Positions 1-64,000 of a DNA stretch of 64,000 nucleotides are shown one piece after another. The notes under the pieces are model-generated. The model was not told where the DNA came from. It did no database searches and worked only from the letters and a program-made list of their open reading frames with translations. Made by a program: the position numbers and the translations under genes. Where the stretch lies: assembly GCA_031422435.1 (NCBI GenBank), contig JANPLU010000101.1, positions 20,562 through 84,561 of the forward strand. The letters run 5' to 3'. Origin of the DNA: Acaryochloridaceae cyanobacterium VAR_48_metabat_390 (GTDB taxonomy: Bacteria > Cyanobacteriota > Cyanobacteriia > Thermosynechococcales > Thermosynechococcaceae). How positions within the stretch are numbered: position 1 is the stretch's first letter; every line of letters begins with the position of its first letter.

Positions 1-1
1 C

Positions 2-358
2 TGTTTTGAGAGCGCAACAGCGGCTGATCTTGTAACGCCTGACGGGGTTAAGTTTATTGGCAGCGCACAGGTTTGGCGCGGTCAAACCGTTTTACAGCAT
101 GGCTCAATGCAGCTTCAGCCTAATCTAGGCTTACGTCACTCTGTTTTTGGAGGTCAAGCGCCCTTAATATCTAGGTCAGATAACCTAGAAGAACCGTTTC
201 AAACGATTTCTGATAGCGAAATTATTACTGCGCTGACCTTGGCAGCAGCAACACATTTTGGCGTGAGCTTTCATGAAGAAGCACCCACTGTTTCTGAGTG
301 GCATTCCATTCAAAATTACATTGATTTACCCCCACAGCTAAAAGCGCGTGGGATTTAG
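2..358 (+). CDS. Lipoate-protein ligase A family protein, C-terminal part (5' end outside window)
   Basis: Frame open from base 2: CFESATAADLVTPDGVKFIGSAQ...VLQHGS, the LplA/LipM K-x-x-GSAQ and QHGS motifs. Confidence 0.8.
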   Translation, partial: CFESATAADLVTPDGVKFIGSAQVWRGQTVLQHGSMQLQPNLGLRHSVFGGQAPLISRSDNLEEPFQTISDSEIITALTLAAATHFGVSFHEEAPTVSEWHSIQNYIDLPPQLKARGI

Positions 359-468
359 GACTCAAACAGAAATCGCAAGCTTATAGGTAACGGTGGTCGT
401 GTGACCGAGGACATCGGTTTTGGCAATGACGTTGCCTTCGGATCAAGTTCATCTGTTAAAATCCCCCC

Positions 469-1308
469 ATGTTTGACCCCACTTGTAAGTTCCTTGCAGA
501 AACCTTTTCGGCTGATTTTGCCACTTGGTTACTCGGTGAACCCATTACCTTCACGAAGCTCACTCCAACGGAATTATCCTTAGAGCCGATTCGAGCTGAT
601 TCGTTGATTTTGCTGGATTCTGACGCTTTAATTCTTCAGATCGAGTTCCAAACTGAGCCAGACCCTACGATGCCGTTTCGGATGGCTGACTACCGCTTAA
701 GGCTGCATCGACGCTTTCCCAATAAACGGGTCAGGCAGATTGTCATTTATCTCAATTCCACTGGATCCGAGCTGGTGTATCAGACGTTATTTGAAATTCC
801 TGGTATGCGGCACGAATTTGAGGTGATCCGTCTGTGGGAACAATCCACTGAGCCTTTTCTCGAAGCAACTGGGTTATTGCCTTTAGCTGTTCTGACCAAA
901 ACTCCAGATAAAGCTCAAACCCTTCGTCAAGTAGCAGCGAAGGTTGATGCGATTGAGGAAAAGCGGGTTCAAAGTAATGTAGCGGCTTCTGCTGGGATTC
1001 TGGCAGGGTTAATATTAGAGAAAGGATTTATCAATCAGGTTCTCAGGAAGGAAATCATGCAGCAATCTGTGATTTATCAAGAGATTCTTCAAGAAGGCGA
1101 ACAAAAGGGGAGACAAGAAGGAAGACAAGAGGGTGAATTAACCTTTGCGCTTCGATTGATAGCCCATCGCTTTGGGACGATCGCCCCTGAAACGGAAGCC
1201 CAAATCAAAACCCTTTCTCTGATTCAGCTTGAGGATTTAGGCAAGGCTTTACTGGATTTTTCTCAACTATCGGATCTTGAAAATTGGTTGCGGATTCTTG
1301 GTACGTAG
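469..1308 (+). CDS. Rpn/YhgA-like PD-(D/E)xK nuclease with DUF4351 C-terminus
   Basis: RADSLILL..QIEFQ motif, GRQE repeats, LEDLGKALLDF tail. Confidence 0.85.
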   Translation: MFDPTCKFLAETFSADFATWLLGEPITFTKLTPTELSLEPIRADSLILLDSDALILQIEFQTEPDPTMPFRMADYRLRLHRRFPNKRVRQIVIYLNSTGSELVYQTLFEIPGMRHEFEVIRLWEQSTEPFLEATGLLPLAVLTKTPDKAQTLRQVAAKVDAIEEKRVQSNVAASAGILAGLILEKGFINQVLRKEIMQQSVIYQEILQEGEQKGRQEGRQEGELTFALRLIAHRFGTIAPETEAQIKTLSLIQLEDLGKALLDFSQLSDLENWLRILGT

Positions 1309-1378
1309 CGATCGCAGTCCTAACCAATACACAACCGAGATCGGCGATTGCCCACTACAGTCAGAAGCAAGCGAGGAC

Positions 1379-2152
1379 TTAAAACTGATCCTTCATCCCT
1401 CGTAATCTTGCAAAGCTTTGAACGGGGTCTAACGCTTTTGTGGCTTTTAGGATCGCATCAGAATCCCAGCGCAAGAAAGGATTAGTTTGCTTTTCTACGC
1501 CTAGGCAAGCAGGCACCGTAGCCTCTAAGCGCTGCCGCATATTCTGAACATCTTCATATCTTTGGCTCAGTACAAGGTTTTGCGGATCTACCGTGAGCGC
1601 AAACTTGAGATTATTGAGGGTGTATTCATGGGCACACCATATTTGGGTATCGTCAGGCAAACAACGAATTTTGCTCAAAGAATTGACCATTTGAGCGGGG
1701 GTGCCTTCAAACAGACGACCGCATCCTCCAGAAAAGAGCGTATCTCCGCAAAATAGGTTGCCTGACGCATGAGGCGTGAGAGGCGGAAAGTAGTAAGCAA
1801 TATGGCCTTTTGTGTGGCCTGGAACAAACAATACTTCTGCGGCAAGGGTTCCAAAACTGACGTGATCGCCCTCGCTCAGAAAAACCTGCTGCCCAGGAAT
1901 TCGGCCTCGATCTGCCTCACTGGCATAGACTACAGCCTGTGGAAAATGACGCAGCAGCGCCAAGTTGCCGCCCACATGATCGCTATGATGATGGGTATTA
2001 AAAATAGAAACCAGCGTTGCCTTTAGCTCGGCTAGCTGTTGCAGCACTGGCTCTGCAACAGCAGGGTCAACCACAGCCGCAATATTGCGCTGAGGGTCAT
2101 GCAGCAGAAAAATATAGTTGTCGTTGAGAACAGGCAGTCGGTAGATATCCAT
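1379..2152 (-). CDS. gloB: Hydroxyacylglutathione hydrolase (glyoxalase II)
   Basis: [34 protein letters not shown] motifs. Confidence 0.95.
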
Positions 2153-2154
2153 AC

Positions 2155-3504
2155 CTACGATTGTAGTCGCCAGCCTGGTTTGACTACCTGACGGGCGCGA
2201 GCAATCACAAGAGCATCGTCCGGTACGTTCTCGGTTACGGTGGAGCCTGCCGCAATGGTGACATCAGCCCCTAGGGTTAAGGGTGCCACTAAAACGCTGT
2301 TGGAGCCTGTTTTGGTGCGATCGCCAATTACGGTCTTGTGCTTATTCACGCCGTCGTAATTGGCGGTAATGGTGCCTGCGCCAATATTGACCTGAGTGCC
2401 CGTTGTTGTGTCCCCTAGGTAAGAAAGGTGCGTGACGTTGGAGCGATCGCCCAGAAGGGTGTTCTTTAGCTCGACAAAGTTGCCAATGCGGCAGTTTTCG
2501 CCCACCGCAGCCTGTCCGCGCAGGTGCGCATAGGGACCAATGGTGGTGCCAGAGGCTACGGTGCTGTCTTGAATGACGGAGAAGAGGATGGAAACGCGAT
2601 CGCCCACTACGGCATTTTCCAGCATTGAGCCAGGACCAATCCGACACCCTGAACCCACGACAGTATTGCCCCGCAGGTGGGTTTGTGGCTCAATCACCAC
2701 GTCGGAGCCAAGGGTCACAGCGTCATCAATGGTGATGCTAGCAGGGTCAACCAGCGTCACGCCCCGCATCATCCAGTCATTCTTAATACGCGTTTGCAGC
2801 ATTTGATAGGCTTGGGCAAGCTGTTGACGGTCATTAATACCCGAAATTTCTTGATGGTCTTTTACATCCACCGCCATGACGGGGCTTAAGAAGTTCACCG
2901 CGTCAGTTAGGTAGTATTCTTTTTGATCATTTTCGGCGCTGAGGTTGGGCAACACTTCTTTTAGTGCCGACCATCGAAAGCAGTAAACACCCGCATTGAT
3001 GCGCTGATTTTGACGCTGTGCCTCGGTGCAGTCCCGATCTTCGATAATAGACTGAAGATGATTGTTCTCATCGCAAAACACCCGCCCATAGCCCTTAGGG
3101 TTGGGCAACAGCGCGGTCAAAATGGTAGCGGCATTTTGCTGCTGTCGATGGGTTTCTAAAAGCTGCGCTAGGGTTTCAGGGCGCAGCAGGGGCACATCGC
3201 CATTCAAAATCAGCAAGTCGCCTTCAAAGTCTTGGAGTGCCGGAATAACCTGCTGGGCGGCATGACCTGTGCCAAGCTGCTCGGTTTGCGCCACAAATTC
3301 AACATCTGTGCGATGCGCCAACGCAGCTTTAACCGTTTCTGCACCATAGCCCACAATCACAAGACGTCGAGAGGGGTTGAGGGCTTCAACGCTATCGAGG
3401 GCGCGTTCAACTAAAGTTCGTCCCCCCAAGGGATGTACCACCTTGGGAAGGGTTGATTTCATGCGGGTTCCACGACCTGCCGCCAAAATCGCTACTGCAA
3501 TCAT
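2155..3504 (-). CDS. glmU: Bifunctional UDP-GlcNAc pyrophosphorylase / GlcN-1-P acetyltransferase
   Basis: [17 protein letters not shown], hexapeptide repeats, NYDGVNKH. Confidence 0.97.
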
Positions 3505-4195
3505 GCTGTGTTCCTAGCCAGTCATCAACGGCACAGTATATCGTGGTTTGAACCGCTTTTCTATGCCTCAGGCTTAAGGATGCCGATTGCTGAATTAACT
3601 GCAAAATGGCATCCTTAATCGTTGATTAAACGGCTCTAGCGCACTGAAGCACTGGGGATGCTGGAGATTATCCCTATATTTTTGACATCAAATCGCTGAG
3701 GTGCAGAAGCCGTAAAGTAAAAGCCAAGCTGACTGCCTTCAACAGCATTGCCAGACTGCATTGGGGGAGACGTTGCGCACCACAGGTGACAAGGGTTTTG
3801 GCAGATACAGCAGGGCTTATGGTTAAGGCGACTGTACTTAAAAGCCCTGTGGTGATAGATAAAACTGCAAGAGATGCATTGATAGATTTCAGCATGGTGA
3901 TATCCTCTCAGGATCTTGATGAGAGATGGATCAGCGCGGAATCCATTAATGACGAGACACCTCGCTGCCAGCTCTATGACTTAACTCTAGGGATCACTTC
4001 TGAGATGAGGCCGAGATTTGTATAAACTGATACTGAACTTCGCCAAATCGCTGGGGAAGTTTTGATACTCAAAGGCTCTAGCGTTAACCCTTTTTCTGAA
4101 GTGGGTGGCGGATGGGCAATCGCATTTCTTCTTTGAGCAGGTTTGAGTTTCGTTCCTGATGCTGTGAATCGGCATACAAAATCAGGATGTCTTAT

Positions 4196-5476
4196 TTATG
4201 ATTTTGGAGGATTGGTGTCTACTAGGTTCACACAGGCAACAGGTAGGGAATCTGCAATCAATTGGGTAAATTTTTTCTCAACCTCGATTAATACCTGTTG
4301 TCTATCCCAGTGAGTGATGGCGTAGCTGCGGGCTTCGTTACCAAAATGCGCCCGTAAAGCCGCATCTTGACTGAGGAGTAGAATGGCCTTAGAGAATTGA
4401 CTCACGTTTCCAGGCTGTACATTGACGCCTCGATTGGTCACAATCTCAGCCAGTTGAGTATCAGGTTCTGCGGTAGAAACGACGGGGCGACCTGAGGCAA
4501 ACATGGCTTTCAGTTTTGAGGGTAGAACCAGGGCGGCGGCCTCAAGGGACTGAGGCAAGAGATGGATGTCTGCCATGTTGAGCAGGTCGTTGAATCGCTC
4601 ATCAGGCTGGAGATTTAAAAATCGAACGCTAGGGATATCCTCTGCTTGTTTAATCAGAGTTTGCCGCATGGAGCCTTCCCCTGCGATGATAAAGGTAATA
4701 TTGGTGTGATGCTGAAGCTGACGGGCAACGCCGATGATTATCTCCAGCCCTTGTTTAGTGCCTAGGTTGCCAGCGTAGAGACAAACAGTCTGCTTGGCGT
4801 CAATGTTTAGTTCGGTTCGGAAGGGGTTAATTTGCGCGCAGGGTCGAATGGCCTGGGTATCAACCCAGTTTGGGAAAAGCATGCTGTGGCTTTTGCTTAT
4901 GCCCTTGCGATGGATGTGCGCAAGCATTTCTTCGCTGATACTCGAGACGAATGAAACCTGACGAAGAAGCCAACACTCAAGGCCAAAAACGATGTTTTTC
5001 AATGCCTCTAAGCGGGGAACCAAACCCAAACTAAAGCCAGCGTCTATTTCAAGGTCTTGAATATGAAGCCAGACTTTGCTGCCGAATAATTTAGAAATGA
5101 GCAGGGTGCCAGGCAAGCAAAAAATAGGAGGCTCTAGAACGAAGATGATGTCTGGCTTCCAAGCTTGGCTGCGCTCCAGCAGAATGGGTAGGCTAGAAAT
5201 TGCAAAGGACATTAGATGAAGAATTCGTTTTAGGCCAGTTGGATTTTTAGGAACCCAAATTGGACATCGAAAGATAGCAGTCGTCTGGCTGCTATCTGTT
5301 TGGTACCTCCAGCCACAGTAACCTGGCTGTATTTCCCACTGTGGATAGTAGGGCGGGGCACAGATTACCTGAACTTCATGTCCCTTTTCAGTGAGCCAAG
5401 CTGCAAAGTCGGTGTTATATTTACCTATACCTACCAGTTCTGGATCATAATTTAGGCTGTATATGACTATACGCAA
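4196..5476 (-). CDS. WcaI-like GT4 glycosyltransferase
   Basis: NYDPELVGIGKY, APPYYPQW, YAGNLGTKQGLE, LPSKL motifs. Confidence 0.88.
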   Translation of the reverse strand: MRIVIYSLNYDPELVGIGKYNTDFAAWLTEKGHEVQVICAPPYYPQWEIQPGYCGWRYQTDSSQTTAIFRCPIWVPKNPTGLKRILHLMSFAISSLPILLERSQAWKPDIIFVLEPPIFCLPGTLLISKLFGSKVWLHIQDLEIDAGFSLGLVPRLEALKNIVFGLECWLLRQVSFVSSISEEMLAHIHRKGISKSHSMLFPNWVDTQAIRPCAQINPFRTELNIDAKQTVCLYAGNLGTKQGLEIIIGVARQLQHHTNITFIIAGEGSMRQTLIKQAEDIPSVRFLNLQPDERFNDLLNMADIHLLPQSLEAAALVLPSKLKAMFASGRPVVSTAEPDTQLAEIVTNRGVNVQPGNVSQFSKAILLLSQDAALRAHFGNEARSYAITHWDRQQVLIEVEKKFTQLIADSLPVACVNLVDTNPPKS

Positions 5477-6028
5477 GCGACTATATCCCCTCTATCTATA
5501 TCAAATGTTTCTAAATATTATTAAATCATATACTCAAGGAGGTTTTAAGTATTTATTTTTACGAAAGATGAGATAAAACCAATTAATTTATAATAAAATT
5601 AGTTTTTAAGAAGAATAATTCCCTTAAATTTCAATTACATTTACTATCGTTCCGGGATAAGGAGTCTTTATAAGTATGGATAAATCTTTGAAATTTGTAA
5701 GATAGAGTTCACCTTTTGAAAGTTCCGATTACGGGTTTTAATTAGGCTTTGTTTTTCATCCCGATTCCTGGAACTGAGTTAATAGTGGCGCGGTCAAGGT
5801 CAACATAGACTCCTCGACCGCATTTATTACTTGAGATTTAATGTATGATTCTAGGCTGAGATGGCTGGGCGCTATACTAACAGTACAGATCTTTTAGATA
5901 GAGTAAGTATAGGCACTTCTCTTTTAACAATGTTTGTGCTGGCTTCTCTATCTGATCACTAGGAGATACTCAATTTATAATTTTTTGTATTGAGCAATAC
6001 TTAATCCACGTTTGGTTTTATTTAAGTA

Positions 6029-8221
6029 ATGACAACAGAATCTGAATCTCAAGCAGATTTTTTGAAGTATTGGCTTGTCTTAAGGCGGCGCTGGATCCCT
6101 GCCGCAATGGTTTTTAGCTCTACCTTGGGCTTAACAATCGCTTATGTGCTGTCGAAAACCCCTGTATATCGAATCCAAGGACAGCTTATTTATGAACAGG
6201 ACAAAACCTCTTCTCTCCTTGGATTTGCCTCTGCAGCCAAAGATCTGGGATTAGGTGGTGGTGGTGACGGGGACCGAAAAATAGAGTCGGAGCTACGCGT
6301 AATTCTATCTCAACCAGTACTACAGCAGACTTTAGACTCACTTAAAGGGAGCGTCTCACTGAATAGCCTACCCGACCTTGTGAGACTTAAAGATACCTTA
6401 ACGGTCAAAAACGCCGTCAACACAAACACAATTCAAATTTCTTACGATGCTGAAGATTCAGCGTTTGCCGCATTGTTGGTTAATAAGCTGATGCAGGTTT
6501 ACCAACAGAGTAATGTGCAAGCGACCCGAAGCGCTTCGGTAGCAGCACGGCAGTTTATTTCAACTCAGATACCTGAGGTACGCCAGAATGTGTTTCGTGC
6601 GGATGTTGCGCTGCGGCAATTTAAGGAGCGCTACAAGTTAACAAATTTAGAGGTGGCAACCAAAGGAAATGCCGAAAATCTAGCGCGGATTGGGGGACAG
6701 ATTGATCAGGCTCAGGCGCAGTTGACAGGGCTAGAGAGTGATTACCGAAATTTACAGCAGAAGCTTGGGTTAAATGCGCAAGAAGCACTGGCGGTGAGTA
6801 GCGTAAGTCAATCTTTGGGTGTACAGGCTAGTCTTGCAGATGTGCAGAGCCTAGAGCGAAAGCTAGAAGAAGCTCGCGCTCAATATGAAGAAAGCCATCC
6901 GATAGTGGTTGATTTAGTTGCTAAAACAGAGAAGGCTCAGGCGCTATTGAATAAGAATGTTGATGAATCTTTACAGGGGCAGGATGTGCCTGTGACCAGT
7001 CGCCTTCAGGTGGGGGCTACACAGCAAGAGTTACTAAATTCACTGATTAAAACGGGTATTAGTCGAAATGGCCTTGGCAACCAGATTTCTACGCTGAATC
7101 AGCAGCGTGCGACATATTTGAATCAGGCCAAGTTTTTACCTGGTTTGGAGCAGCGTCTGCGAGAGCTGGAAAGGGAGTTATTGGCAGCGGAGGCAACCTA
7201 CCAGGCGTTGCTGAAGAGCTTACAAGAGGTGCGCGTCAGTGAAAACCAAACGATTGGCAATGTGCGAATTATTGAGCCAGCTCAGATTCCGAAAGATCCA
7301 ATTGCGCCGAATAAACGGGCTGCGATCGCCGCTGGTACCCTAGCCGGAATTCTCTTGGCTATTGCGCTGATCTATTTACTAGAGACGACAGACACGCGGG
7401 TGAAACGGGTAGAAGAAGCCCAGACGCTCTTTGACTACACGCTTCTGGGAACCATTCCCATTTTTCCTGAGCCGCTCCATAACCGAGAGCTATCGCGTTT
7501 GCCAGTTTTGAGCGATCCAAAATCTTTGATTAGCGAATCTTATCGGATGCTACAGGCTAACTTAAAGTTCTTGAAATCTGATGACCCCATTCAGGTGATT
7601 AGCCTTACCAGTGCAATGCAGGGGGAAGGTAAATCAACAACCTGTGCGAATTTAGCGGCGGTTTTAAATGTGATGGGGCACAATGTGCTGCTGCTAGATC
7701 TAGATTTACGCCGCCCTACCCAGCATAGTATTTGGGAATTGAGCAATGCGGCGGGGATTAGTGACTTTTTAGCAGGGCAGGTCAGCCATATTTCTGACGT
7801 GACTCGCACCATTCAAAAAGGCTTAGATGTCATTACTTCAGGTCAGCTACCGCCCAATCCCTTGGGGTTAATTGACTCTCAGCGAATGGCCGATACCATT
7901 CAAGAATGGACGAAACATTATGATTATGTGCTGATTGATACACCACCTACATCTGTTGCAGCCGATGCCGCTGTACTAGGAAGGCTTACGGATGGTCTTA
8001 TAATTGTGGCACGGCCTAATATTTTAGATAAAAATACCGCAAGAGTTGCAAAAGACTATTTGAGCCAGTCTGGCATCAATATTTTGGGGCTGGTGGTGAA
8101 TGGCGTTATTCCTGAAAATGAGTCTAACCACTACTATTATTATTCTCACTATACCCACTATGCTCAAGACATTAAGCCAGAAAAGAATGAGGCATTTGAG
8201 AAATCTAAAATTGATGGGTAG
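6029..8221 (+). CDS. wzc: Wzc/GumC polysaccharide co-polymerase tyrosine autokinase
   Basis: Two TM segments, coiled coil, Walker A GEGKST, DLDLRRP, IDTPP, Tyr-rich C-terminus. Confidence 0.92.
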   Translation: MTTESESQADFLKYWLVLRRRWIPAAMVFSSTLGLTIAYVLSKTPVYRIQGQLIYEQDKTSSLLGFASAAKDLGLGGGGDGDRKIESELRVILSQPVLQQTLDSLKGSVSLNSLPDLVRLKDTLTVKNAVNTNTIQISYDAEDSAFAALLVNKLMQVYQQSNVQATRSASVAARQFISTQIPEVRQNVFRADVALRQFKERYKLTNLEVATKGNAENLARIGGQIDQAQAQLTGLESDYRNLQQKLGLNAQEALAVSSVSQSLGVQASLADVQSLERKLEEARAQYEESHPIVVDLVAKTEKAQALLNKNVDESLQGQDVPVTSRLQVGATQQELLNSLIKTGISRNGLGNQISTLNQQRATYLNQAKFLPGLEQRLRELERELLAAEATYQALLKSLQEVRVSENQTIGNVRIIEPAQIPKDPIAPNKRAAIAAGTLAGILLAIALIYLLETTDTRVKRVEEAQTLFDYTLLGTIPIFPEPLHNRELSRLPVLSDPKSLISESYRMLQANLKFLKSDDPIQVISLTSAMQGEGKSTTCANLAAVLNVMGHNVLLLDLDLRRPTQHSIWELSNAAGISDFLAGQVSHISDVTRTIQKGLDVITSGQLPPNPLGLIDSQRMADTIQEWTKHYDYVLIDTPPTSVAADAAVLGRLTDGLIIVARPNILDKNTARVAKDYLSQSGINILGLVVNGVIPENESNHYYYYSHYTHYAQDIKPEKNEAFEKSKIDG

Positions 8222-8338
8222 AATGAATTCTGTGAATATGAAATGGGGTTTGGTGGATTAAGATTATTTAATTTCAGAGGTGTAAAAAACGATTTAATCC
8301 AGGTTTAGCTATTGTAAACATCTAAATTCTAAAATCCT

Positions 8339-9139
8339 ATGATTACACCTAGTGTTCCAGTGGCTTTGCTTTGTGGGGGGAAAGGGACTCGTTTAAGAGA
8401 GGAAACGGAGTTTCGGCCTAAGCCAATGATTATGGTGGGAGATCGCCCCATGATCTGGCACATTATGAAAATTTATGCCCATTATGGCTTTACAGACTTC
8501 ATGCTATGTCTGGGCTACAAGGGCGATATGATTCGAGAATATTTTTTGAATTATGACTGGAACCATAGTGATTTATTGCTAGAGCTGGGCAGTAAGTCTA
8601 TCAAAACCCTGAACAGCAGCCATGATGAAGAAGATTGGCGGCTATGGCTAATTGATACTGGGCAAGAAACCATGACGGGTGGTCGTCTGAAGCGTCTGGG
8701 TCGCTACCTAGATAGCATTGGTGCCGATACGTTTTTAGGCACCTATGGAGATGGGGTTGCAGATGTAGATATACAGGCGCTGTTGTCGTATCATCGCAGT
8801 CACGGAAAGTTGGCAACGATGACGGCGGTTAGGCCACCGTCTCGGTTTGGTGAGCTTTCTTTTGATGGCAATTTGGTGAGTAATTTTAAGGAAAAGCCTC
8901 AGACGAGTGAGGGCTGGATTAATGGGGGGTATTTTGTGCTGCACCGAAAGGTTCTGGATTTGATTGAGTCTGACGATACGGTTTTTGAAGCTGAGCCTTT
9001 AAGCATCCTTTCAGATCAGGGTGAGTTGGCGGTGTACCGCCATGAAGGGTTTTGGCAGTGCATGGATACATACCGAGAGCTAGAACTGCTGATTTCGCTT
9101 TATTCGTCTGGTAAGGCGCGGTGGAAGCTATGGGCCTAA
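8339..9139 (+). CDS. rfbF: Glucose-1-phosphate cytidylyltransferase
   Basis: GGKGTRLREET, TMTGGRLKR, GFWQCMDT. Confidence 0.93.
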   Translation: MITPSVPVALLCGGKGTRLREETEFRPKPMIMVGDRPMIWHIMKIYAHYGFTDFMLCLGYKGDMIREYFLNYDWNHSDLLLELGSKSIKTLNSSHDEEDWRLWLIDTGQETMTGGRLKRLGRYLDSIGADTFLGTYGDGVADVDIQALLSYHRSHGKLATMTAVRPPSRFGELSFDGNLVSNFKEKPQTSEGWINGGYFVLHRKVLDLIESDDTVFEAEPLSILSDQGELAVYRHEGFWQCMDTYRELELLISLYSSGKARWKLWA

Positions 9140-10254
9140 ATTTTTGGCAGGGCAAGCGGGTCTTGGTGACGGGGCATACGGGATTTAAGGGGGCATGGCT
9201 GTCGCTTTGGTTGCTTAGCTTAGGGGCTGAGATTTGGGGTTTTAGTTTAGAACCTAACACGATGCCTTCTTTGTTTGAGCAGTTGGGGCTAAAAGGTCTC
9301 TTGACCCATCAAGTTGGGGATATTAGAGACGCGGCATTGGTGCAGCAATGGATGAAGCAAGGGCAGCCTGATGTTGTGTTTCATTTGGCGGCTCAGCCTT
9401 TGGTGCGTCGCTCTTATGAAGAGCCTGTAGAAACCTGGCAGACGAATGTGTTGGGGACGGTTCATGTTTTAGAAGCGCTGAAGCAGCTTAATAATGCCTG
9501 TGCTGCGGTGTTGATTACGACGGATAAGTGCTACGAAAACCGAGAATGGGTTTACGGTTATCGTGAGAGCGATCCGCTGGGGGGGTATGACCCCTATAGT
9601 TCGAGTAAGGCGGCGGCGGAGATTGCCATCGCCTCGTGGCGAAGTTCGTTTTTTGCAGGTGCGCATTCTGCGGTAGGCATTGCGAGCGCTAGGGCTGGCA
9701 ATGTGATTGGTGGTGGCGACTGGGCGGAGGACCGTATTGTGCCAGATGCGATGCGTGCATTGAGTCGTCAGGAACCTATTGCGGTACGAAACCCTAGGGC
9801 GACTCGGCCTTGGCAGCATGTGCTGGAGCCGTTGAGCGGTTATTTGCGTTTGGCTCAGCAGCTATATAAAGCTTTAAATGACCAGACGGATGCGCTGGTT
9901 GAGTTGAGTGGTGCGTTTAATTTTGGCCCATCTTTAGCATCAAATCGTCCGGTTGGCGATTTGGTGGATGCAATTTTGCAGCATTGGGCTGGGAGTTGGG
10001 TAGATTATTCCGACCCCAAGGCGGTGCATGAGGCGAAGCTTTTGAATTTGGTGACGGATAAAGCCTTTCATGGGTTGGGTTGGCAGCCTGTATGGAATTT
10101 TGAGCGTACGATTGCTCAAACTGTGGCTTGGTATCGTGAGACACATCAAGGGGGAGCCGAAGATAAGGATGCTATACAAGCGTTGACGTTGGCTCAAATT
10201 CAGCAATATCAACGGGATGCTGAGGCGGTTTCAATTCAAGGGGTTAGGGGATGA
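9130..10254 (+). CDS. rfbG: CDP-glucose 4,6-dehydratase
   Basis: TGHTGFKGAW, TTDKCY, YSSSK, RPWQHVLEPL; start may be 9121 or 9130. Confidence 0.93.
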   Translation: MGLNFWQGKRVLVTGHTGFKGAWLSLWLLSLGAEIWGFSLEPNTMPSLFEQLGLKGLLTHQVGDIRDAALVQQWMKQGQPDVVFHLAAQPLVRRSYEEPVETWQTNVLGTVHVLEALKQLNNACAAVLITTDKCYENREWVYGYRESDPLGGYDPYSSSKAAAEIAIASWRSSFFAGAHSAVGIASARAGNVIGGGDWAEDRIVPDAMRALSRQEPIAVRNPRATRPWQHVLEPLSGYLRLAQQLYKALNDQTDALVELSGAFNFGPSLASNRPVGDLVDAILQHWAGSWVDYSDPKAVHEAKLLNLVTDKAFHGLGWQPVWNFERTIAQTVAWYRETHQGGAEDKDAIQALTLAQIQQYQRDAEAVSIQGVRG

Positions 10255-10335
10255 GGGAGTGCAAGGTGGATCACTTCTGACCCAGTATTTAGTTAAAAGT
10301 TCTGTTATTTGAAGACAAAACACTTATTTTTACCC

Positions 10336-11682
10336 ATGACTCAAGCTATTTCTCGTCCAATCTCTCAATCGAATCAGGAAGCGGAACTTCGATCGCAGGT
10401 GTTTGATGCGGTGCTGAAGTTTTACGAGTTTAAGTTTGCGCCGAAAGCGTTTATTGCAGGTCAAACCTATATCCCTGTCTCGGGGAAGGTGTTTGATGAG
10501 GATGAGCTGGTGAATTTGGTTGATTCGTCGTTAGATTTTTGGCTGACGACGGGTCGCTACGCGCTGGAGTTTGAGGAAAAGTTTGCGGCTTGGATGGGGG
10601 TTAAGCATTGTTTACTTGTAAATTCGGGGTCTTCGGCGAATTTGGTGGCGCTGTCGGCGCTGACCTCGCCAAAGCTGGGAGATAAGCGGTTGGTGCCTGG
10701 GGATGAGGTGATTACGGTGGCGGCGGGATTTCCGACGACGGTAAATCCGATTTTTCAGAATCAGTTGGTGCCTGTTTTTGTAGATGTGAAGCTACCCAGC
10801 TATGACATTGATGTTGACCAGCTTGAGGCGGCGCTATCACCTCGTACCCGTGCGATTATGATTGCCCATACGCTGGGGAACCCTTTTGACTTAGAGGCGG
10901 TGATGGCATTTGCCCAAAAGCATGACCTTTGGGTGATTGAGGATAACTGCGATGCGGTGGGAAGTACGTATGGGGGGCAAAAGACGGGGACGTTTGGGCA
11001 TTTGGCGACGGTGAGTTTTTACCCAGCCCACCACATGACGATGGGGGAAGGGGGTGCGGTGTTAACGAGCGATACGCGGCTTAAAAAGATTGTGGAGTCT
11101 TTTAGGGATTGGGGGCGGGACTGCTGGTGTGCGCCAGGAGTAGACAATACGTGCAATAAGCGGTTTGACTGGCAGTTAGGCAGTTTGCCCTATGGCTATG
11201 ACCACAAGTATACGTATTCTCATGTGGGGTATAACCTCAAGATGACGGATATGCAGGCGGCGGTAGGGGTGGCGCAGTTTGAGAAGTTGCCAGAGTTTAT
11301 TGCGCGGCGGAGAGAAAATTTTCAGTTTTTGTATGAACAGCTCCAAGGGTTAGAGGATGTTTTAGCTTTGCCTGAGGCGGGGTTAAAGGCTGAGCCAAGC
11401 TGGTTTGGGTTCCCGATTTATGTGAGGCCGGAGGCTCGGTTTAGCCGGAATGATTTGGTACGGCACTTGGAGGAGAAGCGGATTGGGACGCGGCTGATGT
11501 TTGCAGGGAATTTGGTGCGTCAGCCGCTTTATGAGGGGTTGCTTTATCGAGTGGTGGGGGATTTGAAGAATACGGATCGGGTGATGGAGGGTGTGTTTTG
11601 GCTGGGGGTGTTTCCTGGGTTGACGGAGGAGATGTTGCGGTATGTGGTTAAGACGATTCGAGAATTTGTGGAGGCTGCATAA
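10336..11682 (+). CDS. rfbH: CDP-4-keto-6-deoxyglucose 3-dehydrase (E1)
   Basis: [14 protein letters not shown] (His in place of the PLP Lys), [19 protein letters not shown]. Confidence 0.93.
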
Positions 11683-11685
11683 GTT

Positions 11686-12570
11686 TTGCCTAAACCTGCG
11701 GATATTGGCGGTAAACGACTTATTAGTCTGGCACCGGAGACTTGGGTACGGTGGGTGACGCAATCTTCTGATGTGATGGTACTCGATATTCTTAATTCTG
11801 AGTTTCAATGGGTTTCTCGTCAGAATGATGTGCTGATTAAGGTTTATAGCCCAGAGGTGGGGGAGTTTCTGATTCTAAATGAGCTTCAGTTACGGTATTC
11901 ATTGAAGATGCCTCTTAGAATGAGAGCCTATACTGCACTGGCAGAAGAAAAGTATAAGCTACCGATTTTGCCTGTGCTGATTAATGTTTTGCCGCCTGGG
12001 TCTTTGGTGACGATTAATGACCGATATGAAAGTAATTATTTTGGGCTAAAGGCGCGCCAAGATTATAAGGTTATCAATTTATGGGAGGTTGATGTACAAA
12101 CGGTCTTTGAGCAGAATATAAGTGCGCTGCTGCCTTTGGTTCCGGTGCTTGACGGGGGTGATGACGTTGCAACGGTGGAGCGTGCGCTGCATTTGTTGCA
12201 GACGGATGATGAGTTATCTGAGATGGAACCTTTGTTAGGTTTTTTTGCTAGTTTTGTGTTAGACGCAGGTTTAATTAATCAAATTTTGAGGTGGGATATG
12301 GCTGTTTTGCGTGAGTCGCCTTGGCTAAATCAGATGCTTCTAGAAAGTGAGGCGAAAGGGGAGGCGAAAGGGGAGGCGAAAGGGAAACTAGAAGAGGGGC
12401 AGTCGTTGGTGCTGCGGCAGCTTGCACGACGGGTTGGGGTGGTTGGTGCTGAGTTGGAGGCGAGGGTGAGGGCGTTGGCGTTGGCGGATGTTGAGGCGCT
12501 GGGGGAGGCGTTGCTGGATTTTACTGGACTTGAGGATTTGATAGATTGGTTACGTGCACATGAAGGGTGA
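11686..12570 (+). CDS. Rpn/YhgA-like nuclease with DUF4351
   Basis: KPADIGGKRL, NDVL, NELQ, GEAK repeats, LGEALLDF. Confidence 0.85.
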   Translation: MPKPADIGGKRLISLAPETWVRWVTQSSDVMVLDILNSEFQWVSRQNDVLIKVYSPEVGEFLILNELQLRYSLKMPLRMRAYTALAEEKYKLPILPVLINVLPPGSLVTINDRYESNYFGLKARQDYKVINLWEVDVQTVFEQNISALLPLVPVLDGGDDVATVERALHLLQTDDELSEMEPLLGFFASFVLDAGLINQILRWDMAVLRESPWLNQMLLESEAKGEAKGEAKGKLEEGQSLVLRQLARRVGVVGAELEARVRALALADVEALGEALLDFTGLEDLIDWLRAHEG

Positions 12571-12603
12571 AAATGATTTAACTTTTAGGTTGTGTAAAAT
12601 GTT

Positions 12604-12750
12604 ATGAAACTGTTGACTCTTGAGTTATTAGAATTAAATAATAAAAAGACTGGTTTCTGCGATGAAGCTAGAACAGGCTATTTTTCTCGGTTCCTATGCT
12701 TATGGTGAGCCTACTGACGAGAGCGATATTGACTTATTGGTCATTTTTTG
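12604..12750 (+). pseudogene. Minimal nucleotidyltransferase (MNT antitoxin-like) fragment
   Basis: Manual translation ...FLGSYAYGEPTDESDIDLLVIF* (GS...DxD); frameshifted relative to ATG at 12604 and truncated. Confidence 0.65.
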
Positions 12751-13003
12751 AATAAAGAAGAAAAAACTGCTTGAAAAAATCTTGTCAGGTTCAAAGAAGA
12801 TTCAATTTGATGAGATGGTTTCATTGGTAGAGGCTTTTGGATTCAAATTGAATCGTGTTAGTGGTAGCCATCATATCTTCAAACATCCAAAGGTTGCTGA
12901 TATTGTCAACCTCCAAAACCGCAAGGGCAAGGCTTAGCCTTATCAAATACGTCAATTTTTGACTATAGTCGAAGAGAACAGTCTTACGTTAGAGGAAGGG
13001 TGA
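12748..13003 (+). pseudogene. hicA: HicA toxin with in-frame stop
   Basis: KLLEKILSGSKKIQFDEMV...VSGSHHIFKHP...KGKA*PYQIRQFL; TAG at 12935-12937. Confidence 0.8.
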
Positions 13004-13224
13004 TGAGAGACTATCACATTAATATTTTCTATAGCGAGGAAGATGAAGCATACATTGCTGATATCCCCGATTTAAAGTATTGTTCTGCTGTTGGTGATAC
13101 CCTACAGGAGGCACTTAAAGAAATAATAATAGCAAAACAGGCATGGCTAGAAACGAGCAAACTTGAAGGAAGAACCACTCCAGTCCCTAGGTATAGACCA
13201 GTGATTTATCAGACTGTTGCATGA
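13000..13224 (+). CDS. hicB: HicB family antitoxin
   Basis: YIADIPDLKYCSAVGDTLQEALKE; directly follows the hicA remnant. Confidence 0.85.
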   Translation: MMRDYHINIFYSEEDEAYIADIPDLKYCSAVGDTLQEALKEIIIAKQAWLETSKLEGRTTPVPRYRPVIYQTVA

Positions 13225-13336
13225 GTCTATTGCCTAATAAGACGTTGGAGCGAAATAGGGTATGACACTATGATTGGGCATGAGAGGAGATCGCTGTCTG
13301 CTCAGTGCCAAGCTTTTGGGGTGAAACAAATAGATT

Positions 13337-13588
13337 TTGAGGTGGGGTATGGCTGTTTTGCGTGAGTCGCCTTGGCTAAATCAGATGCTTCTAGAAAGTG
13401 AGGCGATGGGTGAAGTAAAAGGGGAGGCGAAAGGGAAACTAGAGGAGGAGAAGTCGCTGGTGCTTCGGCAGCTTGTGCGGCGGGTTGGGGTGGTTAGTGC
13501 TGAGTTGGAGGCAAGAGTGAAGGCGCTGGCGTTGGCGGATGTTGAGGCGTTGTTGGATCTTACTGGACGTGAGGATTTAATAGATTGA
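13337..13588 (+). pseudogene. Duplicated C-terminal (DUF4351) part of the Rpn gene at 11686
   Basis: Near-identical to about 12286-12550 (MAVLRESPWLNQMLLESEA...). Confidence 0.75.
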
Positions 13589-14092
13589 TTAAAGAATTGT
13601 GAAGGGTAAAATGTTTGATTTTTAGGTTGGCTCTTCTGGGTTTCGCTGGCATATTCAATAATACAAATTTTTTGTGGATGAACATTAAAAGTTATAGAAA
13701 TCAGACCCCATTTATGAGAAAAGCAAGCCCTAAAACCTCTGCCATTCATAAGTTGTCTTCTCACACTTCAAATCAAACTTCTATATACAGAACAATACAT
13801 TAGTCTTTCTTATCATCTTGAACTTAGAAGAGCTAAAGTTCTAAGTTTCCACTAGCACAGCTTGGCTAAAGTCTATCGATTATCTAGAATTTTTAGAGGT
13901 CAGATGTTATACTTATAGTCGCTAATCAATAGTGGAGATTTTTCCGCCAAGCTGTACTAACCTATTAAACTGCTTAATTACTTTTGTTATTCTGTACTAA
14001 GATAGGTTGATAAACAAAACTTATAATCTATCTAGCTCTGTGACTTCAAAGTTTCCTAACAGTTTTATTAGTGGGTTTCCTTAGTTTGTTAA

Positions 14093-14248
14093 CCTGCGTA
14101 CAAAGATCTGAATTACCGTGTTGTAGGTAATTTGGCTAATACCGTTCAAGTTATTGAGAGTGCGTTCTGGATTGGCTTATTTCCTGGGCTGACGGAGGAA
14201 ATGCTGACTTATGTCGTATCTGCCCTCAGATCTTTTGTCCGAGGCTAG
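14093..14248 (+). pseudogene. 3' remnant of a second, diverged rfbH
   Basis: [51 protein letters not shown] aligns with the RfbH C-terminus (..[35 protein letters not shown]..). Confidence 0.8.
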
Positions 14249-14253
14249 TTAAA

Positions 14254-15294
14254 ATGAGCGCTAATTCTTTATCAATAGACTTAGATAGTATTCTTCTTCA
14301 AACGAAAACTTTATGGGAAGAACTACGCGGACAGAATATCTTTATTACTGGAGGTACCGGGTTTATTGGCTGCTGGCTACTAGAAAGCTTTGCTTGGGCT
14401 AATGATCGATTAAACTTAGGTGCTAAAGCAACTGTACTCACTAGAAGATTAGACAGTTTTTATAAAAAAGCGCCACATTTAGCCGCTCACCCCTCAATTT
14501 CTTACTATTTAGGAGATGTTCGCTCATTTGAATTCCCTCAAGCTAAATTTTCACACATCATTCATGCAGCGACAGAGGTTAATAATTATGCGAATAATAG
14601 CGATCCGCTGTCTCAGCTAGATGTTATTACACAAGGGACACGGCATACTTTAGATTTTGCAGTGGCTTGTGGGGCAAGTAAGTTTTTGTTAACAAGTTCT
14701 GGCGCTGTCTATGGGAAAGCGATTGCTGAAGTAACTCACATTAATGAGACGTATCTGAGTGCACCTGAGACGTCGAATGTTCGCTCTGTATACGGTGAAG
14801 GGAAGCGTCTGTCAGAATTGCTTTGCACCATCTATGCAAAGCAATATGGGTTAAAGACAAAAATTGCCCGCTGTTTTTCTTTTGTGGGAGCTTATTTACC
14901 GTTAGACAGTCATTTAGCCATCAGCAGTTTTTGTCGAGATCGCTTAAAAAATCAGCCCATACAGGTTCAAAATGATAGTAGCACTTATAGATCTTACTTA
15001 TATGCCGGAGATTTAACCGCTTGGCTGTGGACAATTTTGTTTAAAGGAGATTCTTGCTACCCATACAATGTTGGCTCAGAAGAAGAGACAACAATTTTGA
15101 ATTTGGCAAATTTGATTGCACAGTTAGAAAATCCCATTCTTCCGATTGAGGTGGCTAATGTTGGAGAGTCGAGCAAGATTGATTGCTATGTCCCTTCAAC
15201 ACAAAGAGTAAGAGAAGCATTAGGTTTACAGCAGATGGTTAGCTTAGATGAAGCCTTAAAAAAGTCTCTAAGTTGGTATACGAAATCATACTAA
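14254..15294 (+). CDS. NAD-dependent epimerase/dehydratase (SDR)
   Basis: TGGTGFIG, TSSGAVYG, YGEGK. Confidence 0.88.
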   Translation: MSANSLSIDLDSILLQTKTLWEELRGQNIFITGGTGFIGCWLLESFAWANDRLNLGAKATVLTRRLDSFYKKAPHLAAHPSISYYLGDVRSFEFPQAKFSHIIHAATEVNNYANNSDPLSQLDVITQGTRHTLDFAVACGASKFLLTSSGAVYGKAIAEVTHINETYLSAPETSNVRSVYGEGKRLSELLCTIYAKQYGLKTKIARCFSFVGAYLPLDSHLAISSFCRDRLKNQPIQVQNDSSTYRSYLYAGDLTAWLWTILFKGDSCYPYNVGSEEETTILNLANLIAQLENPILPIEVANVGESSKIDCYVPSTQRVREALGLQQMVSLDEALKKSLSWYTKSY

Positions 15295-15301
15295 GTAAGT
15301 T

Positions 15302-16123
15302 ATGCAAGAATTTAAACCAGTACAGCTTCGTCAAACCATCTTAAAAATGGCTTATGCAGGTTCGACTGTTCACATTGCGTGTGCATTTTCTCTCGTTGAA
15401 ATTCTTTCTGTGCTCTACAGGTCACATCTAAATCTTGGGAACAAAACGCCTGATGCAGATGATCGTGACTATTTAGTGTTGAGTAAAGGGCATGGAGTAA
15501 TGGCGCAGTATGCCTGTATGCGTGAGCTAGACTGGCTCACGGATAATGACCTGCAAAGTTATTTCGGTGATGGCACGATTCTTAAAGGCTTAGCCGATAC
15601 TCACGTTCCTGGGCTTGATGTTACCTCTGGTTCCTTAGGTCATGGCTTATCTGTAGGGGTAGGTTTGGCGTTAGCGGCTAAACGTAAGCAAACGGGTCAG
15701 AAGTGTTTTGCCATTGTAGGGGATGGTGAAATTAATGAAGGTACGATCTGGGAAGCTTTGCTTTTTGCTACTCATTTTGAACTATCGAATTTGATGGTTA
15801 TTGTGGATGAAAATGGCTATCAGGCTATGGGTTCGACGCAAGAAGTGATGCAGCTAGGGAGCATTGCCGATAAATTTCGAGCCTTTGGCTTTGAAACACG
15901 GGAGGTTGATGGACATGATGAAGCTTCCTTAGACGGCACAATTGATGAATTAGTGCGTCTCAACTCAAAGGCTCCTAGGGCAATTGTGGCTCATACTGTC
16001 AAGGGTAAAGGCATATCATTTATGGAAGATGATAATCGCTGGCACTATACTCGCCTTAATTCTGATACATACGCAGCGGCGTTAGCGGAACTAGAAACCA
16101 AACAGCATTCATCAACATTATGA
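15302..16123 (+). CDS. Transketolase-like, N-terminal ThDP-binding subunit
   Basis: LSKGHG, GSLGHGL, GDGEINEG...N, HTVKGKG. Confidence 0.9.
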   Translation: MQEFKPVQLRQTILKMAYAGSTVHIACAFSLVEILSVLYRSHLNLGNKTPDADDRDYLVLSKGHGVMAQYACMRELDWLTDNDLQSYFGDGTILKGLADTHVPGLDVTSGSLGHGLSVGVGLALAAKRKQTGQKCFAIVGDGEINEGTIWEALLFATHFELSNLMVIVDENGYQAMGSTQEVMQLGSIADKFRAFGFETREVDGHDEASLDGTIDELVRLNSKAPRAIVAHTVKGKGISFMEDDNRWHYTRLNSDTYAAALAELETKQHSSTL

Positions 16124-17034
16124 GAAACGCGTTTGCAACGGCTTTGGTTGAGGCGGCTCAAGTTGACCCAAGGATCGTTTTACTGACGGGCGATCATGGC
16201 TATGCATTGTTTGATGAATTTCGTAAAGTCTGTCCAGATCAGTATATTAATGCTGGAGTTGCCGAACAAAATATGGTGGGTGTAGCAGCAGGTATGGCAA
16301 AGGGAGGCTTTAAACCGTTTGTTTATGGACTGAGCGCTTTTGTGCCGATCCGTGTGTTGGAGCAAATAAAGCTAGATGTTTGCTATGAAGGGTTGCCCGT
16401 TGTGTTTATTGGTGATGGGGCAGGGGTTGTGTACAGCAGCTTAGGTTCCAGTCACCAAAGTACAGAAGATATTGCTGCCTTGAGAGCTTTGCCTAACATT
16501 GTGATTCTTTCACCTGCGGATGCTTATGAGATGCAGGTTTGTATGCAGATGGCATTGGAAGGAAGCCAGCCAGTATATCTGCGGATGGGTAAAGCCGATG
16601 TAGGCGATATATATGAAGCAGCTCCAGATTTTTCGTTAGGGAGCTTAAGCTTGCTAAAGGATGGGAGGGGAGAACTCGGCTTTATTGCAACTGGCTCAAT
16701 GGTTAATATTGCTCTAAAACTTGCTTCTGTTTGGCAAGATAGTTCTGTGTGGAGCGCTCCCTGTATCAAGCCTCTGGATCAAAACAGCATTGTATCTATA
16801 TGTCAGCAACATAAAGTAGTTATTACGCTAGAGGAACACTCAATTTATGGGGGTCTAGGGAGTGCAGTTGCTGAAATTTCATCCACACTTGCACCAACGC
16901 GTGTTCTTCGGATTGGTATTCAAGATCGGTTCTCACAGTTTTGTGGGAGCTATCAATATTTAATGGAAGAACACAAACTGAATCTAGACTCAGTGAAAGA
17001 GCAAGTCAAGAACTTTCTAACTTTACTTTCATGA
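16120..17034 (+). CDS. Transketolase-like, C-terminal subunit
   Basis: GVAEQNMVG, SHQSTED, LEEHSIYGGLGS; ATGA overlap with previous gene. Confidence 0.9.
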   Translation: MRNAFATALVEAAQVDPRIVLLTGDHGYALFDEFRKVCPDQYINAGVAEQNMVGVAAGMAKGGFKPFVYGLSAFVPIRVLEQIKLDVCYEGLPVVFIGDGAGVVYSSLGSSHQSTEDIAALRALPNIVILSPADAYEMQVCMQMALEGSQPVYLRMGKADVGDIYEAAPDFSLGSLSLLKDGRGELGFIATGSMVNIALKLASVWQDSSVWSAPCIKPLDQNSIVSICQQHKVVITLEEHSIYGGLGSAVAEISSTLAPTRVLRIGIQDRFSQFCGSYQYLMEEHKLNLDSVKEQVKNFLTLLS

Positions 17035-18416
17035 TTAAAGATAGTGTTGCAAATCAGTTGAGCAAAATCGCCAAGTTTTGCGGAGTTGATCGGGCAGTTG
17101 CTTATACGATAACTGCTAAAGGTTTTCAGGTTATCGCTGGCCCAATAACATTACTCCTCATTGCTAATTATTTATCTCCATCCGAACAAGGATTTTATTA
17201 TACTTTTGCAAGTATTGTGAATTTGCAGATCTTCTTTGAACTAGGTCTATCTTACGTTATTTTACAGTTCGCAAGTCATGAGAAAGCGGCTTTAACATGG
17301 GGAAAAGGAAAAATATTAATAGGAGATGATACTGCAAAAGACAGACTAGCATCGTTACTAAGATTATCAATTAAATGGTATGCATTGATAGCAATCTTAG
17401 CTATATTAATACTAATACCAGTTGGAATTTCTTTCTTAAGTACTAACAAATCATTGATTACAGTACCTTGGAAACTGCCTTGGATTTTAGTAGTATTTTC
17501 AACAGGAACGATGCTATTTTTAAGCCCAGTTTTATCTTTTTTAGAAGGTTGTGGATTAGTAACCGAAATAGCATCCATGAGAGTTAGTCAAACCTTATTC
17601 AGTAATCTCTTTCTTTGGTCTGCACTAGTTTTTAAAACAAGTCTTTTTGCGGCAGCAGTGCCAAGCATAGTGGGAATAATTTGGAGCATAATTTGTCTAT
17701 ATAGCAACCATCGTTTTCTACTTATAGATTTACTTAAACACAAAGAGAATAAAGATGGGATTACAAAGGTCATAAGTTGGCGACATGAAATTTTTCCATT
17801 GCAATGGAAAATTGCAGTTAGTGCATTAAGTGGATACTTTATTTTTTCATTATTTACACCTGTTTTGTTTAGATTTCATGGCCCTATAATGGCTGGTAAG
17901 ATGGGGATGAGTTTAAGCTTGACAAACGCAATCACCACATTTGCAATGTCATGGGTTTCGACCAAAATGGCACCATTTGGAAATCTAATTGCAGCGAAGA
18001 AATATTTAGAACTCAATAATCTGTTCTTTCCAGCATTAAAGAAATCAATGGTAGCATCAATTTTAAGCAGTATTATTCTCTTGTTTATCGCAATTTATCT
18101 TAAACAGACTCATCATCCTTTTGGACTAAGAATTATCGATTTACTTTCACTAACTTTACTATTAATCTCCATAAATTGTAATGTATATGTATTTGGTCTA
18201 GCAACATATCTTAGAGCACACAAAAAAGAACCTTATTTAGAATTGTCAATTTTTGTAGGAGTCTTAACAGGCATATCAACATACTTTTTAGGACGTGATT
18301 ATGGAGTTATTGGTATGTCGGTAGGATACTGCTTGGTGAATCTAACATTTAGTGTTATTGTAGGCACTTTAATTTTTAATAGCAAACGTCGCCAGTGGCA
18401 TAATGTCATGCATTAA
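17031..18416 (+). CDS. wzx: Wzx-type flippase
   Basis: About 12 hydrophobic segments, EQGFYYTF..FELG motif, polysaccharide-locus context. Confidence 0.75.
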   Translation: MIKDSVANQLSKIAKFCGVDRAVAYTITAKGFQVIAGPITLLLIANYLSPSEQGFYYTFASIVNLQIFFELGLSYVILQFASHEKAALTWGKGKILIGDDTAKDRLASLLRLSIKWYALIAILAILILIPVGISFLSTNKSLITVPWKLPWILVVFSTGTMLFLSPVLSFLEGCGLVTEIASMRVSQTLFSNLFLWSALVFKTSLFAAAVPSIVGIIWSIICLYSNHRFLLIDLLKHKENKDGITKVISWRHEIFPLQWKIAVSALSGYFIFSLFTPVLFRFHGPIMAGKMGMSLSLTNAITTFAMSWVSTKMAPFGNLIAAKKYLELNNLFFPALKKSMVASILSSIILLFIAIYLKQTHHPFGLRIIDLLSLTLLLISINCNVYVFGLATYLRAHKKEPYLELSIFVGVLTGISTYFLGRDYGVIGMSVGYCLVNLTFSVIVGTLIFNSKRRQWHNVMH

Positions 18417-18552
18417 AAATATTTAAGTTAGACGGCAATGCAAACTAAAAAATTAAGTCAAAAAACAAAATAAATTGATTACTTTTTAAAAGTGTCTTAA
18501 AGATTGGACTATTTAACAGTAGATAATAATCAGTAAATAATCTATATTATTT

Positions 18553-19530
18553 ATGCTTAAAAGTGATTCTGAAACCTTAAAAGAAATTTCAATTGTTATC
18601 CTTACAGCTAATCGACCCGATATGCTGCGCATAGCACTTGAGTCTGTATTAAGACAGACAGCGCTATCCAATGTAATAGAATTGATTGTTATAGAAAACT
18701 TAGGAAATAGACAATCAGAAAAAGTTTGTCTTGAGTTTCCTGAACTGCCAATCAAGTATTACTTTCGAAATCCTCCAATTCCGCCAGGCTATTTATCGTT
18801 TAAAGATGCGCTATCTCATACTAATTGTGAGCTTATTGCAATTTTGTTTGATGATGACTGGTGGATAGACTATCATCTTCAATATGCTATAACTGCACTT
18901 ACCGAGAATCAAGACGCCGTGGCATTTTATGCGCCTTGGATTACAACTTCAGGAAAAGACAAGTACTTCGCCAGTATTTTGGGGTCTTTCATAACATATT
19001 TTGCAGCTAGAGAGGCTCCAGTGAAAAATCTACTAACTCTTGATCTAAAAGATCTCTTAGTAGCCAGCCAGATTTCAACATCCTTCCACCTATCTACACT
19101 CGTAGCTAATCGTAATATATTAGTTAAAGCAATAGAATGTTTTTCGGATGGAAACCCTTACGATGTGGATCGGTTGATTTCGGTTGAGTTTGGAAAATAT
19201 GGCAAAGTAATATATGATCAGCGACCTCATGTAAATGTTTTAATACACGAAAGTAACGAAAGCAAACGATTAAAAAGTAATAATGAAGGAAAGAAATGGT
19301 GGATTAATTCTAATGAAAGTCTTCTCAGACTAGCTGCAAATGAGGGGATAGATATAGAATACGAACTTTCGTACAGAATGAGGGAGAAAAAAATTGATTT
19401 AGTTGAGTTAAGTAGGCATTGTTATACTGGTCAGCTTAGATACTTAATTCGAAAGAAATTATTGCGGCCTTTGACACCAATGGCACCATTACTTATTTTA
19501 ATCAAAAAGATCTATCTAAGATTAATATAA
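18553..19530 (+). CDS. GT2 family glycosyltransferase
   Basis: ISIVILTANRP...ALESVLRQT, FDDDWW. Confidence 0.75.
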   Translation: MLKSDSETLKEISIVILTANRPDMLRIALESVLRQTALSNVIELIVIENLGNRQSEKVCLEFPELPIKYYFRNPPIPPGYLSFKDALSHTNCELIAILFDDDWWIDYHLQYAITALTENQDAVAFYAPWITTSGKDKYFASILGSFITYFAAREAPVKNLLTLDLKDLLVASQISTSFHLSTLVANRNILVKAIECFSDGNPYDVDRLISVEFGKYGKVIYDQRPHVNVLIHESNESKRLKSNNEGKKWWINSNESLLRLAANEGIDIEYELSYRMREKKIDLVELSRHCYTGQLRYLIRKKLLRPLTPMAPLLILIKKIYLRLI

Positions 19531-19812
19531 AGATAAAAAATTATTTCTACAATACCTACAAAATGATCGGCGCGTAAAATCTTTTAATTCTAGAAATAGA
19601 TGAGGCAAAATTTAGTTTCTTAGTAGTTATCAATGTAAAATGTATGCGTAAAATGATTAAATTATTAAAATAAATGATTATCACACCTTATAATCGTATA
19701 AATTTGAAAAATTTGAGAGGTTAAAACAATGTTATTTCTATAATTTAAACAATTATCTCGGAGAAGTCTAAGTAAAGACTTACAAAATATTTTGCAGAAG
19801 GAGTTCTAATTC

Positions 19813-20676
19813 ATGGATTTAAAAAAGTTAGTCTCAGTTGGTATCTCAACTAAAAATAGATGCAAAGATTTGAAGACTTGCCTAGAAAAAACTTCTGAGA
19901 ATGAAGAATTGAAAGGAATACAAGTTTTTATTATTGATGATGCATCTGATAAAGAGTATCCAGCCGATATGTCATCTTTCGGTCTTAATACGACATTTAT
20001 AAGCTGTAACGAGAGCAAAGGCTATATAGTCAGGAGAAACGAGTTAGCTCAAATAATGAATACAAAATATTATTTGAGTTTTGACGATGATTCATACATA
20101 CTTGATGGTAGCCTTGTTAAGGCTATAGAATATGCAGAATCGCTAGATAATTTACTGTGCCTTACCTTTCCTGTTTATAATCCTATTCATGAGGAATATC
20201 AAATCAGCTCTTTAGAAAAAGTGCCATATCAGACTAAATCTTTTATTGGCTGCGCACATTTGTTAAATATCGAAAGATTTCATAGCCTTGGTGGTTATAT
20301 TAGCCAATTAGTTCATCAAGGCGAAGAAATATTTCTTGCTGCTAAGGGATTTAAAAATAACTTTTACTGTTATCATTACCCAGACTTATTATTTGCACAC
20401 ATGACATCAAAGACAAATAGAAATTATTCGAGAATGGCTTTTTATGGAGCGAGAAATAAGTTTTTATGGAATATGTGCTATTTGCCTAGAGAGCTATTAC
20501 TTTATAAGCAGTTTAGGGGTTTGGCAGAGAGAATACAATACTTTGCCATACATCAGGATCTCAATCATCTGAGTGGATATAGAAGTGGAATATTAGAAAG
20601 CAGCAATTTTTTTAGTCATTATGATTATTTTTCAAAACATCAATATGCTGCCTGGAATAAACTTCCTACATATTAA
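19813..20676 (+). CDS. GT2 family glycosyltransferase
   Basis: IIDDASD, SFDDDS, GEE. Confidence 0.8.
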   Translation: MDLKKLVSVGISTKNRCKDLKTCLEKTSENEELKGIQVFIIDDASDKEYPADMSSFGLNTTFISCNESKGYIVRRNELAQIMNTKYYLSFDDDSYILDGSLVKAIEYAESLDNLLCLTFPVYNPIHEEYQISSLEKVPYQTKSFIGCAHLLNIERFHSLGGYISQLVHQGEEIFLAAKGFKNNFYCYHYPDLLFAHMTSKTNRNYSRMAFYGARNKFLWNMCYLPRELLLYKQFRGLAERIQYFAIHQDLNHLSGYRSGILESSNFFSHYDYFSKHQYAAWNKLPTY

Positions 20677-20934
20677 ATCTCCTTTTTGATTAGATCTTTA
20701 GTTTTAATTTTAGGCTTATTAATGAACCTAAAATGCTTTTCTTCAAGATTATATCAGTATTTGAATTATACCTACAAATTATATTTTCAAATATCAGTAG
20801 GAAAATAACCTTTAAAACAGTTAAGTATAAATAAAAATTTAATTCGATTGATATTTAAGCAAGAATTTAATGATATTTATATAATTTAAAGTAATTCAAA
20901 TAACCCTTTTAATTACTGAATTACTACATATATT

Positions 20935-22419
20935 ATGATTTTTATCCTACTTATTCATTCGGCAATATCAGTTTTTACTTATATAATTATAACTTCTAAT
21001 AGTATAATCAATAACTCAGATCTCTTAATTTTTATTTCGCTCTCAATATTGGCTCTTCCGATATATTATCTATTATCTAGAGAGAAAAGAGATCAAACTC
21101 AAAATAAATCCATAATTAAAACAAGTATTTTCTGGTTTTTCGTGTTTTTCTTTGTTTGCTTTTATCATTTTCGTGCAATTTATTCAATTTATAATAAAGA
21201 TTATAAATTAATAGATAGTTTATATTCTGCGGGCGATCAAAACTATTTTATATTATTATCAATTTTATTTTTTACCTTATCCTTAAACTTATTTGTCTTG
21301 GTTGGGATCAATACCAAAAGACAGACATTCCTCGTTAAATATTTAGAGAAGTTATTGAGTTCAATTTTCAAACAAGCAAACTTAAATTCAGAAAATAACA
21401 ACCCTAATTTGGGTAGATTTTATGCAAGGCAGAATATAAAAATAACTTTTTGGATCCTTATGCAGGGCACCTCCTTTTCTCTGATATATCTATTATCGAA
21501 ATTAGCTGGAGGGAGACTTACGGAATTTACAGATAATGCTTATCTATATTTGTTTCCTGTTGCAACATACGGAGTTGATCTGTATGTTTTTTCCAACCTA
21601 TTTTCAATTAAAACTAAAAACAGAAGAAACAAACTAAGTATTATATGTCTTTCACTCGTTATGATAATTATGAAATCAATTATAATGAGGCAGCTCAGCT
21701 CTTTTCGATCAGTTGCTCTTTGTCTACTAATATCAATAGTCATAGGCCTAATATGTAAAAGTTTAAATAACTTATTTTTGATAATATTCTACTTATTTAT
21801 AATTCCTCTAATAACTTTCTTAGGCCAAACACGTTATGATACAGCTAATGAATTTTCAGATTCCTTTGAAAACCTTATTTCTTCAGATTTTTTCACTGAT
21901 TATTTTAAGTCTATCTTTTTATCTTTTTCTTCTAATGGCGACTATACAGCTTTTGACGTATTTGTATCCGTACTATCTCACAAGCAAGAATTCTATCCCT
22001 TTGGACTATCTTTCTTATATATACCTTTTCATTTAATTCCAAGGTTTATTTGGTCAAATAAGCCAATAGCAGGTTCATTGACTGATGACTCATTTAACTT
22101 AGCATTTCAAGCTGGTAAGTTTGTAAGCATTCCATATACACCTGGTATTGTAGGTCAATATTATTTAGAAGGAGGAATATTTTTTATGTTTATCTTAATT
22201 GCCTTAACAGCATATTTCTGTCGGTCTCTTGATTATGCATTTGAGAATGCCTTTAAAAATAACGAAGCAACTAATCCTTCATTTATTTACGGACTTTTCT
22301 TTTTTTATACTTCCCATTATATTAGGCTGATTCCATACCAATATTTTTATGGAATATTTATTATTTTGCTTGGATATTATTTCTCTAAAAAAATAGACTT
22401 TTTGAGTGCTAGTAAATAG
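20935..22419 (+). CDS. Wzy-like polysaccharide polymerase
   Basis: Very hydrophobic multi-TM protein, IPRFIWSNKP motif. Confidence 0.7.
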   Translation: MIFILLIHSAISVFTYIIITSNSIINNSDLLIFISLSILALPIYYLLSREKRDQTQNKSIIKTSIFWFFVFFFVCFYHFRAIYSIYNKDYKLIDSLYSAGDQNYFILLSILFFTLSLNLFVLVGINTKRQTFLVKYLEKLLSSIFKQANLNSENNNPNLGRFYARQNIKITFWILMQGTSFSLIYLLSKLAGGRLTEFTDNAYLYLFPVATYGVDLYVFSNLFSIKTKNRRNKLSIICLSLVMIIMKSIIMRQLSSFRSVALCLLISIVIGLICKSLNNLFLIIFYLFIIPLITFLGQTRYDTANEFSDSFENLISSDFFTDYFKSIFLSFSSNGDYTAFDVFVSVLSHKQEFYPFGLSFLYIPFHLIPRFIWSNKPIAGSLTDDSFNLAFQAGKFVSIPYTPGIVGQYYLEGGIFFMFILIALTAYFCRSLDYAFENAFKNNEATNPSFIYGLFFFYTSHYIRLIPYQYFYGIFIILLGYYFSKKIDFLSASK

Positions 22420-22436
22420 ATAGATTGTTGATCCTT

Positions 22437-23615
22437 ATGAAGCCTACTATTAATTTCACGGTCTGTGGTAAGTTTCATTTTTCTAATTATATTAAGTATG
22501 TTTATCAAAACGAATTATTGAATCATTTTTATTATTCTCATAGAATAGCTACAAATGCAAAGAGTATGGGAATTCCTTCTTCTAAATGTAGCAATATATT
22601 CTTGAAGGAGTATCTTATATACATAAATATGAGAATATTTAAAGCAAGTAATCATGTAAATGAAAAGACTTTTCCCATATATCATGATATATGGCAAGCC
22701 TTAGTTTTAGCCCGATATTCAAAATCTAATATTCTTCATTTCATGCTTCATGGTACGAGCAATAAAATAATTGATAAGGCAATAAATCAAAAAAGTATTA
22801 TTCTTGGTGAACCAGTTAATTGTCATCCCTTATACTCTAAAACTATTCTTGATGATGAATACACAAGACTCGGTTTATCTCAAGCAACAAAATCTTTGTC
22901 AACTCAACATCAACGTTTAATTAATGAAATTGACAAATGTAACTATCTTCTTGCTCCTTCTGAATTTGTAAAAAATTCTTATATTAAATATGGGTTTGAC
23001 GGTTCTAAAATTTATGTCATACCTTATGGAGTAGATCTTATTAAATTTAACTCCTTTGAATCTATAAGTAGAAATAGTCAAGTCAATCCAAAGTTAAGGG
23101 TAATCTGTGTTGCACAAATATCTCCCAGAAAAGGTCATATTTATCTCTTAGAAGCATTTAAATACTTAGACAGGGCTAATTTTGAGTTGCTTTTTATTGG
23201 GTACTTAAGTAAGGAGATGAAGGAAGTCTTGTCAAAGTATGAAGGTCAGTTTACTCATATTGATCACGTTCCTAATAACTGTCTCCATAATTATTATCGC
23301 GAATCTGATGTATTTGTACTTCCCTCATTGGAAGATGGTTTTGCAGTTGTAGTTACTGAGGCTATGGCATGTGGGTTGCCGGTAATTATAACAACAAATA
23401 CTGGCGCCTCTGAGCTTATTGAACATGGGAAAGAAGGATATATTGTAACTATCCGCTCTCCAGAAAGCATTGCAGAATGTTTGGAAAAGCTTTTATTAAA
23501 TCCTGATTTACGGACGCGGATGTCTGAAGCTGCTTTAGAAAAGTCAAAATCAAGTTTAAGTTGGGAGCTTTATGCAAATAGGCTATGTGACTTATACAAA
23601 TCATTATATTTTTAA
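22437..23615 (+). CDS. GT4 glycosyltransferase
   Basis: PRKGH, VLPSLEDGFAVVVTEAMACGLPVI. Confidence 0.88.
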   Translation: MKPTINFTVCGKFHFSNYIKYVYQNELLNHFYYSHRIATNAKSMGIPSSKCSNIFLKEYLIYINMRIFKASNHVNEKTFPIYHDIWQALVLARYSKSNILHFMLHGTSNKIIDKAINQKSIILGEPVNCHPLYSKTILDDEYTRLGLSQATKSLSTQHQRLINEIDKCNYLLAPSEFVKNSYIKYGFDGSKIYVIPYGVDLIKFNSFESISRNSQVNPKLRVICVAQISPRKGHIYLLEAFKYLDRANFELLFIGYLSKEMKEVLSKYEGQFTHIDHVPNNCLHNYYRESDVFVLPSLEDGFAVVVTEAMACGLPVIITTNTGASELIEHGKEGYIVTIRSPESIAECLEKLLLNPDLRTRMSEAALEKSKSSLSWELYANRLCDLYKSLYF

Positions 23616-23676
23616 TGATTTGTGATTAGCTCTGATTCTAAGATTTATTCAAAAAATATCTTATATTATTTAATTT

Positions 23677-24813
23677 ATGCTCAACACTACTATAAAAGCT
23701 GTCATAATATGGTCTACTTATGGCTCATATCATCTTGCTAGAGTACAAGCGTTAATCAATATTGGTTTTGAAGTTGATTGTATAAGTTATGCTTCGATGG
23801 ATCCTAAGTATCCTTTTTTTGCTTCAAGCTTAGCTAGTATAAAAGTAATTAATCAGTGTGACGCTAATGATATTAATTTTATATTCTCATTTATAAAAAC
23901 TTTCTTTATTCTTGTTAAGTCTAACCCCCATATAATTTTGACATGTGGATATGAACGACCCGAGTCTTTCTCATGTATTCTTTACTCAAAATTATTTTCG
24001 TGTAAATCACTTTTGCTTTTTGAAAATCAATTAGAGGATAAAAAGAGAAGTAAAATTATTGAACTCATTAAAAAATACTATATTCGTTTTTTTGATGGCA
24101 TCATTTGTGGTGGAAGTACGCATATTGAGTATCTTAAGCATCTTAAATATCCGCTTGATAGAGTTGTAACGGGTTATGACTCTGTAGACAATTCACGTAT
24201 TCAGTCTAGCAAAATACAAATTCATTCTCAAATCGAAAAGTCCTTATCACCTTTCCCCTTTTACTTTTTATGTATTGCACGGTTAATACACAAAAAAAAT
24301 CTAACTACGCTCATTCAGGCATACACTCTTTATAAAGAAAAAATTACTAAATATGAAGAGAAATGGAAATTAGTTATTGGTGGAGAAGGTTTTCTCCGAG
24401 AAGACCTTCTAAGTAAAATCTTTCAAAGCGATCTATCAAATGATGTATATCTTGCCGGACAAATTAATACTTTTGAGGATGTAGTTAACTATTACAGCTA
24501 TGCCAAGGCTTTTATACTGCCTAGCAACCATAGCGAACAATGGGGCTTAGTTGTTAATGAAGCAATGGCAGCAGGCTTACCCGTCATTGTCTCACAGCAG
24601 TGTGGATGCTCATCTGATCTCGTTCATGATGGAGTGAATGGCTTTACCTTTGATGGTAATTCAGCTGAGGATCTTAGTGAGCACATGCTATGGATGCATC
24701 TCAACCAAGAAAAACTATCCCAGATGGGGAAAGCATCTGAGGCAATAATATCAAAATTCTCAACATCAGTATTTGCTTCAAATGTAAAAACACTCTACAA
24801 GCGATTACAATGA
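23677..24813 (+). CDS. GT4 glycosyltransferase
   Basis: EQWGLVVNEAMAAGLPVIVS. Confidence 0.88.
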   Translation: MLNTTIKAVIIWSTYGSYHLARVQALINIGFEVDCISYASMDPKYPFFASSLASIKVINQCDANDINFIFSFIKTFFILVKSNPHIILTCGYERPESFSCILYSKLFSCKSLLLFENQLEDKKRSKIIELIKKYYIRFFDGIICGGSTHIEYLKHLKYPLDRVVTGYDSVDNSRIQSSKIQIHSQIEKSLSPFPFYFLCIARLIHKKNLTTLIQAYTLYKEKITKYEEKWKLVIGGEGFLREDLLSKIFQSDLSNDVYLAGQINTFEDVVNYYSYAKAFILPSNHSEQWGLVVNEAMAAGLPVIVSQQCGCSSDLVHDGVNGFTFDGNSAEDLSEHMLWMHLNQEKLSQMGKASEAIISKFSTSVFASNVKTLYKRLQ

Positions 24814-24886
24814 GAAAGCGGACTGTATAAGATGTTTGCTTTTTTATTAAATACTATATCGAGAGTGTTTTTGTCGGGGGGATAGA

Positions 24887-26023
24887 TTGCATAAAAATCG
24901 TTTAATAACAATTTGGGCTACCTATGGTCCTTATCACTTAGCTAGAGTTCAATCACTTATAAATGTGGGCTTCCTTACAACTTGTCTAAGCTATGCGAAA
25001 AGTGATACAAATGGATATCCATTTTTTAATCAACAGGTCTCAGGTGGTATCTGCATTAATGATTGTGATATATCAAAAATAAATCCTTTTACTTCCTTTA
25101 TTAGAACATTTAATGTGCTAGTAAAATCTAGGCCAGATCTAATATTAGCTTGTGGATATGAGCGGCCAGAGTCTCTTGCAAGTATAATTTATTCAACATT
25201 ATTTTCAGTTAAAGTTTTTTTGCTTTCAGTTAATCAAGAAGAAGATAAAAAAAGAATATTTTTGGTTGAATTAATCAAAAAATATTACATTCGTCTCTTC
25301 GATGGTGTTGTTGTGGGTGGCAATACTCATCTGCAATACTTTAATAAGCTACAATACCCTCTAGATCAAATTGCTGTTGGTTATAATTGTGTTGACAACG
25401 AAAAAATTTCTATTCAAGCTAAAATAATACGGACTCATAAACTAAGCCGTTTATCTCCTTATGAAAATTACTTTTTATGTATAGCTCGATTTATACCTAA
25501 AAAGAATTTGTCTACCTTAATCTACGCATATTTACTGTATAAAGAGGAAATATCTCCTGAATTTAAACCTTGGAATCTTGTAATCTGTGGAGAGGGCAAA
25601 ATAAGAGGTGAATTAGAAGAAGTAGTTCAGAAGAACTCACTTGTCGAAAATGTACATTTTCCAGGTCAAATTGATGATCTTGAAGATATCATCAATTACT
25701 ATAGTTATGCTAAATCATTTATATTGCCCAGTAGTGGCAACGAGCAATGGGGACTAGTAGTGAATGAAGCAATGACAGCAGGGCTTCCGGTCATAGTCTC
25801 TCAACAATGTGGATGTTCATCTAATTTAGTGCAGAATGGCATAAATGGCTTTGTTTTTGATGCAAACTCTAAGGAAGCTCTATGTAGCCACATGTTATGG
25901 ATGCATAGAAATCAAGAAAAATTGCCTCAAATGGGAGAACATTCATTTGAAATAATCTCTAAATATTCTCCTGACGCATTTGCTGCTAATGTTAAAGACT
26001 TATATCAAAAAACTAGTACATAG
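24887..26023 (+). CDS. GT4 glycosyltransferase (tandem paralogue of the previous gene)
   Basis: Same length, colinear, EQWGLVVNEAMTAGLPVIVS. Confidence 0.88.
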   Translation: MHKNRLITIWATYGPYHLARVQSLINVGFLTTCLSYAKSDTNGYPFFNQQVSGGICINDCDISKINPFTSFIRTFNVLVKSRPDLILACGYERPESLASIIYSTLFSVKVFLLSVNQEEDKKRIFLVELIKKYYIRLFDGVVVGGNTHLQYFNKLQYPLDQIAVGYNCVDNEKISIQAKIIRTHKLSRLSPYENYFLCIARFIPKKNLSTLIYAYLLYKEEISPEFKPWNLVICGEGKIRGELEEVVQKNSLVENVHFPGQIDDLEDIINYYSYAKSFILPSSGNEQWGLVVNEAMTAGLPVIVSQQCGCSSNLVQNGINGFVFDANSKEALCSHMLWMHRNQEKLPQMGEHSFEIISKYSPDAFAANVKDLYQKTST

Positions 26024-26199
26024 TTCTATTCCCTCCAAACAGTCTGTTTTTAATGCTAGACTCCTTCTTTTATATTGGTAGAGATTCTACTGATATTTCT
26101 GAATTTATTAGTCTGCTTAATTGGGATTTATCAAAATTCCTGAGCCAGAAATTCAAGATGTTTTTATTGACTATTTTAACTGCATAGTACATATTTATT

Positions 26200-27363
26200 A
26201 TGTTAACTAAAAACGTATGCATGATTGGGACATTTCCACCTCCTATTCACGGTATGTCAAATGTCAATAGTCAGGTTTTTCTGCTATTGAGTGGAATGAA
26301 CCATAACGCGAAAATGATTGATACATCGCCTCCGCAATGGTTGGGATCTCCATTTGCGCGGTTTCTGAAACCACTAAAAATTATTTTGAGCCTTGTTTAT
26401 CTAGGTTATCTTTCAATTACATTAAGACCTACCATTTATATAGGAATATCTGGTGGGTTTGGTCAGTTATATGAGATCTTTTATATTTTAATATCTAGAG
26501 TTTTTAACCATAGATTATTTATTCATCACCATAGCTACGCCTACATTAATAAAAAAAGCATCATTACAAGTTTAGTCACTTATTTAGCTGGTTCTAGGGC
26601 AACTCATATTCTTCTTTGCGAAGATATGGCTTTGAAGTTTAAAAATTCTTATCCGACAGCACAAAATACTTTTACACTTTCTAATTCTTGTTTTATAAAT
26701 CAGAGCAAAAATAATTCTTGTCCCTCAGATTTTGATATCGCAAATATAAGTGACTCTGAGAAACATTTTAAATCTTTTAGTTTAAATATTGAATTGTATA
26801 AAACGCCCACAAAGCTTGAAAAAACTATTAAGTTTGGATTTTTGGGAAATATTACAATCGACAAAGGAATCCTTGATTTTTTAAAGATTGTTGAATTGAT
26901 CAAAAATAAAAATTTGCCCTACATGGCGATTGTCGCAGGCCCATGTAAAAGTAAAGATCTACTATCCTTAATAAATCTTCAGGCATTAGATAATCAGCTC
27001 TTTAAATATATAGGAGCAGTTTATGATGATGAAAAAATAGGCTTTTTTAATGAAATTGATATATTAGTGTTTCCTACGAATTACATCAATGAGGCAGAAC
27101 CTCTTACTATCTTAGAAGCAATGTCCCATAGTGTACCTGTCATTTCTAAGAGTCGTGGGTGTATAAGCTCTATTATTTCAGAGATATCTGGCTGGATTAT
27201 TGAGGATGACCAAGATTTTCCTGATGAAGCCCTTAAGATTATTCAACAATGTCATACCTCACCTTTAGAAATGAATCAAAAAAAACTGTTATCAGGCTCT
27301 TATTACCAGAATCTTAAGAATGAAAATCATGAAAAACTTTTGAATCTTATAAGTTGCATGTAA
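26200..27363 (+). CDS. GT4 glycosyltransferase
   Basis: FPPPIHG, KGI, EAEPLTILEAM. Confidence 0.82.
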   Translation: MLTKNVCMIGTFPPPIHGMSNVNSQVFLLLSGMNHNAKMIDTSPPQWLGSPFARFLKPLKIILSLVYLGYLSITLRPTIYIGISGGFGQLYEIFYILISRVFNHRLFIHHHSYAYINKKSIITSLVTYLAGSRATHILLCEDMALKFKNSYPTAQNTFTLSNSCFINQSKNNSCPSDFDIANISDSEKHFKSFSLNIELYKTPTKLEKTIKFGFLGNITIDKGILDFLKIVELIKNKNLPYMAIVAGPCKSKDLLSLINLQALDNQLFKYIGAVYDDEKIGFFNEIDILVFPTNYINEAEPLTILEAMSHSVPVISKSRGCISSIISEISGWIIEDDQDFPDEALKIIQQCHTSPLEMNQKKLLSGSYYQNLKNENHEKLLNLISCM

Positions 27364-27392
27364 ATCTGATAACTGTATACCTGTACTAAATA

Positions 27393-28118
27393 ATGTTCTT
27401 TAATATGAATTTAAATATTCTGAAAGCTGTACTCACTTGGCCTAAATTTTCTTTTTCTTCGTACAAAATTGTTTCAAGACTTGTCAATCAAAGTATTTTA
27501 CCTAATACAGTTATTGATGTTGGTGGTAATCTTGGTCAATTTACAGTTGCTTCTGCAAAACTATTTAAAGATCCGCAAATTTTTACTTTTGAGCCGATGC
27601 CAAAGTGTGCCGAAAAAATTTCACAATATTCGATAAAATTAAAGAACTTAACTATTTTTCCGGTAGCTATAGGAGAAAGTTCTGGTCATGTATCTTTCCA
27701 GGTTAACTCCCATATCCAGGCAAGCTCTATATTGCCCCTTGCTTCTTCTCACCTTACTTCTTTCCCCAATGCTAAAGAAGTTGAAGTTATTGACGTGGAA
27801 GTTAAAACCTTAGATTCAGTATTAGCTGATCATGAATTTAAGTCTCCCGTTTTGCTTAAAATTGACACTCAAGGCTATGAAGCTAACGTTATTCGTGGCG
27901 CAACTGAGACATTAAAAAGAGTCGATTATGTCCTGCTAGAAGTTTCCTTCAAAGAATTATTCAAAGGTGAAATGCTATTTCCAGAAATTTTAGAACTGAT
28001 GGAATCTAACCATTTTAGATTTCTGCGCCCTATCAGTTGGTTTTGCGATCCAGTTAGTCAAGAAGTGCTTCAGATGGATGCTCTTTTTTGTAGAAAAACA
28101 AGGGCACTGTCTAACTAA
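27393..28118 (+). CDS. FkbM family methyltransferase
   Basis: DVGGNLGQF, FEP, LKIDTQGYE. Confidence 0.88.
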   Translation: MFFNMNLNILKAVLTWPKFSFSSYKIVSRLVNQSILPNTVIDVGGNLGQFTVASAKLFKDPQIFTFEPMPKCAEKISQYSIKLKNLTIFPVAIGESSGHVSFQVNSHIQASSILPLASSHLTSFPNAKEVEVIDVEVKTLDSVLADHEFKSPVLLKIDTQGYEANVIRGATETLKRVDYVLLEVSFKELFKGEMLFPEILELMESNHFRFLRPISWFCDPVSQEVLQMDALFCRKTRALSN

Positions 28119-28342
28119 CGGGTGATGAATATCTTGAATCAGTTACACAACAAGACTTTAGAGCATTTTTGAAAGGAATCACTGAGAACCTTCAATATCA
28201 AGGGTTAACGCCTTTATAACCCATTAAGGACACAGTGCCCTTAGTGGGCGATCGCGTTTTGGTTTTGGAGGGAAATGCGATCACTCCTCAGCCGACCTTC
28301 TCAGGATTTATCCCCATTTCTCGTAACTTCGCTGCCAAAGCT

Positions 28343-28762
28343 TCAGGCCGCATCACAAACTAATTTCTTAAAACTAGCCACAGAAACTATAGTTGTTTGT
28401 ATTAAATTTTGAGCTTCAGTAAAATCTAAATCGCCAGTAATCAAGAAATCTGCATTGCTTTCAATGTCACAGACTAGAAACTTAGCATCTTTTTGATCTC
28501 TAGGAAGATTAAGCTCCAATCCAGTACTCATTAAAACAGTAGCATTATCCAAAAACTCATACCATCGATTGAGCTGCTCTTGGAGTAACTTAAATTTTCT
28601 TCTGCTTAAAACTTCCTTGTATTCCCGTAAAATTTCTGCTGATACCACCCATTCAATTTCTGGATTACTAACAACAAAAAGAATAACAAACTCAGGATTT
28701 TTGCCAGATAGCGCCGCAGAAATTAAAACATTAGTATCAATGATTACTTTAATTCTCCGCAA
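28343..28762 (-). CDS. PIN-domain toxin (start codon possibly lost)
   Basis: VIIDTNVLISA, RDQKDAKF, LITGD; ATT where ATG is expected before KVIIDTN. Confidence 0.75.
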   Translation of the reverse strand: MRRIKVIIDTNVLISAALSGKNPEFVILFVVSNPEIEWVVSAEILREYKEVLSRRKFKLLQEQLNRWYEFLDNATVLMSTGLELNLPRDQKDAKFLVCDIESNADFLITGDLDFTEAQNLIQTTIVSVASFKKLVCDAA

Positions 28763-28989
28763 CGATAAGCCTCAATCTCCGCGACTATCTCATCATTAGT
28801 TAATGGATTATCTTGGTGTAATGCTTGGGTTTCTTTAAATAACTGCTGTAAACTTGATACCAAAACTTCTCTTTCCTTACCTTCTGCTATGATAATTACC
28901 TCAACCCTTTGTCCAGGTTTAAAAGGTAAGCCTGACAAAACGATATGATTTGGATCTTCTATAGTGAGATATCTTTTATAAGCATTCAT
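28744..28989 (-). CDS. Putative antitoxin paired with the PIN toxin
   Basis: MNAYKRYLTIEDP...LPFKPGQRVEVIII...EIEAYR; directly upstream of the PIN gene. Confidence 0.65.
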   Translation of the reverse strand: MNAYKRYLTIEDPNHIVLSGLPFKPGQRVEVIIIAEGKEREVLVSSLQQLFKETQALHQDNPLTNDEIVAEIEAYRCGELK

Positions 28990-29363
28990 AAAGTTTTTTA
29001 TAATTTTAGCCATAATTATATCATTTAAGCAAATGGAAATTGAGTCCGAAACTACGCGGTTAATCGAAGTCTCTAATTTCAATGGAGGGGTGATCGCACG
29101 CATCAAAAAAGATTAGGCTGGTGGGCAATTGCAGAAACTGGAAGGAACCTCTCTGTGCTTTCTTTATGTTTGGTGAAGGGGCGATCGCAGAATTGGAAAA
29201 GATTGTGTCAGTTTTGCCGTGTCGGTTGGTAGGCGATCGCACACTGCAAAAGCAAGCCACGGTTTTTCTGTTGGTTCTTGGAAAATCGACCATCAAAGCT
29301 AGTAGGCGATCACCGCAAAGTTCTGGGGTAGCCTCACCAGCGCCAAAATGTTAGGGTTTTATC

Positions 29364-30341
29364 ATGAGCCTCCCAAGAGCAGACCTCGATTCGCCCTGGA
29401 AAGAAATTCTAAGAGCCTACTTCCCCCAGGCCATGCAGTTCTTCTTCCCCAACACCGCCGCCTTCATTGATTGGGATCGCTCCCATGAATTTTTGGACAA
29501 AGAATTTGTTCAGATCGCACGAGACGGTGAAATCGTCCGACGCTATGCCGACCAGCTCGTCAAAGTGTGGCGCAAAAATGGAGAACCCCTTTGGCTATTA
29601 GTACATCTTGAAGTCCAAAGTCAATCAGAAACAGACTTTGCCGAACGAATGTTTACTTATTGCCTGCGAATCTTCGACCTATTTCGGCAAATCCCGACCA
29701 GTTTAGCCATCCTGTGCGACGAAAGCGCATCATGGAGACCCCACAGCTACGGAGCAACCTATCCTGATTCGCACCTGCACTTCGAGTTTGGGGTCGCAAA
29801 ATTACTAGACTGGCGCAACCTCAGCACAGAACTTGAAACCAGCGAAAACCCATTCGCAATTGTGGTTTTAGCCCATCTAAAAGTCTTAGAAACCAAACGC
29901 AACAGCGACCGACGTAAAACTTGGAAATTTAGCCTAACCCGTGGTTTATACGATAAAGGCTATGAACGCCAACAGATTCTAGATTTATACCGTTTTATCG
30001 ATTGGGTTATGATCTTGCCAGAGGCCAAAGAACGTGAATTTTGGCAAGAACTACAAACCTTCGAAGAGGAACGTAAAGTGACCTACGTAACCCATGCCGA
30101 ACGTTTCGGCTTTGAGCGAGGAATACAAGAAGGCAGACAAAAAGGCAGACAAGAAGGCAGACAAGAAGGGGAATTGACCCTGATTCTTCGACAGCTCACT
30201 CGCCGGATCGGCACACTGCCAGAGCCTTTACACAATGAAATTCGCTTACTCTCCCTTGAACAAGTCGAAGACTTAGGAGATGCACTTTTGGAGTTTACCA
30301 ACCTCACCGACCTTCAAAATTGGCTCAGATCAAATATTTAA
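29364..30341 (+). CDS. Rpn/DUF4351 family protein
   Basis: DSPWKEIL, ADQLVKV, HLEVQ, GRQE repeats. Confidence 0.85.
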   Translation: MSLPRADLDSPWKEILRAYFPQAMQFFFPNTAAFIDWDRSHEFLDKEFVQIARDGEIVRRYADQLVKVWRKNGEPLWLLVHLEVQSQSETDFAERMFTYCLRIFDLFRQIPTSLAILCDESASWRPHSYGATYPDSHLHFEFGVAKLLDWRNLSTELETSENPFAIVVLAHLKVLETKRNSDRRKTWKFSLTRGLYDKGYERQQILDLYRFIDWVMILPEAKEREFWQELQTFEEERKVTYVTHAERFGFERGIQEGRQKGRQEGRQEGELTLILRQLTRRIGTLPEPLHNEIRLLSLEQVEDLGDALLEFTNLTDLQNWLRSNI

Positions 30342-30524
30342 GCCAAACATTTGAATTGAAATTAACCTACACTTTCAGCAAGGAAATTGAGAGTATTTTT
30401 CTAGGACTTATGGGTACACAGTAGCTTTCTTGAGAAGAGGTTTATGAGTCGATTTATGGCAAAACCTTTGGTAAAGCAAGACTTTAAGACTTAAAACCCA
30501 GAATAAATCATTAGGAGCTGACTC

Positions 30525-31112
30525 ATGATGATTGCAGCAAAAGAGAATTTTCCACCGCTTACCCCAGAAGAATACTTTACCTGGGAAGAACAGCAGCTAG
30601 AAAAGCATGAGTATATCAACGGTGAAGTCTATGCCATGAGTGGCGGCAGCAAAAACCATAGCCTAATCTCCGTCAGATTTACTACTCTATTTTCTAACCA
30701 CCTAGAAGGCAGCGGCTGCGAAACAGGTAATTCAGACCTGAGAGTCAACATCATTAAAACAACGAATTACACCTATCCTGACATCAGTGTCACCTGTGAT
30801 GATCGCGATAAAACCACAGCCCAATATATTACCTACCCTTGCTTAATCGTTGAAGTCTTATCAGCTGCTACAGAAGCTTATGACCGTGGTAGCAAATTTA
30901 GAATGTACCGTAACAATCCAGTCTTACAAGATTATTTATTAGTGAGTTCCACAAAAATTGAAATGGATTTGTATCACAAAAAAGATGCAACAGGCGAATG
31001 GATTATCATTAACTACAAAGAAAGTGACATTGTAGAACTCAAAAGCATCAATCTCAGTTTCCTAATCGAACAAGTCTATCGCGGCTTAGTTCTAACTCCA
31101 GAATCTAAATAG
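30525..31112 (+). CDS. Uma2 family endonuclease
   Basis: HEYINGEVYAMSGG, YPDISV, VEVLS. Confidence 0.9.
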   Translation: MMIAAKENFPPLTPEEYFTWEEQQLEKHEYINGEVYAMSGGSKNHSLISVRFTTLFSNHLEGSGCETGNSDLRVNIIKTTNYTYPDISVTCDDRDKTTAQYITYPCLIVEVLSAATEAYDRGSKFRMYRNNPVLQDYLLVSSTKIEMDLYHKKDATGEWIIINYKESDIVELKSINLSFLIEQVYRGLVLTPESK

Positions 31113-31343
31113 ACTCTACTAGTTTTCCTCAACCAAAAGGCGATCACAGAAACTGGAAGTGATCCTTCGAGACTTTTCTCTATGTTTGATAAAAGGGCGA
31201 TCGCAGACTTGGAAGGCAATCCCAATTTTATCAATCAATTTCTGAATGCTCGCTCTAAATGCGGGAATGTGGTTTCACGCTAAAGAGCTTTCCCCATGCC
31301 TGTGGCGGTAAACCGGCGTTCCTACAGGCCAGCCCGGAGATAA

Positions 31344-33398
<2,055 letters not shown>

Positions 33399-33720
33399 TC
33401 ATTTCCTAATTTACGCCATCATCCCCACCTTCATAGAAGCTTTCTGTGGTTTGGCTCATGGATGCGCTGAACTGCTTGTCAGCGTTGAACTATATCGTCT
33501 CGTGACGCAACAGAACTTTCAACACGCTAACGGCTGCTGCCATCCGAAAAAATACGGATCTTTTTGTTAGTTCTATGAATAAAAAGTAATTTTTGTTACT
33601 TATAAAATAGAAAAAACAGTATTATCCTCATTCAAAATCAGATTTTAAAAGGGCACTCTAAAAGAGAAGCTTTTCAAGAAACTCTTTTCCACCCTTTTAA
33701 GAACGCTGTTTGATTACGGT

Positions 33721-34593
33721 ATGGACTTTTTAGACACATTTAGCGAAATACTCTCCTATCCGAGGCTAGGTGAAGATCCCTGTATAGTCCTAGGCACAGA
33801 TCATGTTGAACAGCAGTATGATCACCCGACAGCAGTCGGTGTTGCTTCAATAGATTCAGAGGTCAGATTATCTATTAATTTAGAAGATCACGTCATCTTG
33901 GAGCAGTTTCAAGATTTTTATCTACTCAAAAATTCACGGTCAGCGTTATTCTCAATTTGGGCAGCAGAAGCAAAAACGCCCATTTTTAAATCAACGAATT
34001 GGTCTGCTGCATATCGCGCTTGGCTCCACTTACGGCAGACCCAAAAACCAGGGTATTCTCATACAGCGCAGAATGTTCAATCCTGTGATGCGCTGCACGA
34101 TTGGGTGCATCATCACCAAGAGGATCCTTGGTTTGGGCAGCTCATGTACAGCCGCGACCTTACCTTAGGGGGTGTCCTGCAATATTCTGTGCAAATCTCT
34201 GAGGCGATCGCCCTACGATGGACAGAGGGTACAGGCGCTGAAGGCATATTAGCGATAGAAAAAGTAGGGCGTCGTCAACACCGTCCAGCAAAATGGATCG
34301 AACCCCAGCCGCAGGCAGCCATTGCCGCTGCCCTACACTGCGCCATTGATGTTTTTCATCAACGCTGGAACTATAGCCTGTATCGCTTCAATAGTGAACA
34401 TTGGGCAAAGCTCATGGTGACGGGGCAATGTAGCTGTGACCAAACCGATGAAATTTTAGACTACTGGCGACAAACGGCGACTTCTGAAGAATTTGGGTCA
34501 GCATTGCCAGAGGTCTTAACGCTTAACCTTGAGGCGCAAAGCATTCTGAACACAGCGCTTGTCTCTACGACACCTAAACCCTTTACGCCTTAA
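33721..34593 (+). CDS. Hypothetical protein
   Basis: 290-aa ORF, no motif recognised. Confidence 0.6.
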   Translation: MDFLDTFSEILSYPRLGEDPCIVLGTDHVEQQYDHPTAVGVASIDSEVRLSINLEDHVILEQFQDFYLLKNSRSALFSIWAAEAKTPIFKSTNWSAAYRAWLHLRQTQKPGYSHTAQNVQSCDALHDWVHHHQEDPWFGQLMYSRDLTLGGVLQYSVQISEAIALRWTEGTGAEGILAIEKVGRRQHRPAKWIEPQPQAAIAAALHCAIDVFHQRWNYSLYRFNSEHWAKLMVTGQCSCDQTDEILDYWRQTATSEEFGSALPEVLTLNLEAQSILNTALVSTTPKPFTP

Positions 34594-34622
34594 GGAATTT
34601 TTCTACACTTCGCCAAAAAAAT

Positions 34623-34650
34623 GGGTTCCAGACCTGAACATCTGGAACCC
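34623..34650 (+). terminator. Hairpin / putative terminator
   Basis: gggttccaga...tctggaaccc inverted repeat downstream of the ORF. Confidence 0.5.
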
Positions 34651-34812
34651 ACCTGCCGATTCTTTAAGAGAGGAGAACAATATCTCTTATAAAAGCATCA
34701 TAGCTTTATTGATAAAAACTGTCAATAAAAGATAGCCCCATTTCTACGCCTAGGCCACAGCGTATGATAAATATAAGGCTCAGCATTCTTGAAGTAGGCT
34801 TTCGGATTACCC

Positions 34813-35466
34813 ATGGCTTTACAGTTGCGGATTTATGTCCCACCCCACCCGCTCATTAAGCATTGGCTGGCGATCGCCCGCGATAAAAACACCCCAGGCG
34901 TTATGTTTCGGGCAGCATTGAAAGAGTTAGGCTACTGGCTAACCTACGAAGCTATGCGGGGCGACTGGATTCCTACCGAAGATGTCATGGTTGAAACGCC
35001 TTTAGGACCTACGCCCGCAACGCTCGTTTCGCCGACGGTACCCATTGCGTTAGTGCCCATATTACGCGCAGGTTTAACTCTATTGGATGGCGCACAGGCG
35101 GTGATGCCGCGTGCCTCGACCTATCATTTGGGGCTAGTTCGCAACGAAGAAACTCTACAGCCAACCTGCTATCTCAATAAGCTGCCGGAAGCACTAGACC
35201 CTCAAACGCGGATTCTAATCTGTGAGCCAATGCTGGCAACGGGCGGGTCGATCATGATGGCAATGGCAGAGTTAACCAAACGTCAGGCAGATCCCAGCCT
35301 AATTCGCGTGATTTCTGTCGTGGCAGCGCCCCCAGCCCTCAAGCAATTGGCAGAGACATACCCCACCCTCGAAATTTATGCCGCTACCATTGATGAAACG
35401 GTGAACGACCAGGGGTTTATTGTGCCAGGGCTAGGAGATGCGGGCGATCGCGCGTTTGGCACCTAG
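34813..35466 (+). CDS. upp: Uracil phosphoribosyltransferase
   Basis: HPLIKH, PILRAG, PMLATGGS, PGLGDAGDR. Confidence 0.95.
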   Translation: MALQLRIYVPPHPLIKHWLAIARDKNTPGVMFRAALKELGYWLTYEAMRGDWIPTEDVMVETPLGPTPATLVSPTVPIALVPILRAGLTLLDGAQAVMPRASTYHLGLVRNEETLQPTCYLNKLPEALDPQTRILICEPMLATGGSIMMAMAELTKRQADPSLIRVISVVAAPPALKQLAETYPTLEIYAATIDETVNDQGFIVPGLGDAGDRAFGT

Positions 35467-35511
35467 CGTTAAACCTTGCGTCTTGGGCAAGCGGTTTTAG
35501 GCAATCTAAAG

Positions 35512-36192
35512 ATGGGAAATCAAAAAAAAGCAAAAAGAATAGGGCAGCGACGTAGCCTAGCCAAAATTTCTGCCCTTAAGGCGAAAGAGAGCCATTCGTC
35601 CATTTTGACGGAGCCGCCTGTAGATCGTGAGGCAGTGCTGACTTGGCTAGAGTCTCACGTTCCCAAAGCTCGGATTCAGCATATTTTGCGAGTTGAAGCC
35701 TATGCTGGCGAACTGGCACTTCTGCATGGCCTAGATGCAGCTCAGACCGCGCAGGCAGGCTTACTCCACGATCTCGCCAAGTATTTTTCACCAGACCGCC
35801 TTTTGGCGATGGCACAGGCCGAAGCACTGCCCATTGACGCAGTGCTAATGGCAGAACCCCGACTGCTTCATGCTGATGTAAGCGCGATTGTAGCCAGAGA
35901 CGTGTTTCAGGTTCAAAATCCAGTCATTTTGGATGCGGTGCGTAACCATACCCTTGGACAGCCCAAAATGCACCTGATGAGCTGCATCGTTTTTTTGGCA
36001 GATAGTCTAGAGCCTGGTCGCGGCGATCGCGAAGAACTCAACCAGATGCGTAAAGTGTCTGAGTCTAATTTGTATAGAGGCGTATGGCAGGTCTGCGATC
36101 GCACCCTCAATCAGCTCGTGCAAAACCGGAAGCTAATCCATCCTCGGATGGTAATGACGCGCAACTGGGCAATGCAGGCGACTAAAACTTAA
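35512..36192 (+). CDS. yqeK: HD-domain Ap4A hydrolase YqeK
   Basis: H..RV, LLHDLAK, LHA, HT, ADSLEPGR; upstream of rsfS; start uncertain. Confidence 0.85.
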   Translation: MGNQKKAKRIGQRRSLAKISALKAKESHSSILTEPPVDREAVLTWLESHVPKARIQHILRVEAYAGELALLHGLDAAQTAQAGLLHDLAKYFSPDRLLAMAQAEALPIDAVLMAEPRLLHADVSAIVARDVFQVQNPVILDAVRNHTLGQPKMHLMSCIVFLADSLEPGRGDREELNQMRKVSESNLYRGVWQVCDRTLNQLVQNRKLIHPRMVMTRNWAMQATKT

Positions 36193-36267
36193 GTCGGCAA
36201 AGCTAACGTCAAAGCAATTGCGATATGCTGAGAAAATAGCAATAGCCCATCGCAGAATTTTTTAACC

Positions 36268-36699
36268 TTGATTTTAGAGTCTTCCGTTTTGACAACCGCA
36301 CCCCAACCTGCTTCTAACTCAGAGCAATCTAGAACCTCAAGCCAACAGCTTGCCCTCACGCTGGCTGAGGCGGCGGATGATCGCAAAGGGGCAGATATTC
36401 TGATTCTCAATGTTCAGGATGTTTGCTATCTGACAGACTACTTTGTGATTGTGACAGGCTTCTCACGCACGCAGGTGAGAGCATTAGCCGATTCTATGAA
36501 AAAGGCAACCGAAGAACACTGCCATCGTTCACCCACCCACAGTGAAGGCCAGTCAGAATCTAACTGGATTGTGCTGGACTACGGAGATGCGATCGCCCAC
36601 ATCATGATGCCAGAGGCTCGAGAGTTTTATAGCCTAGAGGCCTTTTGGGGTCACGCAGAACGCATTTCTTTTCCGCTGCCGCCAGATGCTTCACTTTAG
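36268..36699 (+). CDS. rsfS: Ribosome silencing factor
   Basis: DDRKGADI, WIVLDYGD, REFYSLEAFW. Confidence 0.93.
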   Translation: MILESSVLTTAPQPASNSEQSRTSSQQLALTLAEAADDRKGADILILNVQDVCYLTDYFVIVTGFSRTQVRALADSMKKATEEHCHRSPTHSEGQSESNWIVLDYGDAIAHIMMPEAREFYSLEAFWGHAERISFPLPPDASL

Positions 36700-36837
36700 T
36701 GTTTCCCCTTAACGCACCAATTCAGCGCACCAACTTCAAGCACCAAGAGAGCGTGCCCAACAAGATAAAGCGGCACGATAGTAGACAAGCAAGTTATAAT
36801 TTTTGCGAAGCACCATCGTCTTTTCGCCAGCTTAGAC

Positions 36838-37167
36838 ATGACTAACCCCCTCGTAAACGCCTTTTTTCTCGGTCGAGCCACTGCTGAGGTTCTTGCCGAA
36901 GAGCTAGAGCATGGGCTAACGGACGTAATGAGCAACGTTGGCAAATTTGATGCCGAGCAGCGTGAACGTTTGCGCCAATTTACTCAGCAGGTAATGGTGC
37001 GAGCTGAAGCGGAGTCTTCTGCGACCGCAGCCACGCAGACCTACAGCAGCACCCACGCCAGCACCGCTAACGGTAGTGACGTTCAAGAAATTATTGATGA
37101 ATTAAGGGCCGAAATTGCTCAGCTTCGCGCTGCGCTTCAAGACTATCGGCAAAAGACGGGTGCTTAG
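36838..37167 (+). CDS. Conserved cyanobacterial coiled-coil protein
   Basis: NAFFLGRA...FDAEQRE...DELRAEIA; upstream of the ABC1 kinase. Confidence 0.75.
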   Translation: MTNPLVNAFFLGRATAEVLAEELEHGLTDVMSNVGKFDAEQRERLRQFTQQVMVRAEAESSATAATQTYSSTHASTANGSDVQEIIDELRAEIAQLRAALQDYRQKTGA

Positions 37168-37286
37168 AAATCCTAGAAGGGCAGGTTTTGCTGAAATACC
37201 TTGCGTAGATCTAGTCCTGCCTTGACTAAACCTGCCCCTACATTTCCATTGACCGAATCCTCAAGCTTTGATGTTTCTCCACTGTT

Positions 37287-39035
37287 TTGACCGTCCCTCG
37301 CTCAGGAATTTCTGTGTCTGCTCTTTCCTCTCCTCCGGCGCTTGCCCTTAATACCCGTAGCGCCTACCGCTGGAATCGAGAAAACTATTCTCGGCATCGA
37401 CGCTTTGTCGATATCTGGACGTTTGTCTTTCAGTTTCTGACGGCTCGCTGGCTCATGAATAAGCCTTGGAGCTATCAAGGCGGCATGACTCCAGAGCGTC
37501 AGGCAGCGCGGCGGCGGGCGCAGGCCATCTGGGTGCGAGAGACGTTTTTAGAGCTAGGCCCTACCTTCATTAAGCTAGGGCAACTCTTCTCAACACGGGC
37601 AGATTTGTTTCCGGTCGAGTACGTTGAAGAGCTATCTCAGCTTCAAGATCGGGTGCCCGCGTTTAGCTATGAGCAGGTGGAGCGCACCATTACTCAAGAG
37701 TTTGGTAAAGCCATCCCAGAGTTATTTAGCAGTTTTGACCCTATTCCTTTAGCGGCGGCTAGTTTAGGGCAAGTGCATAAAGCACAGCTCCACTCTGGTG
37801 AAGAAGTGGTGGTCAAGGTGCAGCGACCTGGCCTTAAAAAGCTGTTTGACATTGACTTAAGAATTCTCAAAGGCATTGCCCAGTATTTTCAGCGCCACCC
37901 TGATTGGGGTCCCGGTCGAGACTGGCTGGGCATTTACGAAGAGTGCTGCCGCATTCTCTATGAGGAAATTGACTACCTCAACGAGGGGCGCAACGCGGAT
38001 CTGTTTCGTCGTAACTTTAGAGAGTTTGACTGGGCGAATGTGCCCCGCGTGTTTTGGCGATATGCTTCTAAGCGTGTTTTGACCCTGGAATATATGCCAG
38101 GCATAAAAATTAGCAACTACGAAGCCCTTGAGGCGGCTGGAATTGAGCGTAAGACCGTGGCTCGGCTGGGAGCAGAAGCTTACCTACACCAGCTTTTGAC
38201 GGACGGATTTTTTCATGCTGACCCGCATCCTGGCAATATTTCAGTCAACGCAGCAGGGGAGCTAATTTTTTATGATTTTGGGATGATGGGTCAAATTCAG
38301 CCCCTCACGCGGGAGCGGCTGATGCAGACCTTTATGGGCGTTGCGCAGCGCGATGCAAACCAGGTCATGAATTCTTTGGTTGAGTTGGGGGCGCTGTCTG
38401 CTGTGCCAGACATGGGGCCTGTACGTCGGTCTATCCAGTACATGCTGGATAACTTTATGGACAAGCCCTTTGAGAATCAGTCGATTGCTCAAATTAGCGA
38501 TGATTTGTACGATGTTGCATACAATCAGCCCTTTCGGTTTCCCGCAACGTTTACCTTTGTGATGCGAGCCTTTTCTACTCTAGAGGGCGTAGGAAAAGGA
38601 TTAGATCCAGATTTTAACTTTATGGAGGTTGCAAAGCCTTTTGCAGCAGAACTTATGACCAACGGCAATTTGTCAGGACGCGATGATGGGAGCGGTGGGT
38701 TACTGGGTGAACTCAGTCGTCAGGCGGCTCAGGTGGGTAGCTCTGCTTTTGGCCTACCGCGACGCTTAGAGGATACGCTTGATAAGCTCGAGCAGGGCGA
38801 CATTCGAGTGCGGGTACGCTCCATTGAGACAGATCGTGCGCTGCGACGCATTAGTAACGTCAATATGGGGACGAACTACGTCCTTTTGGTTGGAACCTTT
38901 ACCTTATCGGCTACTATTTTGTTGGTGAACCAATTTGTTTGGCCTGCGGCGATCGCCGCAGTAATCGCCGCAGGGTTAGGCATTGTCTTGGTGCGGCACC
39001 TGCTACGAATTGATCGCTACGAACGGATGCTTTAG
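37287..39035 (+). CDS. ABC1/AarF/UbiB family kinase
   Basis: LGPTFIKLGQ, AAASLGQVH, VKVQRP, HADPHPGN, DFGM; start may be GTG at 37314. Confidence 0.93.
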   Translation: MTVPRSGISVSALSSPPALALNTRSAYRWNRENYSRHRRFVDIWTFVFQFLTARWLMNKPWSYQGGMTPERQAARRRAQAIWVRETFLELGPTFIKLGQLFSTRADLFPVEYVEELSQLQDRVPAFSYEQVERTITQEFGKAIPELFSSFDPIPLAAASLGQVHKAQLHSGEEVVVKVQRPGLKKLFDIDLRILKGIAQYFQRHPDWGPGRDWLGIYEECCRILYEEIDYLNEGRNADLFRRNFREFDWANVPRVFWRYASKRVLTLEYMPGIKISNYEALEAAGIERKTVARLGAEAYLHQLLTDGFFHADPHPGNISVNAAGELIFYDFGMMGQIQPLTRERLMQTFMGVAQRDANQVMNSLVELGALSAVPDMGPVRRSIQYMLDNFMDKPFENQSIAQISDDLYDVAYNQPFRFPATFTFVMRAFSTLEGVGKGLDPDFNFMEVAKPFAAELMTNGNLSGRDDGSGGLLGELSRQAAQVGSSAFGLPRRLEDTLDKLEQGDIRVRVRSIETDRALRRISNVNMGTNYVLLVGTFTLSATILLVNQFVWPAAIAAVIAAGLGIVLVRHLLRIDRYERML

Positions 39036-39043
39036 AAGAACGC

Positions 39044-39859
39044 ATGAAACTTCGGTTTGTTGGCTTAAGTGATCGAGGATTGGTGCGAGCCACCAATCAA
39101 GATTCCTATTGTGTGGACGATCCTCAAGGCCGATTTTTCATTGTTGCAGATGGCATGGGAGGGCACGCAGGCGGTGAAGAAGCTTCTCGTCTGGCAACTT
39201 GCGCAATCCGAGACTTTTTAGAAAAGAACTGGCATAAAGATTTAGAGCCTGCGACGCTACTCCGAGACGCATTTATTCAGGCCAACCGAAGTATTTTACA
39301 AAGCCAAAAGATTTCCCCAGAGCAGGGCGATATGGGCACCACTGCTGTAGTGGTTATTTTTTCACAAGCCCACGGCCCTTGGTGCGCCCATGTCGGTGAT
39401 TCTCGACTTTATCGTTTCCGCAATCAGCAGCTAGAGCAGGTTACTGAAGACCATACCTGGGTCGCCCAGGCGGTTCGAGCCAGAATCTTGACGCTGGATC
39501 AGGTTCGACTTCACCCGTGGCGACACGTCTTGTCTCAATGCTTAGGCCGTCAGGAACTGAACCAAATTGACGTACAGCCCATTGACCTAAGCAGCGGCGA
39601 TGTACTGCTGCTGTGCAGTGATGGTTTAACAGAAGAAGTGACGGATGAGGCGATCGCCCAAATGCTGCGACTGAAGACAGGCCTTTCCTGTAATGAAGCC
39701 GCAGGTTCTCTTATTTCTGAAGCAAAAATCAACGGCGGACAGGACAACATTACGGTCGTACTGGTTGCAGTGGACGAAATTCAGCCGGTTCTGAATGAAC
39801 AGCAGACGGTGCCCGATCTCCGGAATCAGGCAGAGGCAATACAGACGCTAGAAAGCTAA
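39044..39859 (+). CDS. PP2C Ser/Thr phosphatase
   Basis: NQD, VADGMGGH, VGDSR, CSDGL, GGQDNIT. Confidence 0.93.
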   Translation: MKLRFVGLSDRGLVRATNQDSYCVDDPQGRFFIVADGMGGHAGGEEASRLATCAIRDFLEKNWHKDLEPATLLRDAFIQANRSILQSQKISPEQGDMGTTAVVVIFSQAHGPWCAHVGDSRLYRFRNQQLEQVTEDHTWVAQAVRARILTLDQVRLHPWRHVLSQCLGRQELNQIDVQPIDLSSGDVLLLCSDGLTEEVTDEAIAQMLRLKTGLSCNEAAGSLISEAKINGGQDNITVVLVAVDEIQPVLNEQQTVPDLRNQAEAIQTLES

Positions 39860-39929
39860 TGTCGCCTATATTTCTTATCAAATGAGTTTTTAGGCACTTG
39901 AGCTATGTTTTGATTTACACGTCGTAAGT

Positions 39930-41249
39930 CTAGAATTTCGTCAGGAATTTTAAAATAAGCTTTCTGTATATTGAGATTGGCGCAAGGGACGCTCTTTGGT
40001 CTTCGTCGGCTGGCTCAACATAGCGGACTAAAGCTTTCCATCGTTGTTCAATTGCCGCCTGCCAGTCATCCAGTACCTGTAACGTATTAGTCTGTGAGAG
40101 AACAAACTCCTCACTCAACTGGGCTTGAAGGTATTCTTTAACCCGTTCAGCCTGTGGGCTAAGCCGCTGAAGCGTTTGGAGCATTGGGTTTTTGGCTACC
40201 GTAGGCACCGCTGCAAACACATCCACCCCAAGCGCTTTTGTACGCTCACACCAGTAACATTGCCCATGAGCAACGCTGAAAACGTGAGTGTTCACCTTCT
40301 GGCAGCGCTTAAGATCGGCGATCGCCACCTTAAATGCCTGCACCCATTCAGAAGCCATTGGGCGCAATGCCGGATTGAGGTGCCCGTCATTGAAACAGCG
40401 TAGAAAACAGTCCTGTAACGCCGGATGCACAATGGTAAGCGGCACGGTCAATTGACTAACCTTAATCGGGCTACGAGCTGCATAGGGCCACCATCCTTGA
40501 CGTACTAACTCATTGGGGTCAGGGGAATCTCCTGAACCCGTCCATTTCCCCTTAAAGGGATGATCGCTAAACAGCAGTAAGTAACAAATCACGCCCAATC
40601 GAAAGCGATCATGTACTTCAGTTTGCTCAAGAGTTGTCAAGTCCTGATCCATTAACTCCGCAGGCGTAAACCCTTCAGAACCCACCGGACAGCGATAAAG
40701 TTGACCCGTCTTAGGGTGACACACCTGAAACGAGTCCGTATCAATAATGGAAGGCAAGGCACCATCATCCACCAAAATATTTTGGGGTTTCAGGTCGCCC
40801 AGCACATACCCCGCACTGTGAATCGCCCAAACCAATGAGGCAATATTCATCGCCGTCGCGTGGAGATATAGCCAGTTAAACTCAGGGCGCACAGCCTGCC
40901 GCCGCTGAGGATTGTAAACCTCTAGCAGATCGACTGCCTTAGCCACCTCAGGCATTAAAAAACCGATGGGTGCCCCTGTCTGATCTTGAAGTAATGCGGT
41001 AGGCCAAGCAAAAGAAATATGGTTTATGTGAGCGTTAGGATCCTTCGGTGGATGAGCAATCATCACCTCCAGCTTTTGAATGCGTTCTGGACGCGGCGCG
41101 TAATAGATTTTTGCAAGAGAGCCAGACTGATTGGTGCGCCAGATTTCTCCTTCCCCGCTGCTGGCAAGTTGCTGCACTAAGACAATGGACTGTCCTGTGC
41201 TCATACAGTTTAGAGAATGAGGGCTTTCAACCTGCATTGATTTCAACAT
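39930..41249 (-). CDS. Ser/Thr kinase (YegI / TerY-triad type)
   Basis: SGEG, AKIY, GDLKPQNIL, IDTDSF, TPAEL, C-terminal C/H cluster. Confidence 0.85.
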   Translation of the reverse strand: MLKSMQVESPHSLNCMSTGQSIVLVQQLASSGEGEIWRTNQSGSLAKIYYAPRPERIQKLEVMIAHPPKDPNAHINHISFAWPTALLQDQTGAPIGFLMPEVAKAVDLLEVYNPQRRQAVRPEFNWLYLHATAMNIASLVWAIHSAGYVLGDLKPQNILVDDGALPSIIDTDSFQVCHPKTGQLYRCPVGSEGFTPAELMDQDLTTLEQTEVHDRFRLGVICYLLLFSDHPFKGKWTGSGDSPDPNELVRQGWWPYAARSPIKVSQLTVPLTIVHPALQDCFLRCFNDGHLNPALRPMASEWVQAFKVAIADLKRCQKVNTHVFSVAHGQCYWCERTKALGVDVFAAVPTVAKNPMLQTLQRLSPQAERVKEYLQAQLSEEFVLSQTNTLQVLDDWQAAIEQRWKALVRYVEPADEDQRASLAPISIYRKLILKFLTKF

Positions 41250-41286
41250 GCCTTAAATTGAAAAAATTGTAGATTAAATTTCACGC

Positions 41287-42078
41287 TTACTTGGTTTCAA
41301 AGCGGCAAAGCAAAAGGGTTTTGTCATCATCCGTTTGCTTATTTAAATACTCAGACTCCAGAAACTCCATGATGTAAGCATCTTCTTGTTCAGGTATCGG
41401 CGTTTCGGCTAGATATTCTTCTAGAGGCTTGAAAAATGCCCCATGAGGCTTCCACTGAGGGAGGTGCATTGCCAATCGTTCAAAGGCATCAGTAGCGGCA
41501 CAGATAAATTGAGGCGTTTCTGAAATCACCTTAACCTGAAGGTCGCTGTGGGCATTAGATGACGTTACAAAAGTGGTCTGGTTCACAAATTCGCCCTTGT
41601 CAGGCGTAAACATCAGCTCATAGGCCTGAGAAGGGGTACTAACGACCATAAATCCGTCGCCAATCTGCATTGCCGCAAACCAGTGGGGGGTCGCAACAAA
41701 GGCTAAGAGCGTACAGGCTAAGGTGTCAAGTTCATAACCATTTTGGGTGGCCTGCTGCTGTAGCTCATTTCTAACTGCGGTTAAGGTGCGCTCAAACAGT
41801 CGCTGGGTCTGCGCTTGAGAAGGAGACTGCGCTACAGTAGGCCATTGTGGATTTTGGGTAGGCTGAAGCCAGGTTTCTAAATGAGAGAGATAATCTAAGG
41901 TGCTTTTGACCGCGATGGCTGCGCCCATTTCGCTATGGGATGCACTGCCAGCCCCATCTGCGATCGCCCCAATTACCACTTCCCCGAAGCTACGATGCCC
42001 CCCTGCATCTTGGCAGGGCAGATTATGCCGTTGATGACGTGTCCCAATTACAGAACGACTGAGCGATCGCCAAGCCAT
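41287..42078 (-). CDS. PP2C-like phosphatase (YegK / TerY-triad type)
   Basis: GTRH..PCQD, ADGAGSA, QIGDG, DDDKTL. Confidence 0.88.
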   Translation of the reverse strand: MAWRSLSRSVIGTRHQRHNLPCQDAGGHRSFGEVVIGAIADGAGSASHSEMGAAIAVKSTLDYLSHLETWLQPTQNPQWPTVAQSPSQAQTQRLFERTLTAVRNELQQQATQNGYELDTLACTLLAFVATPHWFAAMQIGDGFMVVSTPSQAYELMFTPDKGEFVNQTTFVTSSNAHSDLQVKVISETPQFICAATDAFERLAMHLPQWKPHGAFFKPLEEYLAETPIPEQEDAYIMEFLESEYLNKQTDDDKTLLLCRFETK

Positions 42079-42099
42079 ATAAAATCCCCCAAAACTAAG

Positions 42100-42753
42100 C
42101 TAACTCACCTGTCCCCAGCCCACGGGCGGCAGCTCCACGGCCTCACCCACCCTGCCGCTAGACACCCGCTTCATAGACTTACTCAGCCATACAAACAATG
42201 ACTGAAAGTCTAGCCCATTCAGCAAAACAGGGGGGCGATCAGCAGGCGCAATTTGAGAAAGCGTCTTAAGGTCAGCCCCTTCCACCGCCACCGAGAAAAA
42301 ACAGAACTTGCGCTCCGCTTCCCCTTGCTTAATTCGGGCAGCCGCATTTTGCCACGGATCTGTCGGCGCACCATCCGTAATCATAAAAATCCAGGGGCGA
42401 TAATACTGGATGCCGTTGTCTTGATAAACCTGCTTGCGAGTTTTGAGTAAGTCTAAGGCATACTCAATCGCTTCACCCATAGGCGTTACGTCATCTGCGA
42501 CCAAGGCGGGGGGCGTGAATTGGTCAATGGTGACAAAATCTTGCACCAGCTTTACAGGGCCAAAGGTAATCAGCGCAACCTCCACGCTTAAAGCGGCTTT
42601 AGTATCTGCCTGAATATTTTCTTTGAATAGGCTTACACCCTGATTAAGAGCGTTCATTGCGTCCCCAATCATAGAACCGGACGTGTCTAAGAGCAGAATG
42701 ACAGGGCAGCGGTTCTCAGGATTTTGAACAAACTCTGGAAATCCTACAGGCAT
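42100..42753 (-). CDS. vWA-domain protein (TerY / YegL type)
   Basis: LLDTSGSM MIDAS motif, YYRPWIFMITDGAPTD. Confidence 0.9.
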   Translation of the reverse strand: MPVGFPEFVQNPENRCPVILLLDTSGSMIGDAMNALNQGVSLFKENIQADTKAALSVEVALITFGPVKLVQDFVTIDQFTPPALVADDVTPMGEAIEYALDLLKTRKQVYQDNGIQYYRPWIFMITDGAPTDPWQNAAARIKQGEAERKFCFFSVAVEGADLKTLSQIAPADRPPVLLNGLDFQSLFVWLSKSMKRVSSGRVGEAVELPPVGWGQVS

Positions 42754-43062
42754 CTCACCCTCCCAAGCAATCTAAAAATTCTTCTGAATTCTACCGCCAA
42801 CGGTTTAACTTGATACAGCTAAAACCTAGAAACTTAGAATTTAAGCGCCCGTTCATTCACGGCATCTTTTAGACAAAAATGGAGTGCTTCCCTAACAAAC
42901 CTGATTTTTATGGCAATGACCTGCCAAAAATACAGCAGTAAAACTTAACACAATATCTGCACACAACTTCCTGCTGGCGTGTCACAGCACTCTGATAGAC
43001 TTATACATTGATACGTAAGATACAAAAACGGCGCAACATCGGCATCTGGGAGGATTTACTGC

Positions 43063-44103
43063 GTGGATAATGTCATCGGTTTAGAGATTATTGAAGTTGT
43101 AGAACAAGCAGCGATCGCCTCAGCACGCCTCATGGGGAAAGGCGACAAAAATGAAGCAGATCATGTTGCAGTAGAAGCCATGCGGGAACGCATGAACAAA
43201 ATCCACATGCGGGGTCGTATTGTGATTGGCGAAGGCGAGCGGGATGACGCGCCCATGCTCTACATTGGCGAAGAAGTGGGCATCTGTACCCAGCCCAATG
43301 CAGACCAAATTTGCAGCCTAGAAGAACTAGTCGAAATTGACATTGCCGTTGACCCCTGCGAAGGTACTAACCTCGTGGCCTACGGTCAAAATGGCTCTAT
43401 GGCTGTGTTGGCAATTTCAGAAAAAGGCGGACTGTTTGCCGCCCCTGATTTTTACATGAAGAAACTGGCAGCCCCTCCCGCTGCAAAAGGCAAAGTAGAC
43501 ATCAATAAGTCTGCCACCGAAAACCTCAAGATTTTGTCTGAGTGTCTTGATCGCTCCATTGAAGACCTTGTGGTGGTGGTCATGAAGCGTGAGCGTCACA
43601 CAGACCTCATCAAAGAAATTCGTGAAGCAGGCGCACGGGTTGCGCTGATCTCTGACGGAGATGTCTCGGCTGCTATCTCTTGTGCGTTCTCTGGTACCAA
43701 CATCCATGCGCTGATGGGCATTGGTGCAGCACCAGAAGGCGTTATTTCTGCCGCTGCAATGCGGGCGTTGGGCGGTCACTTCCAAGGGCAGTTGATTTAC
43801 GATCCTGAAATCGTTAAGACTGGTCTGATTGGTGAGAGCAAAGAAAGCAACCTAGAGCGTCTTGCCAGCATGAATATCCACGACCCTGATAAGGTCTACG
43901 ATGCTCATGAACTTGCCTGTGGCGAAACGGTTCTGTTTGCAGCCTGCGGGATTACTACGGGTACCCTTATGAAAGGTGTTCGATTCTTTGCGGGTGGTGC
44001 GAGAACTCAGTCTCTGGTTATTTCAACCCAATCCAACACGGCTCGGTTTGTCGATACCATCCATCGCTTTGACTCCAAACCCCGTTCGCTTCAGCTTAAC
44101 TAG
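43063..44103 (+). CDS. glpX: Class II fructose-1,6-/sedoheptulose-1,7-bisphosphatase
   Basis: [29 protein letters not shown]. Confidence 0.96.
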
Positions 44104-44124
44104 GGATTAGCAAAGTAACCTTAT

Positions 44125-44157
44125 CCCGTAGGAGGACTAATTTTTTGCTCCTACGGG
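44125..44157 (+). terminator. Hairpin after glpX
   Basis: cccgtaggag...ctcctacggg inverted repeat. Confidence 0.55.
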
Positions 44158-44277
44158 GTACTCAGTTGACCTAGATTCAGTCGAACCGACTAAGTGTATT
44201 CGCAAATTTTTTTAACTTAAAAACCTTTTGTTTCATTTTAGATAGAGATAATAAGAGGGTATAGGACGGGAGGAGTC

Positions 44278-45570
44278 ATGAATATTGCGGTTGTCGGGCT
44301 TAGCCATAAGACAGCGCCAGTTGAAATTCGAGAAAAGCTGAGTGTGCCAGATGACGCTAAAGAAAAGGCGATCGCTCAGCTTAAGGGCTACCCTCACCTA
44401 GAAGAAGTTGCAATTCTTAGCACCTGCAACCGTTTAGAAATTTATGTTGTTGCCAAAGAAACCGAGAATGGGGTGCGTGAGCTAACCCAGTTTTTGGCAG
44501 AGTGGAGTAAGCTGCCGCTTTCAGAATTACGGAGTCATTTGTTTGTGCTGCTTCATCAGGATGCGGTGATGCATCTGATGCGGGTGGCTTCTGGATTAGA
44601 CAGTTTGGTCTTGGGCGAAGGGCAGATTTTGTCCCAAGTCAAGCACACCCATAAAATTGCTCAGCAGTATGCTGGTGCGGGTCCAATTCTAAATCGTCTT
44701 TTTAAGCAGGCGTTGTCTGCGGGTAAACGGGTGCGAACTGAAACTAGCATTGGGACTGGAGCGGTTTCTATTAGCTCTGCGGCGGTAGAACTAGCTCAGC
44801 TCAAGGTTAATGACTGGACAGACTGTCGCGTGGCAATTTTGGGCGCAGGGAAGATGTCGCGGCTGCTGGTGCAGCATTTGATCAGCAAAGGGGCGAATCA
44901 GATTACGATTCTGAACCGCTCTTTACAGCGATCGCAGGAATTAGCTAGCCAATTCAAAGAAACAACCCTAACGCTGTGTCATCTCTCTGACATGGAATCC
45001 GTGTTGGCCTGCTCAGATCTTGTTTTCACCAGCACGTCTGCAACAGAGCCAATTTTAGACCGCGCTTTGCTAGAGCCGCTCGTCTGTAATCGCGGCACGA
45101 TGATGATTGTCGATATTGCCGTACCGCGTAATGTCCACGCCAATGTCAATGAGCTGATGGAGGTCCGCGCCTTTAACGTGGATGACCTCAAAGCTGTGGT
45201 GGCTCAAAACCAAGAAAGCCGTCGTCAAATGGCAATGGAGGCCGAAACGCTTTTAGAAGAGGAATTGGAGGCGTTTGACGTGTGGTGGCGATCGCTGGAG
45301 ACGGTGCCCACTATCAGCAGTCTAAGAGCCAAAATTGAAACGATTCGGGAGCAGGAATTAGAGAAAGCGCTGTCTCGATTGGGGACTGAATTTGCTGATA
45401 AGCACCAAGAGGTGATTGAAGCGCTGACGCGGGGCATTGTGAATAAAATTTTGCATGACCCGATGGTGCAGCTTCGAGCGCAGCAGGACATTGAAGCACG
45501 GCAACGCGCGATGCAGTCACTTCAGATGCTGTTTAACTTAAACCCTGCCTCAACTCAAATTCAGCCCTAA
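44278..45570 (+). CDS. hemA: Glutamyl-tRNA reductase
   Basis: [28 protein letters not shown]. Confidence 0.97.
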
Positions 45571-45618
45571 TTGTGGTTAGGGAATTTTTGAGAAATCACC
45601 TAGACTCCGGCATACGGC

Positions 45619-46551
45619 TCAAAATGTCGCTGGATTTCTGCTGTTGTAGGCAAAAGAACCCACAATCATGGAGCCAATTCCTGCATCCGTAAAGATTTCT
45701 AAAAGGAGTGCATGGGGTACACGACCATCAATAACGTGGGCGGCACGAACGCCTTGAGCCAGCGATCGCACGCAGCAGCCTACTTTCGGTATCATCCCCC
45801 CCGACACTACACCCGACTGGATCAATTCACGAGCCTGGGTAATATCCATTTGGGGAATGAGCGTAGAAGGGTCATGGAAATCTTCCATAATCCCAGGGGT
45901 ATCTGTCAGCAAAATTAGCTTTTCAGCCCCTAGGGCAGCAGCAATTTCTCCTGCAACCGTATCGGCATTGATGTTATATGCCTGACCCGTTTCATCAGTG
46001 GCAACCGTAGACACCACAGGAATATAGCCATTATCTGCCAGGGTTGCAATAAGGTCTTCATTGATGCTGGTGACTTCCCCCACAAAGCCGATGTCTTCAG
46101 ACCCTTCGGGACGCGCCAGAATCAGATTAGCATCTTTGCCACAAACCCCCACTGCAGAGCCGCCTGCCTGGTTAATGAGCGACACCAGTTCTTTATTAAC
46201 CCGACCCACCAGAACCATCTCTACAACGTCCATCGTATCGGCATCGGTCACGCGCAGACCGTTTATAAATTGCGGCTCAATGCCCAGCTTGCCCAGCCAG
46301 TGATTAATCTCTGGTCCACCGCCATGCACCACCACGGGGCGAATGCCCACGCAGGCCATAAACACAATATCGCTAATGACCTGAGCTTTGAGGGCGCTAT
46401 CTTTCATGGCGGCTCCTCCGTACTTCACCACGATGGTTTTGCCGACAAATGCCTGAATGTAGGGCAGTGCCTCACTCAGAACCTGAACGCGATCGTTATT
46501 GTTGAGATTGTTGGGCATGGATGGGGATGGGGTTGGGCTGGAGTATTGCAA
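45619..46551 (-). CDS. argB: Acetylglutamate kinase
   Basis: [28 protein letters not shown]. Confidence 0.96.
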
Positions 46552-46554
46552 TCA

Positions 46555-47139
46555 TTATTCTATATCGGGACTGCTTGGCTCGAATTTTACCTGTCGGTAT
46601 AGATCGGCGATCGCAATTTCTACGCCTACCGATTCAAGCTTTAAGCGATCATCCAGCGCATATTCTGACAATACCCATTGACCTGCCTCATTGCGCCGAA
46701 ACACCTCCACTCCTGGCTGCTCAACCTGCACCAAGATGTACTCTTGAAGTGCCGTAAACTTACGGTAATGAGCAAACTTAATGCCCCGATCAATGGCCTC
46801 AGTAGAAGGCGATAGTATCTCAATAATCAAACACGGAAACTGGACAAATCTGGGGTCTTTATCGCGTTCATCACAGGTGACAACGACATCTGGGTAAAAG
46901 AATTTTCGTCCCATCTCCACTTGAACTTTGACATCTACCATGTAGACTTCGCACGGTCGGTCCATTAAGACATCGTCTAAAAGCTTTGAAACATTAAGGG
47001 AAATTCGGTTATGGTTGCGAGTCGCCCCCGACATTGCGACGACTTCACCATCCCAATATTCATAGCGCTCTTCTTGGGTGGGTTCCCAATCGAGATATTC
47101 CTCAACGGTCATCATCAATCGATCCGATAGCGCAACCAT
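46555..47139 (-). CDS. Uma2 family endonuclease
   Basis: YEYWDGEVVAMSG, YPDVVV, IEILSPST. Confidence 0.9.
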   Translation of the reverse strand: MVALSDRLMMTVEEYLDWEPTQEERYEYWDGEVVAMSGATRNHNRISLNVSKLLDDVLMDRPCEVYMVDVKVQVEMGRKFFYPDVVVTCDERDKDPRFVQFPCLIIEILSPSTEAIDRGIKFAHYRKFTALQEYILVQVEQPGVEVFRRNEAGQWVLSEYALDDRLKLESVGVEIAIADLYRQVKFEPSSPDIE

Positions 47140-47253
47140 AGGTCAATCAGAATAGATGGCTCTTTTCTAGAATAGCGGATAGATAACCCCCATTTCGTGC
47201 CTTACGGACGCTTGGTTTAGAGCAACTGTCCTTTAGTTAATACCCCTAAAAAA

Positions 47254-47287
47254 TGCCCATCTGTGCTGTTGAAAGCCCAGATGGGCA
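47254..47287 (-). terminator. Rho-independent terminator of the ferritin-like gene
   Basis: tgcccatctg...cagatgggca hairpin followed by a T-run on the minus strand. Confidence 0.65.
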
Positions 47288-47317
47288 CATCACATTCTGC
47301 TGCTCAAAATAGAAGGA

Positions 47318-47809
47318 CTATACCTTGAGTACCCAAGCCTCGCGATTCTCTGCATTCACAAAAGAGGCTGGCACTACGGGAATCTTCACGCCCAAAGAAA
47401 CAAACGCAGCTCGAATGGCGGTTGCATGAGCGGATTCTGTGCTGCCAATGCTGGCTCCAGCGCTAATTAAAGCTGGGGTTTTAAGTTTAGCGACCTCTTG
47501 GGTGTAGGCGATCGCCGCATCGATTTCCAGCGCCAGCGCCAATTTTGCAATGTTGACATCACTGTCTACATTGCCTTCACCATTTTTGATGTAGGAAGAC
47601 ACATCGTAGCTAGATTCCGCCTTTACAGGGCTTCCGCCTAGGCTGCTGATTGCAGAGGTTAAGAGGTCGCGGTGCTGTTTGTGGTCGGCTTGGTTGGCGA
47701 GGGAGATCGCCAAGACGGCTTTACCCACATCCGTATTAGTCAGCTTGCCAGCGGCAAAGCTGTAGGCCCAAATGGCCTGATGCTCATAGAACAATGCATT
47801 GTTGAGAAT
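47318..47809 (-). pseudogene. Ferritin-like domain protein, 3' part (interrupted gene)
   Basis: ILNNALFYEHQAIWAY...H..H...LEIDAAIAY...ESAHA; joins in frame to 59989-60165. Confidence 0.9.
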
Positions 47810-47831
47810 CCCCAGTTAGATAACTTTACAG

Positions 47832-47996
47832 CTAACCCCTATAGTTTGGGATTCGTTTGTTAGTGAACCATGCCCATGAAGCCGTCGCCATCGCCGCGAT
47901 GATGCCCGTCACCTTTGGATAAACGCCGCACGAACTAAGCGCCCCACTGACCGAAGCCACAAAACCGAAAACCGAGGTGAGTCTATCCGTGTTCAT
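47832..47996 (-). CDS. Small two-TM protein, holin-like (54 aa, absent from the ORF track)
   Basis: MNTDRLTSVFGFVASVSGALSSCGVYPKVTGIIAAMATASWAWFTNKRIPNYRG; ATGA overlap with the upstream enzyme gene. Confidence 0.6.
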   Translation of the reverse strand: MNTDRLTSVFGFVASVSGALSSCGVYPKVTGIIAAMATASWAWFTNKRIPNYRG

Positions 47997-48538
47997 TGGT
48001 CATCCTGCCAAACAGAAACGTAAACATCGCCTTGCTCTACCAACGGTAGAATCTTGTCCCTCAAGTGGACATTGTGCAGCCTGAGACAGCCGAGCGTATT
48101 GAAAAGCTTTTGTAGCAATGCCCAAGCAAGAGGCCATCCGCAAGCCGTACCACCGCCGTGCATCATTAGACCAGCGCGAAAATTGCCGTCCTCATTGCCC
48201 TCAAGGTCGATAAGGTCAAAGCTGTACCATCCGTACTGCATGAGGGTGCGTTCATAGTTCGGGGAGCTGCCCACATCCTCATAGTCGCGGTAGACCTGCC
48301 CAATCCGGTAAAGACCAGGGGGCGTGTCTCCGCTGTTGGCTCTCCAGTCCGCACCCAGACCTTCAGCAAGACAGGGGATTGTGAAGAGACACATTCCATA
48401 GAAATCGAATGCTTTTAAGGTCTTAGACTGAGCATTGACCACCAGATGATAGTCACCCTTCTTAAAACCGAACTCTTGCGGCCTACGCCGTGGTGCAGTC
48501 AACATCAATCCAACCTCTCGTAATAGGGAACATTCCAA
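47993..48538 (-). CDS. L,D-transpeptidase-fold (YkuD-like) protein, putative endolysin
   Basis: DTPPGLY, MMHGGG...TLGCLRLHN (His and Cys catalytic motif); likely start at MLTAP. Confidence 0.75.
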   Translation of the reverse strand: MECSLLREVGLMLTAPRRRPQEFGFKKGDYHLVVNAQSKTLKAFDFYGMCLFTIPCLAEGLGADWRANSGDTPPGLYRIGQVYRDYEDVGSSPNYERTLMQYGWYSFDLIDLEGNEDGNFRAGLMMHGGGTACGWPLAWALLQKLFNTLGCLRLHNVHLRDKILPLVEQGDVYVSVWQDDQ

Positions 48539-48789
48539 GACCTAACCTGAACCGACTGATTTTTAGGATTATTATTCTCAGTCGAGGAGCGCTGCACTTT
48601 TCCTGCAAGGTCATTGCCTAACAGCAGGTTGCTGCCACCGATAAAGGTCAACGCCATTAGGATTCGGTCTAGACGAACCGTTAAGCTGCTGAGATTGCCG
48701 TTAGCAACTTTTATTTCAGCCATCAACCCGTCGCTAGCCTGCTTTGCGTCAGCCGCGATGTCTTTTAGGGATTGCTCATTTCTGTTCAT
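48505..48789 (-). CDS. Small coiled-coil plus hydrophobic-segment protein
   Basis: Tightly packed in the operon; hydrophobic ILMALTFIGG stretch. Confidence 0.55.
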   Translation of the reverse strand: MNRNEQSLKDIAADAKQASDGLMAEIKVANGNLSSLTVRLDRILMALTFIGGSNLLLGNDLAGKVQRSSTENNNPKNQSVQVRSWNVPYYERLD

Positions 48790-48792
48790 TTT

Positions 48793-50091
48793 TTATCTCC
48801 CCACGGCCTGCAAATAGGTTGTAATTGCTCCATTTATCGAAGTGCAATCAGCGTCAGTTATGCCAACGTCACCTTTAAGAAGCATCCAAAACTTAATGCC
48901 GCCTGTATTAAATTCACCGTTGCCAGACAATAAACGAATTTTATTGTTAGCCCTAACTACTGAATCGGATTCACGGCTAAAAGTGCTGTTATAAAAGAAC
49001 CTGTCTTTAATCTGTGTGCCATTTGCCGCCTTAGAATAAAGCGACATCAAGGCATCTAAAGGGTTAGGAAGACCTATATAAATATAAAAATTATTTACGC
49101 TGTGACAGCCGCCGTCAAATAGGTCTGTATCATCTCTAGCCATAGCTTTAAAAGAACCTTTAAACGTCCACAAAGGCTTGACATCATTTTTGTAAACGCC
49201 AGCAAATTTTAGAAACATTCCTCTAAAATTTGTAGCTGTCCAATGAGTATCTAAAAATGCATCAGATGGATAGCCTATGCCGCCATCTTCGACACTGGCA
49301 CCGCTAGCAGCGCTAAACGCACGAGTGCCAGCCCAATTTTCAAGAATGCCAGTTTGAGGATTCATCAAATTGAGAGACTGACTAGCTTCTGTAGTTCCCA
49401 TAAAAGGGTAAAGTGCAAAAATTTTGCCAGAAGACGCAAACTCGCCTAGATTAGCGACCAACTGATTCAAAGCATTTGTTTGAGCCGTGGTGAGCGTGTA
49501 ACCTTGTGCAGTCTGAGCCGATCTGTAAGCCTCAACAATCTCGGTAGGGGTTGGCGGTGCTGGGGGCACACCTAAAAGAGCATCAACTTGTGCTTTGGTG
49601 TAGTAATTACTGAGATCTGCAACGCCAGCGGCACCCGTATCGCCCTTGTCGCCTTTATCTCCCTTAAGTCCTTGAATACCTTGGGCACCAGCAACACCAG
49701 GTTCACCCGTATCACCTTTGTCACCCTTATCACCTTTGTCACCTTTTGCACCAGGGGCACCTGGTAGCAAGGTTGCATCCAGCGCCTCTATCCTGATATC
49801 CCAAGAAGTTTGACTTGGTAGCAGTCTAAAGCCGAGTTTACGCACCTCTAAAGACTCTGGCTGCTCCAAAATGAAGCTTTGAGGGTCTGCCTGATAGCTG
49901 AAATCGTCTTGGGTATAGATAAACCCCGTGATGTCAGCTTGGGCGATCGCCGCACTACTCTCTTGCAACTGACCATCCTGATTAAGGGGCTGACTCAAAT
50001 GCACCACCCTAAAGTAGCTGCCCACCAAAACATCAGTGAACTGCCACTGGTCAGACAGGGTGAAGGTGGCGATAGGTGTGAATAAGGTCAT
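48793..50091 (-). CDS. Collagen-repeat spike/fibre-like protein
   Basis: Beta-rich N-terminal domain, G-X-Y repeats (GAKGDKGDKGDKGDTGEPG...), DLSNYYTKAQVD, distinct C-terminal domain. Confidence 0.7.
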   Translation of the reverse strand: MTLFTPIATFTLSDQWQFTDVLVGSYFRVVHLSQPLNQDGQLQESSAAIAQADITGFIYTQDDFSYQADPQSFILEQPESLEVRKLGFRLLPSQTSWDIRIEALDATLLPGAPGAKGDKGDKGDKGDTGEPGVAGAQGIQGLKGDKGDKGDTGAAGVADLSNYYTKAQVDALLGVPPAPPTPTEIVEAYRSAQTAQGYTLTTAQTNALNQLVANLGEFASSGKIFALYPFMGTTEASQSLNLMNPQTGILENWAGTRAFSAASGASVEDGGIGYPSDAFLDTHWTATNFRGMFLKFAGVYKNDVKPLWTFKGSFKAMARDDTDLFDGGCHSVNNFYIYIGLPNPLDALMSLYSKAANGTQIKDRFFYNSTFSRESDSVVRANNKIRLLSGNGEFNTGGIKFWMLLKGDVGITDADCTSINGAITTYLQAVGR

Positions 50092-50441
50092 GGCACACGG
50101 GCTTCTAGGGTAATTTGCCAGTCAGACGATGATGGAACGCGAGTAAAGCGCCTAAGCCTGATTTGTGGCTCCCATCGGGCTATGCCATTGGAGCGCAACT
50201 CATCAGGAACTGAGATTCTAAAAATCTTTTTCTCAGCGCTGGGATATAAAGACCGAAAGGTAAATGAGGCATTCTCATCTACAAAGAACTGACGCAAGTA
50301 CGCCGTTCCCCGTGGGGCTGAGGTAAAGGTATGAGTGACGCGAATCAGAACAGTTTCAAGGTCAATAAGAATGCCATAGGCACCGCCAACAGCCTGCCAT
50401 TCTAGGCCAGGTTGAACGGTACCGAGGCTAACCCATGACAT
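50088..50441 (-). CDS. Small beta-rich virion-like protein
   Basis: Resembles the N-terminal domain of the collagen protein; ATGA overlap. Confidence 0.55.
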   Translation of the reverse strand: MSWVSLGTVQPGLEWQAVGGAYGILIDLETVLIRVTHTFTSAPRGTAYLRQFFVDENASFTFRSLYPSAEKKIFRISVPDELRSNGIARWEPQIRLRRFTRVPSSSDWQITLEARVP

Positions 50442-50705
50442 CTAGACCATCCCTGCCAACGCAAATTCCATGTCTTCTAGGTAATCGTCGGGGCTGATAT
50501 TGTCCTCTAACATGCAGTCGAGCAGGTCATCAGGATGCATTTCGCCTCTAACGATGTCTGACAATAGCCGCTGACGACGGAAATACTGATTCCAAAGCAC
50601 CTCGGGATCATCATCTGGGGTCTGAATTTGCTCAGGCTCAAGACTGAGAGCAGACCAAGCTTTAGCGCCATCCATTATGAAAAAGTTCCAGGGACGCAAG
50701 AACAA
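50442..50705 (-). CDS. Small acidic hypothetical protein
   Basis: In operon; probable start MDGAK at about 50675. Confidence 0.5.
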   Translation of the reverse strand: MFLRPWNFFIMDGAKAWSALSLEPEQIQTPDDDPEVLWNQYFRRQRLLSDIVRGEMHPDDLLDCMLEDNISPDDYLEDMEFALAGMV

Positions 50706-51202
50706 AGATATTCAGGGTTTGCGGCCTTCACACGACCGCGAATTGTCCGATATGCGGCATCTTCATCAATCACAATGGGAGAGCCTCCAGCGCCAAAGGG
50801 GTAAGTGTAAGACTTACCACCGTAAGTCCTGTAGCTCTTGCCCGTGAGCTGTGATGTTTTGCGAGTGCCCGTGCCTCGACCTTTGACGATTACGACTCTC
50901 GGAGCAATCCAGCCGGGTAAAAGAATCTGATTAGATGCGGCGGGTGCTTGAAAGGCATAGGTTTGAAAATAATTTCCTAAGTCACCTGTGTTGCCACGTC
51001 CACGCTGAACCTGAAGCACTTTTTTAGCCGTGTTTAGGCCAGGCATAAAGGGACGAACCCAGATTTCTAACCCAGATGAAGCAATTTGCTGTTTAGGGTA
51101 AGAAACCTCATTAGATCCGTCCAAGTACGCCAAAAGCTTCGTTTTGGCGCTGTTGCTGTTGCCTCGTAAGACTCCGAGGTATCTAGCCCCTCGTCTTTTC
51201 AT
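50675..51202 (-). CDS. Basic hypothetical protein, paralogue B (candidate capsid protein)
   Basis: Arg-rich N-terminus; colinear with 51205-51753. Confidence 0.65.
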   Translation of the reverse strand: MKRRGARYLGVLRGNSNSAKTKLLAYLDGSNEVSYPKQQIASSGLEIWVRPFMPGLNTAKKVLQVQRGRGNTGDLGNYFQTYAFQAPAASNQILLPGWIAPRVVIVKGRGTGTRKTSQLTGKSYRTYGGKSYTYPFGAGGSPIVIDEDAAYRTIRGRVKAANPEYLCSCVPGTFS

Positions 51203-51204
51203 GG

Positions 51205-51753
51205 CTAGACGCTATAGCTACCAGGCACAAAGCTGCACTGATTTAAGGCGCCTGTCGTACCACTTTTAACATTGGCTCGGATCTTTAAGAACACCGCGTC
51301 TTCACTCTTTTCGTCAGCAGCCGTACCTTCTCCAAAGGGTACAGATATTGTTTTGCCGCCATATTTGCGGTATTTCAATCCGCTAATTTTGGAGGTTTCA
51401 GATGTGCCAGCTCCTGCAGTTCTGCCTGTGGTAATCGCGGCGCGAGGAGATAAAACACCAGACAAAACGAGCTTAGAATCTTCAGCAGGCGCTGTCTCGC
51501 TGACATAAGGCGCTGCAAGAGCCACAATAGTATCGTTACCGGATTGAACAAACTGCAAAAGCTTGACACCAGCACCAAGGGGAAGCACAAAGGGACGCAC
51601 CCATACTGAAGCACGGGCGGGTCGGTTGCCTGCACGTTCAGGATATTCGAGATCCACATCTCCATTGAGATAGGCGAGAAGCTTAGTCTTCGCGCTAGGA
51701 CCTCTTTTGCCTCGCAAAATGTTTAGATACCGAGTGCCAGATCGACGTGCCAT
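51205..51753 (-). CDS. Basic hypothetical protein, paralogue A (candidate capsid protein)
   Basis: Shared RYL..LRG...AKTKLLAYL.G, WVRPF, YGGK...PFG, CS.VPG. Confidence 0.65.
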   Translation of the reverse strand: MARRSGTRYLNILRGKRGPSAKTKLLAYLNGDVDLEYPERAGNRPARASVWVRPFVLPLGAGVKLLQFVQSGNDTIVALAAPYVSETAPAEDSKLVLSGVLSPRAAITTGRTAGAGTSETSKISGLKYRKYGGKTISVPFGEGTAADEKSEDAVFLKIRANVKSGTTGALNQCSFVPGSYSV

Positions 51754-51859
51754 TTGAAAATCCTATTTTTTATCAGAAAGCTTATGGAAATCACCTTAAC
51801 TCGCTGAAGTTGGCGCAAATATCCATCGAACCCTATAGGGTTCGGGCGCTGCAAATAAG

Positions 51860-52675
51860 CTAAAAACTGACAAGTCCAGATTTTTCCGAAAATCGTCTTG
51901 TGACTAAAAAAATAGGGTTAGGAAGACCATGAATAGCAACGCTGGCATTATGAAACCGGACGTAAACTGTAGGACGTTCAACTGGCTTGTTTCTGCTTTT
52001 TCCCAAAATTATTTGAGTTCCAGGGGTAGAAGGAAACGTTTTTTTGGGTTCATGAGTCGTCACATAGTCATCGTTGTAAGGGCGCTGGGCACAGTCACAT
52101 ACTTTTCTGATAACCTCTATTCCTTCGGCTTCACTAAACGCGTAAATTTGCAGATTTAAGCCTGACTCAAGGTTTTTATAGGTCACAAGAATTTTGCCTT
52201 TGCGCCATCTGTAACCATTTGCAGCGCCTAGCTCTGATTTAATGCGGTTTGCGATGGCGTTCAGTTCTGCTTCGGTCAAGGTTGTGGAAGATTCGTTAAC
52301 CAGTCTGAAGCTGATTTCAGCGCGAGATGGAGAACGACCACTAGGCACACTGTCAGGATCTTGCTTGAAATAGAGATTGACCTGCGGTTTGTATTTGACC
52401 TGAGAATCATAATCAGCGACCGGAATTCCGTAGATGGGCGCTTGGAGGTCTGCGGCTTTTCTCGCATGGAAGAAGAACAGATGCAGCCTGAGCAGGGTCA
52501 TGTCTACGGTGTCGTCATCATCCAGCAGACAGGCGCGTTTGAGTGCCCCTCTAGGGATGGTTAGGGCATCGTCATCGGTAATATCACTGAACTCTTCACG
52601 AACGAGCTTGTTATGGTAATTTCTCAGCACGTCTTGAAGGTGTTCCCATTTTGAAAACCCTTGAGGTAAGGCCAT
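51860..52675 (-). CDS. Hypothetical protein (candidate structural)
   Basis: 271-aa ORF in the co-oriented operon. Confidence 0.65.
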   Translation of the reverse strand: MALPQGFSKWEHLQDVLRNYHNKLVREEFSDITDDDALTIPRGALKRACLLDDDDTVDMTLLRLHLFFFHARKAADLQAPIYGIPVADYDSQVKYKPQVNLYFKQDPDSVPSGRSPSRAEISFRLVNESSTTLTEAELNAIANRIKSELGAANGYRWRKGKILVTYKNLESGLNLQIYAFSEAEGIEVIRKVCDCAQRPYNDDYVTTHEPKKTFPSTPGTQIILGKSRNKPVERPTVYVRFHNASVAIHGLPNPIFLVTRRFSEKSGLVSF

Positions 52676-52678
52676 TTT

Positions 52679-55330
52679 CTACACTCCTGGTTTATTAAGG
52701 TCAGTGGCTTCGATGTTGGGAGAGGCGCTTACGGTTTTAGATGCCGTTGCCGCTTCTTTCTGCGGTTGGTTCTCGGTCTGAGATTTCTCGGTGCCCAAGC
52801 CTAGGGACTTGCCTAGTTCGTCTTTTTGAGAGGCGATCTGAGTGACAGTCTCCTGGGCGCTCAGAATTTCGCTGGCGACGCTATCGATTTGTGAAACGGT
52901 GTTCTCAACGGTTTCGAGTGCCTGGGTAAATTTGTTGTCAAAGTTAGGGCTAGGGTTCATCCAGGCGTAGGATGACTCACTGACGACGCCGGAGCGCTTC
53001 AGGGCGTTACCGATTCGAGCATTCCAGCCGCCGATGGTTTCTAGGGCGCTGACGACGGAAAAGCGTAGAGACTGGATGCTGTTCCCGAGGTTCGCGGCTG
53101 CCTGATAAATACGATTTGCTTTTTTGAAGTTTGTTGAAAGCGTGGTGTAGTTCTCTGTGCCGATGGTTTCTTTAACGGTGTTCTCAACTGATTTACCAAT
53201 GAGTTCGCCTAAATCATAGGCATTGCCGCCGTCGTCTCTAATGCCAAAAACTGACAGCCCGTTTGAGAGCATTGATAGCAACGTTTGCCCAAGGTCACGG
53301 CTGAGCATGAGCGCGTTATGCAGAGTTGAAATAAGGGTAAGGACGCTCACGAGCTGCCCGAGTCGTGCCCATTTTGCAAATTTGCCTAGTTTTTCTGCAA
53401 CCCCGCTTACGGCTTGACCAACTTTACCGAGCCGGTCGAAAGTGCGCTGTCCTTGGCCTGATAGACCGCCTTCAACTTGTTGACCTAGCTTGTTATTGAT
53501 TGTGGTCAGCAGCCCCAAGTCTAGGTATTGGGCAAAGCGCTCAAAATAGTTGGCAATCGCTTCAGAGTTATCAGCCGCTTTTTTAGAGTTGTCTCTGGCA
53601 TCTTGTGCGGCGCTTTCGATAGATGCGTTACATGCATTTCCTTGACATTTGCCTCCTGACTTTGGGGCTTGAGTGGGCGTAAAAGATGGCGGGGTGAAAC
53701 TATCCAAGGGGTTTTTCTCCTTATCGGGGTCAGTGCCGAAGGGGTTCGGGGTTGGGTTAGGAATAATGGGCGCGTAGGGCGGCGGGGGCGGTGGAGATGC
53801 GGGGGATGTTGGCGAAAAGGGGATGCTTGGCGGCGGCGCAAAGCCGCTATCGTCGCCAGTGTCTGTTCCAGGGCTAGTGCCAGGTTCACTTGCTCCAGTT
53901 CCAGGGCTGGGCACAGGACCCGGCACGGATGGAGCAGGAAGCGTTGTAGGGATAGCTGGCGATGGCAATGGAACGGGCACCGCTGGGACGGGCTGCGGTG
54001 TGGGATATGGCACTACTGGAATGGGTTCCGGTACTGCTGGCACTGGAGGAGGATCGGGGACTGTTGGAGACGGCTGCGGTGAAGGAGAAGGAACGACAGG
54101 AACGGGGGGCGGTACTGCTGGCGCAGGGCTAGGTTCTGGGATTGTGGGGTTTGGACTGGGCTGCGGTACTGGCTGCGGATAGGGGTCAATAAATGGCGGC
54201 GATGTTGGGCTAGGACGAAACGGGAAGTCCTCCTCAGTGCCGTCCGGATCTGGATCTACGCCAGGGGGCAGCTGCGGTGATGGTGATTCTTCAGGTTCTG
54301 GTTCTTCGGGCGATTCCTTGGGCTTAGGTTCTGCGGGGGATGGTGGGCCTGGTTCGTCTTCTGGTGGCTCTGGGTACTCAGGGTCTGGCAGTCCTGGGTA
54401 GCGTAGCGGCAGGTCAGGCGGTATCGTGTCAGGAATCTTAATCGGCGGCGGGGCAACCGTTGGAGGTGCTGCTGAATAGGGCGGCGTAAAGATGGGTTTT
54501 TCGTTGGGTGCGCGATCTCCGTCACACCGTGCAACGCATCTAAAGCCGTATTGAGATATGGCTGTCCATTCAATCCCACCAAAACGGGATAAGGCAGTAT
54601 TAAGACCCGCTGTCTTCCATGCAACGCTGTTGTAATATTCGATGTACTCAAGAGTGCTGGGCGGATCCATGTTTTGACGAGTTGCCAAGATAGGCCCTTC
54701 CCCGTCTGCTTCCATTTCTATGTCATAGTCTGGACCTACCCGAGGATCGTTTAGAGGGTTTGACCGCCTGAATAATACAGTCCATTTGTAGGCAGCAAAA
54801 AACGTACTCGCATCTTTAACAGGCCAAGTTTCACGGGGCTGTGCAGGTACATTTTTGCCTGTTGGGTCTTGTAGTCCAGATGGGGTATGAGGTGATGGGG
54901 CGATACCAGGGAGTCCGCCAGGGCTTCCTTTTTTTGGTCTGAAGATCGGGAATATAAAGGGAACGCCCAGTGACGGAGGGGGCGGGGGAAGGGGAATCGG
55001 AATCGCTATCGGCTGAGCGTCGGGGTAAAACGGGATTGCCCCAGGGCGGCGCACTCCACGCTTAGGGATAGGTACGGCAGCTGGGGGAGGCGCGGTTCTG
55101 CCACCAGGTACTGCACGACCAGGGACTGAACCACGTCCAGGCGCTGAACCACGTCCAGGCGCACCGGAAACGGGGCGACCACGACCAGGCGGCGCCAGCG
55201 CTCCAGGCGCTGCTGGATAAATGCCCTGATGTTGAAGTAATTCTTTGCCGAGCAGAAGGCCACCAGCAATAAAGGGTAGCGCCTCAGCGACGGCACCACC
55301 CGCTAACGGGAGCGCTAGGGGTAACGGCAT
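52679..55330 (-). CDS. Large proline-rich protein with helical/hydrophobic C-terminus
   Basis: Hydrophobic N-terminus, long Pro-rich tracts, C-terminal amphipathic helices. Confidence 0.7.
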   Translation of the reverse strand: MPLPLALPLAGGAVAEALPFIAGGLLLGKELLQHQGIYPAAPGALAPPGRGRPVSGAPGRGSAPGRGSVPGRAVPGGRTAPPPAAVPIPKRGVRRPGAIPFYPDAQPIAIPIPLPPPPPSLGVPFIFPIFRPKKGSPGGLPGIAPSPHTPSGLQDPTGKNVPAQPRETWPVKDASTFFAAYKWTVLFRRSNPLNDPRVGPDYDIEMEADGEGPILATRQNMDPPSTLEYIEYYNSVAWKTAGLNTALSRFGGIEWTAISQYGFRCVARCDGDRAPNEKPIFTPPYSAAPPTVAPPPIKIPDTIPPDLPLRYPGLPDPEYPEPPEDEPGPPSPAEPKPKESPEEPEPEESPSPQLPPGVDPDPDGTEEDFPFRPSPTSPPFIDPYPQPVPQPSPNPTIPEPSPAPAVPPPVPVVPSPSPQPSPTVPDPPPVPAVPEPIPVVPYPTPQPVPAVPVPLPSPAIPTTLPAPSVPGPVPSPGTGASEPGTSPGTDTGDDSGFAPPPSIPFSPTSPASPPPPPPYAPIIPNPTPNPFGTDPDKEKNPLDSFTPPSFTPTQAPKSGGKCQGNACNASIESAAQDARDNSKKAADNSEAIANYFERFAQYLDLGLLTTINNKLGQQVEGGLSGQGQRTFDRLGKVGQAVSGVAEKLGKFAKWARLGQLVSVLTLISTLHNALMLSRDLGQTLLSMLSNGLSVFGIRDDGGNAYDLGELIGKSVENTVKETIGTENYTTLSTNFKKANRIYQAAANLGNSIQSLRFSVVSALETIGGWNARIGNALKRSGVVSESSYAWMNPSPNFDNKFTQALETVENTVSQIDSVASEILSAQETVTQIASQKDELGKSLGLGTEKSQTENQPQKEAATASKTVSASPNIEATDLNKPGV

Positions 55331-55336
55331 TAACGT

Positions 55337-55642
55337 CTAGCTCTTGAAGCTGGCAGGAATCGGAGTGGCGCTCAGTTCTTGGACGTAGTTCCAGATTTGG
55401 TTGCCGCCGCCTTGCCAGTCTTTTGAGAGGGGGACTGAGACGCGCGAGATGTTGCGCCAGGTCGCAGGGTCTGACGCGGTGATGTAAAACGGGGCGCTGG
55501 ATGCGGTGCGGGTTAGGCTTCCAGTTGTTTCGACTGCGGTCTGGTCAGGGTTTAGGTTACTGAGCAGCGTTGATGCCCAAGCTTCAAGCTTTTCGACGGT
55601 GTTGATTTCTGAAGGGATGTCTGAAGGGGTGAAGGCGGTCAT
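55337..55642 (-). CDS. Hypothetical protein, first gene of the leftward operon
   Basis: 101-aa ORF, 6 bp from the next gene. Confidence 0.65.
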   Translation of the reverse strand: MTAFTPSDIPSEINTVEKLEAWASTLLSNLNPDQTAVETTGSLTRTASSAPFYITASDPATWRNISRVSVPLSKDWQGGGNQIWNYVQELSATPIPASFKS

Positions 55643-55840
55643 GCTGTTTTTTTGGTAGCTACACTGCCTATTTATTCACCTATAAAAAATCATTTCTACT
55701 CTGTCTTTTAAGTAAAAGATAGAGTTATTGTGTTAGCCTTATCGCGTTACACATCAACCATTACAGCGTTTTACACTCACTACTTGAAAAGCCTTTTCTC
55801 TCTGTTTTAGTGTTCCTTAAATTAAAAGACCTAGTAATCA

Positions 55841-56412
55841 ATGAAACTAAATAGGCACGGAAAGGCTACTGTGTTCTCTGAGTCTGACTATTTGAAGTTT
55901 CGAGACAAGGTTACGTCTAAGACCCATCGCCTTATTTTTGACTTCGGCTGGTGGACGGGCGAACGAATGGGCGCGATTCTGCTGCTAACGGTGGATAACG
56001 TCTACAGCAACCCTGCCAAGAGTGAGCCGCGCGATTATGTGACCTATCCAGCTTCTACTCGCAAAGACCGAAGGACGCGCCAAGTGAGAATCCATCCCGA
56101 GCTGGCGACAAATCTATGGGCGTATCGCCCACCGACAGAAGGCTTTCTGTTTCAGCGTTTGAGAAACCCGGGGCAGGCGATTTCGATGAGTGATATTGAC
56201 GCGCTGATGCGCTATTACCTACAAAAGCTGGGTTGGCAGGAGCGGGGCTACGCTACACACTCGTTCCGTCGCTCGTTTATCACGCGGCTCCATGAGAATG
56301 GGACAGACCCGATTGTGATGCAGCAGCTTACGGGACACTCGAACCTACAGAATCTGATCGCTATGTGGAGGTTGACCCGAATCGGGTTGACCGTGCGCTG
56401 CTGTCTCTTTAG
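55841..56412 (+). pseudogene. Tyrosine recombinase (catalytic domain only), frameshifted before the catalytic Tyr
   Basis: TGER, K, HSFRR, TGH present; RYVEVDPNRVDRALLSL* lies in the -1 frame from 56359. Confidence 0.8.
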
Positions 56413-56950
56413 GGGCTTTGCCTAGATAGCGCGATCGCTTCTTCCCGTTCTCATCACGCCACCGTTGCACTAGATAAGGGCCGTAGGTTTTTCCTTTAAT
56501 TGTTTTGTAGTTTTTCTCTACCCAATACTCTCCAAAGACTGAATCTGTAACGCTTTGAAGTGCTTTATCGCTAATCTTGTCCTGGTCTTGCCCACCAAAT
56601 AAGTCATCGTCTGTTTTTTGGTGGGCAGATTGAGGGCGATCGCCTCCCTCGATGCCACTTTTAGAAAAATCAGGTAACGAGTCATCAAGGGTTTCAGGCG
56701 AATTGTTTATGGCCACAACATCATTTGAGGCAGAATTGCTCTCATCCATGAGCGGGGCGGGGTGATAAAACAGCGGGTTATAGTGCAGCCCATCTCTGCA
56801 ATAAAACCAGCCAGCACCACAGAAGCATTTAATCTCTGCGTAACCTATTGGGATAAGACCGCCGCCGTCGTCGTCCTGGTCTTGCCCATCAAAAGCTTCG
56901 TGATAGAGAACTTTTCCGAGTAGGGTGAGCTGGTCATAGGTTAGGGTCAT
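56345..56950 (-). CDS. Hypothetical protein with basic C-terminal nucleic-acid-binding-like motif
   Basis: KTIKGKTYGPYLVQRWRDENGKKRSRYLGK. Confidence 0.55.
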   Translation of the reverse strand: MTLTYDQLTLLGKVLYHEAFDGQDQDDDGGGLIPIGYAEIKCFCGAGWFYCRDGLHYNPLFYHPAPLMDESNSASNDVVAINNSPETLDDSLPDFSKSGIEGGDRPQSAHQKTDDDLFGGQDQDKISDKALQSVTDSVFGEYWVEKNYKTIKGKTYGPYLVQRWRDENGKKRSRYLGKAPKETAAHGQPDSGQPPHSDQIL

Positions 56951-57251
56951 CGGCGGCGATCGCTTCTATTGCGACGGGGTTTATGCTGAAGTTTTCTCTG
57001 ACTAGGCGGCGGCACCTGAAAACCGAGCGGGGTCTTACGGAACTCTTTGATAACGTCCATGAATGCCAGTGCAACAATAGACCAGATGTACAGCAGCATG
57101 GCAAGACAAAACCCAGCCACTACAAGATTTAGGGATAGATAGATGAGGTTTTGGAGAAGTTAAATCATCGTTCTGAGGTAACGCGTCTTTCTCAGGGTGA
57201 ACACACAACAGACCAAAACTAACCCCATGCAATCAAGGAGATCGCATGGGG

Positions 57252-57620
57252 TTAGTTTTCTGAATCAGTAATCTCATTGAGCCGCTCAATGGTTGCTTCA
57301 AGAAGTTGAATGCGTTGCTTTTGCTGCTCAACTTCATTCTGCAACCTAGCCAACCGCAAACGCTCCTCTTCTAGCAGTTGGCTAATGACTCCCCCATTAT
57401 TTGGGCTTGCTGTGGAGTGGCATTCCCGATCATGCCCCTCGCGTATCTCTCTATCAATTCTGATCTGCTCAGTCCCTCTTGAACTGCTCTTTCGTCCAGA
57501 CTCTGAATGCTCAGCTCGGTTAGGGAGATGTTTAATCGTTTCTTTGGTTCTTCGTATGAACCGTGCTTTACTCCGGTCTTTCTTTGAGCCATTTCTTTTT
57601 TCCATAGTTGGTTCATACAC
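57252..57620 (-). CDS. Coiled-coil protein overlapping the RHH gene in another frame
   Basis: ISQLLEEERLRLARLQNEVEQQKQRIQLLEATIERL heptads; true start uncertain. Confidence 0.4.
   Translation of the reverse strand: MYEPTMEKRNGSKKDRSKARFIRRTKETIKHLPNRAEHSESGRKSSSRGTEQIRIDREIREGHDRECHSTASPNNGGVISQLLEEERLRLARLQNEVEQQKQRIQLLEATIERLNEITDSEN
57371..57592 (-). CDS. Ribbon-helix-helix (CopG-like) repressor
   Basis: KKRLNISLTELSIQSLDERAVQEGLSRSELIERYAR. Confidence 0.8.
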   Translation of the reverse strand: MAQRKTGVKHGSYEEPKKRLNISLTELSIQSLDERAVQEGLSRSELIERYARGMIGNATPQQAQIMGESLANC

Positions 57621-57711
57621 AAGATATTAACTGAACTCTTACACAACTACCATTACATTATTGCGCATTCTTACACAAGATGTTACCTTTGGGTGGCATC
57701 TTGTGTAAGAA
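57616..57711. promoter_or_regulatory. Divergent promoter region with repeated TACACAA operator-like sites
   Basis: TACACAA at 57616, 57640, 57672 and inverted at 57701; 15-bp inverted repeat 57668-57711; TTGCGC-N17-TACCTT with extended TG at 57661-57689. Confidence 0.6.
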
Positions 57712-57723
57712 ATAATTGTTCTG

Positions 57724-57876
57724 ATGAAACAACTCACCGTTCGTTACCAGCCTGACTCTGTTGAAGCGTTCTATGAAGGAAAAATTCTTTATCGCTGGTC
57801 AAACCCTGTGTTTGCAAGACAGCAGATAGCCGAGATCCAGCTCAAGGGCTGGACAATCATCCGAGAGGGCGTATGA
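57724..57876 (+). CDS. Small hypothetical protein (50 aa, absent from the ORF track)
   Basis: MKQLTVRYQPDSVEAFYEGKILYRW...; ATGA overlap with the next ORF. Confidence 0.55.
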   Translation: MKQLTVRYQPDSVEAFYEGKILYRWSNPVFARQQIAEIQLKGWTIIREGV

Positions 57877-58154
57877 CCGACAACTTCTATAGAGATATGT
57901 GCTTGCTGCTCTTTACAGCCCTAGACATGGCTTCAGAAGAAATTGCTACCGACCGCGAAGACCAGGACAGGTTCAGAAGTCTTTACATCATTAAGGCTTC
58001 TACGTTTCTCAAAAGTGATGAGAGCCTTTCCTACCGCGCTCAATGCCTTGAACATCTCAGACAACAACACAGACAGGAGCTATTGAAGAGTGTTTATAAG
58101 ACTTCCAGGCAATCGAATCATCAATCTGGCGAGAGTGAATCAAATCACCTATAG
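57873..58154 (+). CDS. Hypothetical protein
   Basis: 93-aa ORF coupled to the previous one. Confidence 0.55.
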   Translation: MTDNFYRDMCLLLFTALDMASEEIATDREDQDRFRSLYIIKASTFLKSDESLSYRAQCLEHLRQQHRQELLKSVYKTSRQSNHQSGESESNHL

Positions 58155-58359
58155 CTTTGACCTAAGTGAAGTCACCATCTTCTGGGCAACGGGTGATTGT
58201 GAACTTCATTTAGTTAAAGGAGATGCGATCGCATCTCCTTTACGCCATAGACAGGCTGAATGACCATCGTAAGCAGCAGCTCATTGACGTGCAGCAGTTC
58301 GTAGACCCCCATGCAAACGCTGAAACGGTTTTGTATGGAAGCGAATCACTTTTCTAAAA

Positions 58360-58417
58360 ACCCGCCTGATGAGTCTTAAATAGACGAAACTTTCCCAACG
58401 TTGGGAAAGTCGCGGGT
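58360..58417 (+). ncRNA. Type I hammerhead ribozyme
   Basis: acccgc-CUGAUGA-gucu(uaaau)agac-GAAA-cuuuccca(acgu)ugggaaag-UC-gcgggu; full core and three stems; predicted cleavage after C58411. Confidence 0.9.
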
Positions 58418-58615
58418 ACCCTTCCAAAAGGTACCAGCCCTAAATGCGATCGCTAATCGGGCTTAGTTGAGAATTGGCCTTGAATTATCGGGCTTTCAAA
58501 ATTCACGGCCTTGAATGCGATCGCGTTTAGTAGAGCTTTGTCGGTTCTCACAGTGAATAGGCCACGCATTAGGCGGGCTTCGGGAGATTCTATGAACCGT
58601 ATGGCAAGGCTTAAC
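58412..58615 (+). ncRNA. Bridge RNA (5' hairpin, target-binding loop, donor-binding loop)
   Basis: Guides gttgagaatt and tcaaaattc match the empty target; acagtgaat and gggagattc match the element ends; each pair is enclosed by a stem. Confidence 0.85.
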
Positions 58616-58670
58616 CGCCGAGCAAGCTTAAGTTTGGAACCCAACTCCTAGGACAAAAGCGAAAGCAAAT

Positions 58671-59873
58671 ATGCGAATTTTGGGACTCGACGTGTGTCGT
58701 GGCTCCGTTGTGGGCTGCTTATTTACAGAACTTCCAGATAACTGCTTAGGCTGGTTTAGAGCCAATAAACAATCCATTGAGAGCTACGAATCGACTCGTG
58801 AAGACGTTGAAAGACTGCTGGCACTGAAGCCAGACATGGTGATTCTAGAACCCACGGGCGTACACTACGCACGGCTTTGGGCAGACCATCTCATTAAAGC
58901 CGGAGTGATTGTGCGTTGGATTGGGCACGCACAACTAAAGTACGAACGCCTTACCCTGCGAATGCCCAATAAGAACGACGCGGCTGATGCCTGTGTGATG
59001 GCCTACTACGGGCACAAACATCTTTTAGAGCCTGAATACTTCCTCAAGTTCGATATTCATGGGGTCGCTGCATCCATGCGATCGCTCGGTTTGCAGCTCA
59101 AACACCTCAACAGTCAAAGCACCATCCTGACCAATCGAATCAGACAGAACCTAGCCCATGAATGGCCTGAAGTTCATCGGTATCAAACCACGGGGCATAA
59201 TGACACAACCCCGCCACTATGGCGCTACATCGCAGGGGGTAAGGTCGCAAAGATAACCAATACCAAATATTCAAAATCTCTGGGCAACACCATCGGCAGT
59301 GGTCTTTCTGAGTTCACCATTGACCACGCGATCGCACTCACTGAAAATGAAGCCCGTCAGATCAAGATTGAAAAGATGCTCTTTCATCTGGTCTACAGCC
59401 CTGACTTCGAGATGTATAACGAAGCCTTTGACCTGTTTGGTTTTGGCTTGCGGGTTCGGGCAATGGTGCTGAGTCATATTTTCCCAATCGAGAGCTTTCT
59501 AGGGGCTGATGATAAGCCTATCGTGCAATACGTTGACTCCACTGGAGTGAGGAAAAAGAGTAAACGCGATCGCAGTTTAGCCGCCTTTAAGCTGGCCTGC
59601 GGGATGGGCATGATTGAGGATAGTTCAGGGGATAAAGAAGTCTTTAAAGCTGGAGGTTCTGCTCTAGTGCGGGTGGCGCTGTGGCAATGGTGCTTTACGC
59701 ATCTAGAAGCCTATGGCGGTAAGAGAGCAACCGATAGCGAAGTCTGTAAAAAGCTGGTGACGTTCCTGCATACGAGAAAGTCTGCTAGTGGTTCACGGAT
59801 TCGGGTTGTACGATCTGCAACGGTGGCGCGGGCAACTGAGATGTTATTTAAGGAACTGGTCAAGAGGATTTAA
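58671..59873 (+). CDS. IS110-family (DEDD/Piv-like) bridge recombinase
   Basis: ILGLDV, LEPTG, KNDAADA (DEDD tetrad); C-terminal CGMG...SSG catalytic Ser motif; GG..VR..LWQW. Confidence 0.9.
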   Translation: MRILGLDVCRGSVVGCLFTELPDNCLGWFRANKQSIESYESTREDVERLLALKPDMVILEPTGVHYARLWADHLIKAGVIVRWIGHAQLKYERLTLRMPNKNDAADACVMAYYGHKHLLEPEYFLKFDIHGVAASMRSLGLQLKHLNSQSTILTNRIRQNLAHEWPEVHRYQTTGHNDTTPPLWRYIAGGKVAKITNTKYSKSLGNTIGSGLSEFTIDHAIALTENEARQIKIEKMLFHLVYSPDFEMYNEAFDLFGFGLRVRAMVLSHIFPIESFLGADDKPIVQYVDSTGVRKKSKRDRSLAAFKLACGMGMIEDSSGDKEVFKAGGSALVRVALWQWCFTHLEAYGGKRATDSEVCKKLVTFLHTRKSASGSRIRVVRSATVARATEMLFKELVKRI

Positions 59874-59892
59874 TCCGGTTTTATCATCTGCC

Positions 59893-59933
59893 CACCAAAA
59901 AGCCACCGTCTCTCAATCGGTGGCTTTTTGGTG
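59893..59933 (+). terminator. Strong bidirectional terminator-like hairpin at the element right end
   Basis: caccaaaaagccaccg...cggtggctttttggtg, 16-bp perfect inverted repeat. Confidence 0.75.
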
Positions 59934-59988
59934 AGTTTGGAAGATAGGAAAGGCTATGCAGGCCTGGTAACGATCTACTACAGTGAAT

Positions 59989-60165
59989 TTTGACATCGTT
60001 CTGTTTAGAAGGGGTCGCAGCATCCGCCCGACCTGCCAGCAGCGGTAAGCCCAGCGCACTCACAATGCCGCCTGCGACCCCAGCCATACTCCCCGTCACC
60101 AAAACATCGCGGCGGGAAACACCCTTGCGTCGAGGACGGTCTAGGTCGTAGTTATATTCGTTCAT
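59989..60165 (-). pseudogene. Ferritin-like domain protein, 5' part with Tat-like signal (interrupted gene)
   Basis: MNEY...SRRDVL...AGRADAA-TPSKQNDVK; continues as ILNNALFYE at 47809. Confidence 0.88.
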
Positions 60166-60399
60166 GAATGCGTGTCTCCTAATCCTTAGTAAATCGGCTG
60201 ACTGAGTTTAATTCAGCAGGTTTTAAGCAAGTCCAGCAGTGGCACAAGACAAAACGGTGGACAACTGCTGATGCTCTATAGAGATATACGCAGTTAGCCG
60301 AATTTTGGATTTCTGAAGCGACCCATCAAAATAGCGAAAGCCCCCAATTATGCTTGAGGGCTTTGCGTTGGATTGATTCTAAAGTCTGAAAGCTATGCC

Positions 60400-60612
60400 T
60401 TAGTAGCTGTCGTTATCAATGGCAAGCTGCATCTCAAGGCGATGGTTGGCTTGGTTGAGACGGTTGGCGATCGCCTGTCGCCAGGTCAAGCTCAGATCTG
60501 AATCTGCCAAGGCTTCTTGAGCCATTTCTCGATAGTAGGCGCTGGTGGTAGTATCGACCTGCTCTAAAAGTCCGAGATTGTGATAGATGGTCTTGGGAGA
60601 AATCAAAAGCAT
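60400..60612 (-). CDS. Small hypothetical protein
   Basis: 70-aa ORF with a Shine-Dalgarno-like sequence, downstream of gltD. Confidence 0.55.
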   Translation of the reverse strand: MLLISPKTIYHNLGLLEQVDTTTSAYYREMAQEALADSDLSLTWRQAIANRLNQANHRLEMQLAIDNDSY

Positions 60613-60666
60613 ACTTCTTTCCTTTTCCTAGTAACGGTCTCAGACAAAATTATCGACGTTGACGCT

Positions 60667-62151
60667 TTAAGGTAGATCGGTGCTTCCCATCAAGTATAGA
60701 TCACAAGCGCGAGCTGCTCCGCGCCCTTCGTTAAACGCCCAAACCACAAGGCTTTGCCCCCTGCGGCAGTCCCCAGCCGCAAACACGCCTGGAATACTGG
60801 TGGCGTATTCCCCGTGGTTGGCCTTCACGTTACTGCGACCATCACGCTCAACGCCAAGAGCATCAAGTAAAGGCTGTTCTGGCCCTAGAAAACCCATGGC
60901 AAGCAAAACAAGCTGAGCGGGTAAAACCTGCTCAGTGCCAGGAATCTGCTGGGGAATAAACTGCCCCTGCTCATTTCTGTGCCACTGTACCTGAACGGTA
61001 TGAACGGCCTTAACGTGACCGTTTTCATCGCCCTCAAACTGGGTTGAGGTGGTGAGGTAGCCTCGAGGGTCATCTCCAAAGATAGCGGCAGCTTCTTCTT
61101 GTCCGTAGTCCATGCGATACACCTTAGGCCATTCGGGCCAGGGGTTATTGGCAGCACGCTCTGAGGGGGGCTTGGGCAAAATTTCAAGCTGAACCAGGCT
61201 ACGGCAGCCGTGACGGATGGAGGTGCCCACGCAGTCCGTTCCGGTATCGCCGCCGCCAATAATCACGATGTCTTTATCTTGGGCTGAAATAAAGTTGTTC
61301 GTGTGGCGTTGGTCTAAGACTGATTGGGTGTTCGCGGTCAAAAAGTCCATCGCAAAATGGATGCCCTGGAGCGATCGCCCTTCAATAGGCAAATCACGGG
61401 GACGGGTCGCACCTGTACAAAGCACTACAGAATCATAGTCTTTGAGTAAGGTCTCACCGGGAAGGTCTTTGCCAACTTCGGTGTTGCAGGTAAAGGTCAC
61501 GCCTTCTTGCTCTAGTACCTTCAAACGACGCAGCAACACATCTTCTTTATCGAGCTTCATGTTGGGGATGCCATACATCAGCAGTCCCCCGGGGCGATCG
61601 GCTCTTTCAAAGACCGTCACCCAATGGCCTGCTTTGTTGAGCTGGGCCGCAGCGCAAAGACCTGCCGGCCCAGAACCAATGACGGCAACTTTTTTTCCGG
61701 TGCGGCGGCTGGGCGGTTCCGGCACAACCCAGCCTTCTTCCCATCCCTTGTCAATAATGGTGTGCTCAATATTTTTGATGGTCACAGGCGGGTTATTAAT
61801 GCCCAACACGCAGGAACCTTCGCAGGGTGCAGGACAAACGCGACCCGTAAATTCAGGGAAGTTATTGGTTTTGTGAAGACGTTCTAAAGCCTCTTGCCAC
61901 AGCCCCCGATACACAAGGTCATTCCATTCGGGGATGAGGTTGTTGATGGGGCAGCCGCTTGCCATGCCGCTGATGATGGTTCCGGTATGGCAGAAGGGGG
62001 TGCCGCAGTCCATACAGCGGGCACCCTGGTTACGGAGTTTGTCTTCCTCTAAGGGCAAATGGAATTCATCCCAGTTGTGGATGCGGTCGGTCGGTGAGAT
62101 TTCAGAGGCGACTTCGCGGAGATATTCGATAAAACCTGTTGGTTTTCCCAT
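60667..62151 (-). CDS. gltD: Glutamate synthase small subunit
   Basis: [46 protein letters not shown]. Confidence 0.96.
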
Positions 62152-62180
62152 AATGATGTTTGAGTTAGCTACAAGGTGAA

Positions 62181-62738
62181 TTACATTTTGAGCCAGTCGA
62201 AAACTTGATCGACCGTTAGCACTAGGTCAATGCTGTCTAACAGAATTAGTGCATCATTTTCATGCCGAAGTTCCGGCTGCTGGTGGGGCTGAAACAGGAG
62301 AATTGAGCGATCGCCTGGATCTACCAGCCATCCCAACGCACAGCCATGCTTGAGACAGTGAAGAATATTCCCCGTCACGCGGTTAGGGCTTTGGTCTGGA
62401 GACAGAATTTCAATCGTCCAATCTGGAGCAGACAAGACATCATCTAAGGGTTCGCTATTGTGATCGAGCCGAATGTTCTCCCATCGCAAAACTGCTATGT
62501 CTGGAATAATAGACCTGCCGCCGAAGGTACAGGGTAGTTCAGGAAAAGCATAGGCAATTCGACGATCTTCTGCGACTGAATTGATAGTGTTAATCAATTT
62601 TCCCTGAAGTCGAGAATGTCGCGTTTTGGGCATTGGTTTTTGAGTAATTCTCCCGTCAACGTATTCGCTAACAGGCTTTGTTTCTGGCAGCTTTAGAAAT
62701 TCATCTAACGTTAGTAGTTGAGATGGGGTTTGCACCAT
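62181..62738 (-). CDS. Uma2 family endonuclease, between gltB and gltD
   Basis: [25 protein letters not shown]. Confidence 0.88.
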
Positions 62739-62787
62739 GACAGTTCACTTTAGAACTCTGACGAAAAGATTTAACTTTTCGCTGATT

Positions 62788-63999
62788 CTAGCTGCCTCCA
62801 ATCCGAGCGACATCACGGGCGTTTTCTTCAAAGGCGGCGGTGAGGGCATCGTCGCCGCTGAGTCCAGAGGCGACCGCCTCGGCAATGGCCTGAAGCACCC
62901 GCTTGTAGTCTTTGGGCATCACCTTGACAAACTTCGGCACCAGGTCTGACCACTGCGCCAGCACCTGAGCGGCCTTTTGGCTTCCGGTGTAGGTAGCATG
63001 GCGCTCAATGAGCTGATAGAGGTCGTTAATCTCTTCAGGATCTTCGAGGGTTTCTAGCCCCACCATTTGGGTATTGCAGCGCGTGGCAAAGTCGCCTGCT
63101 TCGTCGAGGACGTAGGCGACACCCCCGCTCATACCTGCGGCAAAGTTGCGTCCGGTGTGGCCTAAAACCACAATTTTGCCCCCAGTCATATACTCACAGG
63201 CATGATCCCCAACGCCTTCGACCACGGCATTAACGCCGGAGTTACGAACCGCAAACCTTTCGCCGACCATGCCGCAGATGTACGTCTCGCCGCTAGTCGC
63301 GCCGTAAAGGGCGACGTTGCCAGCAATGACGTTTTCGGAGGCTACAAAGGTAGCGCGTTTGGACGGGTATAGGATAATTTTGCCGCCGCTAAGTCCTTTG
63401 CCAAGGTAGTCGTTGGTGTCGCCTTCGAGTTCGAGGGTGACGCCCTTGGGCACAAAGGCTCCAAAACTCTGGCCTGCGCTGCCCTCAAAGTGAAGCTGTA
63501 CGGTATCGTCTGGCAGCCCTTCCCAGTGGCGCTGCGTAATCTCATTGCCCAGAATGGTGCCTACGGCGCGGTTAATATTGCGAATGGGCAGGTTGGCTTT
63601 AACAGGGGTGCCGTGTTTGATCGCCCCCTGGCACAGATCAAGCAGGGTTGTGATGTCCAAGGATTTATCGAGGCCATGATCCTGCGGAATTTGGCAGTAG
63701 CGCCCAACCTCTTCACCCACCTGGGGCTGATGCAAAATGCTGGAGATATCTAGCCCTTTTGCCTTCCAGTGATCGACGGCTTTTTTTGCCTCTAGGATAT
63801 CGGTGCGACCGACCATTTCGGTGAGGGTACGGAATCCAATGCTTGCCATAATTTCCCGCACTTCTTGGGCAATAAAGCGCATGAAGTTAGCGACGTGGGC
63901 TGGGTCGCCTGTAAAGTTACGGCGCAGGAGCGGGTCTTGGGTAGCAACGCCGACGGGGCAAGTATTGAGGTGGCAAACCCGCATCATGATGCACCCCAA
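62788..63999 (-). CDS. gltB: Glutamate synthase large subunit, C-terminal part (5' end outside window)
   Basis: [35 protein letters not shown]. Confidence 0.96.
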
Positions 64000-64000
64000 G

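Follow-up and report, generated by a model that had tools for sequence, protein, structure and literature searches.

A probable provirus-like element with an IS110 bridge recombinase and a guide RNA that a hammerhead ribozyme may release

The DNA considered here is a 64,000-nt window from Acaryochloridaceae cyanobacterium VAR_48_metabat_390 (GCA_031422435.1, contig JANPLU010000101.1, positions 20,562–84,561) in which, as an earlier note had claimed, a 12,179-bp insert splits the gene for a Tat-signal ferritin-like protein at the bases GAAT. The 3' part of the gene (47318..47809, minus strand) encodes a C-terminal Ferritin_2 region (PF13668, E 2.6e-17), and the 5' part (59985..60165, minus strand), which includes the right arm of the target, encodes an N-terminal part that passes the Tat-signal model TIGR01409 (19.1 bits against a cut-off of 16.7); the frame join and homologues support both. 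GAAT stands at both junctions (47806–47809 and 59985–59988), which diverge one base beyond it on either side, and removal of the insert joins the two intact halves into a stop-free frame of 222 aa. The four-base match alone is ambiguous, as in-frame joins of 219 and 223 aa also tie at four bases. The 222-aa join is settled by the alignment of homologues and the comparison of related strains, both of which had been proposed as checks, together with public contigs: the joined protein is gap-free at the junction against 14 intact homologues (taken from 19 non-self loci); a second genome of the genus, G001, carries the exact empty site (the two flank matches overlap by four bases) and an intact ferritin-like protein, likewise of 222 aa; and contigs of two sequencing runs from two studies (X3 and X5) jump from 47805 to 59985, a step of 12,179 bases, with four letters that fit either side of the jump.

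The left end of the element, GAATCCCCAG (47806..47815, plus strand), consists of the core and the donor right arm, a start that is conserved throughout the 11 fully bounded elements of the family treated below, and the right end, ACAGTGAAT (59980..59988, plus strand), consists of the donor left arm and the core and is placed by the junction and a guide match. The target left arm and core, GTTGAGAAT (47801..47809, plus strand), form a 9-mer that recurs once in the element, at 58466, within the left target guide that reads it.

Between these ends lies a leftward operon, all on the minus strand, that leaves little room for further genes. It begins with a 101-aa protein conserved in module comparisons (55337..55642) and continues with an 883-aa proline-rich protein whose C-terminal region is conserved (52679..55330) and a 271-aa protein that marks the module (51860..52675; no family or clear fold match, a confident model with pLDDT 90, and 693 representatives at 50% clustering). 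There follow four genes (50088..51753) for proteins of 117, 87, 175 and 182 aa, the last two of which are basic paralogues (net charge +17 and +11) with no clear fold match; a 432-aa collagen-repeat protein (48793..50091), whose resemblance to phage tail fibres is limited to the collagen region; a 94-aa protein (48505..48789) with a weakly hydrophobic stretch and no family in profile searches, which one might, speculatively, call holin-like; and a YkuD (L,D-transpeptidase-like) cell-wall enzyme of 181 aa (47993..48538; E 2.6e-4; at 22 bits slightly short of the 23.4 cut-off), which may be a lysin. Farther right are a small tyrosine recombinase (55841..56425, plus strand; profile match and relatives), frameshifted just ahead of the motif that holds the catalytic tyrosine and intact in all eight relatives examined; a 201-aa protein with a short DUF1678 match (56345..56950, minus strand); and, by profile matches, a ribbon-helix-helix regulator (57371–57646) with an overlapping 122-aa coiled-coil frame (57252..57646 together, minus strand). 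A 20-pair palindrome (57668..57711) lies between the divergent operons, a candidate operator or promoter region; a promoter scan gave a signal no higher than shuffles.

The predicted rightward operon opens with small ORFs of 50, 93, 42 and 44 aa (57724..58357, plus strand), the last of which stops 3 nt before a type I hammerhead ribozyme (58361..58416, plus strand). Directly 3' of the ribozyme lies a predicted bridge RNA (58412..58612, plus strand, 3' end uncertain) with a 5' hairpin, a target-binding loop and a donor-binding loop, assigned from its guides and its folding (z −3.07; −4.83 with the ribozyme included). Downstream of it stands the gene for a 400-aa IS110-family bridge recombinase (58671..59873, plus strand), which scores 398.5 bits against a cut-off of 180 for the clade NF051857, itself falls below the PF01548 cut-off and has no PF02371 match; a PDB sequence search gave no match for it. 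Its residues D7, E60, D103, D106 and S319 are conserved in 51–52 of 52 sequences and are, we presume by analogy to IS621, the DEDD residues and catalytic serine. Behind the gene a hairpin with an A-run before it and a T-run after it (59898..59930) fits a terminator, which probably would also stop the incoming host transcript. The earlier note did not include the bridge RNA, the hammerhead, the frameshifted tyrosine recombinase or the element family.

What is moved here, and how is its site chosen? Three guides in the bridge RNA match perfectly over 9 of 9 bases, and each of these 9-mers occurs once in the element: the left target guide (58466..58474), the right target guide (58496..58504), which matches the reverse complement of core and right flank, and the left donor guide (58550..58558). 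The right donor guide (58582..58590) matches at 7 of 9 bases, as it does in all 11 elements; all four are on the plus strand and were found by sequence match. The donor guides thus read both element ends although these are 12 kb apart, and the whole 12,179-bp insert would be the unit that the recombinase moves. The IS110 chemistry and the RNA guidance that the earlier note had suggested are borne out, as far as letters can tell, by the recombinase family and by guides that fit both ends and both flanks.

Ten relatives have the same ends at ten other sites, so that 11 elements across several families occupy 11 different sites; where the site differs, so do the guides. They span 8.3–15.4 kb and carry many genes each, rather than being compact, recombinase-only IS110s of about 1.5 kb. 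In 9 of the 11 the left-end motif is unique and so was chosen without reference to the target guide; a motif-free end finder proved unreliable (the true pair ranked third here), and its end calls were unused. Junctions were called in 23 of 52 loci examined (29 gave no call), and in 16 of those 23 the element's own right guide equals its own flank at 6 of 6 bases beyond GA, against none of 506 cross pairs. Across the fully bounded elements, own targets score 14–18 of 18 (at least 16 in 10 of them), and no cross pair exceeds 14 (mean 11.7, n = 110). The left donor guide changes along with the right end in three loci (L036, L042 and L112). The bases common to both junctions are GAAT in seven elements, GAA in three and GA in one; the four-base core proposed for this junction therefore stands here, but not for the family, whose core appears to be GA(A), the four bases at this locus being, it seems, partly specific to the target.

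Occupancy is reciprocal between the two genomes of the genus: the site of G001's own copy is empty in this genome, and the site filled here is empty there. Together with the empty site in X3 and X5, this agrees with the recent arrival that had been suggested, and it provides base-level evidence that mutation of a guide may change the site of integration.

Signs of mobility come from relatives and from depth. Of 65 loci that fit the end pattern in metagenome and viral collections, 7 have joined ends immediately after an IS110 gene; these are relatives, either circles or tandem copies, and the metagenome joined ends may be the latter. In two joined-end loci (L170 and L186) module genes come next, so that the recombinase directly precedes the cargo genes, and four loci have the donor motif ahead of cargo but lack an upstream IS110. 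In two runs whose sequence is identical to the window (X1 and X2), contigs break exactly at both element ends, and the element is deeper than its flanks (14.6 against 7.3 and 10.3; 8.9 against 6.7 and 7.1), which hints at additional copies set among different neighbors. Among the 15 joints listed there is neither an empty-site joint in the window-identical runs nor a circle joint of this element, and no RNA holder was listed.

The explanation that we think best overall, and hold with considerable confidence, is a provirus-like unit that would use an IS110 bridge recombinase as its integrase and a ribozyme-released guide to aim it; the sequence evidence comprises the ends, four guides, retargeting, empty sites, metagenome joined ends and conserved hammerhead. 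That the 12,179 bp are one mobile unit of provirus-like kind is probable, and its viral character we infer. The module is widespread in cyanobacteria (42 of 401 genomes), with a gene order that is fixed over distant hosts and a distal end of collagen or phage-tail-repeat proteins and cell-wall hydrolases (YkuD, amidase or M23 in related modules); sister elements carry primase-helicases. Yet the module accompanies only 10 of 24 loci chosen by recombinase; the tyrosine recombinase is present in 12 of the 24.

A competitor that we rate as possible, although clearly the less likely, keeps the recombinase and ribozyme as described and makes the unit a non-viral expanded cargo IS110 or integrative plasmid, whose cargo is a surface or transfer apparatus and makes no particle. 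Family and fold searches recognized no capsid, packaging ATPase or replication protein among the element proteins, and the 16 element ORFs gave no Pfam, PHROG or NCBIfam match to a Zot-like ATPase or HUH replication protein. Two of about eight capsid candidates were modelled (271 and 182 aa), with best Z scores of 5.4 and 4.6 and no clear match; the candidates for receptor binding and lysis are the collagen-only tail-fibre match and the sub-cut-off YkuD. An Atlas search gave the element proteins no named family, and PHROGs gave one weak match among 114 members. Neither the 271-aa protein nor the recombinase had a relative in IMG/VR, scanned by exact patterns, or in 50,697 phage records, scans too insensitive to demonstrate absence, and element genes were missing from all seven IMG/VR junction-pattern loci. 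No CRISPR array turned up in a simple repeat scan of the genome, which left no spacers to compare. Weak matches to a 2H-phosphoesterase-like fold (Z at most 4.8) were dropped, since no histidine is conserved. The module also sits, without IS110, on two Nostocales plasmids with ParA/ParB, and large plasmid-derived IS110s are described in the available text of a preprint (Hu 2026, 10.64898/2026.08.14.744561). Against all this, the fixed order, the collagen or tail-repeat and hydrolase genes, the divergent regulator and the sister primase-helicases fit a small temperate virus better than they fit cargo gathered piecemeal.

One could go further than a provirus-like unit. In 46 module loci, 15 have IS110 only, 16 primase-helicase only, 3 both and 12 neither (Fisher p 0.013, a value inflated because kin are not independent, 9 of the 16 primase-helicase loci supplied query proteins and 8 loci were fetched for IS110), and for IS621 excision is reported to proceed chiefly by release of a single-stranded copy, the donor staying behind (Xie 2026 preprint). 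From these two observations one may build a reading that we offer tentatively and rather doubt: the elements would be small proviruses of cyanobacteria, a family not yet described, and their capsid would be of unknown fold. The RNA-guided branch would mostly have dropped the primase-helicase, and a bridge RNA released by the ribozyme would enable a single recombinase to select the site as well as to copy out the genome in the form of a single-stranded circle.

The hammerhead has the complete type I core (CUGANGA, here CUGAUGA at 58366–58372; GAAA at 58386–58389; the NUH triplet, here GUC at 58409–58411; three stems), and its predicted cut falls between 58411 and 58412. A core with three stems occurs in 33 of 54 recombinase loci and in none of 479 controls; 93% of cells in the alignment are paired, and 8 of 13 pairs show two-sided changes. 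In 21 of the 33 loci a stop on the same strand stands at a distance of −12 to +40 nt, as against 1 of 33 on the other strand. Rfam scored this copy at 32.5 bits (E 7.4e-05; gathering score 34) and detected none of the others among 17 loci scanned. The hammerhead probably would cut the guide RNA out of an operon transcript. Suppose instead that it is real and serves another purpose, such as uncoupling or destabilizing the recombinase message or processing multimeric transcripts, while the bridge RNA works without it: 21 of the 54 loci lack it (a quick tree forces at least eight label changes), so that it is not required family-wide, and four of these (L028, L100, L112 and L113) still show guide-matched junctions. 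We regard this as unlikely, given that in 33 loci the predicted cut precedes the recombinase start by 165–340 nt and coincides with the base of the first hairpin in the bridge RNA, and that the G-C pairs beside it never vary in 28 sequences.

A single transcript could supply both guide and enzyme. The rightward operon would start near the palindrome and run through small ORFs, ribozyme, bridge RNA and recombinase, probably under the control of the ribbon-helix-helix regulator. The hammerhead would cut after C58411 and give the bridge RNA a defined 5' end, thereby replacing the junction-made promoter of IS621, a type that cannot serve a guide 10.6 kb from the left end. Recombinase and RNA would then close the element into a circle by linking its right and left ends, through either copy-out or cut-out, and this circle would insert at a site of 14 bp that the target loop specifies; a mutated loop would send the lineage to a new site. 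The leftward operon would encode a particle or another transfer apparatus.

Two further accounts are highly improbable. The first has a compact IS110 enter the ferritin-like gene and a separate prophage with the tyrosine recombinase integrate later in its left end; the module does conserve that recombinase and does exist without IS110, yet all 11 elements keep the same order, with cargo that begins about 20–400 bp inside the conserved left end, no left-end motif lies within 2.6 kb upstream of any recombinase scanned, the joined ends of L170 and L186 place recombinase directly before cargo, and the left-end contig of G001 runs on into the same cargo gene region, so that this account is already largely refuted. 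The second is the switch that the earlier note had likened to the nifD, fdxN and hupL elements. Those elements use tyrosine or serine recombinases and fixed sites and excise during development; ours shares with them a kilobase-scale insert in coding sequence, a short direct repeat and a recombinase near one end, and differs in a site that is specified by RNA and varies. Of the comparison, it stands that precise two-strand excision would restore the frame from its intact halves, and IS621 post-excision junctions are detectable (Hiraizumi 2026, PMC13626964, available text), although the excision that Xie 2026 reports for IS621 mostly keeps the donor where it was. The regulatory part is not supported: G001 keeps the gene intact at an identical target with its element elsewhere, and of the relatives' ten reconstructed empty sites only two lie in a frame open for at least 35 codons on both sides and eight lie outside long frames. 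Recent arrival explains the intact halves, and the gene looks like a casualty of this lineage's guide, knocked out as a by-product, rather than a switch.

IS621, large cargo IS110s and inoviruses that integrate through IS110 enzymes are already known. As the available parts of Durrant 2024 (PMC11208160) and Hiraizumi 2026 describe IS621, the likeness lies in a DEDD-plus-serine recombinase, an upstream noncoding RNA with target and donor loops, a short core without a long att core and, as proposed here, a circle made by end joining; the differences are a unit of 12 kb rather than about 1.3–1.5 kb, a GA(A) rather than a CT core, no adjacent junction promoter at the RNA, and a natural hammerhead before it where Durrant 2024 has an engineered HDV ribozyme. 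The expanded IS110s of Hu 2026, so far as the preprint text available goes, likewise far exceed 2 kb, move whole and have guides that match their flanks; they enlarge by progressive additions, mostly of plasmid DNA, with one boundary often still canonical, whereas our element has two canonical boundaries and carries a fixed module as cargo. None of the strings 'cyanobacter', 'ribozyme', 'tyrosine', 'virus' and 'viral' occurs in the main text, although its supplements may list such loci. The closest precedent for the role is in filamentous phages that are presumed to carry an IS110 enzyme for their own integration, namely Neisseria Nf (credited to Kawai 2005) and Thermus phiOH16, Zuza8 and Zuza27 (PMC11437467), which share a virus-sized unit with a terminal IS110 gene as integrase; in the portions available to us the role is inferred from gene position, with no guide analysis, and the Zot-like ATPase, HUH replication protein and small membrane coat gene were not recognized here. 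The ribozyme resembles type I hammerheads (RF00163, RF03152) in its complete catalytic core, three stems, GUC triplet and open stem I, and is unlike them in being joined to the 5' end of an RNA that guides DNA recombination. In a search of largely open literature we found no report that connects a hammerhead with a bridge RNA or that describes this element family; the available COMPASS preprint text handles bridge RNAs and hammerheads separately (sections 2.4 and 2.5), and PMC13626063 does not mention 'IS110' or 'bridge'. Surveys of IS110 based on Pfam probably miss the NF051857 clade, given the Pfam scores of this enzyme and the PF01548-plus-PF02371 filter in the COMPASS text available.

What, then, does the element add? 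It exposes a widespread cyanobacterial module, relatives of which did not turn up in our insensitive scans of virus collections, and it gives base-level sequence evidence for a virus-sized unit whose integrase would be programmed by RNA and whose site would shift by guide mutation. The natural cassette of hammerhead, bridge RNA and recombinase, with its GA(A) core and target recognition of about 14 bp, offers a ready design for programmable insertion from a single transcript. It suggests how a guide buried in an operon, far from any promoter made by end joining, gets a defined 5' end; and if the doubtful copy-out reading were true, integration and the initiation of replication would, perhaps, be one RNA-programmed reaction.

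The earlier note held that an insert of 12,179 bp (window 47806-59988) cleanly splits a ferritin-like gene at GAAT, and so it does. GAAT is present at 47806-47809 and again at 59985-59988, and taking out the 12,179 bp leaves a 222-aa frame free of stops. Because sharing of four bases is not unique at this junction, where two further in-frame joins tie, the 222-aa join was put to the test: its alignments with 14 intact homologues show no gap, the empty site is found in G001 (a genome of the same genus), and in the public runs X3 and X5, which come from two studies, contigs lack precisely these 12,179 bases. The assembly of the host, a cyanobacterium, has a single copy. Uma2-type genes lie near the insertion, at 46555-47139 (by Pfam) and 62181-62738 (by eye), and the relatives' loci L028 and L112 are likewise flanked by Uma2 genes.

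What, then, put the element there? Its right-end gene (58671-59873, plus strand) encodes an IS110-family recombinase (model NF051857) in which D7, E60, D103, D106 and S319 are conserved across 52 relatives; the nearest named record is labelled Thermosynechococcaceae. The non-coding stretch 5' of it has a bridge RNA-like fold with four guides in the expected order: the left and right target guides (58466-58474 and 58496-58504) each match the host flank at 9/9 bases, and the donor guides match the element's right end (58550-58558, 9/9) and left end (58582-58590, 7/9). A distance of 10.6 kb separates the left end from the RNA, and therefore the donor that the RNA recognizes is the whole element. 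The proposed RNA-guided IS110 integration is supported; on every sequence feature tested, the element belongs with the IS110 bridge systems. It would work as IS621 does, and it is neither a compact IS nor an inovirus nor a nifD-type element. Hu 2026 already describes large IS110 elements, and PMC11437467 (citing Kawai 2005) phages whose integration is attributed to IS110 enzymes, so a large IS110-borne unit is not new in itself.

The recombinase occurs in 44/401 genomes of the class, and the 271-aa cargo protein, our marker for a conserved cyanobacterial module, in 42/401 genomes of the phylum and 6/48 of the family; 80 stretches around matches to the two were collected. Right junctions were called from the donor guide alone in 23 of the 52 recombinase loci examined. 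At 16 of these 23, the six bases of the flank that come after GA all match the locus's own right target guide, a full match that no cross pair of guide and flank reaches (0 of 506). Both ends are defined in 11 elements of 8.3-15.4 kb, the window's included, which have a common left-end motif and 11 different targets, with own target scores of 14-18 of 18 and cross scores of at most 14; in two (L041 and L113), the choice among several left-end motifs was made by guide match. L055 is probably a twelfth. The weakest guide match (14/18) belongs to L030, which has an internal stop in its recombinase (15524-16693) and a DnaB-like helicase aboard. The right end of the element in L101 (518-1066) and the end of a cas1 gene overlap. 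In G001, a close relative of our element (enzyme 94% identical) occupies a site at which the window's genome is uninterrupted and empty (600/600 bases aligned, 93%); the ferritin-like gene of G001 is unbroken and has the target found here. We infer a guide change between these two elements, the G001 target loop being missing from the assembly.

Could the insertion be a switch for the interrupted gene? Precise excision would indeed restore it; nothing, however, points to a programme, and for IS621 the Xie 2026 preprint reports departure chiefly in the form of a single-stranded copy, which would leave the gene unrepaired. The likeness to nifD-type interruption elements is not supported: the site is not conserved, and in 8 of 10 relatives the target falls outside any long frame. 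Of the earlier interpretation, the IS110 chemistry and the RNA guidance are supported and the programmed switch is not. A second perfect copy of the 14-bp target (24751-24764, minus strand), inside a 378-aa gene of glycosyltransferase-like look, is unoccupied, and the genome has no further copies beyond this one and the insertion site.

Just ahead of the guides, Rfam places a type I hammerhead ribozyme (58360-58417; E 7.4e-05) with 32.5 bits, a value below the gathering score. Its core is complete, and cleavage is predicted to follow C58411, at the base of the first hairpin of the bridge RNA. In a structure-based scan, hammerheads were recognized in 33 of 54 loci (of 58, four were dropped for too little upstream DNA) vs. 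0 of 479 control stretches. Among 28 of the 33 (five near-duplicates or long-stem cases excluded), 93% of aligned cells are paired; in stem III, 6/7 pairs have changes on either side, and in stem II, one pair only was counted. A stop lies closely 5' on the same strand in 21/33 and on the other strand in 1/33; in the window, a 44-codon frame ends 3 nt 5' of the hammerhead. IS621 RNA is described in Hiraizumi 2026 as having a promoter made at the circle junction and weak read-through in the genome. Such a layout is unavailable here, which would explain the ribozyme: it would free the bridge RNA guide from the operon message. Other solutions exist, as the 21 loci that have no hammerhead show. In four of these (L086, L092, L093 and L116), a different conserved nested hairpin, possibly another processing signal, directly follows the stop codon upstream of the recombinase. 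In L021 (8685-8900), L127, L126, L110 and L115, the guide regions that follow the hammerhead are divergent, and loop modules recur in them, perhaps as bridge RNAs with several guides.

Possible signs of movement come from a sequence pattern for joined ends, which matched 65 loci. An IS110 gene ends just 5' of it in seven, and module genes follow in L170 and L186; joined ends behind IS110 represent either circles or tandem copies. In four further loci (L152, L154, L175 and L144), the motif, a perfect donor-like junction, opens the cargo, and IS110 is absent upstream; such junctions may be half-match or donor-like targets, or insertions into a small non-autonomous remnant. In X1 and X2, public runs with contigs identical to the window and perhaps its source, 47806-59988 is covered to the base by a single contig of greater depth than the flanking contigs, which stop one word-length inside the element; breaks and depth hint at other neighbours at both element ends. 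The 15 joints listed for this element include no circle joint. A marker protein 91% identical to ours (P0001) sits on a 12,178-bp public contig, very nearly the element's length, and many other marker matches are on 10-14 kb contigs. The joined-end motif also turns up in the metagenome contig L157 (~6238), but inside another kind of element: this one has a tyrosine recombinase and a long primase-like gene, together with ORFs resembling, by eye, inovirus ATPase and replication protein. No IS110 match lies within 14 kb there, and the element may be a second type of virus that relies on these ends in trans. The pattern matches in L141 and L185 are arrays of 29-bp tandem repeats, which lack element genes and look unrelated.

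Ten genes make up the leftward operon. Their products include the 271-aa marker, an 883-aa protein rich in proline, two basic paralogues, a protein with collagen repeats and an enzyme resembling YkuD; related modules have amidase, M23, and collagen or phage-tail-repeat genes. Confident predicted models of two core proteins gave no clear match. The module is also on two Nostocales plasmids without IS110, and sister elements often have a primase-helicase. We lean, with some reserve, toward a module that makes particles. It was seen in only 10 of 24 recombinase-chosen loci, and in L100, L112, L113 and L119, the same ends enclose other or more diverged cargo. In L104, L108, L110, L115 and L120, the structural module is opposite in orientation to the IS110 gene, and a TIR-domain gene near the left end of L028 (3511-4314) is possible defence cargo. 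A small tyrosine recombinase carries a frameshift in this element but is intact in eight relatives; it does not set the element's ends and may resolve dimers. As far as the literature was searched (subscription papers and bioRxiv supplements could alter this), three things are new: the coupling of a hammerhead to a bridge RNA, proof at the level of the guides that a virus-sized unit has been retargeted, and the family itself.

Follow-up and report, generated by a model that had tools for sequence, protein, structure and literature searches.

The window analysed here, a stretch of 64,000 nucleotides from Acaryochloridaceae cyanobacterium VAR_48_metabat_390, carries a run of small minus-strand genes beside an IS110-family recombinase, and the question raised by this locus is what these genes encode and whether the recombinase moves them. 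A HIP1 density of 1.04 per kb and the organisms named for homologues of its proteins agree with a cyanobacterial host. A preliminary description had taken them for the structural and lysis operon of a small non-tailed provirus or satellite that uses a bridge recombinase as its integrase. The features bearing on mobility are as follows.

47806..59988, no strand: mobile element in full (12,179 bp and a duplicated 4-bp core)
47318..47809, minus strand: 3' half of an interrupted host ferritin-like gene (PF13668, E 2.6e-17)
47806..47809, plus strand: left core GAAT, then the conserved left end CCCCAG
58440..58612, plus strand: predicted bridge RNA (target loop with LTG at 58466 and RTG at 58496; donor loop with LDG at 58550 and RDG at 58582)
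58671..59873, plus strand: IS110-family recombinase, 400 aa (NF051857, 398.5 bits, cut-off 180)
59985..59988, plus strand: right core GAAT, with the donor arm ACAGT just before it
59985..60165, minus strand: 5' half of the host ferritin-like gene, with a twin-arginine-like signal (weak TAT_signal match, E 0.058)

The recombinase ORF keeps the DEDD residues D7, E60, D103 and D106 and a Ser-Ser-Gly at 318 (motifs GLDV, EPTG, KNDAADA and SSG); against Pfam it gave a weak match to PF01548 and none to PF02371. Two predicted stem-loops upstream of it hold all four guides; both target guides and the left donor guide match at 9/9 positions each and the right donor guide at 7/9, and not one of the 20,000 resampled sequences contained the three 9-mers together. 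Since the two ends with which the donor guides pair lie 12 kb apart, the entire element moves as one unit. Judged from these matches, the bridge RNA would pair with the host site and with both joined element ends, and recombination at a GAAN core would insert or excise the unit scarlessly; RNA-guided, scarless integration and excision of the entire element is almost certainly how it moves. Its DEDD recombinase with a C-terminal serine, two-loop guides, and short core, empty site and circular form place it among the IS110 bridge elements, although it is not compact and confined to its own mobility, having 12,179 bp, 11 cargo ORFs and accessory genes. In IS621, the guides lie in the order LTG-RTG-LDG-RDG on an upstream non-coding RNA (PMC11208160). 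The element resembles IS621 in its DEDD recombinase, two-loop upstream RNA, guide order, short core, scarless excision and circular form, and differs in its 8-19 kb unit, in donor guides that span a multi-gene operon, in a core of GAAN rather than CT and in unrelated single targets (PMC11208160).

Removal of the element in silico joins both ferritin-like halves into one 221-aa ORF, which represents the empty site. Among four sequencing runs compared, X3 and X5, from two studies, contain the empty-site joint itself (47805 to 59985, skipping 12,179 nt with 4 bases shared), whereas X1 and X2, from which the window may derive, each yield one 12,183-nt contig with exactly the ends of the element, core to core. 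Assembly of these two runs stops precisely at both cores, with flank contigs that extend 30 nt inside the element; such a break implies that each end has two neighbours, as a circle or an insertion at another site would provide. The joints listed for X1 and X2 included none of this kind. Contig depths were 14.6 for the element versus 7.3 and 10.3 for the flanks, and 8.9 versus 6.7 and 7.1, depth not being equal to copy number. Joined element ends are present directly in two relatives (L054 and L061), terminal overlaps were found in 2 of 13 metagenome contigs, both of about 11.5 kb, and the cargo module also lies on two circular plasmids. With ends, core, four guides and an empty site located here, and joined ends in relatives, the proposal that a bridge recombinase serves as the integrase is strongly supported.

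We applied the four-guide model to 24 loci of this IS110 clade, namely the window, six found through the core search, eight selected because core genes lie nearby, and nine long-context loci to which that selection was not applied. At most 4 mismatches of 34 were obtained in 13 of the 24 loci, the lowest value among 72 controls being 5, and the left end is GAAT-CCCC in 11 of those 13, with sizes of 8,051-18,820 bp; the solution for L044 ties with another one, and at 11 of the 24 loci the model settled no solution. On comparison of the sequences, the predicted target guides vary and track the flank of each locus, while donor guides and ends are nearly constant. The clade scored above cut-off in 39/401 genomes and in 0/14 controls. 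Module genes lie at six of the nine long-context loci and neither they nor a terminase at two; at the remaining one (L144) a recombinase of this clade adjoins a terminase and a DUF4055 gene instead, an observation that was counted for the virus reading discussed below.

The cargo occupies 47832-55642, here in the direction of transcription.

55337..55642, minus strand: 101-aa ORF, first gene of the operon (slot held by the 101-aa family in 9 loci or by family c4 in 20)
52679..55330, minus strand: 883-aa protein with hydrophobic N end, variable Pro-rich middle and conserved C-terminal ~300 aa
51860..52675, minus strand: 271-aa core protein, N domain helical, C domain alpha/beta and weakly resembling 2H phosphoesterases
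51205..51753, minus strand: 182-aa basic (+11) alpha/beta core protein
50675..51202, minus strand: 175-aa basic (+17) paralogue of the 182-aa protein
50442..50705, minus strand: 87-aa acidic core protein
50088..50441, minus strand: 117-aa protein (slot of the Trp-rich, ~150-aa c3 family in 27/36 loci)
48793..50091, minus strand: 432-aa fibre-like protein, N-terminal domain, collagen repeat and C-terminal domain
48505..48789, minus strand: 94-aa ORF with one weakly hydrophobic stretch
47993..48505, minus strand: 170-aa YkuD/L,D-transpeptidase-like protein, endolysin candidate (PF03734, E 2.2e-4)
47832..47996, minus strand: 54-aa hydrophobic ORF

The tight packing and common strand noted in the preliminary description stand (nine of the ten intergenic gaps measure -31 to +6 nt and the remaining one 106 nt), but the ORFs number eleven and not ten. 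The collagen-repeat protein described there was confirmed by a PF01391 match (E 2.7e-8, residues 111-156 of the 432-aa protein), whose N domain also occurs in L065 and whose C domain is found in 1/36 loci, the window copy alone. The peptidoglycan-enzyme fold corresponds to a YkuD match that exists but, at 22.3 bits, falls just below the 23.4 cut-off, and the two-TM protein has two mildly hydrophobic stretches, the best 19-residue Kyte-Doolittle mean of 1.39 lying under the threshold of 1.5, so that it is plausible only; from its position this 54-aa ORF is a candidate holin, and the 94-aa ORF may be a lysis accessory. The 883-aa protein is a candidate for receptor binding or DNA delivery, and the 182-aa protein, ~40% identical to its 175-aa paralogue, a candidate capsid or nucleocapsid protein. 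For the 117-aa protein, hhalign against c3 did not support homology (prob 0.7), and in a pairwise comparison it resembles the fibre N domain only marginally (E 0.005).

Searches of Pfam, PHROGs and NCBIfam with the ten larger cargo ORFs gave no match to a terminase, portal, capsid, Zot or Rep, the sole PHROGs matches being to collagen stretches of tail fibres and NCBIfam adding nothing for the core. Walker A is absent from all 16 element ORFs tested, and its 4 matches across 14 elements or circles are chance-like; profiles and motif scan thus agree with the earlier remark that no terminase, portal, HK97 capsid, Zot/packaging ATPase or replication initiator is recognisable. The fold check proposed at the same time was run for two of the 11 cargo proteins, the 271-aa and 182-aa ones; both models are alpha/beta by DSSP and neither found a convincing viral or other structural match, nor an HK97 match of note. 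The C domain of the 271-aa protein was compared with the 2H phosphoesterases, whose two H-x-T/S motifs it lacks (among 112 sequences, position 98 carries Q in 85 and H in 8, and the second site has no His); the hhalign prob was 0.8. Hallmarks of four established virus groups were also looked for. For a Caudoviricetes prophage, large terminase and portal had no profile match and the delimited element no Walker A. For Varidnaviria (PRD1, PM2, Halopanivirales and FLiP-like viruses), an FtsK-HerA packaging ATPase would need the Walker A that the window element lacks, and of the cargo proteins the 117-aa protein and the fibre N domain, like family c3, are beta-rich. For Inoviridae/Tubulavirales, a pI/Zot ATPase appeared in neither profile nor Walker A search, the only small hydrophobic ORF that could recall an inovirus-type transmembrane coat being the 54-aa one at the operon end. 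For Microviridae, no 400-550-aa jelly-roll VP1 or HUH Rep match was found in Pfam or PHROGs.

The cargo nevertheless belongs to a widespread family. The 271-aa protein has 209 homologues, with matches in 42/401 sampled genomes of the phylum, and the 182-aa family was found in 37/401 genomes and in 740 clusters. Proteins of the family are encoded, among others, by the cultured strains Nostoc punctiforme NIES-2108, Geitlerinema PCC 7407 and Nostocales HT-58-2. Among 36 loci picked by the 271-aa protein for gene-content counts, the C domain of the 883-aa protein is present in 35; the 182-aa family follows with 28, c3 with 27 and the 87-aa family with 25. The order of the core genes is conserved across many genera. 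Of two further subtypes, one has a pair of longer 271-like genes and the other, instead, a coiled-coil protein together with two short basic proteins. The wall enzymes are swapped among relatives (YkuD, M15, M23 with PG-binding, Tlde1), and replication genes differ as well: primase/helicase domains occur in 9/20 loci, one circle (L063) has Rep_trans-like motifs without a Pfam match, and no replication initiator was recognised in the window copy. The search proposed earlier for syntenic blocks in cyanobacterial genomes thus found them, the conserved module being joined to IS110 in one branch and to other integrases elsewhere.

Small temperate viruses usually combine a fixed late-type operon with exchangeable genes for replication, integration, fibres and lysis. 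The conserved order, the small mobile unit, the exchangeable replication genes and wall enzymes and the circles favour reading this element as the integrated form of a virus from a so far undescribed cyanobacterial family whose members are temperate, small (8-19 kb) and probably tailless. We assign this reading a probability of roughly 65%, a figure that covers an autonomous or formerly autonomous virus. The proposal of a small non-tailed provirus or satellite is sustained by the same order, swappable genes and circles but not in its capsid protein, which was not identified, and a small non-tailed virus is accordingly graded as likely but unproven. One branch of the family would use the IS110 bridge recombinase as integrase; after excision the circle would be copied, with primase-helicases or a Rep_trans-like protein in relatives; the leftward operon would build a particle from the 101-, 182/175-, 271- and 87-aa proteins; no packaging ATPase would be needed for genome and shell to come together; attachment or entry may depend on the 883-aa protein and the collagen fibre; and the YkuD enzyme and small hydrophobic proteins would open the wall. 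A bolder form of this reading sees a widespread class of tailless viruses, so far undescribed, whose capsid fold has no counterpart in the PDB, with motor-free packaging and, in one branch, a domesticated bridge-RNA recombinase as a reprogrammable integrase that chooses new sites through few guide bases; it is offered tentatively, at somewhat short of even odds.

Parallels among known viruses are partial. Among tailless lipid-containing or ssDNA phages, FLiP-like Finnlakeviridae and PRD1 offer 9-15-kb circular genomes, a lysis enzyme and, in PRD1, a P31/P5 vertex with a collagen spike whose N domain resembles the neighbouring small protein; to our knowledge, FLiP-like viruses lack a packaging ATPase. 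The element shares a small circular genome and absence of an ATPase with FLiP, a lysis enzyme, and a collagen spike-type protein with PRD1, but no jelly-roll major capsid protein was found in it and both modelled core proteins are alpha/beta. Inoviruses and plectroviruses have small integrated genomes, a Zot/pI ATPase and a small transmembrane coat; likeness extends to the small integrated genome, a long Pro-rich attachment-like protein and the Rep_trans-like initiator of one relative, whereas the ATPase was not found, a conserved small transmembrane coat seems to be lacking and wall-lysis enzymes are present.

The absence of both a capsid fold and a packaging motor from our searches would also suit a non-viral integrative element or plasmid whose operon forms a surface or secreted apparatus (an adhesin, a DNA-transfer or a killing particle) moved as cargo by IS110, and the plasmids that carry the module are annotated as such, with ParA/ParB. 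Large cargo-bearing IS110 units, mostly of plasmid origin, are moreover known already: 10.64898/2026.08.14.744561 describes stepwise gain of cargo, whole-unit mobility that drops with size and a recovered 9,177-bp circle, and its main text has 0 occurrences of cyanobacter, capsid, prophage or virus. Our element resembles these loci in its multi-kb unit with ends matched by a bridge RNA, but its cargo, compared with what is described there, is one conserved virus-like operon that other integrases carry too. We consider the non-viral explanation unlikely, since the gene order stays the same across many genera and the mobile unit is small in every case, with replication and wall genes exchanged, a pattern unlike progressive mixed-cargo capture. 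A search within the delimited elements also gave no relaxase, coupling protein or secretion ATPase.

The virus reading must also be weighed against a phage satellite that encodes its integration functions and, in the case of relatives, a primase, but relies on a helper phage for packaging and whose cargo remodels or partly replaces helper structures. The size of 8-19 kb and the integrase and primase-helicase of many relatives do recall PICI and P4-like satellites, and there is neither an ATPase nor, in the window copy, a Rep. The conserved late-type genes, however, amount to ~7.8 kb, more than satellites usually carry, the large structural-type and lysis operon includes its own wall enzyme and fibre, and no terS (small terminase) or HK97-type capsid matched, which makes a satellite a decidedly poor candidate.

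When temperate viruses integrate, the choice of site is normally encoded in a protein. The virus-like element described here appears to rely on RNA guides, which natural copies seem to have rewritten for at least 11 different sites, with 8-19 kb moved in one piece; these retargeted copies would provide a natural set of bridge recombinases that have evolved to carry large cargo. The cargo also marks a large family that is invisible to present virus profiles; should particles be found, which can be tested in cultured strains, major primary producers would prove to host a new group of viruses, perhaps one whose capsid architecture is new as well. Our literature search, of partial coverage and with preprint supplements outside it, found neither this family of cargo genes nor a provirus with a bridge recombinase for its integrase described.

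Between the operon and the bridge RNA lie four further genes.

55841..56425, plus strand: small tyrosine recombinase (PF00589), frameshifted near 56345, frame without the catalytic Tyr
56345..56950, minus strand: 201-aa ORF, C end DUF1678-like
57371..57646, minus strand: ribbon-helix-helix regulator (PF01402, E 1e-5)
57873..58154, plus strand: 93-aa ORF without family match

The catalytic Tyr is retained in 8/8 relatives compared; frameshifted and without it, the tyrosine recombinase cannot serve as an active integrase in the window copy. This decay, the 221-aa ORF restored by excision and the assembly breaks that X1 and X2 show at the two cores could point to a host-domesticated switch, a decayed provirus kept since its regulated excision restores the exported ferritin-like gene in the manner of heterocyst excision elements, but this is very improbable given the empty site in close relatives (X3 and X5), the unrelated target sites of other copies, the intact cargo ORFs and the lack of an empty-site joint among those listed for X1 or X2.

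The second subtype of the module, present at the related loci L066-L077, encodes proteins of 350-520 aa that carry the C domain of the 271-aa protein, often from a tandem pair of related genes; a Tlde1-like enzyme is also present. The third subtype (L128, L129, L139 and L140), with 121 homologues, lacks the 271-aa gene; it contains c4, the alternative first-slot family of the operon, together with basic proteins of only 109-125 aa and a long protein of coiled-coil or collagen type. At L043 and L058 the 883-like gene lies in the opposite orientation to the 271-like gene, and a wall peptidase is found close by.

The recombinase clade of the element was also observed beside tailed-phage genes. 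At L144 (G080:C32:7400-26110, genome:contig:positions), genes for a large terminase and a DUF4055 protein adjoin an IS110 of this clade, as does a small-terminase-like HTH gene, and the clade may act as the integrase of a tailed prophage too. A mosaic relative, a 13,387-nt contig closely similar in the recombinase regions, was found in run X5, a sample in which the host site is empty.

Two relatives carry further genes, the first of which is possibly defence cargo:

L038:6208-7014, TIR-domain gene, just within the element end

L051:9827-14821, 1,664-aa plasmid ORF with a MACPF match, adjoining the module

Two further features lie in the window, the first read from translations and the second within the element:

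39930-42753, minus strand, consecutive vWA, PP2C-like and kinase-like ORFs

57215-57259, inverted repeat, arms of 20 nt, 95% complementary, loop of 5 nt

The ORF row resembles a TerY-P triad, and the inverted repeat is terminator-like. Outside the element, positions 17001-29000 form a low-GC island (GC 0.28-0.37 vs ~0.49 in the surroundings) that is probably acquired DNA, and the strongly positive GC skew of positions 8001-14000 (0.22-0.37) suggests a long gene, repetitive or odd in composition.

Follow-up and report, generated by a model that had tools for sequence, protein, structure and literature searches.

The 64,000-nt window analysed here, a contig stretch from the cyanobacterium Acaryochloridaceae VAR_48_metabat_390, contains an IS110-family recombinase gene preceded by a structured non-coding region, and the question raised by the locus is how much DNA this pair moves. 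Canonical compact IS110 elements are about 1.5 kb long, carry the RNA in the left end and encode transposition functions only, whereas the element here measures 12,179 bp between its two cores and its relatives 8.0–19.0 kb. A first-pass annotation had proposed that the recombinase and a bridge RNA, the guides of which read the host target and both element ends, move the whole 12-kb unit. This proposal was backed by empty sites, by a reciprocal full/empty pair with a second genome (G018), by covariation of guides and insertion sites, and by the absence of short IS forms among 64 loci. Judged from sequence, RNA-guided movement of the whole element is very probable, and a good case can be made for the full explanation, in which recombinase and RNA would together serve a virus-like element of 12.2 kb as its integrase.

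Table 1. Features of the element and its flanks, in window coordinates.
Feature	Position	Strand	Details
Host ferritin-like gene, 3′ part, outside the element	47318..47805	-	Pfam Ferritin_2, E 2.6e-17
Left junction	47801..47815	+	host left target GTTGA 47801-47805; core GAA 47806-47808; right-donor TCCCC 47809-47813; then AG
YkuD-like (L,D-transpeptidase fold) protein, 181 aa	47993..48538	-	PF03734, E 2.6e-4, below cut-off
Collagen-repeat protein, 432 aa, tail-fibre-like	48793..50091	-	PF01391; PHROG tail/tail-fibre families, chiefly across the collagen stretch
Conserved module, proteins of 117, 87, 175, 182, 271, 883 (Pro-rich) and 101 aa	50088..55642	-	same order in many cyanobacterial loci
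Small tyrosine recombinase	55841..56425	+	PF00589; frameshifted right before the catalytic Tyr
Ribbon-helix-helix repressor-like protein	57371..57646	-	PF01402, E 1e-5; PHROG Arc-like repressor
Type I hammerhead ribozyme (predicted)	58360..58417	+	Rfam RF00163 and RF03152, both sub-cut-off; fold and descriptor
Target-binding loop	58440..58530	+	fold, shuffles, helix covariation, guide-flank covariation
Left target guide GTTGAGAA	58466-58473	+	within target-binding loop
Right target guide CAAAATTC	58497-58504	+	within target-binding loop
Donor-binding loop	58534..58611	+	fold, guide matches, helix covariation
Left donor guide ACAGTGAA	58550-58557	+	within donor-binding loop
Right donor guide GGAGATTC	58583-58590	+	7/8; mismatch at 58585, present in relatives too
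IS110-family recombinase, 400 aa	58671..59873	+	D7-E60-D103-D106 and S319; NCBIfam NF051857.1
Terminator-like hairpin after the recombinase gene	59894..59935	+	site 59906-59923 with T tail
Right junction	59978..59992	+	CT; left-donor ACAGT 59980-59984; core GAA 59985-59987; host right target TTTTG 59988-59992
Host ferritin-like gene, 5′ part	59988..60165	-	continuous with the 3′ part once the element is removed

The element interrupts a host gene (Table 1), and its removal joins 47318–47805 to 59985–60165 in a single stop-free 222-aa frame with a ferritin-like domain, the 5′ part of which bears what we take to be a twin-arginine-like signal. By sequence comparison the insertion was scarless, with a site layout of 5+3+5 nt. 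The shared core had been read as GAAT in the first-pass annotation; its first three bases hold at both ends, and the fourth, T, is shared in this copy only. The four-base core was rejected because the right end of a sister element in G018 reads GAA and continues with A.

The empty site was found in real DNA. Among nine same-genus genomes, six matched the left flank with an alignment running through the site without an insert, the sequence in G018 being identical to the reconstructed empty site, and contigs of runs X3, X5 and X6 connected 47805 directly to 59985. G018 in turn carries the sister element (recombinase 94% identical) with its two ends on two separate contigs, and the joined flanks of this element correspond to uninterrupted sequence on contig C33 of the window genome. 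The element side of the left junction was identical in G018, at a different site (L182). This reciprocal full/empty pair fixes both ends and shows the GAA core; the G018 target loop was unassembled, so its guides were excluded from guide reading. Altogether 14 empty sites were reconstructed, and restoration of a reading frame was clear in three (window, L250 and L177), the others being short or intergenic.

Two further perfect copies of the 13-nt target were present, both unoccupied, at 24752–24764 of the window (minus strand), close to the end of a 378-aa host gene, and near position 580 of contig C78 of the same genome; 0.12 such targets were expected from base composition.

The recombinase gene was single-copy in the assembly. 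Its product scored 398.5 bits (cut-off 180) against the IS110-family model NF051857.1 and only 19.7 bits, below cut-off, against PF01548, and it gave no match to PF02371, which was present in 7 of 54 relatives. The residues D7, E60, D103, D106 and S319 were all retained in 161 of 163 proteins, S319 being invariant in one set of relatives (54/54) and present in 162/163 of another. Profile comparison against the PDB returned weak matches to ISCro4 (E 0.0019) and IS621 (E 0.023), and relatives at E≤1e-60 were found in 44 of 401 Cyanobacteriia genomes.

All four guide positions proposed in the first-pass annotation were correct when re-checked against the sequence. Region 58466–58475 is identical to left flank plus core, 58496–58504 reads as core plus right flank in reverse complement, 58550–58558 is identical to 59980–59988, and 58581–58590 agrees with the reverse complement of 47806–47815 at 8/10 positions. 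The working guide length was 8 nt, i.e. five variable nucleotides plus the core. The folding check suggested at that stage was run on 58412–58620 and gave a pair of long stem-loops, in the internal loops of which the guides lie (MFE −77.4 kcal/mol, z −3.22). Both proposed stems are present in the MFE fold, the target stem (58440–58453/58517–58530) with complete pairing including one G-U, and the donor stem (58534–58547/58594–58611) paired apart from a 4-nt bulge. The target stem includes the self-complementary repeat GCGATCGC, which is common elsewhere in this genome. In 20,000 dinucleotide shuffles of 58412–58620 the three perfect 8-nt guides never occurred together, and two guides occurred once.

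In an alignment of 38 sequences the helices closing both loops were 90–96% paired with two-sided changes, a score computed on a structure drawn from the same alignment, so that the controls lean in its favour. The donor loop was absent from the RNAalifold prediction, and in single-sequence folds the pairing of guides was just slightly under average (0.39–0.49 vs 0.38). A candidate pseudoknot between the 5′ loop (58422–58428) and 58634–58640 was rejected, as at least six pairs formed in 10/45 sequences vs 53/180 controls, i.e. at background level. Handshake dinucleotides were compatible with the target loop of the window and displayed no clear pattern over 14 loci. A search for promoters gave no convincing candidate (4 sites vs 4.7 expected).

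The covariation check on homologous recombinase loci, also suggested in the first-pass annotation, was carried out on cyanobacterial loci, and the target guides tracked the flanks of each locus. For the right flank, 152 unique loci were reduced to 107 with the donor-loop motif and, with seven donor-type junctions set aside, to 74 unique right junctions. Core plus flank was found in reverse complement (at least 8 nt) in the locus's own target loop in 45 of these 74, when 0.3 were expected and 23 of 5402 cross pairs matched; the guide match was shorter than 8 nt in the other 29. A motif-free version gave 26/54 (from 106 loci) vs 10/2862 cross pairs; its junction caller mis-called the right end of the window itself and many others, and was replaced by the motif-anchored caller. 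The 55 matched loci had 50 distinct right targets, kin among these loci not being independent.

For the left end, longer stretches were used (153 loci, 113 with a donor loop). Where at least 12 kb was available upstream, the host flank matched the locus's own left guide over at least 8 nt in 14 of 15 loci (0.07 expected; 1/210 cross pairs), and two shorter loci matched as well. Both ends were called in 14 of the 16 left-end loci, delimiting elements of 8,037–19,017 bp; both target guides matched in 11 of these, and the left guide alone in three. Forty loci with a missing motif or short flanks stood outside the covariation counts. The donor was conserved across loci, with CT...AG flanks in most. 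The left donor guide equalled the right end in 81/94 loci, one mismatch being allowed in junction calling, and the right donor guide placed T or A opposite a C in 112/113, i.e. the mismatch is retained.

Matches of this kind could be ascribed to chance or to an assembly artefact, given the shortness of the guides, the imperfect match of the fourth and an assembly broken into 136 contigs. The shuffles, the cross-locus controls and the empty sites in independent data contradict this explanation, which is hardly credible.

Some loci departed from the common pattern. In L125 and L052 the right flank disagreed with the locus's own right guide, and the L125 flank resembled the L052 guide, which suggests that near-identical elements were assembled into chimeras. 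In L258 and L259, about 280 nt ahead of the recombinase, the RNA after the hammerhead apparently has three guide loops instead of two, and in these loci the recombinase is on the lysis side of the module. In a distant subclade (L281/L189, L197, L270, L272 and L277) the hammerhead and the catalytic residues are kept and repeated guide-like units replace the standard two loops; these could be multi-guide RNAs, and a crude search did not find the ends of these elements.

The element also encodes a small tyrosine recombinase, which might integrate it, the IS110 gene then being a passenger IS near the right end. The position of the tyrosine recombinase gene is fixed in many elements, its catalytic Tyr is kept in 60 of 74 sequences by a pattern-based count, and relatives of the window copy are intact. 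The ends of the element, however, have just 3 bp in common, and all four guides fit the ends of the whole element. Among 64 loci with at least 3.3 kb of upstream sequence, none had a left end within 3 kb of the IS110 recombinase gene, and no short or stand-alone IS form was seen. Moreover, L249, L257 and L177 have the same ends without a tyrosine recombinase. In the window the gene is broken, the Tyr-bearing end being in a different frame, while related contigs in runs X3, X5 and X6 have one extra base near 56358 and an intact gene. The gene occupies the same position on a plasmid without an IS110 match, so a dimer-resolving or regulatory role would fit this protein. Being frameshifted here, intact in relatives, absent from the L249 group and plasmid-borne, the tyrosine recombinase is a very improbable integrase.

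Assembly of run X1, a possible source of this DNA, placed the element on one contig from 47806 to 59988 with a depth of 14.6, the flanks having depths of 7.3 and 10.3. The contig breaks at exactly these bases on both sides, the pattern expected of a circle or tandem junction. Among the contig joints shown for run X1 the circle joint was absent, and the donor junction was not found in the assembly of the window. Seven other loci contained the donor junction, where circles and tandem copies are both possible, and in L062 and L124 the junction was followed by the left-end genes of the element. Head-to-tail copies met at the donor junction in L062 (11150–11600), and short repeats lay immediately within the left end.

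Upstream of the bridge RNA, the predicted hammerhead would cut after GUC (58409–58411), and the 3′ product would begin at 58412, the very start coordinate of the RNA in the first-pass annotation. The Rfam scores were below cut-off for both RF00163 (32.5 bits, E 7.1e-5, cut-off 34) and RF03152 (38.6 bits, cut-off 56.3), and an Rfam scan of 20 whole homologous loci returned no hammerhead. A descriptor of the core plus three stems matched upstream of the recombinase in 48/100 loci, in 0/100 on the other strand and in 2/1759 other windows; an earlier descriptor, overly strict on stem I, had matched 38/101. The CUGANGA, GAAA and NUH core was present, the cleavage triplet among 45 unique homologues being GUC in 36, GUA in five, AUC in two and AUA in two. 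Pairs outside the descriptor were kept with several pair types, i.e. stem II pairs 3–5 in 42, 43 and 40 of the 45 homologues and stem III pairs 4–5 in 45 and 43. By eye, several of the 52 loci failing the strict descriptor resemble variant hammerheads. A plain long conserved hairpin replaces the hammerhead in L249, L257, L177, L132, L134, L125, L052, L025 and L267–L271, without Rfam match in those tested.

Release of the bridge RNA by ribozyme processing is likely on these sequence grounds. A promoter at the circle junction, as in IS621, would be unusable here, 10.6 kb separating the RNA from the left end; with the adjoining genes also oppositely oriented, an internal transcript cut by the ribozyme would be the simplest source of the RNA. 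Such a transcript would run rightward from the internal early region of the element across the hammerhead, and the cut after 58411 would fix the 5′ end of the bridge RNA. The recombinase would then bind both loops, the donor loop with the circle junction ACAGT-GAA-TCCCC and the target loop with the host site GTTGA-GAA-TTTTG, and strands would be exchanged at the core as in IS621. In the reverse reaction a circle of 12,179 bp would be excised and the ferritin-like gene restored. The circle would spread from cell to cell, probably inside a particle built from the uncharacterised module, and a change of the ten target-guide bases would give new insertion sites. Processing may be non-essential, because extended IS621 RNAs show a loss of only about twofold (PMC13626964, in its accessible text).

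From left to right the element holds the YkuD-like gene, the collagen-repeat gene, seven genes for uncharacterised proteins, the small tyrosine recombinase gene, small genes with the ribbon-helix-helix repressor, and then ribozyme, RNA and recombinase. The YkuD-like protein occupies the position of the lysin in relatives, and L209 has a protein with YkuD and endolysin domains there. The proteins of the conserved module had no informative Pfam or PHROG match. Within the module, tandem paralogues of 175 and 182 aa (window 50675–51753) are 40% identical, most relatives having one copy. Two 20-bp inverted repeats, at 57215–57259 and 57668–57711, lie on either side of the repressor region and are candidate operators, terminators or origin.

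The 271-aa family was found in 61 of 401 Cyanobacteriia genomes (15%) and had 695 representatives at 50% clustering. Around its members (60 regions fetched of 74 matches), most regions were without this IS110 within the stretch, and in some there were genes for a full-length tyrosine integrase, a primase/helicase or a peptidase. L285 (CP019638.1) and L286 (CP019637.1), both circular and filed as plasmids, have the same module with Par genes and no IS110 match; these are possible plasmid-prophages. Models of the 271- and 182-aa proteins were confident (pLDDT 88.7 and 83.5). Fold searches with these two models gave no clear match, the best Z-scores being 5.3 (rmsd 7.4, 64 aligned) and 4.8 (rmsd 4.1, 65 aligned), and neither protein had a BFVD match at E≤0.001; both may still adopt a known fold. 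Sequence searches of the Atlas and PDB gave nothing clear.

No recognised capsid, packaging or replication gene was present in the element. Neither a Zot/pI ATPase nor a rolling-circle initiator was matched by Pfam or PHROG in 16 of its proteins or in three small ones; the same libraries detected both the Zot/pI ATPase and a Rep_trans initiator in L249. Relatives of the element were found neither in IMG/VR, by a pattern-based search of limited sensitivity, nor in GenBank phages. The 16 delimited elements had several different cargo sets. One set is shared by L249, L257 and L177, inovirus-like integrated elements of 9–10 kb delimited by the same recombinase–RNA module. L266, an element of ~17 kb with a matching left end, has genes for a reverse transcriptase, for a protein with an FGE-sulfatase domain and for an AAA ATPase, together reminiscent of diversity-generating retroelements.

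By gene content, a virus-like cargo is supported, not proven. The guides could also act as described on non-viral DNA, whether a plasmid-like integrating unit, a unit that forms no particles, or DNA accreted stepwise by an expanding IS110. Expanded IS110 loci of up to about 100 kb are reported in the accessible text of Hu et al. 2026 (10.64898/2026.08.14.744561), neither a capsid fold nor a packaging ATPase was recognised in this element, the module also occurs on the two plasmids with Par genes, and the delimited elements hold several unrelated cargo sets, that of L266 among them. Here, however, both donor half-sites are at the termini and the gene order is kept across families, whereas the boundaries in the accessible text of Hu et al. 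are one-sided and internal. In addition, the module is found without IS110 next to other integrases, and three delimited elements cluster, of which the tested member, L249, has the inovirus-type Zot/pI ATPase and a rolling-circle initiator. A non-viral cargo is unlikely, and the odds lean slightly towards the cargo being a virus. The most specific form of the virus reading takes the element as the provirus of a so far undescribed family of small viruses of cyanobacteria. Its virion proteins would have novel folds, a domesticated bridge recombinase would be its reprogrammable integrase, the guide would be freed by the ribozyme from an early viral transcript, and unrelated viruses, inoviruses among them, would share the cassette; this form is tentative, with a little less than an even chance.

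Phage attachment sites are normally set by protein-DNA recognition. Here RNA apparently specifies them, almost every lineage having a site of its own, and ten changed RNA letters would redirect the landing site of the element; if the novel-virus reading is true, each lineage picks a new host attachment site by such a ten-base change. By its sequence the pair is a bridge system of the IS110 group and no compact IS. The recombinase clade appears here solely as the integrase of 8–19 kb elements, and a predicted ribozyme frequently marks the 5′ end of the RNA. The clade provides a natural collection of at least 50 guide-target pairs, possibly skipped by standard filters, and its GAA core, very short left end and evolution towards 8–19 kb cargo could make it useful for photosynthetic hosts and for the design of bridge editing. 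The ribozyme suggests a testable way in which a bridge RNA could be made without a usable junction promoter. The locus also suggests RNA guidance for the IS110 genes long known from inoviruses, and it indicates that an unannotated virus-like module is widespread among cyanobacteria.

Earlier publications already describe bridge RNAs, large IS110 elements and inoviruses integrated by IS110. In mostly open literature, no publication was found that treats this clade as a dedicated integrase, reports a bridge RNA released by a ribozyme, or links this clade, cyanobacterial provirus-like cargo or a hammerhead to bridge RNA; supplements of two 2026 preprints could list such loci. In the accessible text of one preprint (10.64898/2026.10.21.760802), bridge RNAs and hammerheads are handled separately, and 1-kb flanks are used for boundaries.

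As far as the accessible parts of the sources go (PMC11208160, PMC13626964), the system resembles IS621 and ISCro4 in having a DEDD plus serine recombinase, an RNA upstream of the gene with the target loop first and the donor loop second, and scarless insertion at a short core with a 2–3-bp inverted repeat (CT...AG) around the donor. The left guides are in sense and the right guides in antisense orientation, as in IS621 and ISCro4 and as the first-pass annotation had recognised. It differs in that the core is GAA instead of CT, the site is a symmetric 5+3+5, the RNA is 10.6 kb from the left end with a hammerhead upstream, the protein gives no match to PF02371, a domain which the 2024 bridge-RNA pipeline required (PMC11208160), and a compact IS form was never found. 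The IS621 RNA arises from a promoter created at the circle junction or by read-through (PMC13626964).

The elements of Hu et al. 2026, according to the accessible text, are likewise moved over many kb by an IS110 recombinase and RNA, whole-unit mobility being mostly <20 kb; their cargo is mostly plasmid-derived and accreting with one-sided donor matches, unlike the virus-like module with both canonical donor halves found here. The accessible main text of that paper makes no mention of prophage, cyanobact-, ribozyme, virus or capsid. In the Neisseria Nf, Acinetobacter Af1 and Thermus phiOH16, Zuza8 and Zuza27 inoviruses, as here, an IS110/Piv-type gene is at one end of the provirus and is thought to drive integration and excision; in the accessible parts of these reports (PMC11209303, PMC11437467) no guide RNA is named and no guides are mapped. 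The window element itself is not shown to be an inovirus, as it has no recognised Zot/pI or Rep gene, while relatives of the L249 type look inovirus-like. The accessible part of Perreault et al. 2011 (PMC3088659), in which the terms transposase, recombinase and cyanobact- are absent, describes a hammerhead in a prophage-like region adjoining an integration gene, with a proposed role in the processing of long transcripts; the hammerhead here differs in that it abuts a guide RNA and would set its 5′ end.

Follow-up and report, generated by a model that had tools for sequence, protein, structure and literature searches.

Why should a self-cleaving RNA stand at the head of a guide RNA? The question is raised by a stretch of 64,000 nt of cyanobacterial DNA (the window) in which a hammerhead ribozyme directly precedes an RNA resembling those that guide IS110-family recombinases. 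What bacterial hammerheads do is treated as unsettled in the parts of two accounts covered here (PMC6765202, PMC3088659); at this locus their function could be tested with one dead-core control, since the ribozyme sits on an RNA whose recombination can be counted. A preliminary description of the window had proposed that self-cleavage probably frees this RNA from an internal polycistronic transcript.

Re-reading of the sequence bears out every coordinate, core element and stem length in that description. CUGAUGA (58366-58372), GAAA (58386-58389) and GUC (58409-58411) are arranged around a 6-bp stem I (58360-65/58412-17), a 4-bp stem II and a stem III of 8 bp besides the conserved A-U pair, that is, the core CUGANGA...GAAA...UH with three stems and an open stem I. 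The 58-mer is predicted to fold as a hammerhead (z -4.87), an equal stability being reached in none of 200 shuffles, and a strict type I descriptor applied to both strands of the 3.70-Mb genome returned one match, the hammerhead of the window. In the proposed check against Rfam both hammerhead models align, Hammerhead_1 (RF00163) over its full length at 32.5 bits (E 1.8e-05) and RAGATH-1-hammerhead (RF03152) at 38.6 bits, but these scores lie under the curated cut-offs of 34 and 56.3, and at gathering level Rfam has no match in the window. The hairpin followed by the target loop, described as lying 3' of the cut point, is found there (Table 1); it draws on the 3' strand of stem I and is therefore incompatible with the active ribozyme fold.

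Table 1. Features of the element and its surroundings, in coordinates of the window.
Feature	Position	Strand	Basis
Type I hammerhead ribozyme, predicted cut 3' of C58411	58360..58417	+	Sequence, descriptor, fold, conservation
5' hairpin of the cut product (GGUACC/GGUACC)	58412..58438	+	Folding; family fold test
Target-binding stem-loop of the bridge RNA	58440..58530 (approximate ends)	+	Fold with guides kept unpaired
Left target guide GTTGAGAAT	58466..58474	+	Identical to left flank and core (47801-47809)
Right target guide TCAAAATTC	58496..58504	+	Reverse complement of core and right flank (59985-59993)
Donor-binding stem-loop of the bridge RNA	58533..58612 (approximate ends)	+	Fold
Left donor guide ACAGTGAAT	58550..58558	+	Identical to element right end and core (59980-59988)
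Right donor guide CGGGAGATTC	58581..58590	+	8/10 complementary to core and left end (47806-47815)
CTCC, complement of the right donor guide	58645..58648	+	Covaries with guide family-wide; cis anti-guide
Whole virus-like element, 12,179 bp	47810..59988		Guides, empty site, cargo annotation
Left core GAAT, element begins behind it	47806..47809	+	Guides, empty site
Right core GAAT	59985..59988	+	Guides, empty site
Interrupted host gene, 5' part (TAT-signal ferritin-like protein)	59989..60165	-	Annotation, guides
Interrupted host gene, 3' part	47318..47805	-	Annotation, guides
Chain of overlapping small ORFs (50, 93, 57, 44 aa)	57724..58357	+	ORF calls; presumed upstream part of the transcript
20-bp inverted repeat between divergent gene blocks	57668..57711		Candidate operator/promoter region, inferred
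IS110-family recombinase, 400 aa	58671..59873	+	NF051857, 398.5 bits (cut-off 180); D7, E60, D103, D106, S319
Terminator-like hairpin 3' of the recombinase gene	59893..59933	+	Fold/sequence

The RNA 3' of the ribozyme is a bridge RNA. Between the ribozyme and the recombinase gene, four RNA segments match DNA located 1.4 to 10.7 kb away: the two target guides match both flanks of the element, and the two donor guides match both of its ends. Target and donor loops thus match sites around a shared core in the window, and a permutation test across the family agrees. In that test left ends were called through a conserved motif, GAATCCCCA, independently of the guides, which could be parsed in 29 of the 40 long loci with sufficient upstream DNA, the remaining 11 being left out. 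All 15 elements with a unique left end have a flank that matches the five guide bases 5' of GAA (mean 5.27/6; permutation mean 2.02, maximum 3.6). At the right end the five bases match in 22, 21, 22, 24 and 20 of 25 elements, a set that retains three probably mis-called ends (mean 4.56; permutation mean 1.68, maximum 2.56). A reading of the repeated GGGCTT/GGCC motifs as a TIGR-like array was rejected, the motifs being the stems of the two loops.

Between close relatives, L096/L097 and L059/L061 for example, the target guides are almost randomised. Over 31 pairs whose proteins are at least 85% identical, from which six L065 pairs with mis-parsed guides were excluded, a mean of 3.7 of 10 target guide bases is shared, and the guides fit the current site wherever that site is readable. 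A complement of the right donor guide, about 20 nt 5' of the start codon, covaries with the guide: CACC accompanies GGGTGA guides in 49 of 57 cases (CTCC in 0), and CTCC accompanies GGGAGA guides in 6 of 9. This anti-guide has as a partner the guide base that is mismatched to the donor DNA, and may therefore act as a cis lock or translational switch. At a few other loci (L111/L121, L117/L127, L129, L387, L409, L410) a ribozyme is joined to an RNA of different layout, apparently with no GAA core.

The ends of the element are confirmed by the host. Excision rejoins one 222-aa ferritin-like frame, and an empty site is present in two of the four DNA runs examined, which come from different studies, the joint in both running from 47805 to 59985 with four ambiguous letters. 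A crossover at CA 47815 was rejected, as guides and reading frame give GAAT. The left end at 47806-47809 lies 10.55 kb from the ribozyme, in keeping with the roughly 10.5 kb of cargo initially estimated to separate the two. In runs X1 and X2, from which the window may derive, the element (47806-59988) assembles as a separate contig of 12,183 nt, with a depth of 14.6 against flanks of 7.3 and 10.3 in X1 and of 8.9 against 6.7 and 7.1 in X2; the higher depth is consistent with a circle or a second insertion.

The element is here called virus-like; no capsid gene was identified in the window copy. The cargo comprises YkuD-like (weak), collagen-repeat, proline-rich, Xer-like and small repressor-like genes together with many unknowns; a search of the window element for capsid and packaging genes gave none, the matches being limited to collagen-repeat/tail-fibre, integrase-like and repressor-like genes and a weak YkuD. 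The Xer-like gene was rejected as the integrase, since the element ends match the RNA guides. Compared with the window, the relatives in X3 and X6 have one nucleotide more at 56358 and one fewer at 58234; these single-base indels suggest that the window's Xer-like gene (55841-56425) and the last two small ORFs (58090-58357) may be frameshifted.

Elements of the family span 10.1-15.7 kb in the 13 cases with both ends, and closed genomes, among them G145, G201 and G410, carry an element as well. The RNA is internal in these elements, not placed at the left end of a compact insertion sequence with a junction promoter. The 2.5 kb upstream contain a left-end-like motif at 3 of 76 loci, with a single full GAATCCCCA among the three, whose flank disagrees with the guide of that locus; there is accordingly no sign of a compact form over this distance in the 76 loci. 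Right ends joined to left ends, in 7 of 89 homolog loci, may represent circles or tandem copies. The nearest relative by protein stands at 94%. A 271-aa cargo gene has a homolog in 15 of the 24 loci whose upstream sequence extends to 14 kb or more; for this conserved protein and another of 182 aa, Atlas matches were below 0.9 and no match appeared in PDB or NCBIfam. The cargo block is oriented opposite to the recombinase module in L127, L152 and L158. A distant relative, L392 (G444), is a 15.4-kb IMG/VR record with terminal repeats and the module at 11500-13990; it combines terminase, portal and major head genes with the hammerhead, the RNA and the IS110 gene, and two segments of its RNA match one and the same site, near 11509 (score 17, next 14), which represents an intact donor junction.

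The recombinase has an N-terminal DEDD domain and a C-terminal conserved serine within the 300-460 aa size range, and D7, E60, D103, D106 and S319 are invariant in 51 of 51 aligned homologs, from 94 found. PF01548 falls under its cut-off for the window protein, and PF02371 matches 17 of the 51. The protein had no match in 50,697 phage records, and a search of IMG/VR with the recombinase alignment gave none, while the DNA pattern found one record there. In the portions of the IS621 and ISCro4 (IS622) work available (PMC11208160; PDB 8wt6, 9t56), those systems share the DEDD domain and serine, an RNA 5' of the gene in the order 5' stem-loop, target loop, donor loop, a core within all four guides, and donor guides that are constant where target guides vary. 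The present systems differ in their length of 10-16 kb, in their virus-like cargo, in an RNA some 10 kb from the junction, in a GAA core where IS621 and ISCro4 have CT, in the hammerhead before the RNA, and in a distant protein (best PDB match E 5.6e-05) that belongs to NCBIfam NF051857. For IS621, the parts of one study covered here report that read-through transcripts suffice and that 5'- or 3'-extended bridge RNA recombines in vitro, activity falling about two-fold if both extensions are present (PMC13626964).

On sequence comparison the ribozyme is a trait of this recombinase family. Loci were pooled from several searches, one of which contributed its best 80 of 204, and a relaxed hammerhead descriptor that includes stems I-III was run on 93 loci, duplicates removed, for which 450 nt or more of upstream sequence was available. 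A sense ribozyme with its cut 134-339 nt 5' of the recombinase start was found in 74 of the 93, an antisense one in none of the 93 and a downstream one in 1 of 79. In a second genome draw 11 of 25 loci carried it and 14 missed the descriptor, the lower rate being attributable to heavier sampling of lineages with a hairpin in its place. The loci being related, such counts are not independent samples. The survey of homologs for co-occurring ribozymes, suggested in the preliminary description, thus shows that homologs retain the ribozyme, and the general lack of it that was named there as grounds for abandoning the idea was not encountered.

Changes on both sides are seen in 17 of 19 pairs, and stems II and III covary, pairing being part of the descriptor. 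The pseudoknot, which was not a selection criterion, joins loop II to at least 4 bases immediately downstream of stem I and is present in 56 of 59 members (permutation mean 26, maximum 37). In 54 of 59, folding pairs at least 3 of the first 4 post-cut bases into the hairpin (shuffle mean 33, maximum 42). ViennaRNA stem I probabilities are low in the family (medians 0.02 and 0.001 at two lengths) and uninformative, since pseudoknots lie outside the model. Across 15 delimited elements totalling 205 kb, the strict hammerhead occurs in 9, solely before the bridge RNA. Canonical IS110 genes (PF02371) served as a control: at 30 of their loci the descriptor gave 6 matches, one with a canonical core, positioned inside a coding region. 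Conversely, a pattern search of 401 genomes gave 69 matches, of which 42 lie at most 460 nt 5' of this recombinase; the reversed control pattern gave 20 matches. At least 5 changes of ribozyme presence appear on a quick tree, whose long branches are the reason that no order of gain and loss is claimed.

The ribozyme is not universal, as several lineages have a long hairpin instead. Inspected by eye, the 19 descriptor misses among the 93 loci comprise 4 structural variants with an intact core, 3 core mutants, 8 loci with a long hairpin, 1 with neither, and 3 in which no bridge RNA is visible. At 18 of 20 ribozyme-less loci examined, the place of the ribozyme is taken by a long bulged hairpin (z -3.0 or lower), and in folding models its 3' arm can re-pair as the 5' hairpin of the RNA, just as after ribozyme cleavage. 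This re-pairing at the same place suggests that the 5' end of the bridge RNA matters. The replacement is about 20-22 bp, bulged (L010, L011, L034, L044, L047, L086, L371-L374, L380, L382, L384, L398, L399, L402, L403, L407, L411), and may be an RNase III site. No other ribozyme class was detected by Rfam in 7 ribozyme-less loci.

The ribozyme is also found away from recombinases. The same hammerhead subtype with its hairpin occurs in other phages at a median of 39.5 nt 5' of an ATG, and 60 of 94 such phage hammerheads before ordinary genes have the pseudoknot. Ribozyme and hairpin are therefore a general 5'-end module of phages rather than one specific to bridge RNAs. This subtype, with a CCGC/GCGG stem I, pseudoknot and 5' hairpin, is common in phage records of IMG/VR (L218-L345), often several times per genome; hammerheads of this type also occur in L351 (G130) and L349 (G375), where no recombinase or cargo homolog was found nearby. 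One element has a second ribozyme copy before a small ORF.

How, then, would the RNA be made? A junction promoter of the IS621 style is ruled out here by the approximately 10 kb between bridge RNA and circle junction. No sigma-70 site was found 5' of the RNA in a promoter scan that performed at chance level and is uninformative. The small ORFs upstream have no family match; only 2 nt lie between their final stop codon and stem I, and 19 of 50 loci in the family have a sense ORF of 40 aa or more that terminates no further than 15 nt from the ribozyme, where about 1.8 would be expected. Given elements of 10-16 kb and a ribozyme that often adjoins an upstream stop codon, release from an operon transcript is likely: the bridge RNA would be transcribed as the tail of an internal operon, and the ribozyme probably frees it from the longer message. 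The hammerhead, to judge by its conserved core, stems and pseudoknot, would fold as the polymerase passes and cut 3' of C58411; in the model, about 25 nt further on the freed 3' strand of stem I would re-pair into the hairpin, the predicted probability of stem I in the window copy being above 0.95 up to 58432 and about 0.15 once 58450 has been transcribed. Since the hairpin excludes stem I, it can release the product and confine cleavage to a short window. The upstream piece would be shed, leaving an RNA whose 5' end is fixed and capped by the hairpin; it would contain both guide loops and run on into the recombinase mRNA. There being no second ribozyme 3', the product would be a bridge RNA still attached to its message, serving as guide and as recombinase leader. 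In host DNA the target loop would pair over 5 nt + GAA + 5 nt, and the partner of the donor loop would be the joined ends; the guide-site matches that underlie this pairing are demonstrated in sequence.

As is general for hammerheads, the product would have a 5'-OH end and be protected from decay. The ribozyme may have been retained for the benefit that a defined, ribosome-free and stable 5' end would bring to a guide RNA. That the element is virus-like, with an IS110 bridge recombinase as its integrase and an operon-tail bridge RNA freed by the hammerhead cut, is the reading we consider probable, with appreciable room for doubt. We are more tentative, at somewhat short of an even chance, about a wider proposal: that ribozyme, bridge RNA and recombinase form a portable module for unrelated cyanobacterial viruses, in which the ribozyme is a co-transcriptional switch that guide maturation requires, a nuclease-cut hairpin having replaced it in lineages from which it was lost. 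Necessity of the ribozyme is put in doubt by the same module on phage mRNAs, by the hairpin lineages, by the working 5'-extended IS621 RNA, and by the window copy without a pseudoknot.

The rival that fares best, unlikely in our view though far from negligible, makes the cut a general cut-and-cap reaction for the recombinase mRNA, serving its stability or translation, with the bridge RNA a passenger that functions uncut. It draws on the phage hammerheads close to ordinary start codons, on a guide that no 3' ribozyme separates from its mRNA, on the function of extended IS621 RNA, on the second ribozyme copy before a small ORF, and on the proposal, in the part of one survey covered here, that bacterial and prophage hammerheads, many of them near integrase genes, process long transcripts (PMC3088659). 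The ribozyme is nevertheless otherwise missing from 205 kb of element cargo, the bridge RNA places 134-339 nt between it and the start codon, and the post-cut hairpin stands where the 5' stem-loop of a bridge RNA belongs.

Release of the guide by the family's ribozyme is compatible with a second explanation, itself rather unlikely, that the window copy is decayed or slow in a decaying provirus. The stem I-II contact of the window copy is 2 bp, with no pseudoknot, where at least 4 bp is the family norm; pseudoknots are described as required for fast cleavage in other bacterial hammerheads, in the same partly covered survey (PMC3088659). The modelled advantage of the hairpin over stem I in longer transcripts and the indels that suggest frameshifts in the Xer-like gene and last small ORF point the same way. 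Decay is harder to square with a perfect core, a stem I longer than usual (6 bp, plus a 6-bp extension in the nascent fold), a loop II that aligns with the RF00163 consensus loop, an intact recombinase and an element that assembles as its own deeper contig.

It is very improbable that the cut serves the upstream genes, ending or destabilising the small-ORF mRNA, with any effect on the guide incidental: stop codons do adjoin the ribozyme in 19 of 50 loci, but its position before the bridge RNA is constant while upstream ORF lengths vary widely, and the conserved hairpin would protect the downstream product and contains the pseudoknot partner. A chance match or non-catalytic structure, in spite of scores under both Rfam cut-offs, can be dismissed as already refuted by conservation, given a lone genome-wide descriptor match, dozens of homologs with invariant core and covarying stems, and the excess near recombinases over the reversed control.

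For release of the guide by its own ribozyme there are engineered parallels. RiboJ-type insulators use a self-cleaving RNA to define the end of a message. The nearest counterpart, in the part of the source covered, is an HDV ribozyme placed 3' of a bridge RNA as a tool only, where a self-cleaving RNA likewise sets the guide end (PMC11208160); here the arrangement is natural, 5' and conserved across many cyanobacterial families. Bacterial and prophage hammerheads, as partly covered (PMC3088659; RF00163, RF03152), share the type I core, the stem I-II pseudoknot and phage-like DNA. They differ in that the product here is a guide RNA with readable targets, which gives the cut a measurable output. 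That IS110 genes act as phage integrases is already known (PMC11437467, PMC7058167): in Neisseria Nf/MDA filamentous prophages and Thermus phiOH16-like phages such a gene lies at the provirus end and is presumed to direct integration and excision, the covered parts of these accounts containing no bridge RNA or ribozyme; hosts and cargo also differ.

The separate parts are therefore of known kind, and their combination was not found in print within the literature searched. A full-text search, covering few subscription papers, found no natural ribozyme tied to a bridge RNA, in line with the statement in the preliminary description that none was known. The word 'ribozyme' is absent from the main text of PMC13604230, PMC13626964 and 10.1101/2025.05.14.653916; PMC4524478, so far as covered, is unrelated to the pairing. 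In its available parts 10.64898/2026.10.21.760802 handles hammerheads and bridge RNAs separately, and its hammerhead cluster, for which the main text parts give no context, may overlap this family.

The finding suggests how a bridge recombinase moves an element of 10-16 kb without a junction promoter. It also makes available dozens of natural recombinase-guide pairs that have a GAA core and define their own 5' end; the clade they come from may largely escape domain filters requiring PF02371 (17/51 match). If the portable module reading is true, the family would offer a guide RNA that a ribozyme matures in nature, together with a bacterial hammerhead whose substrate and output are both defined.
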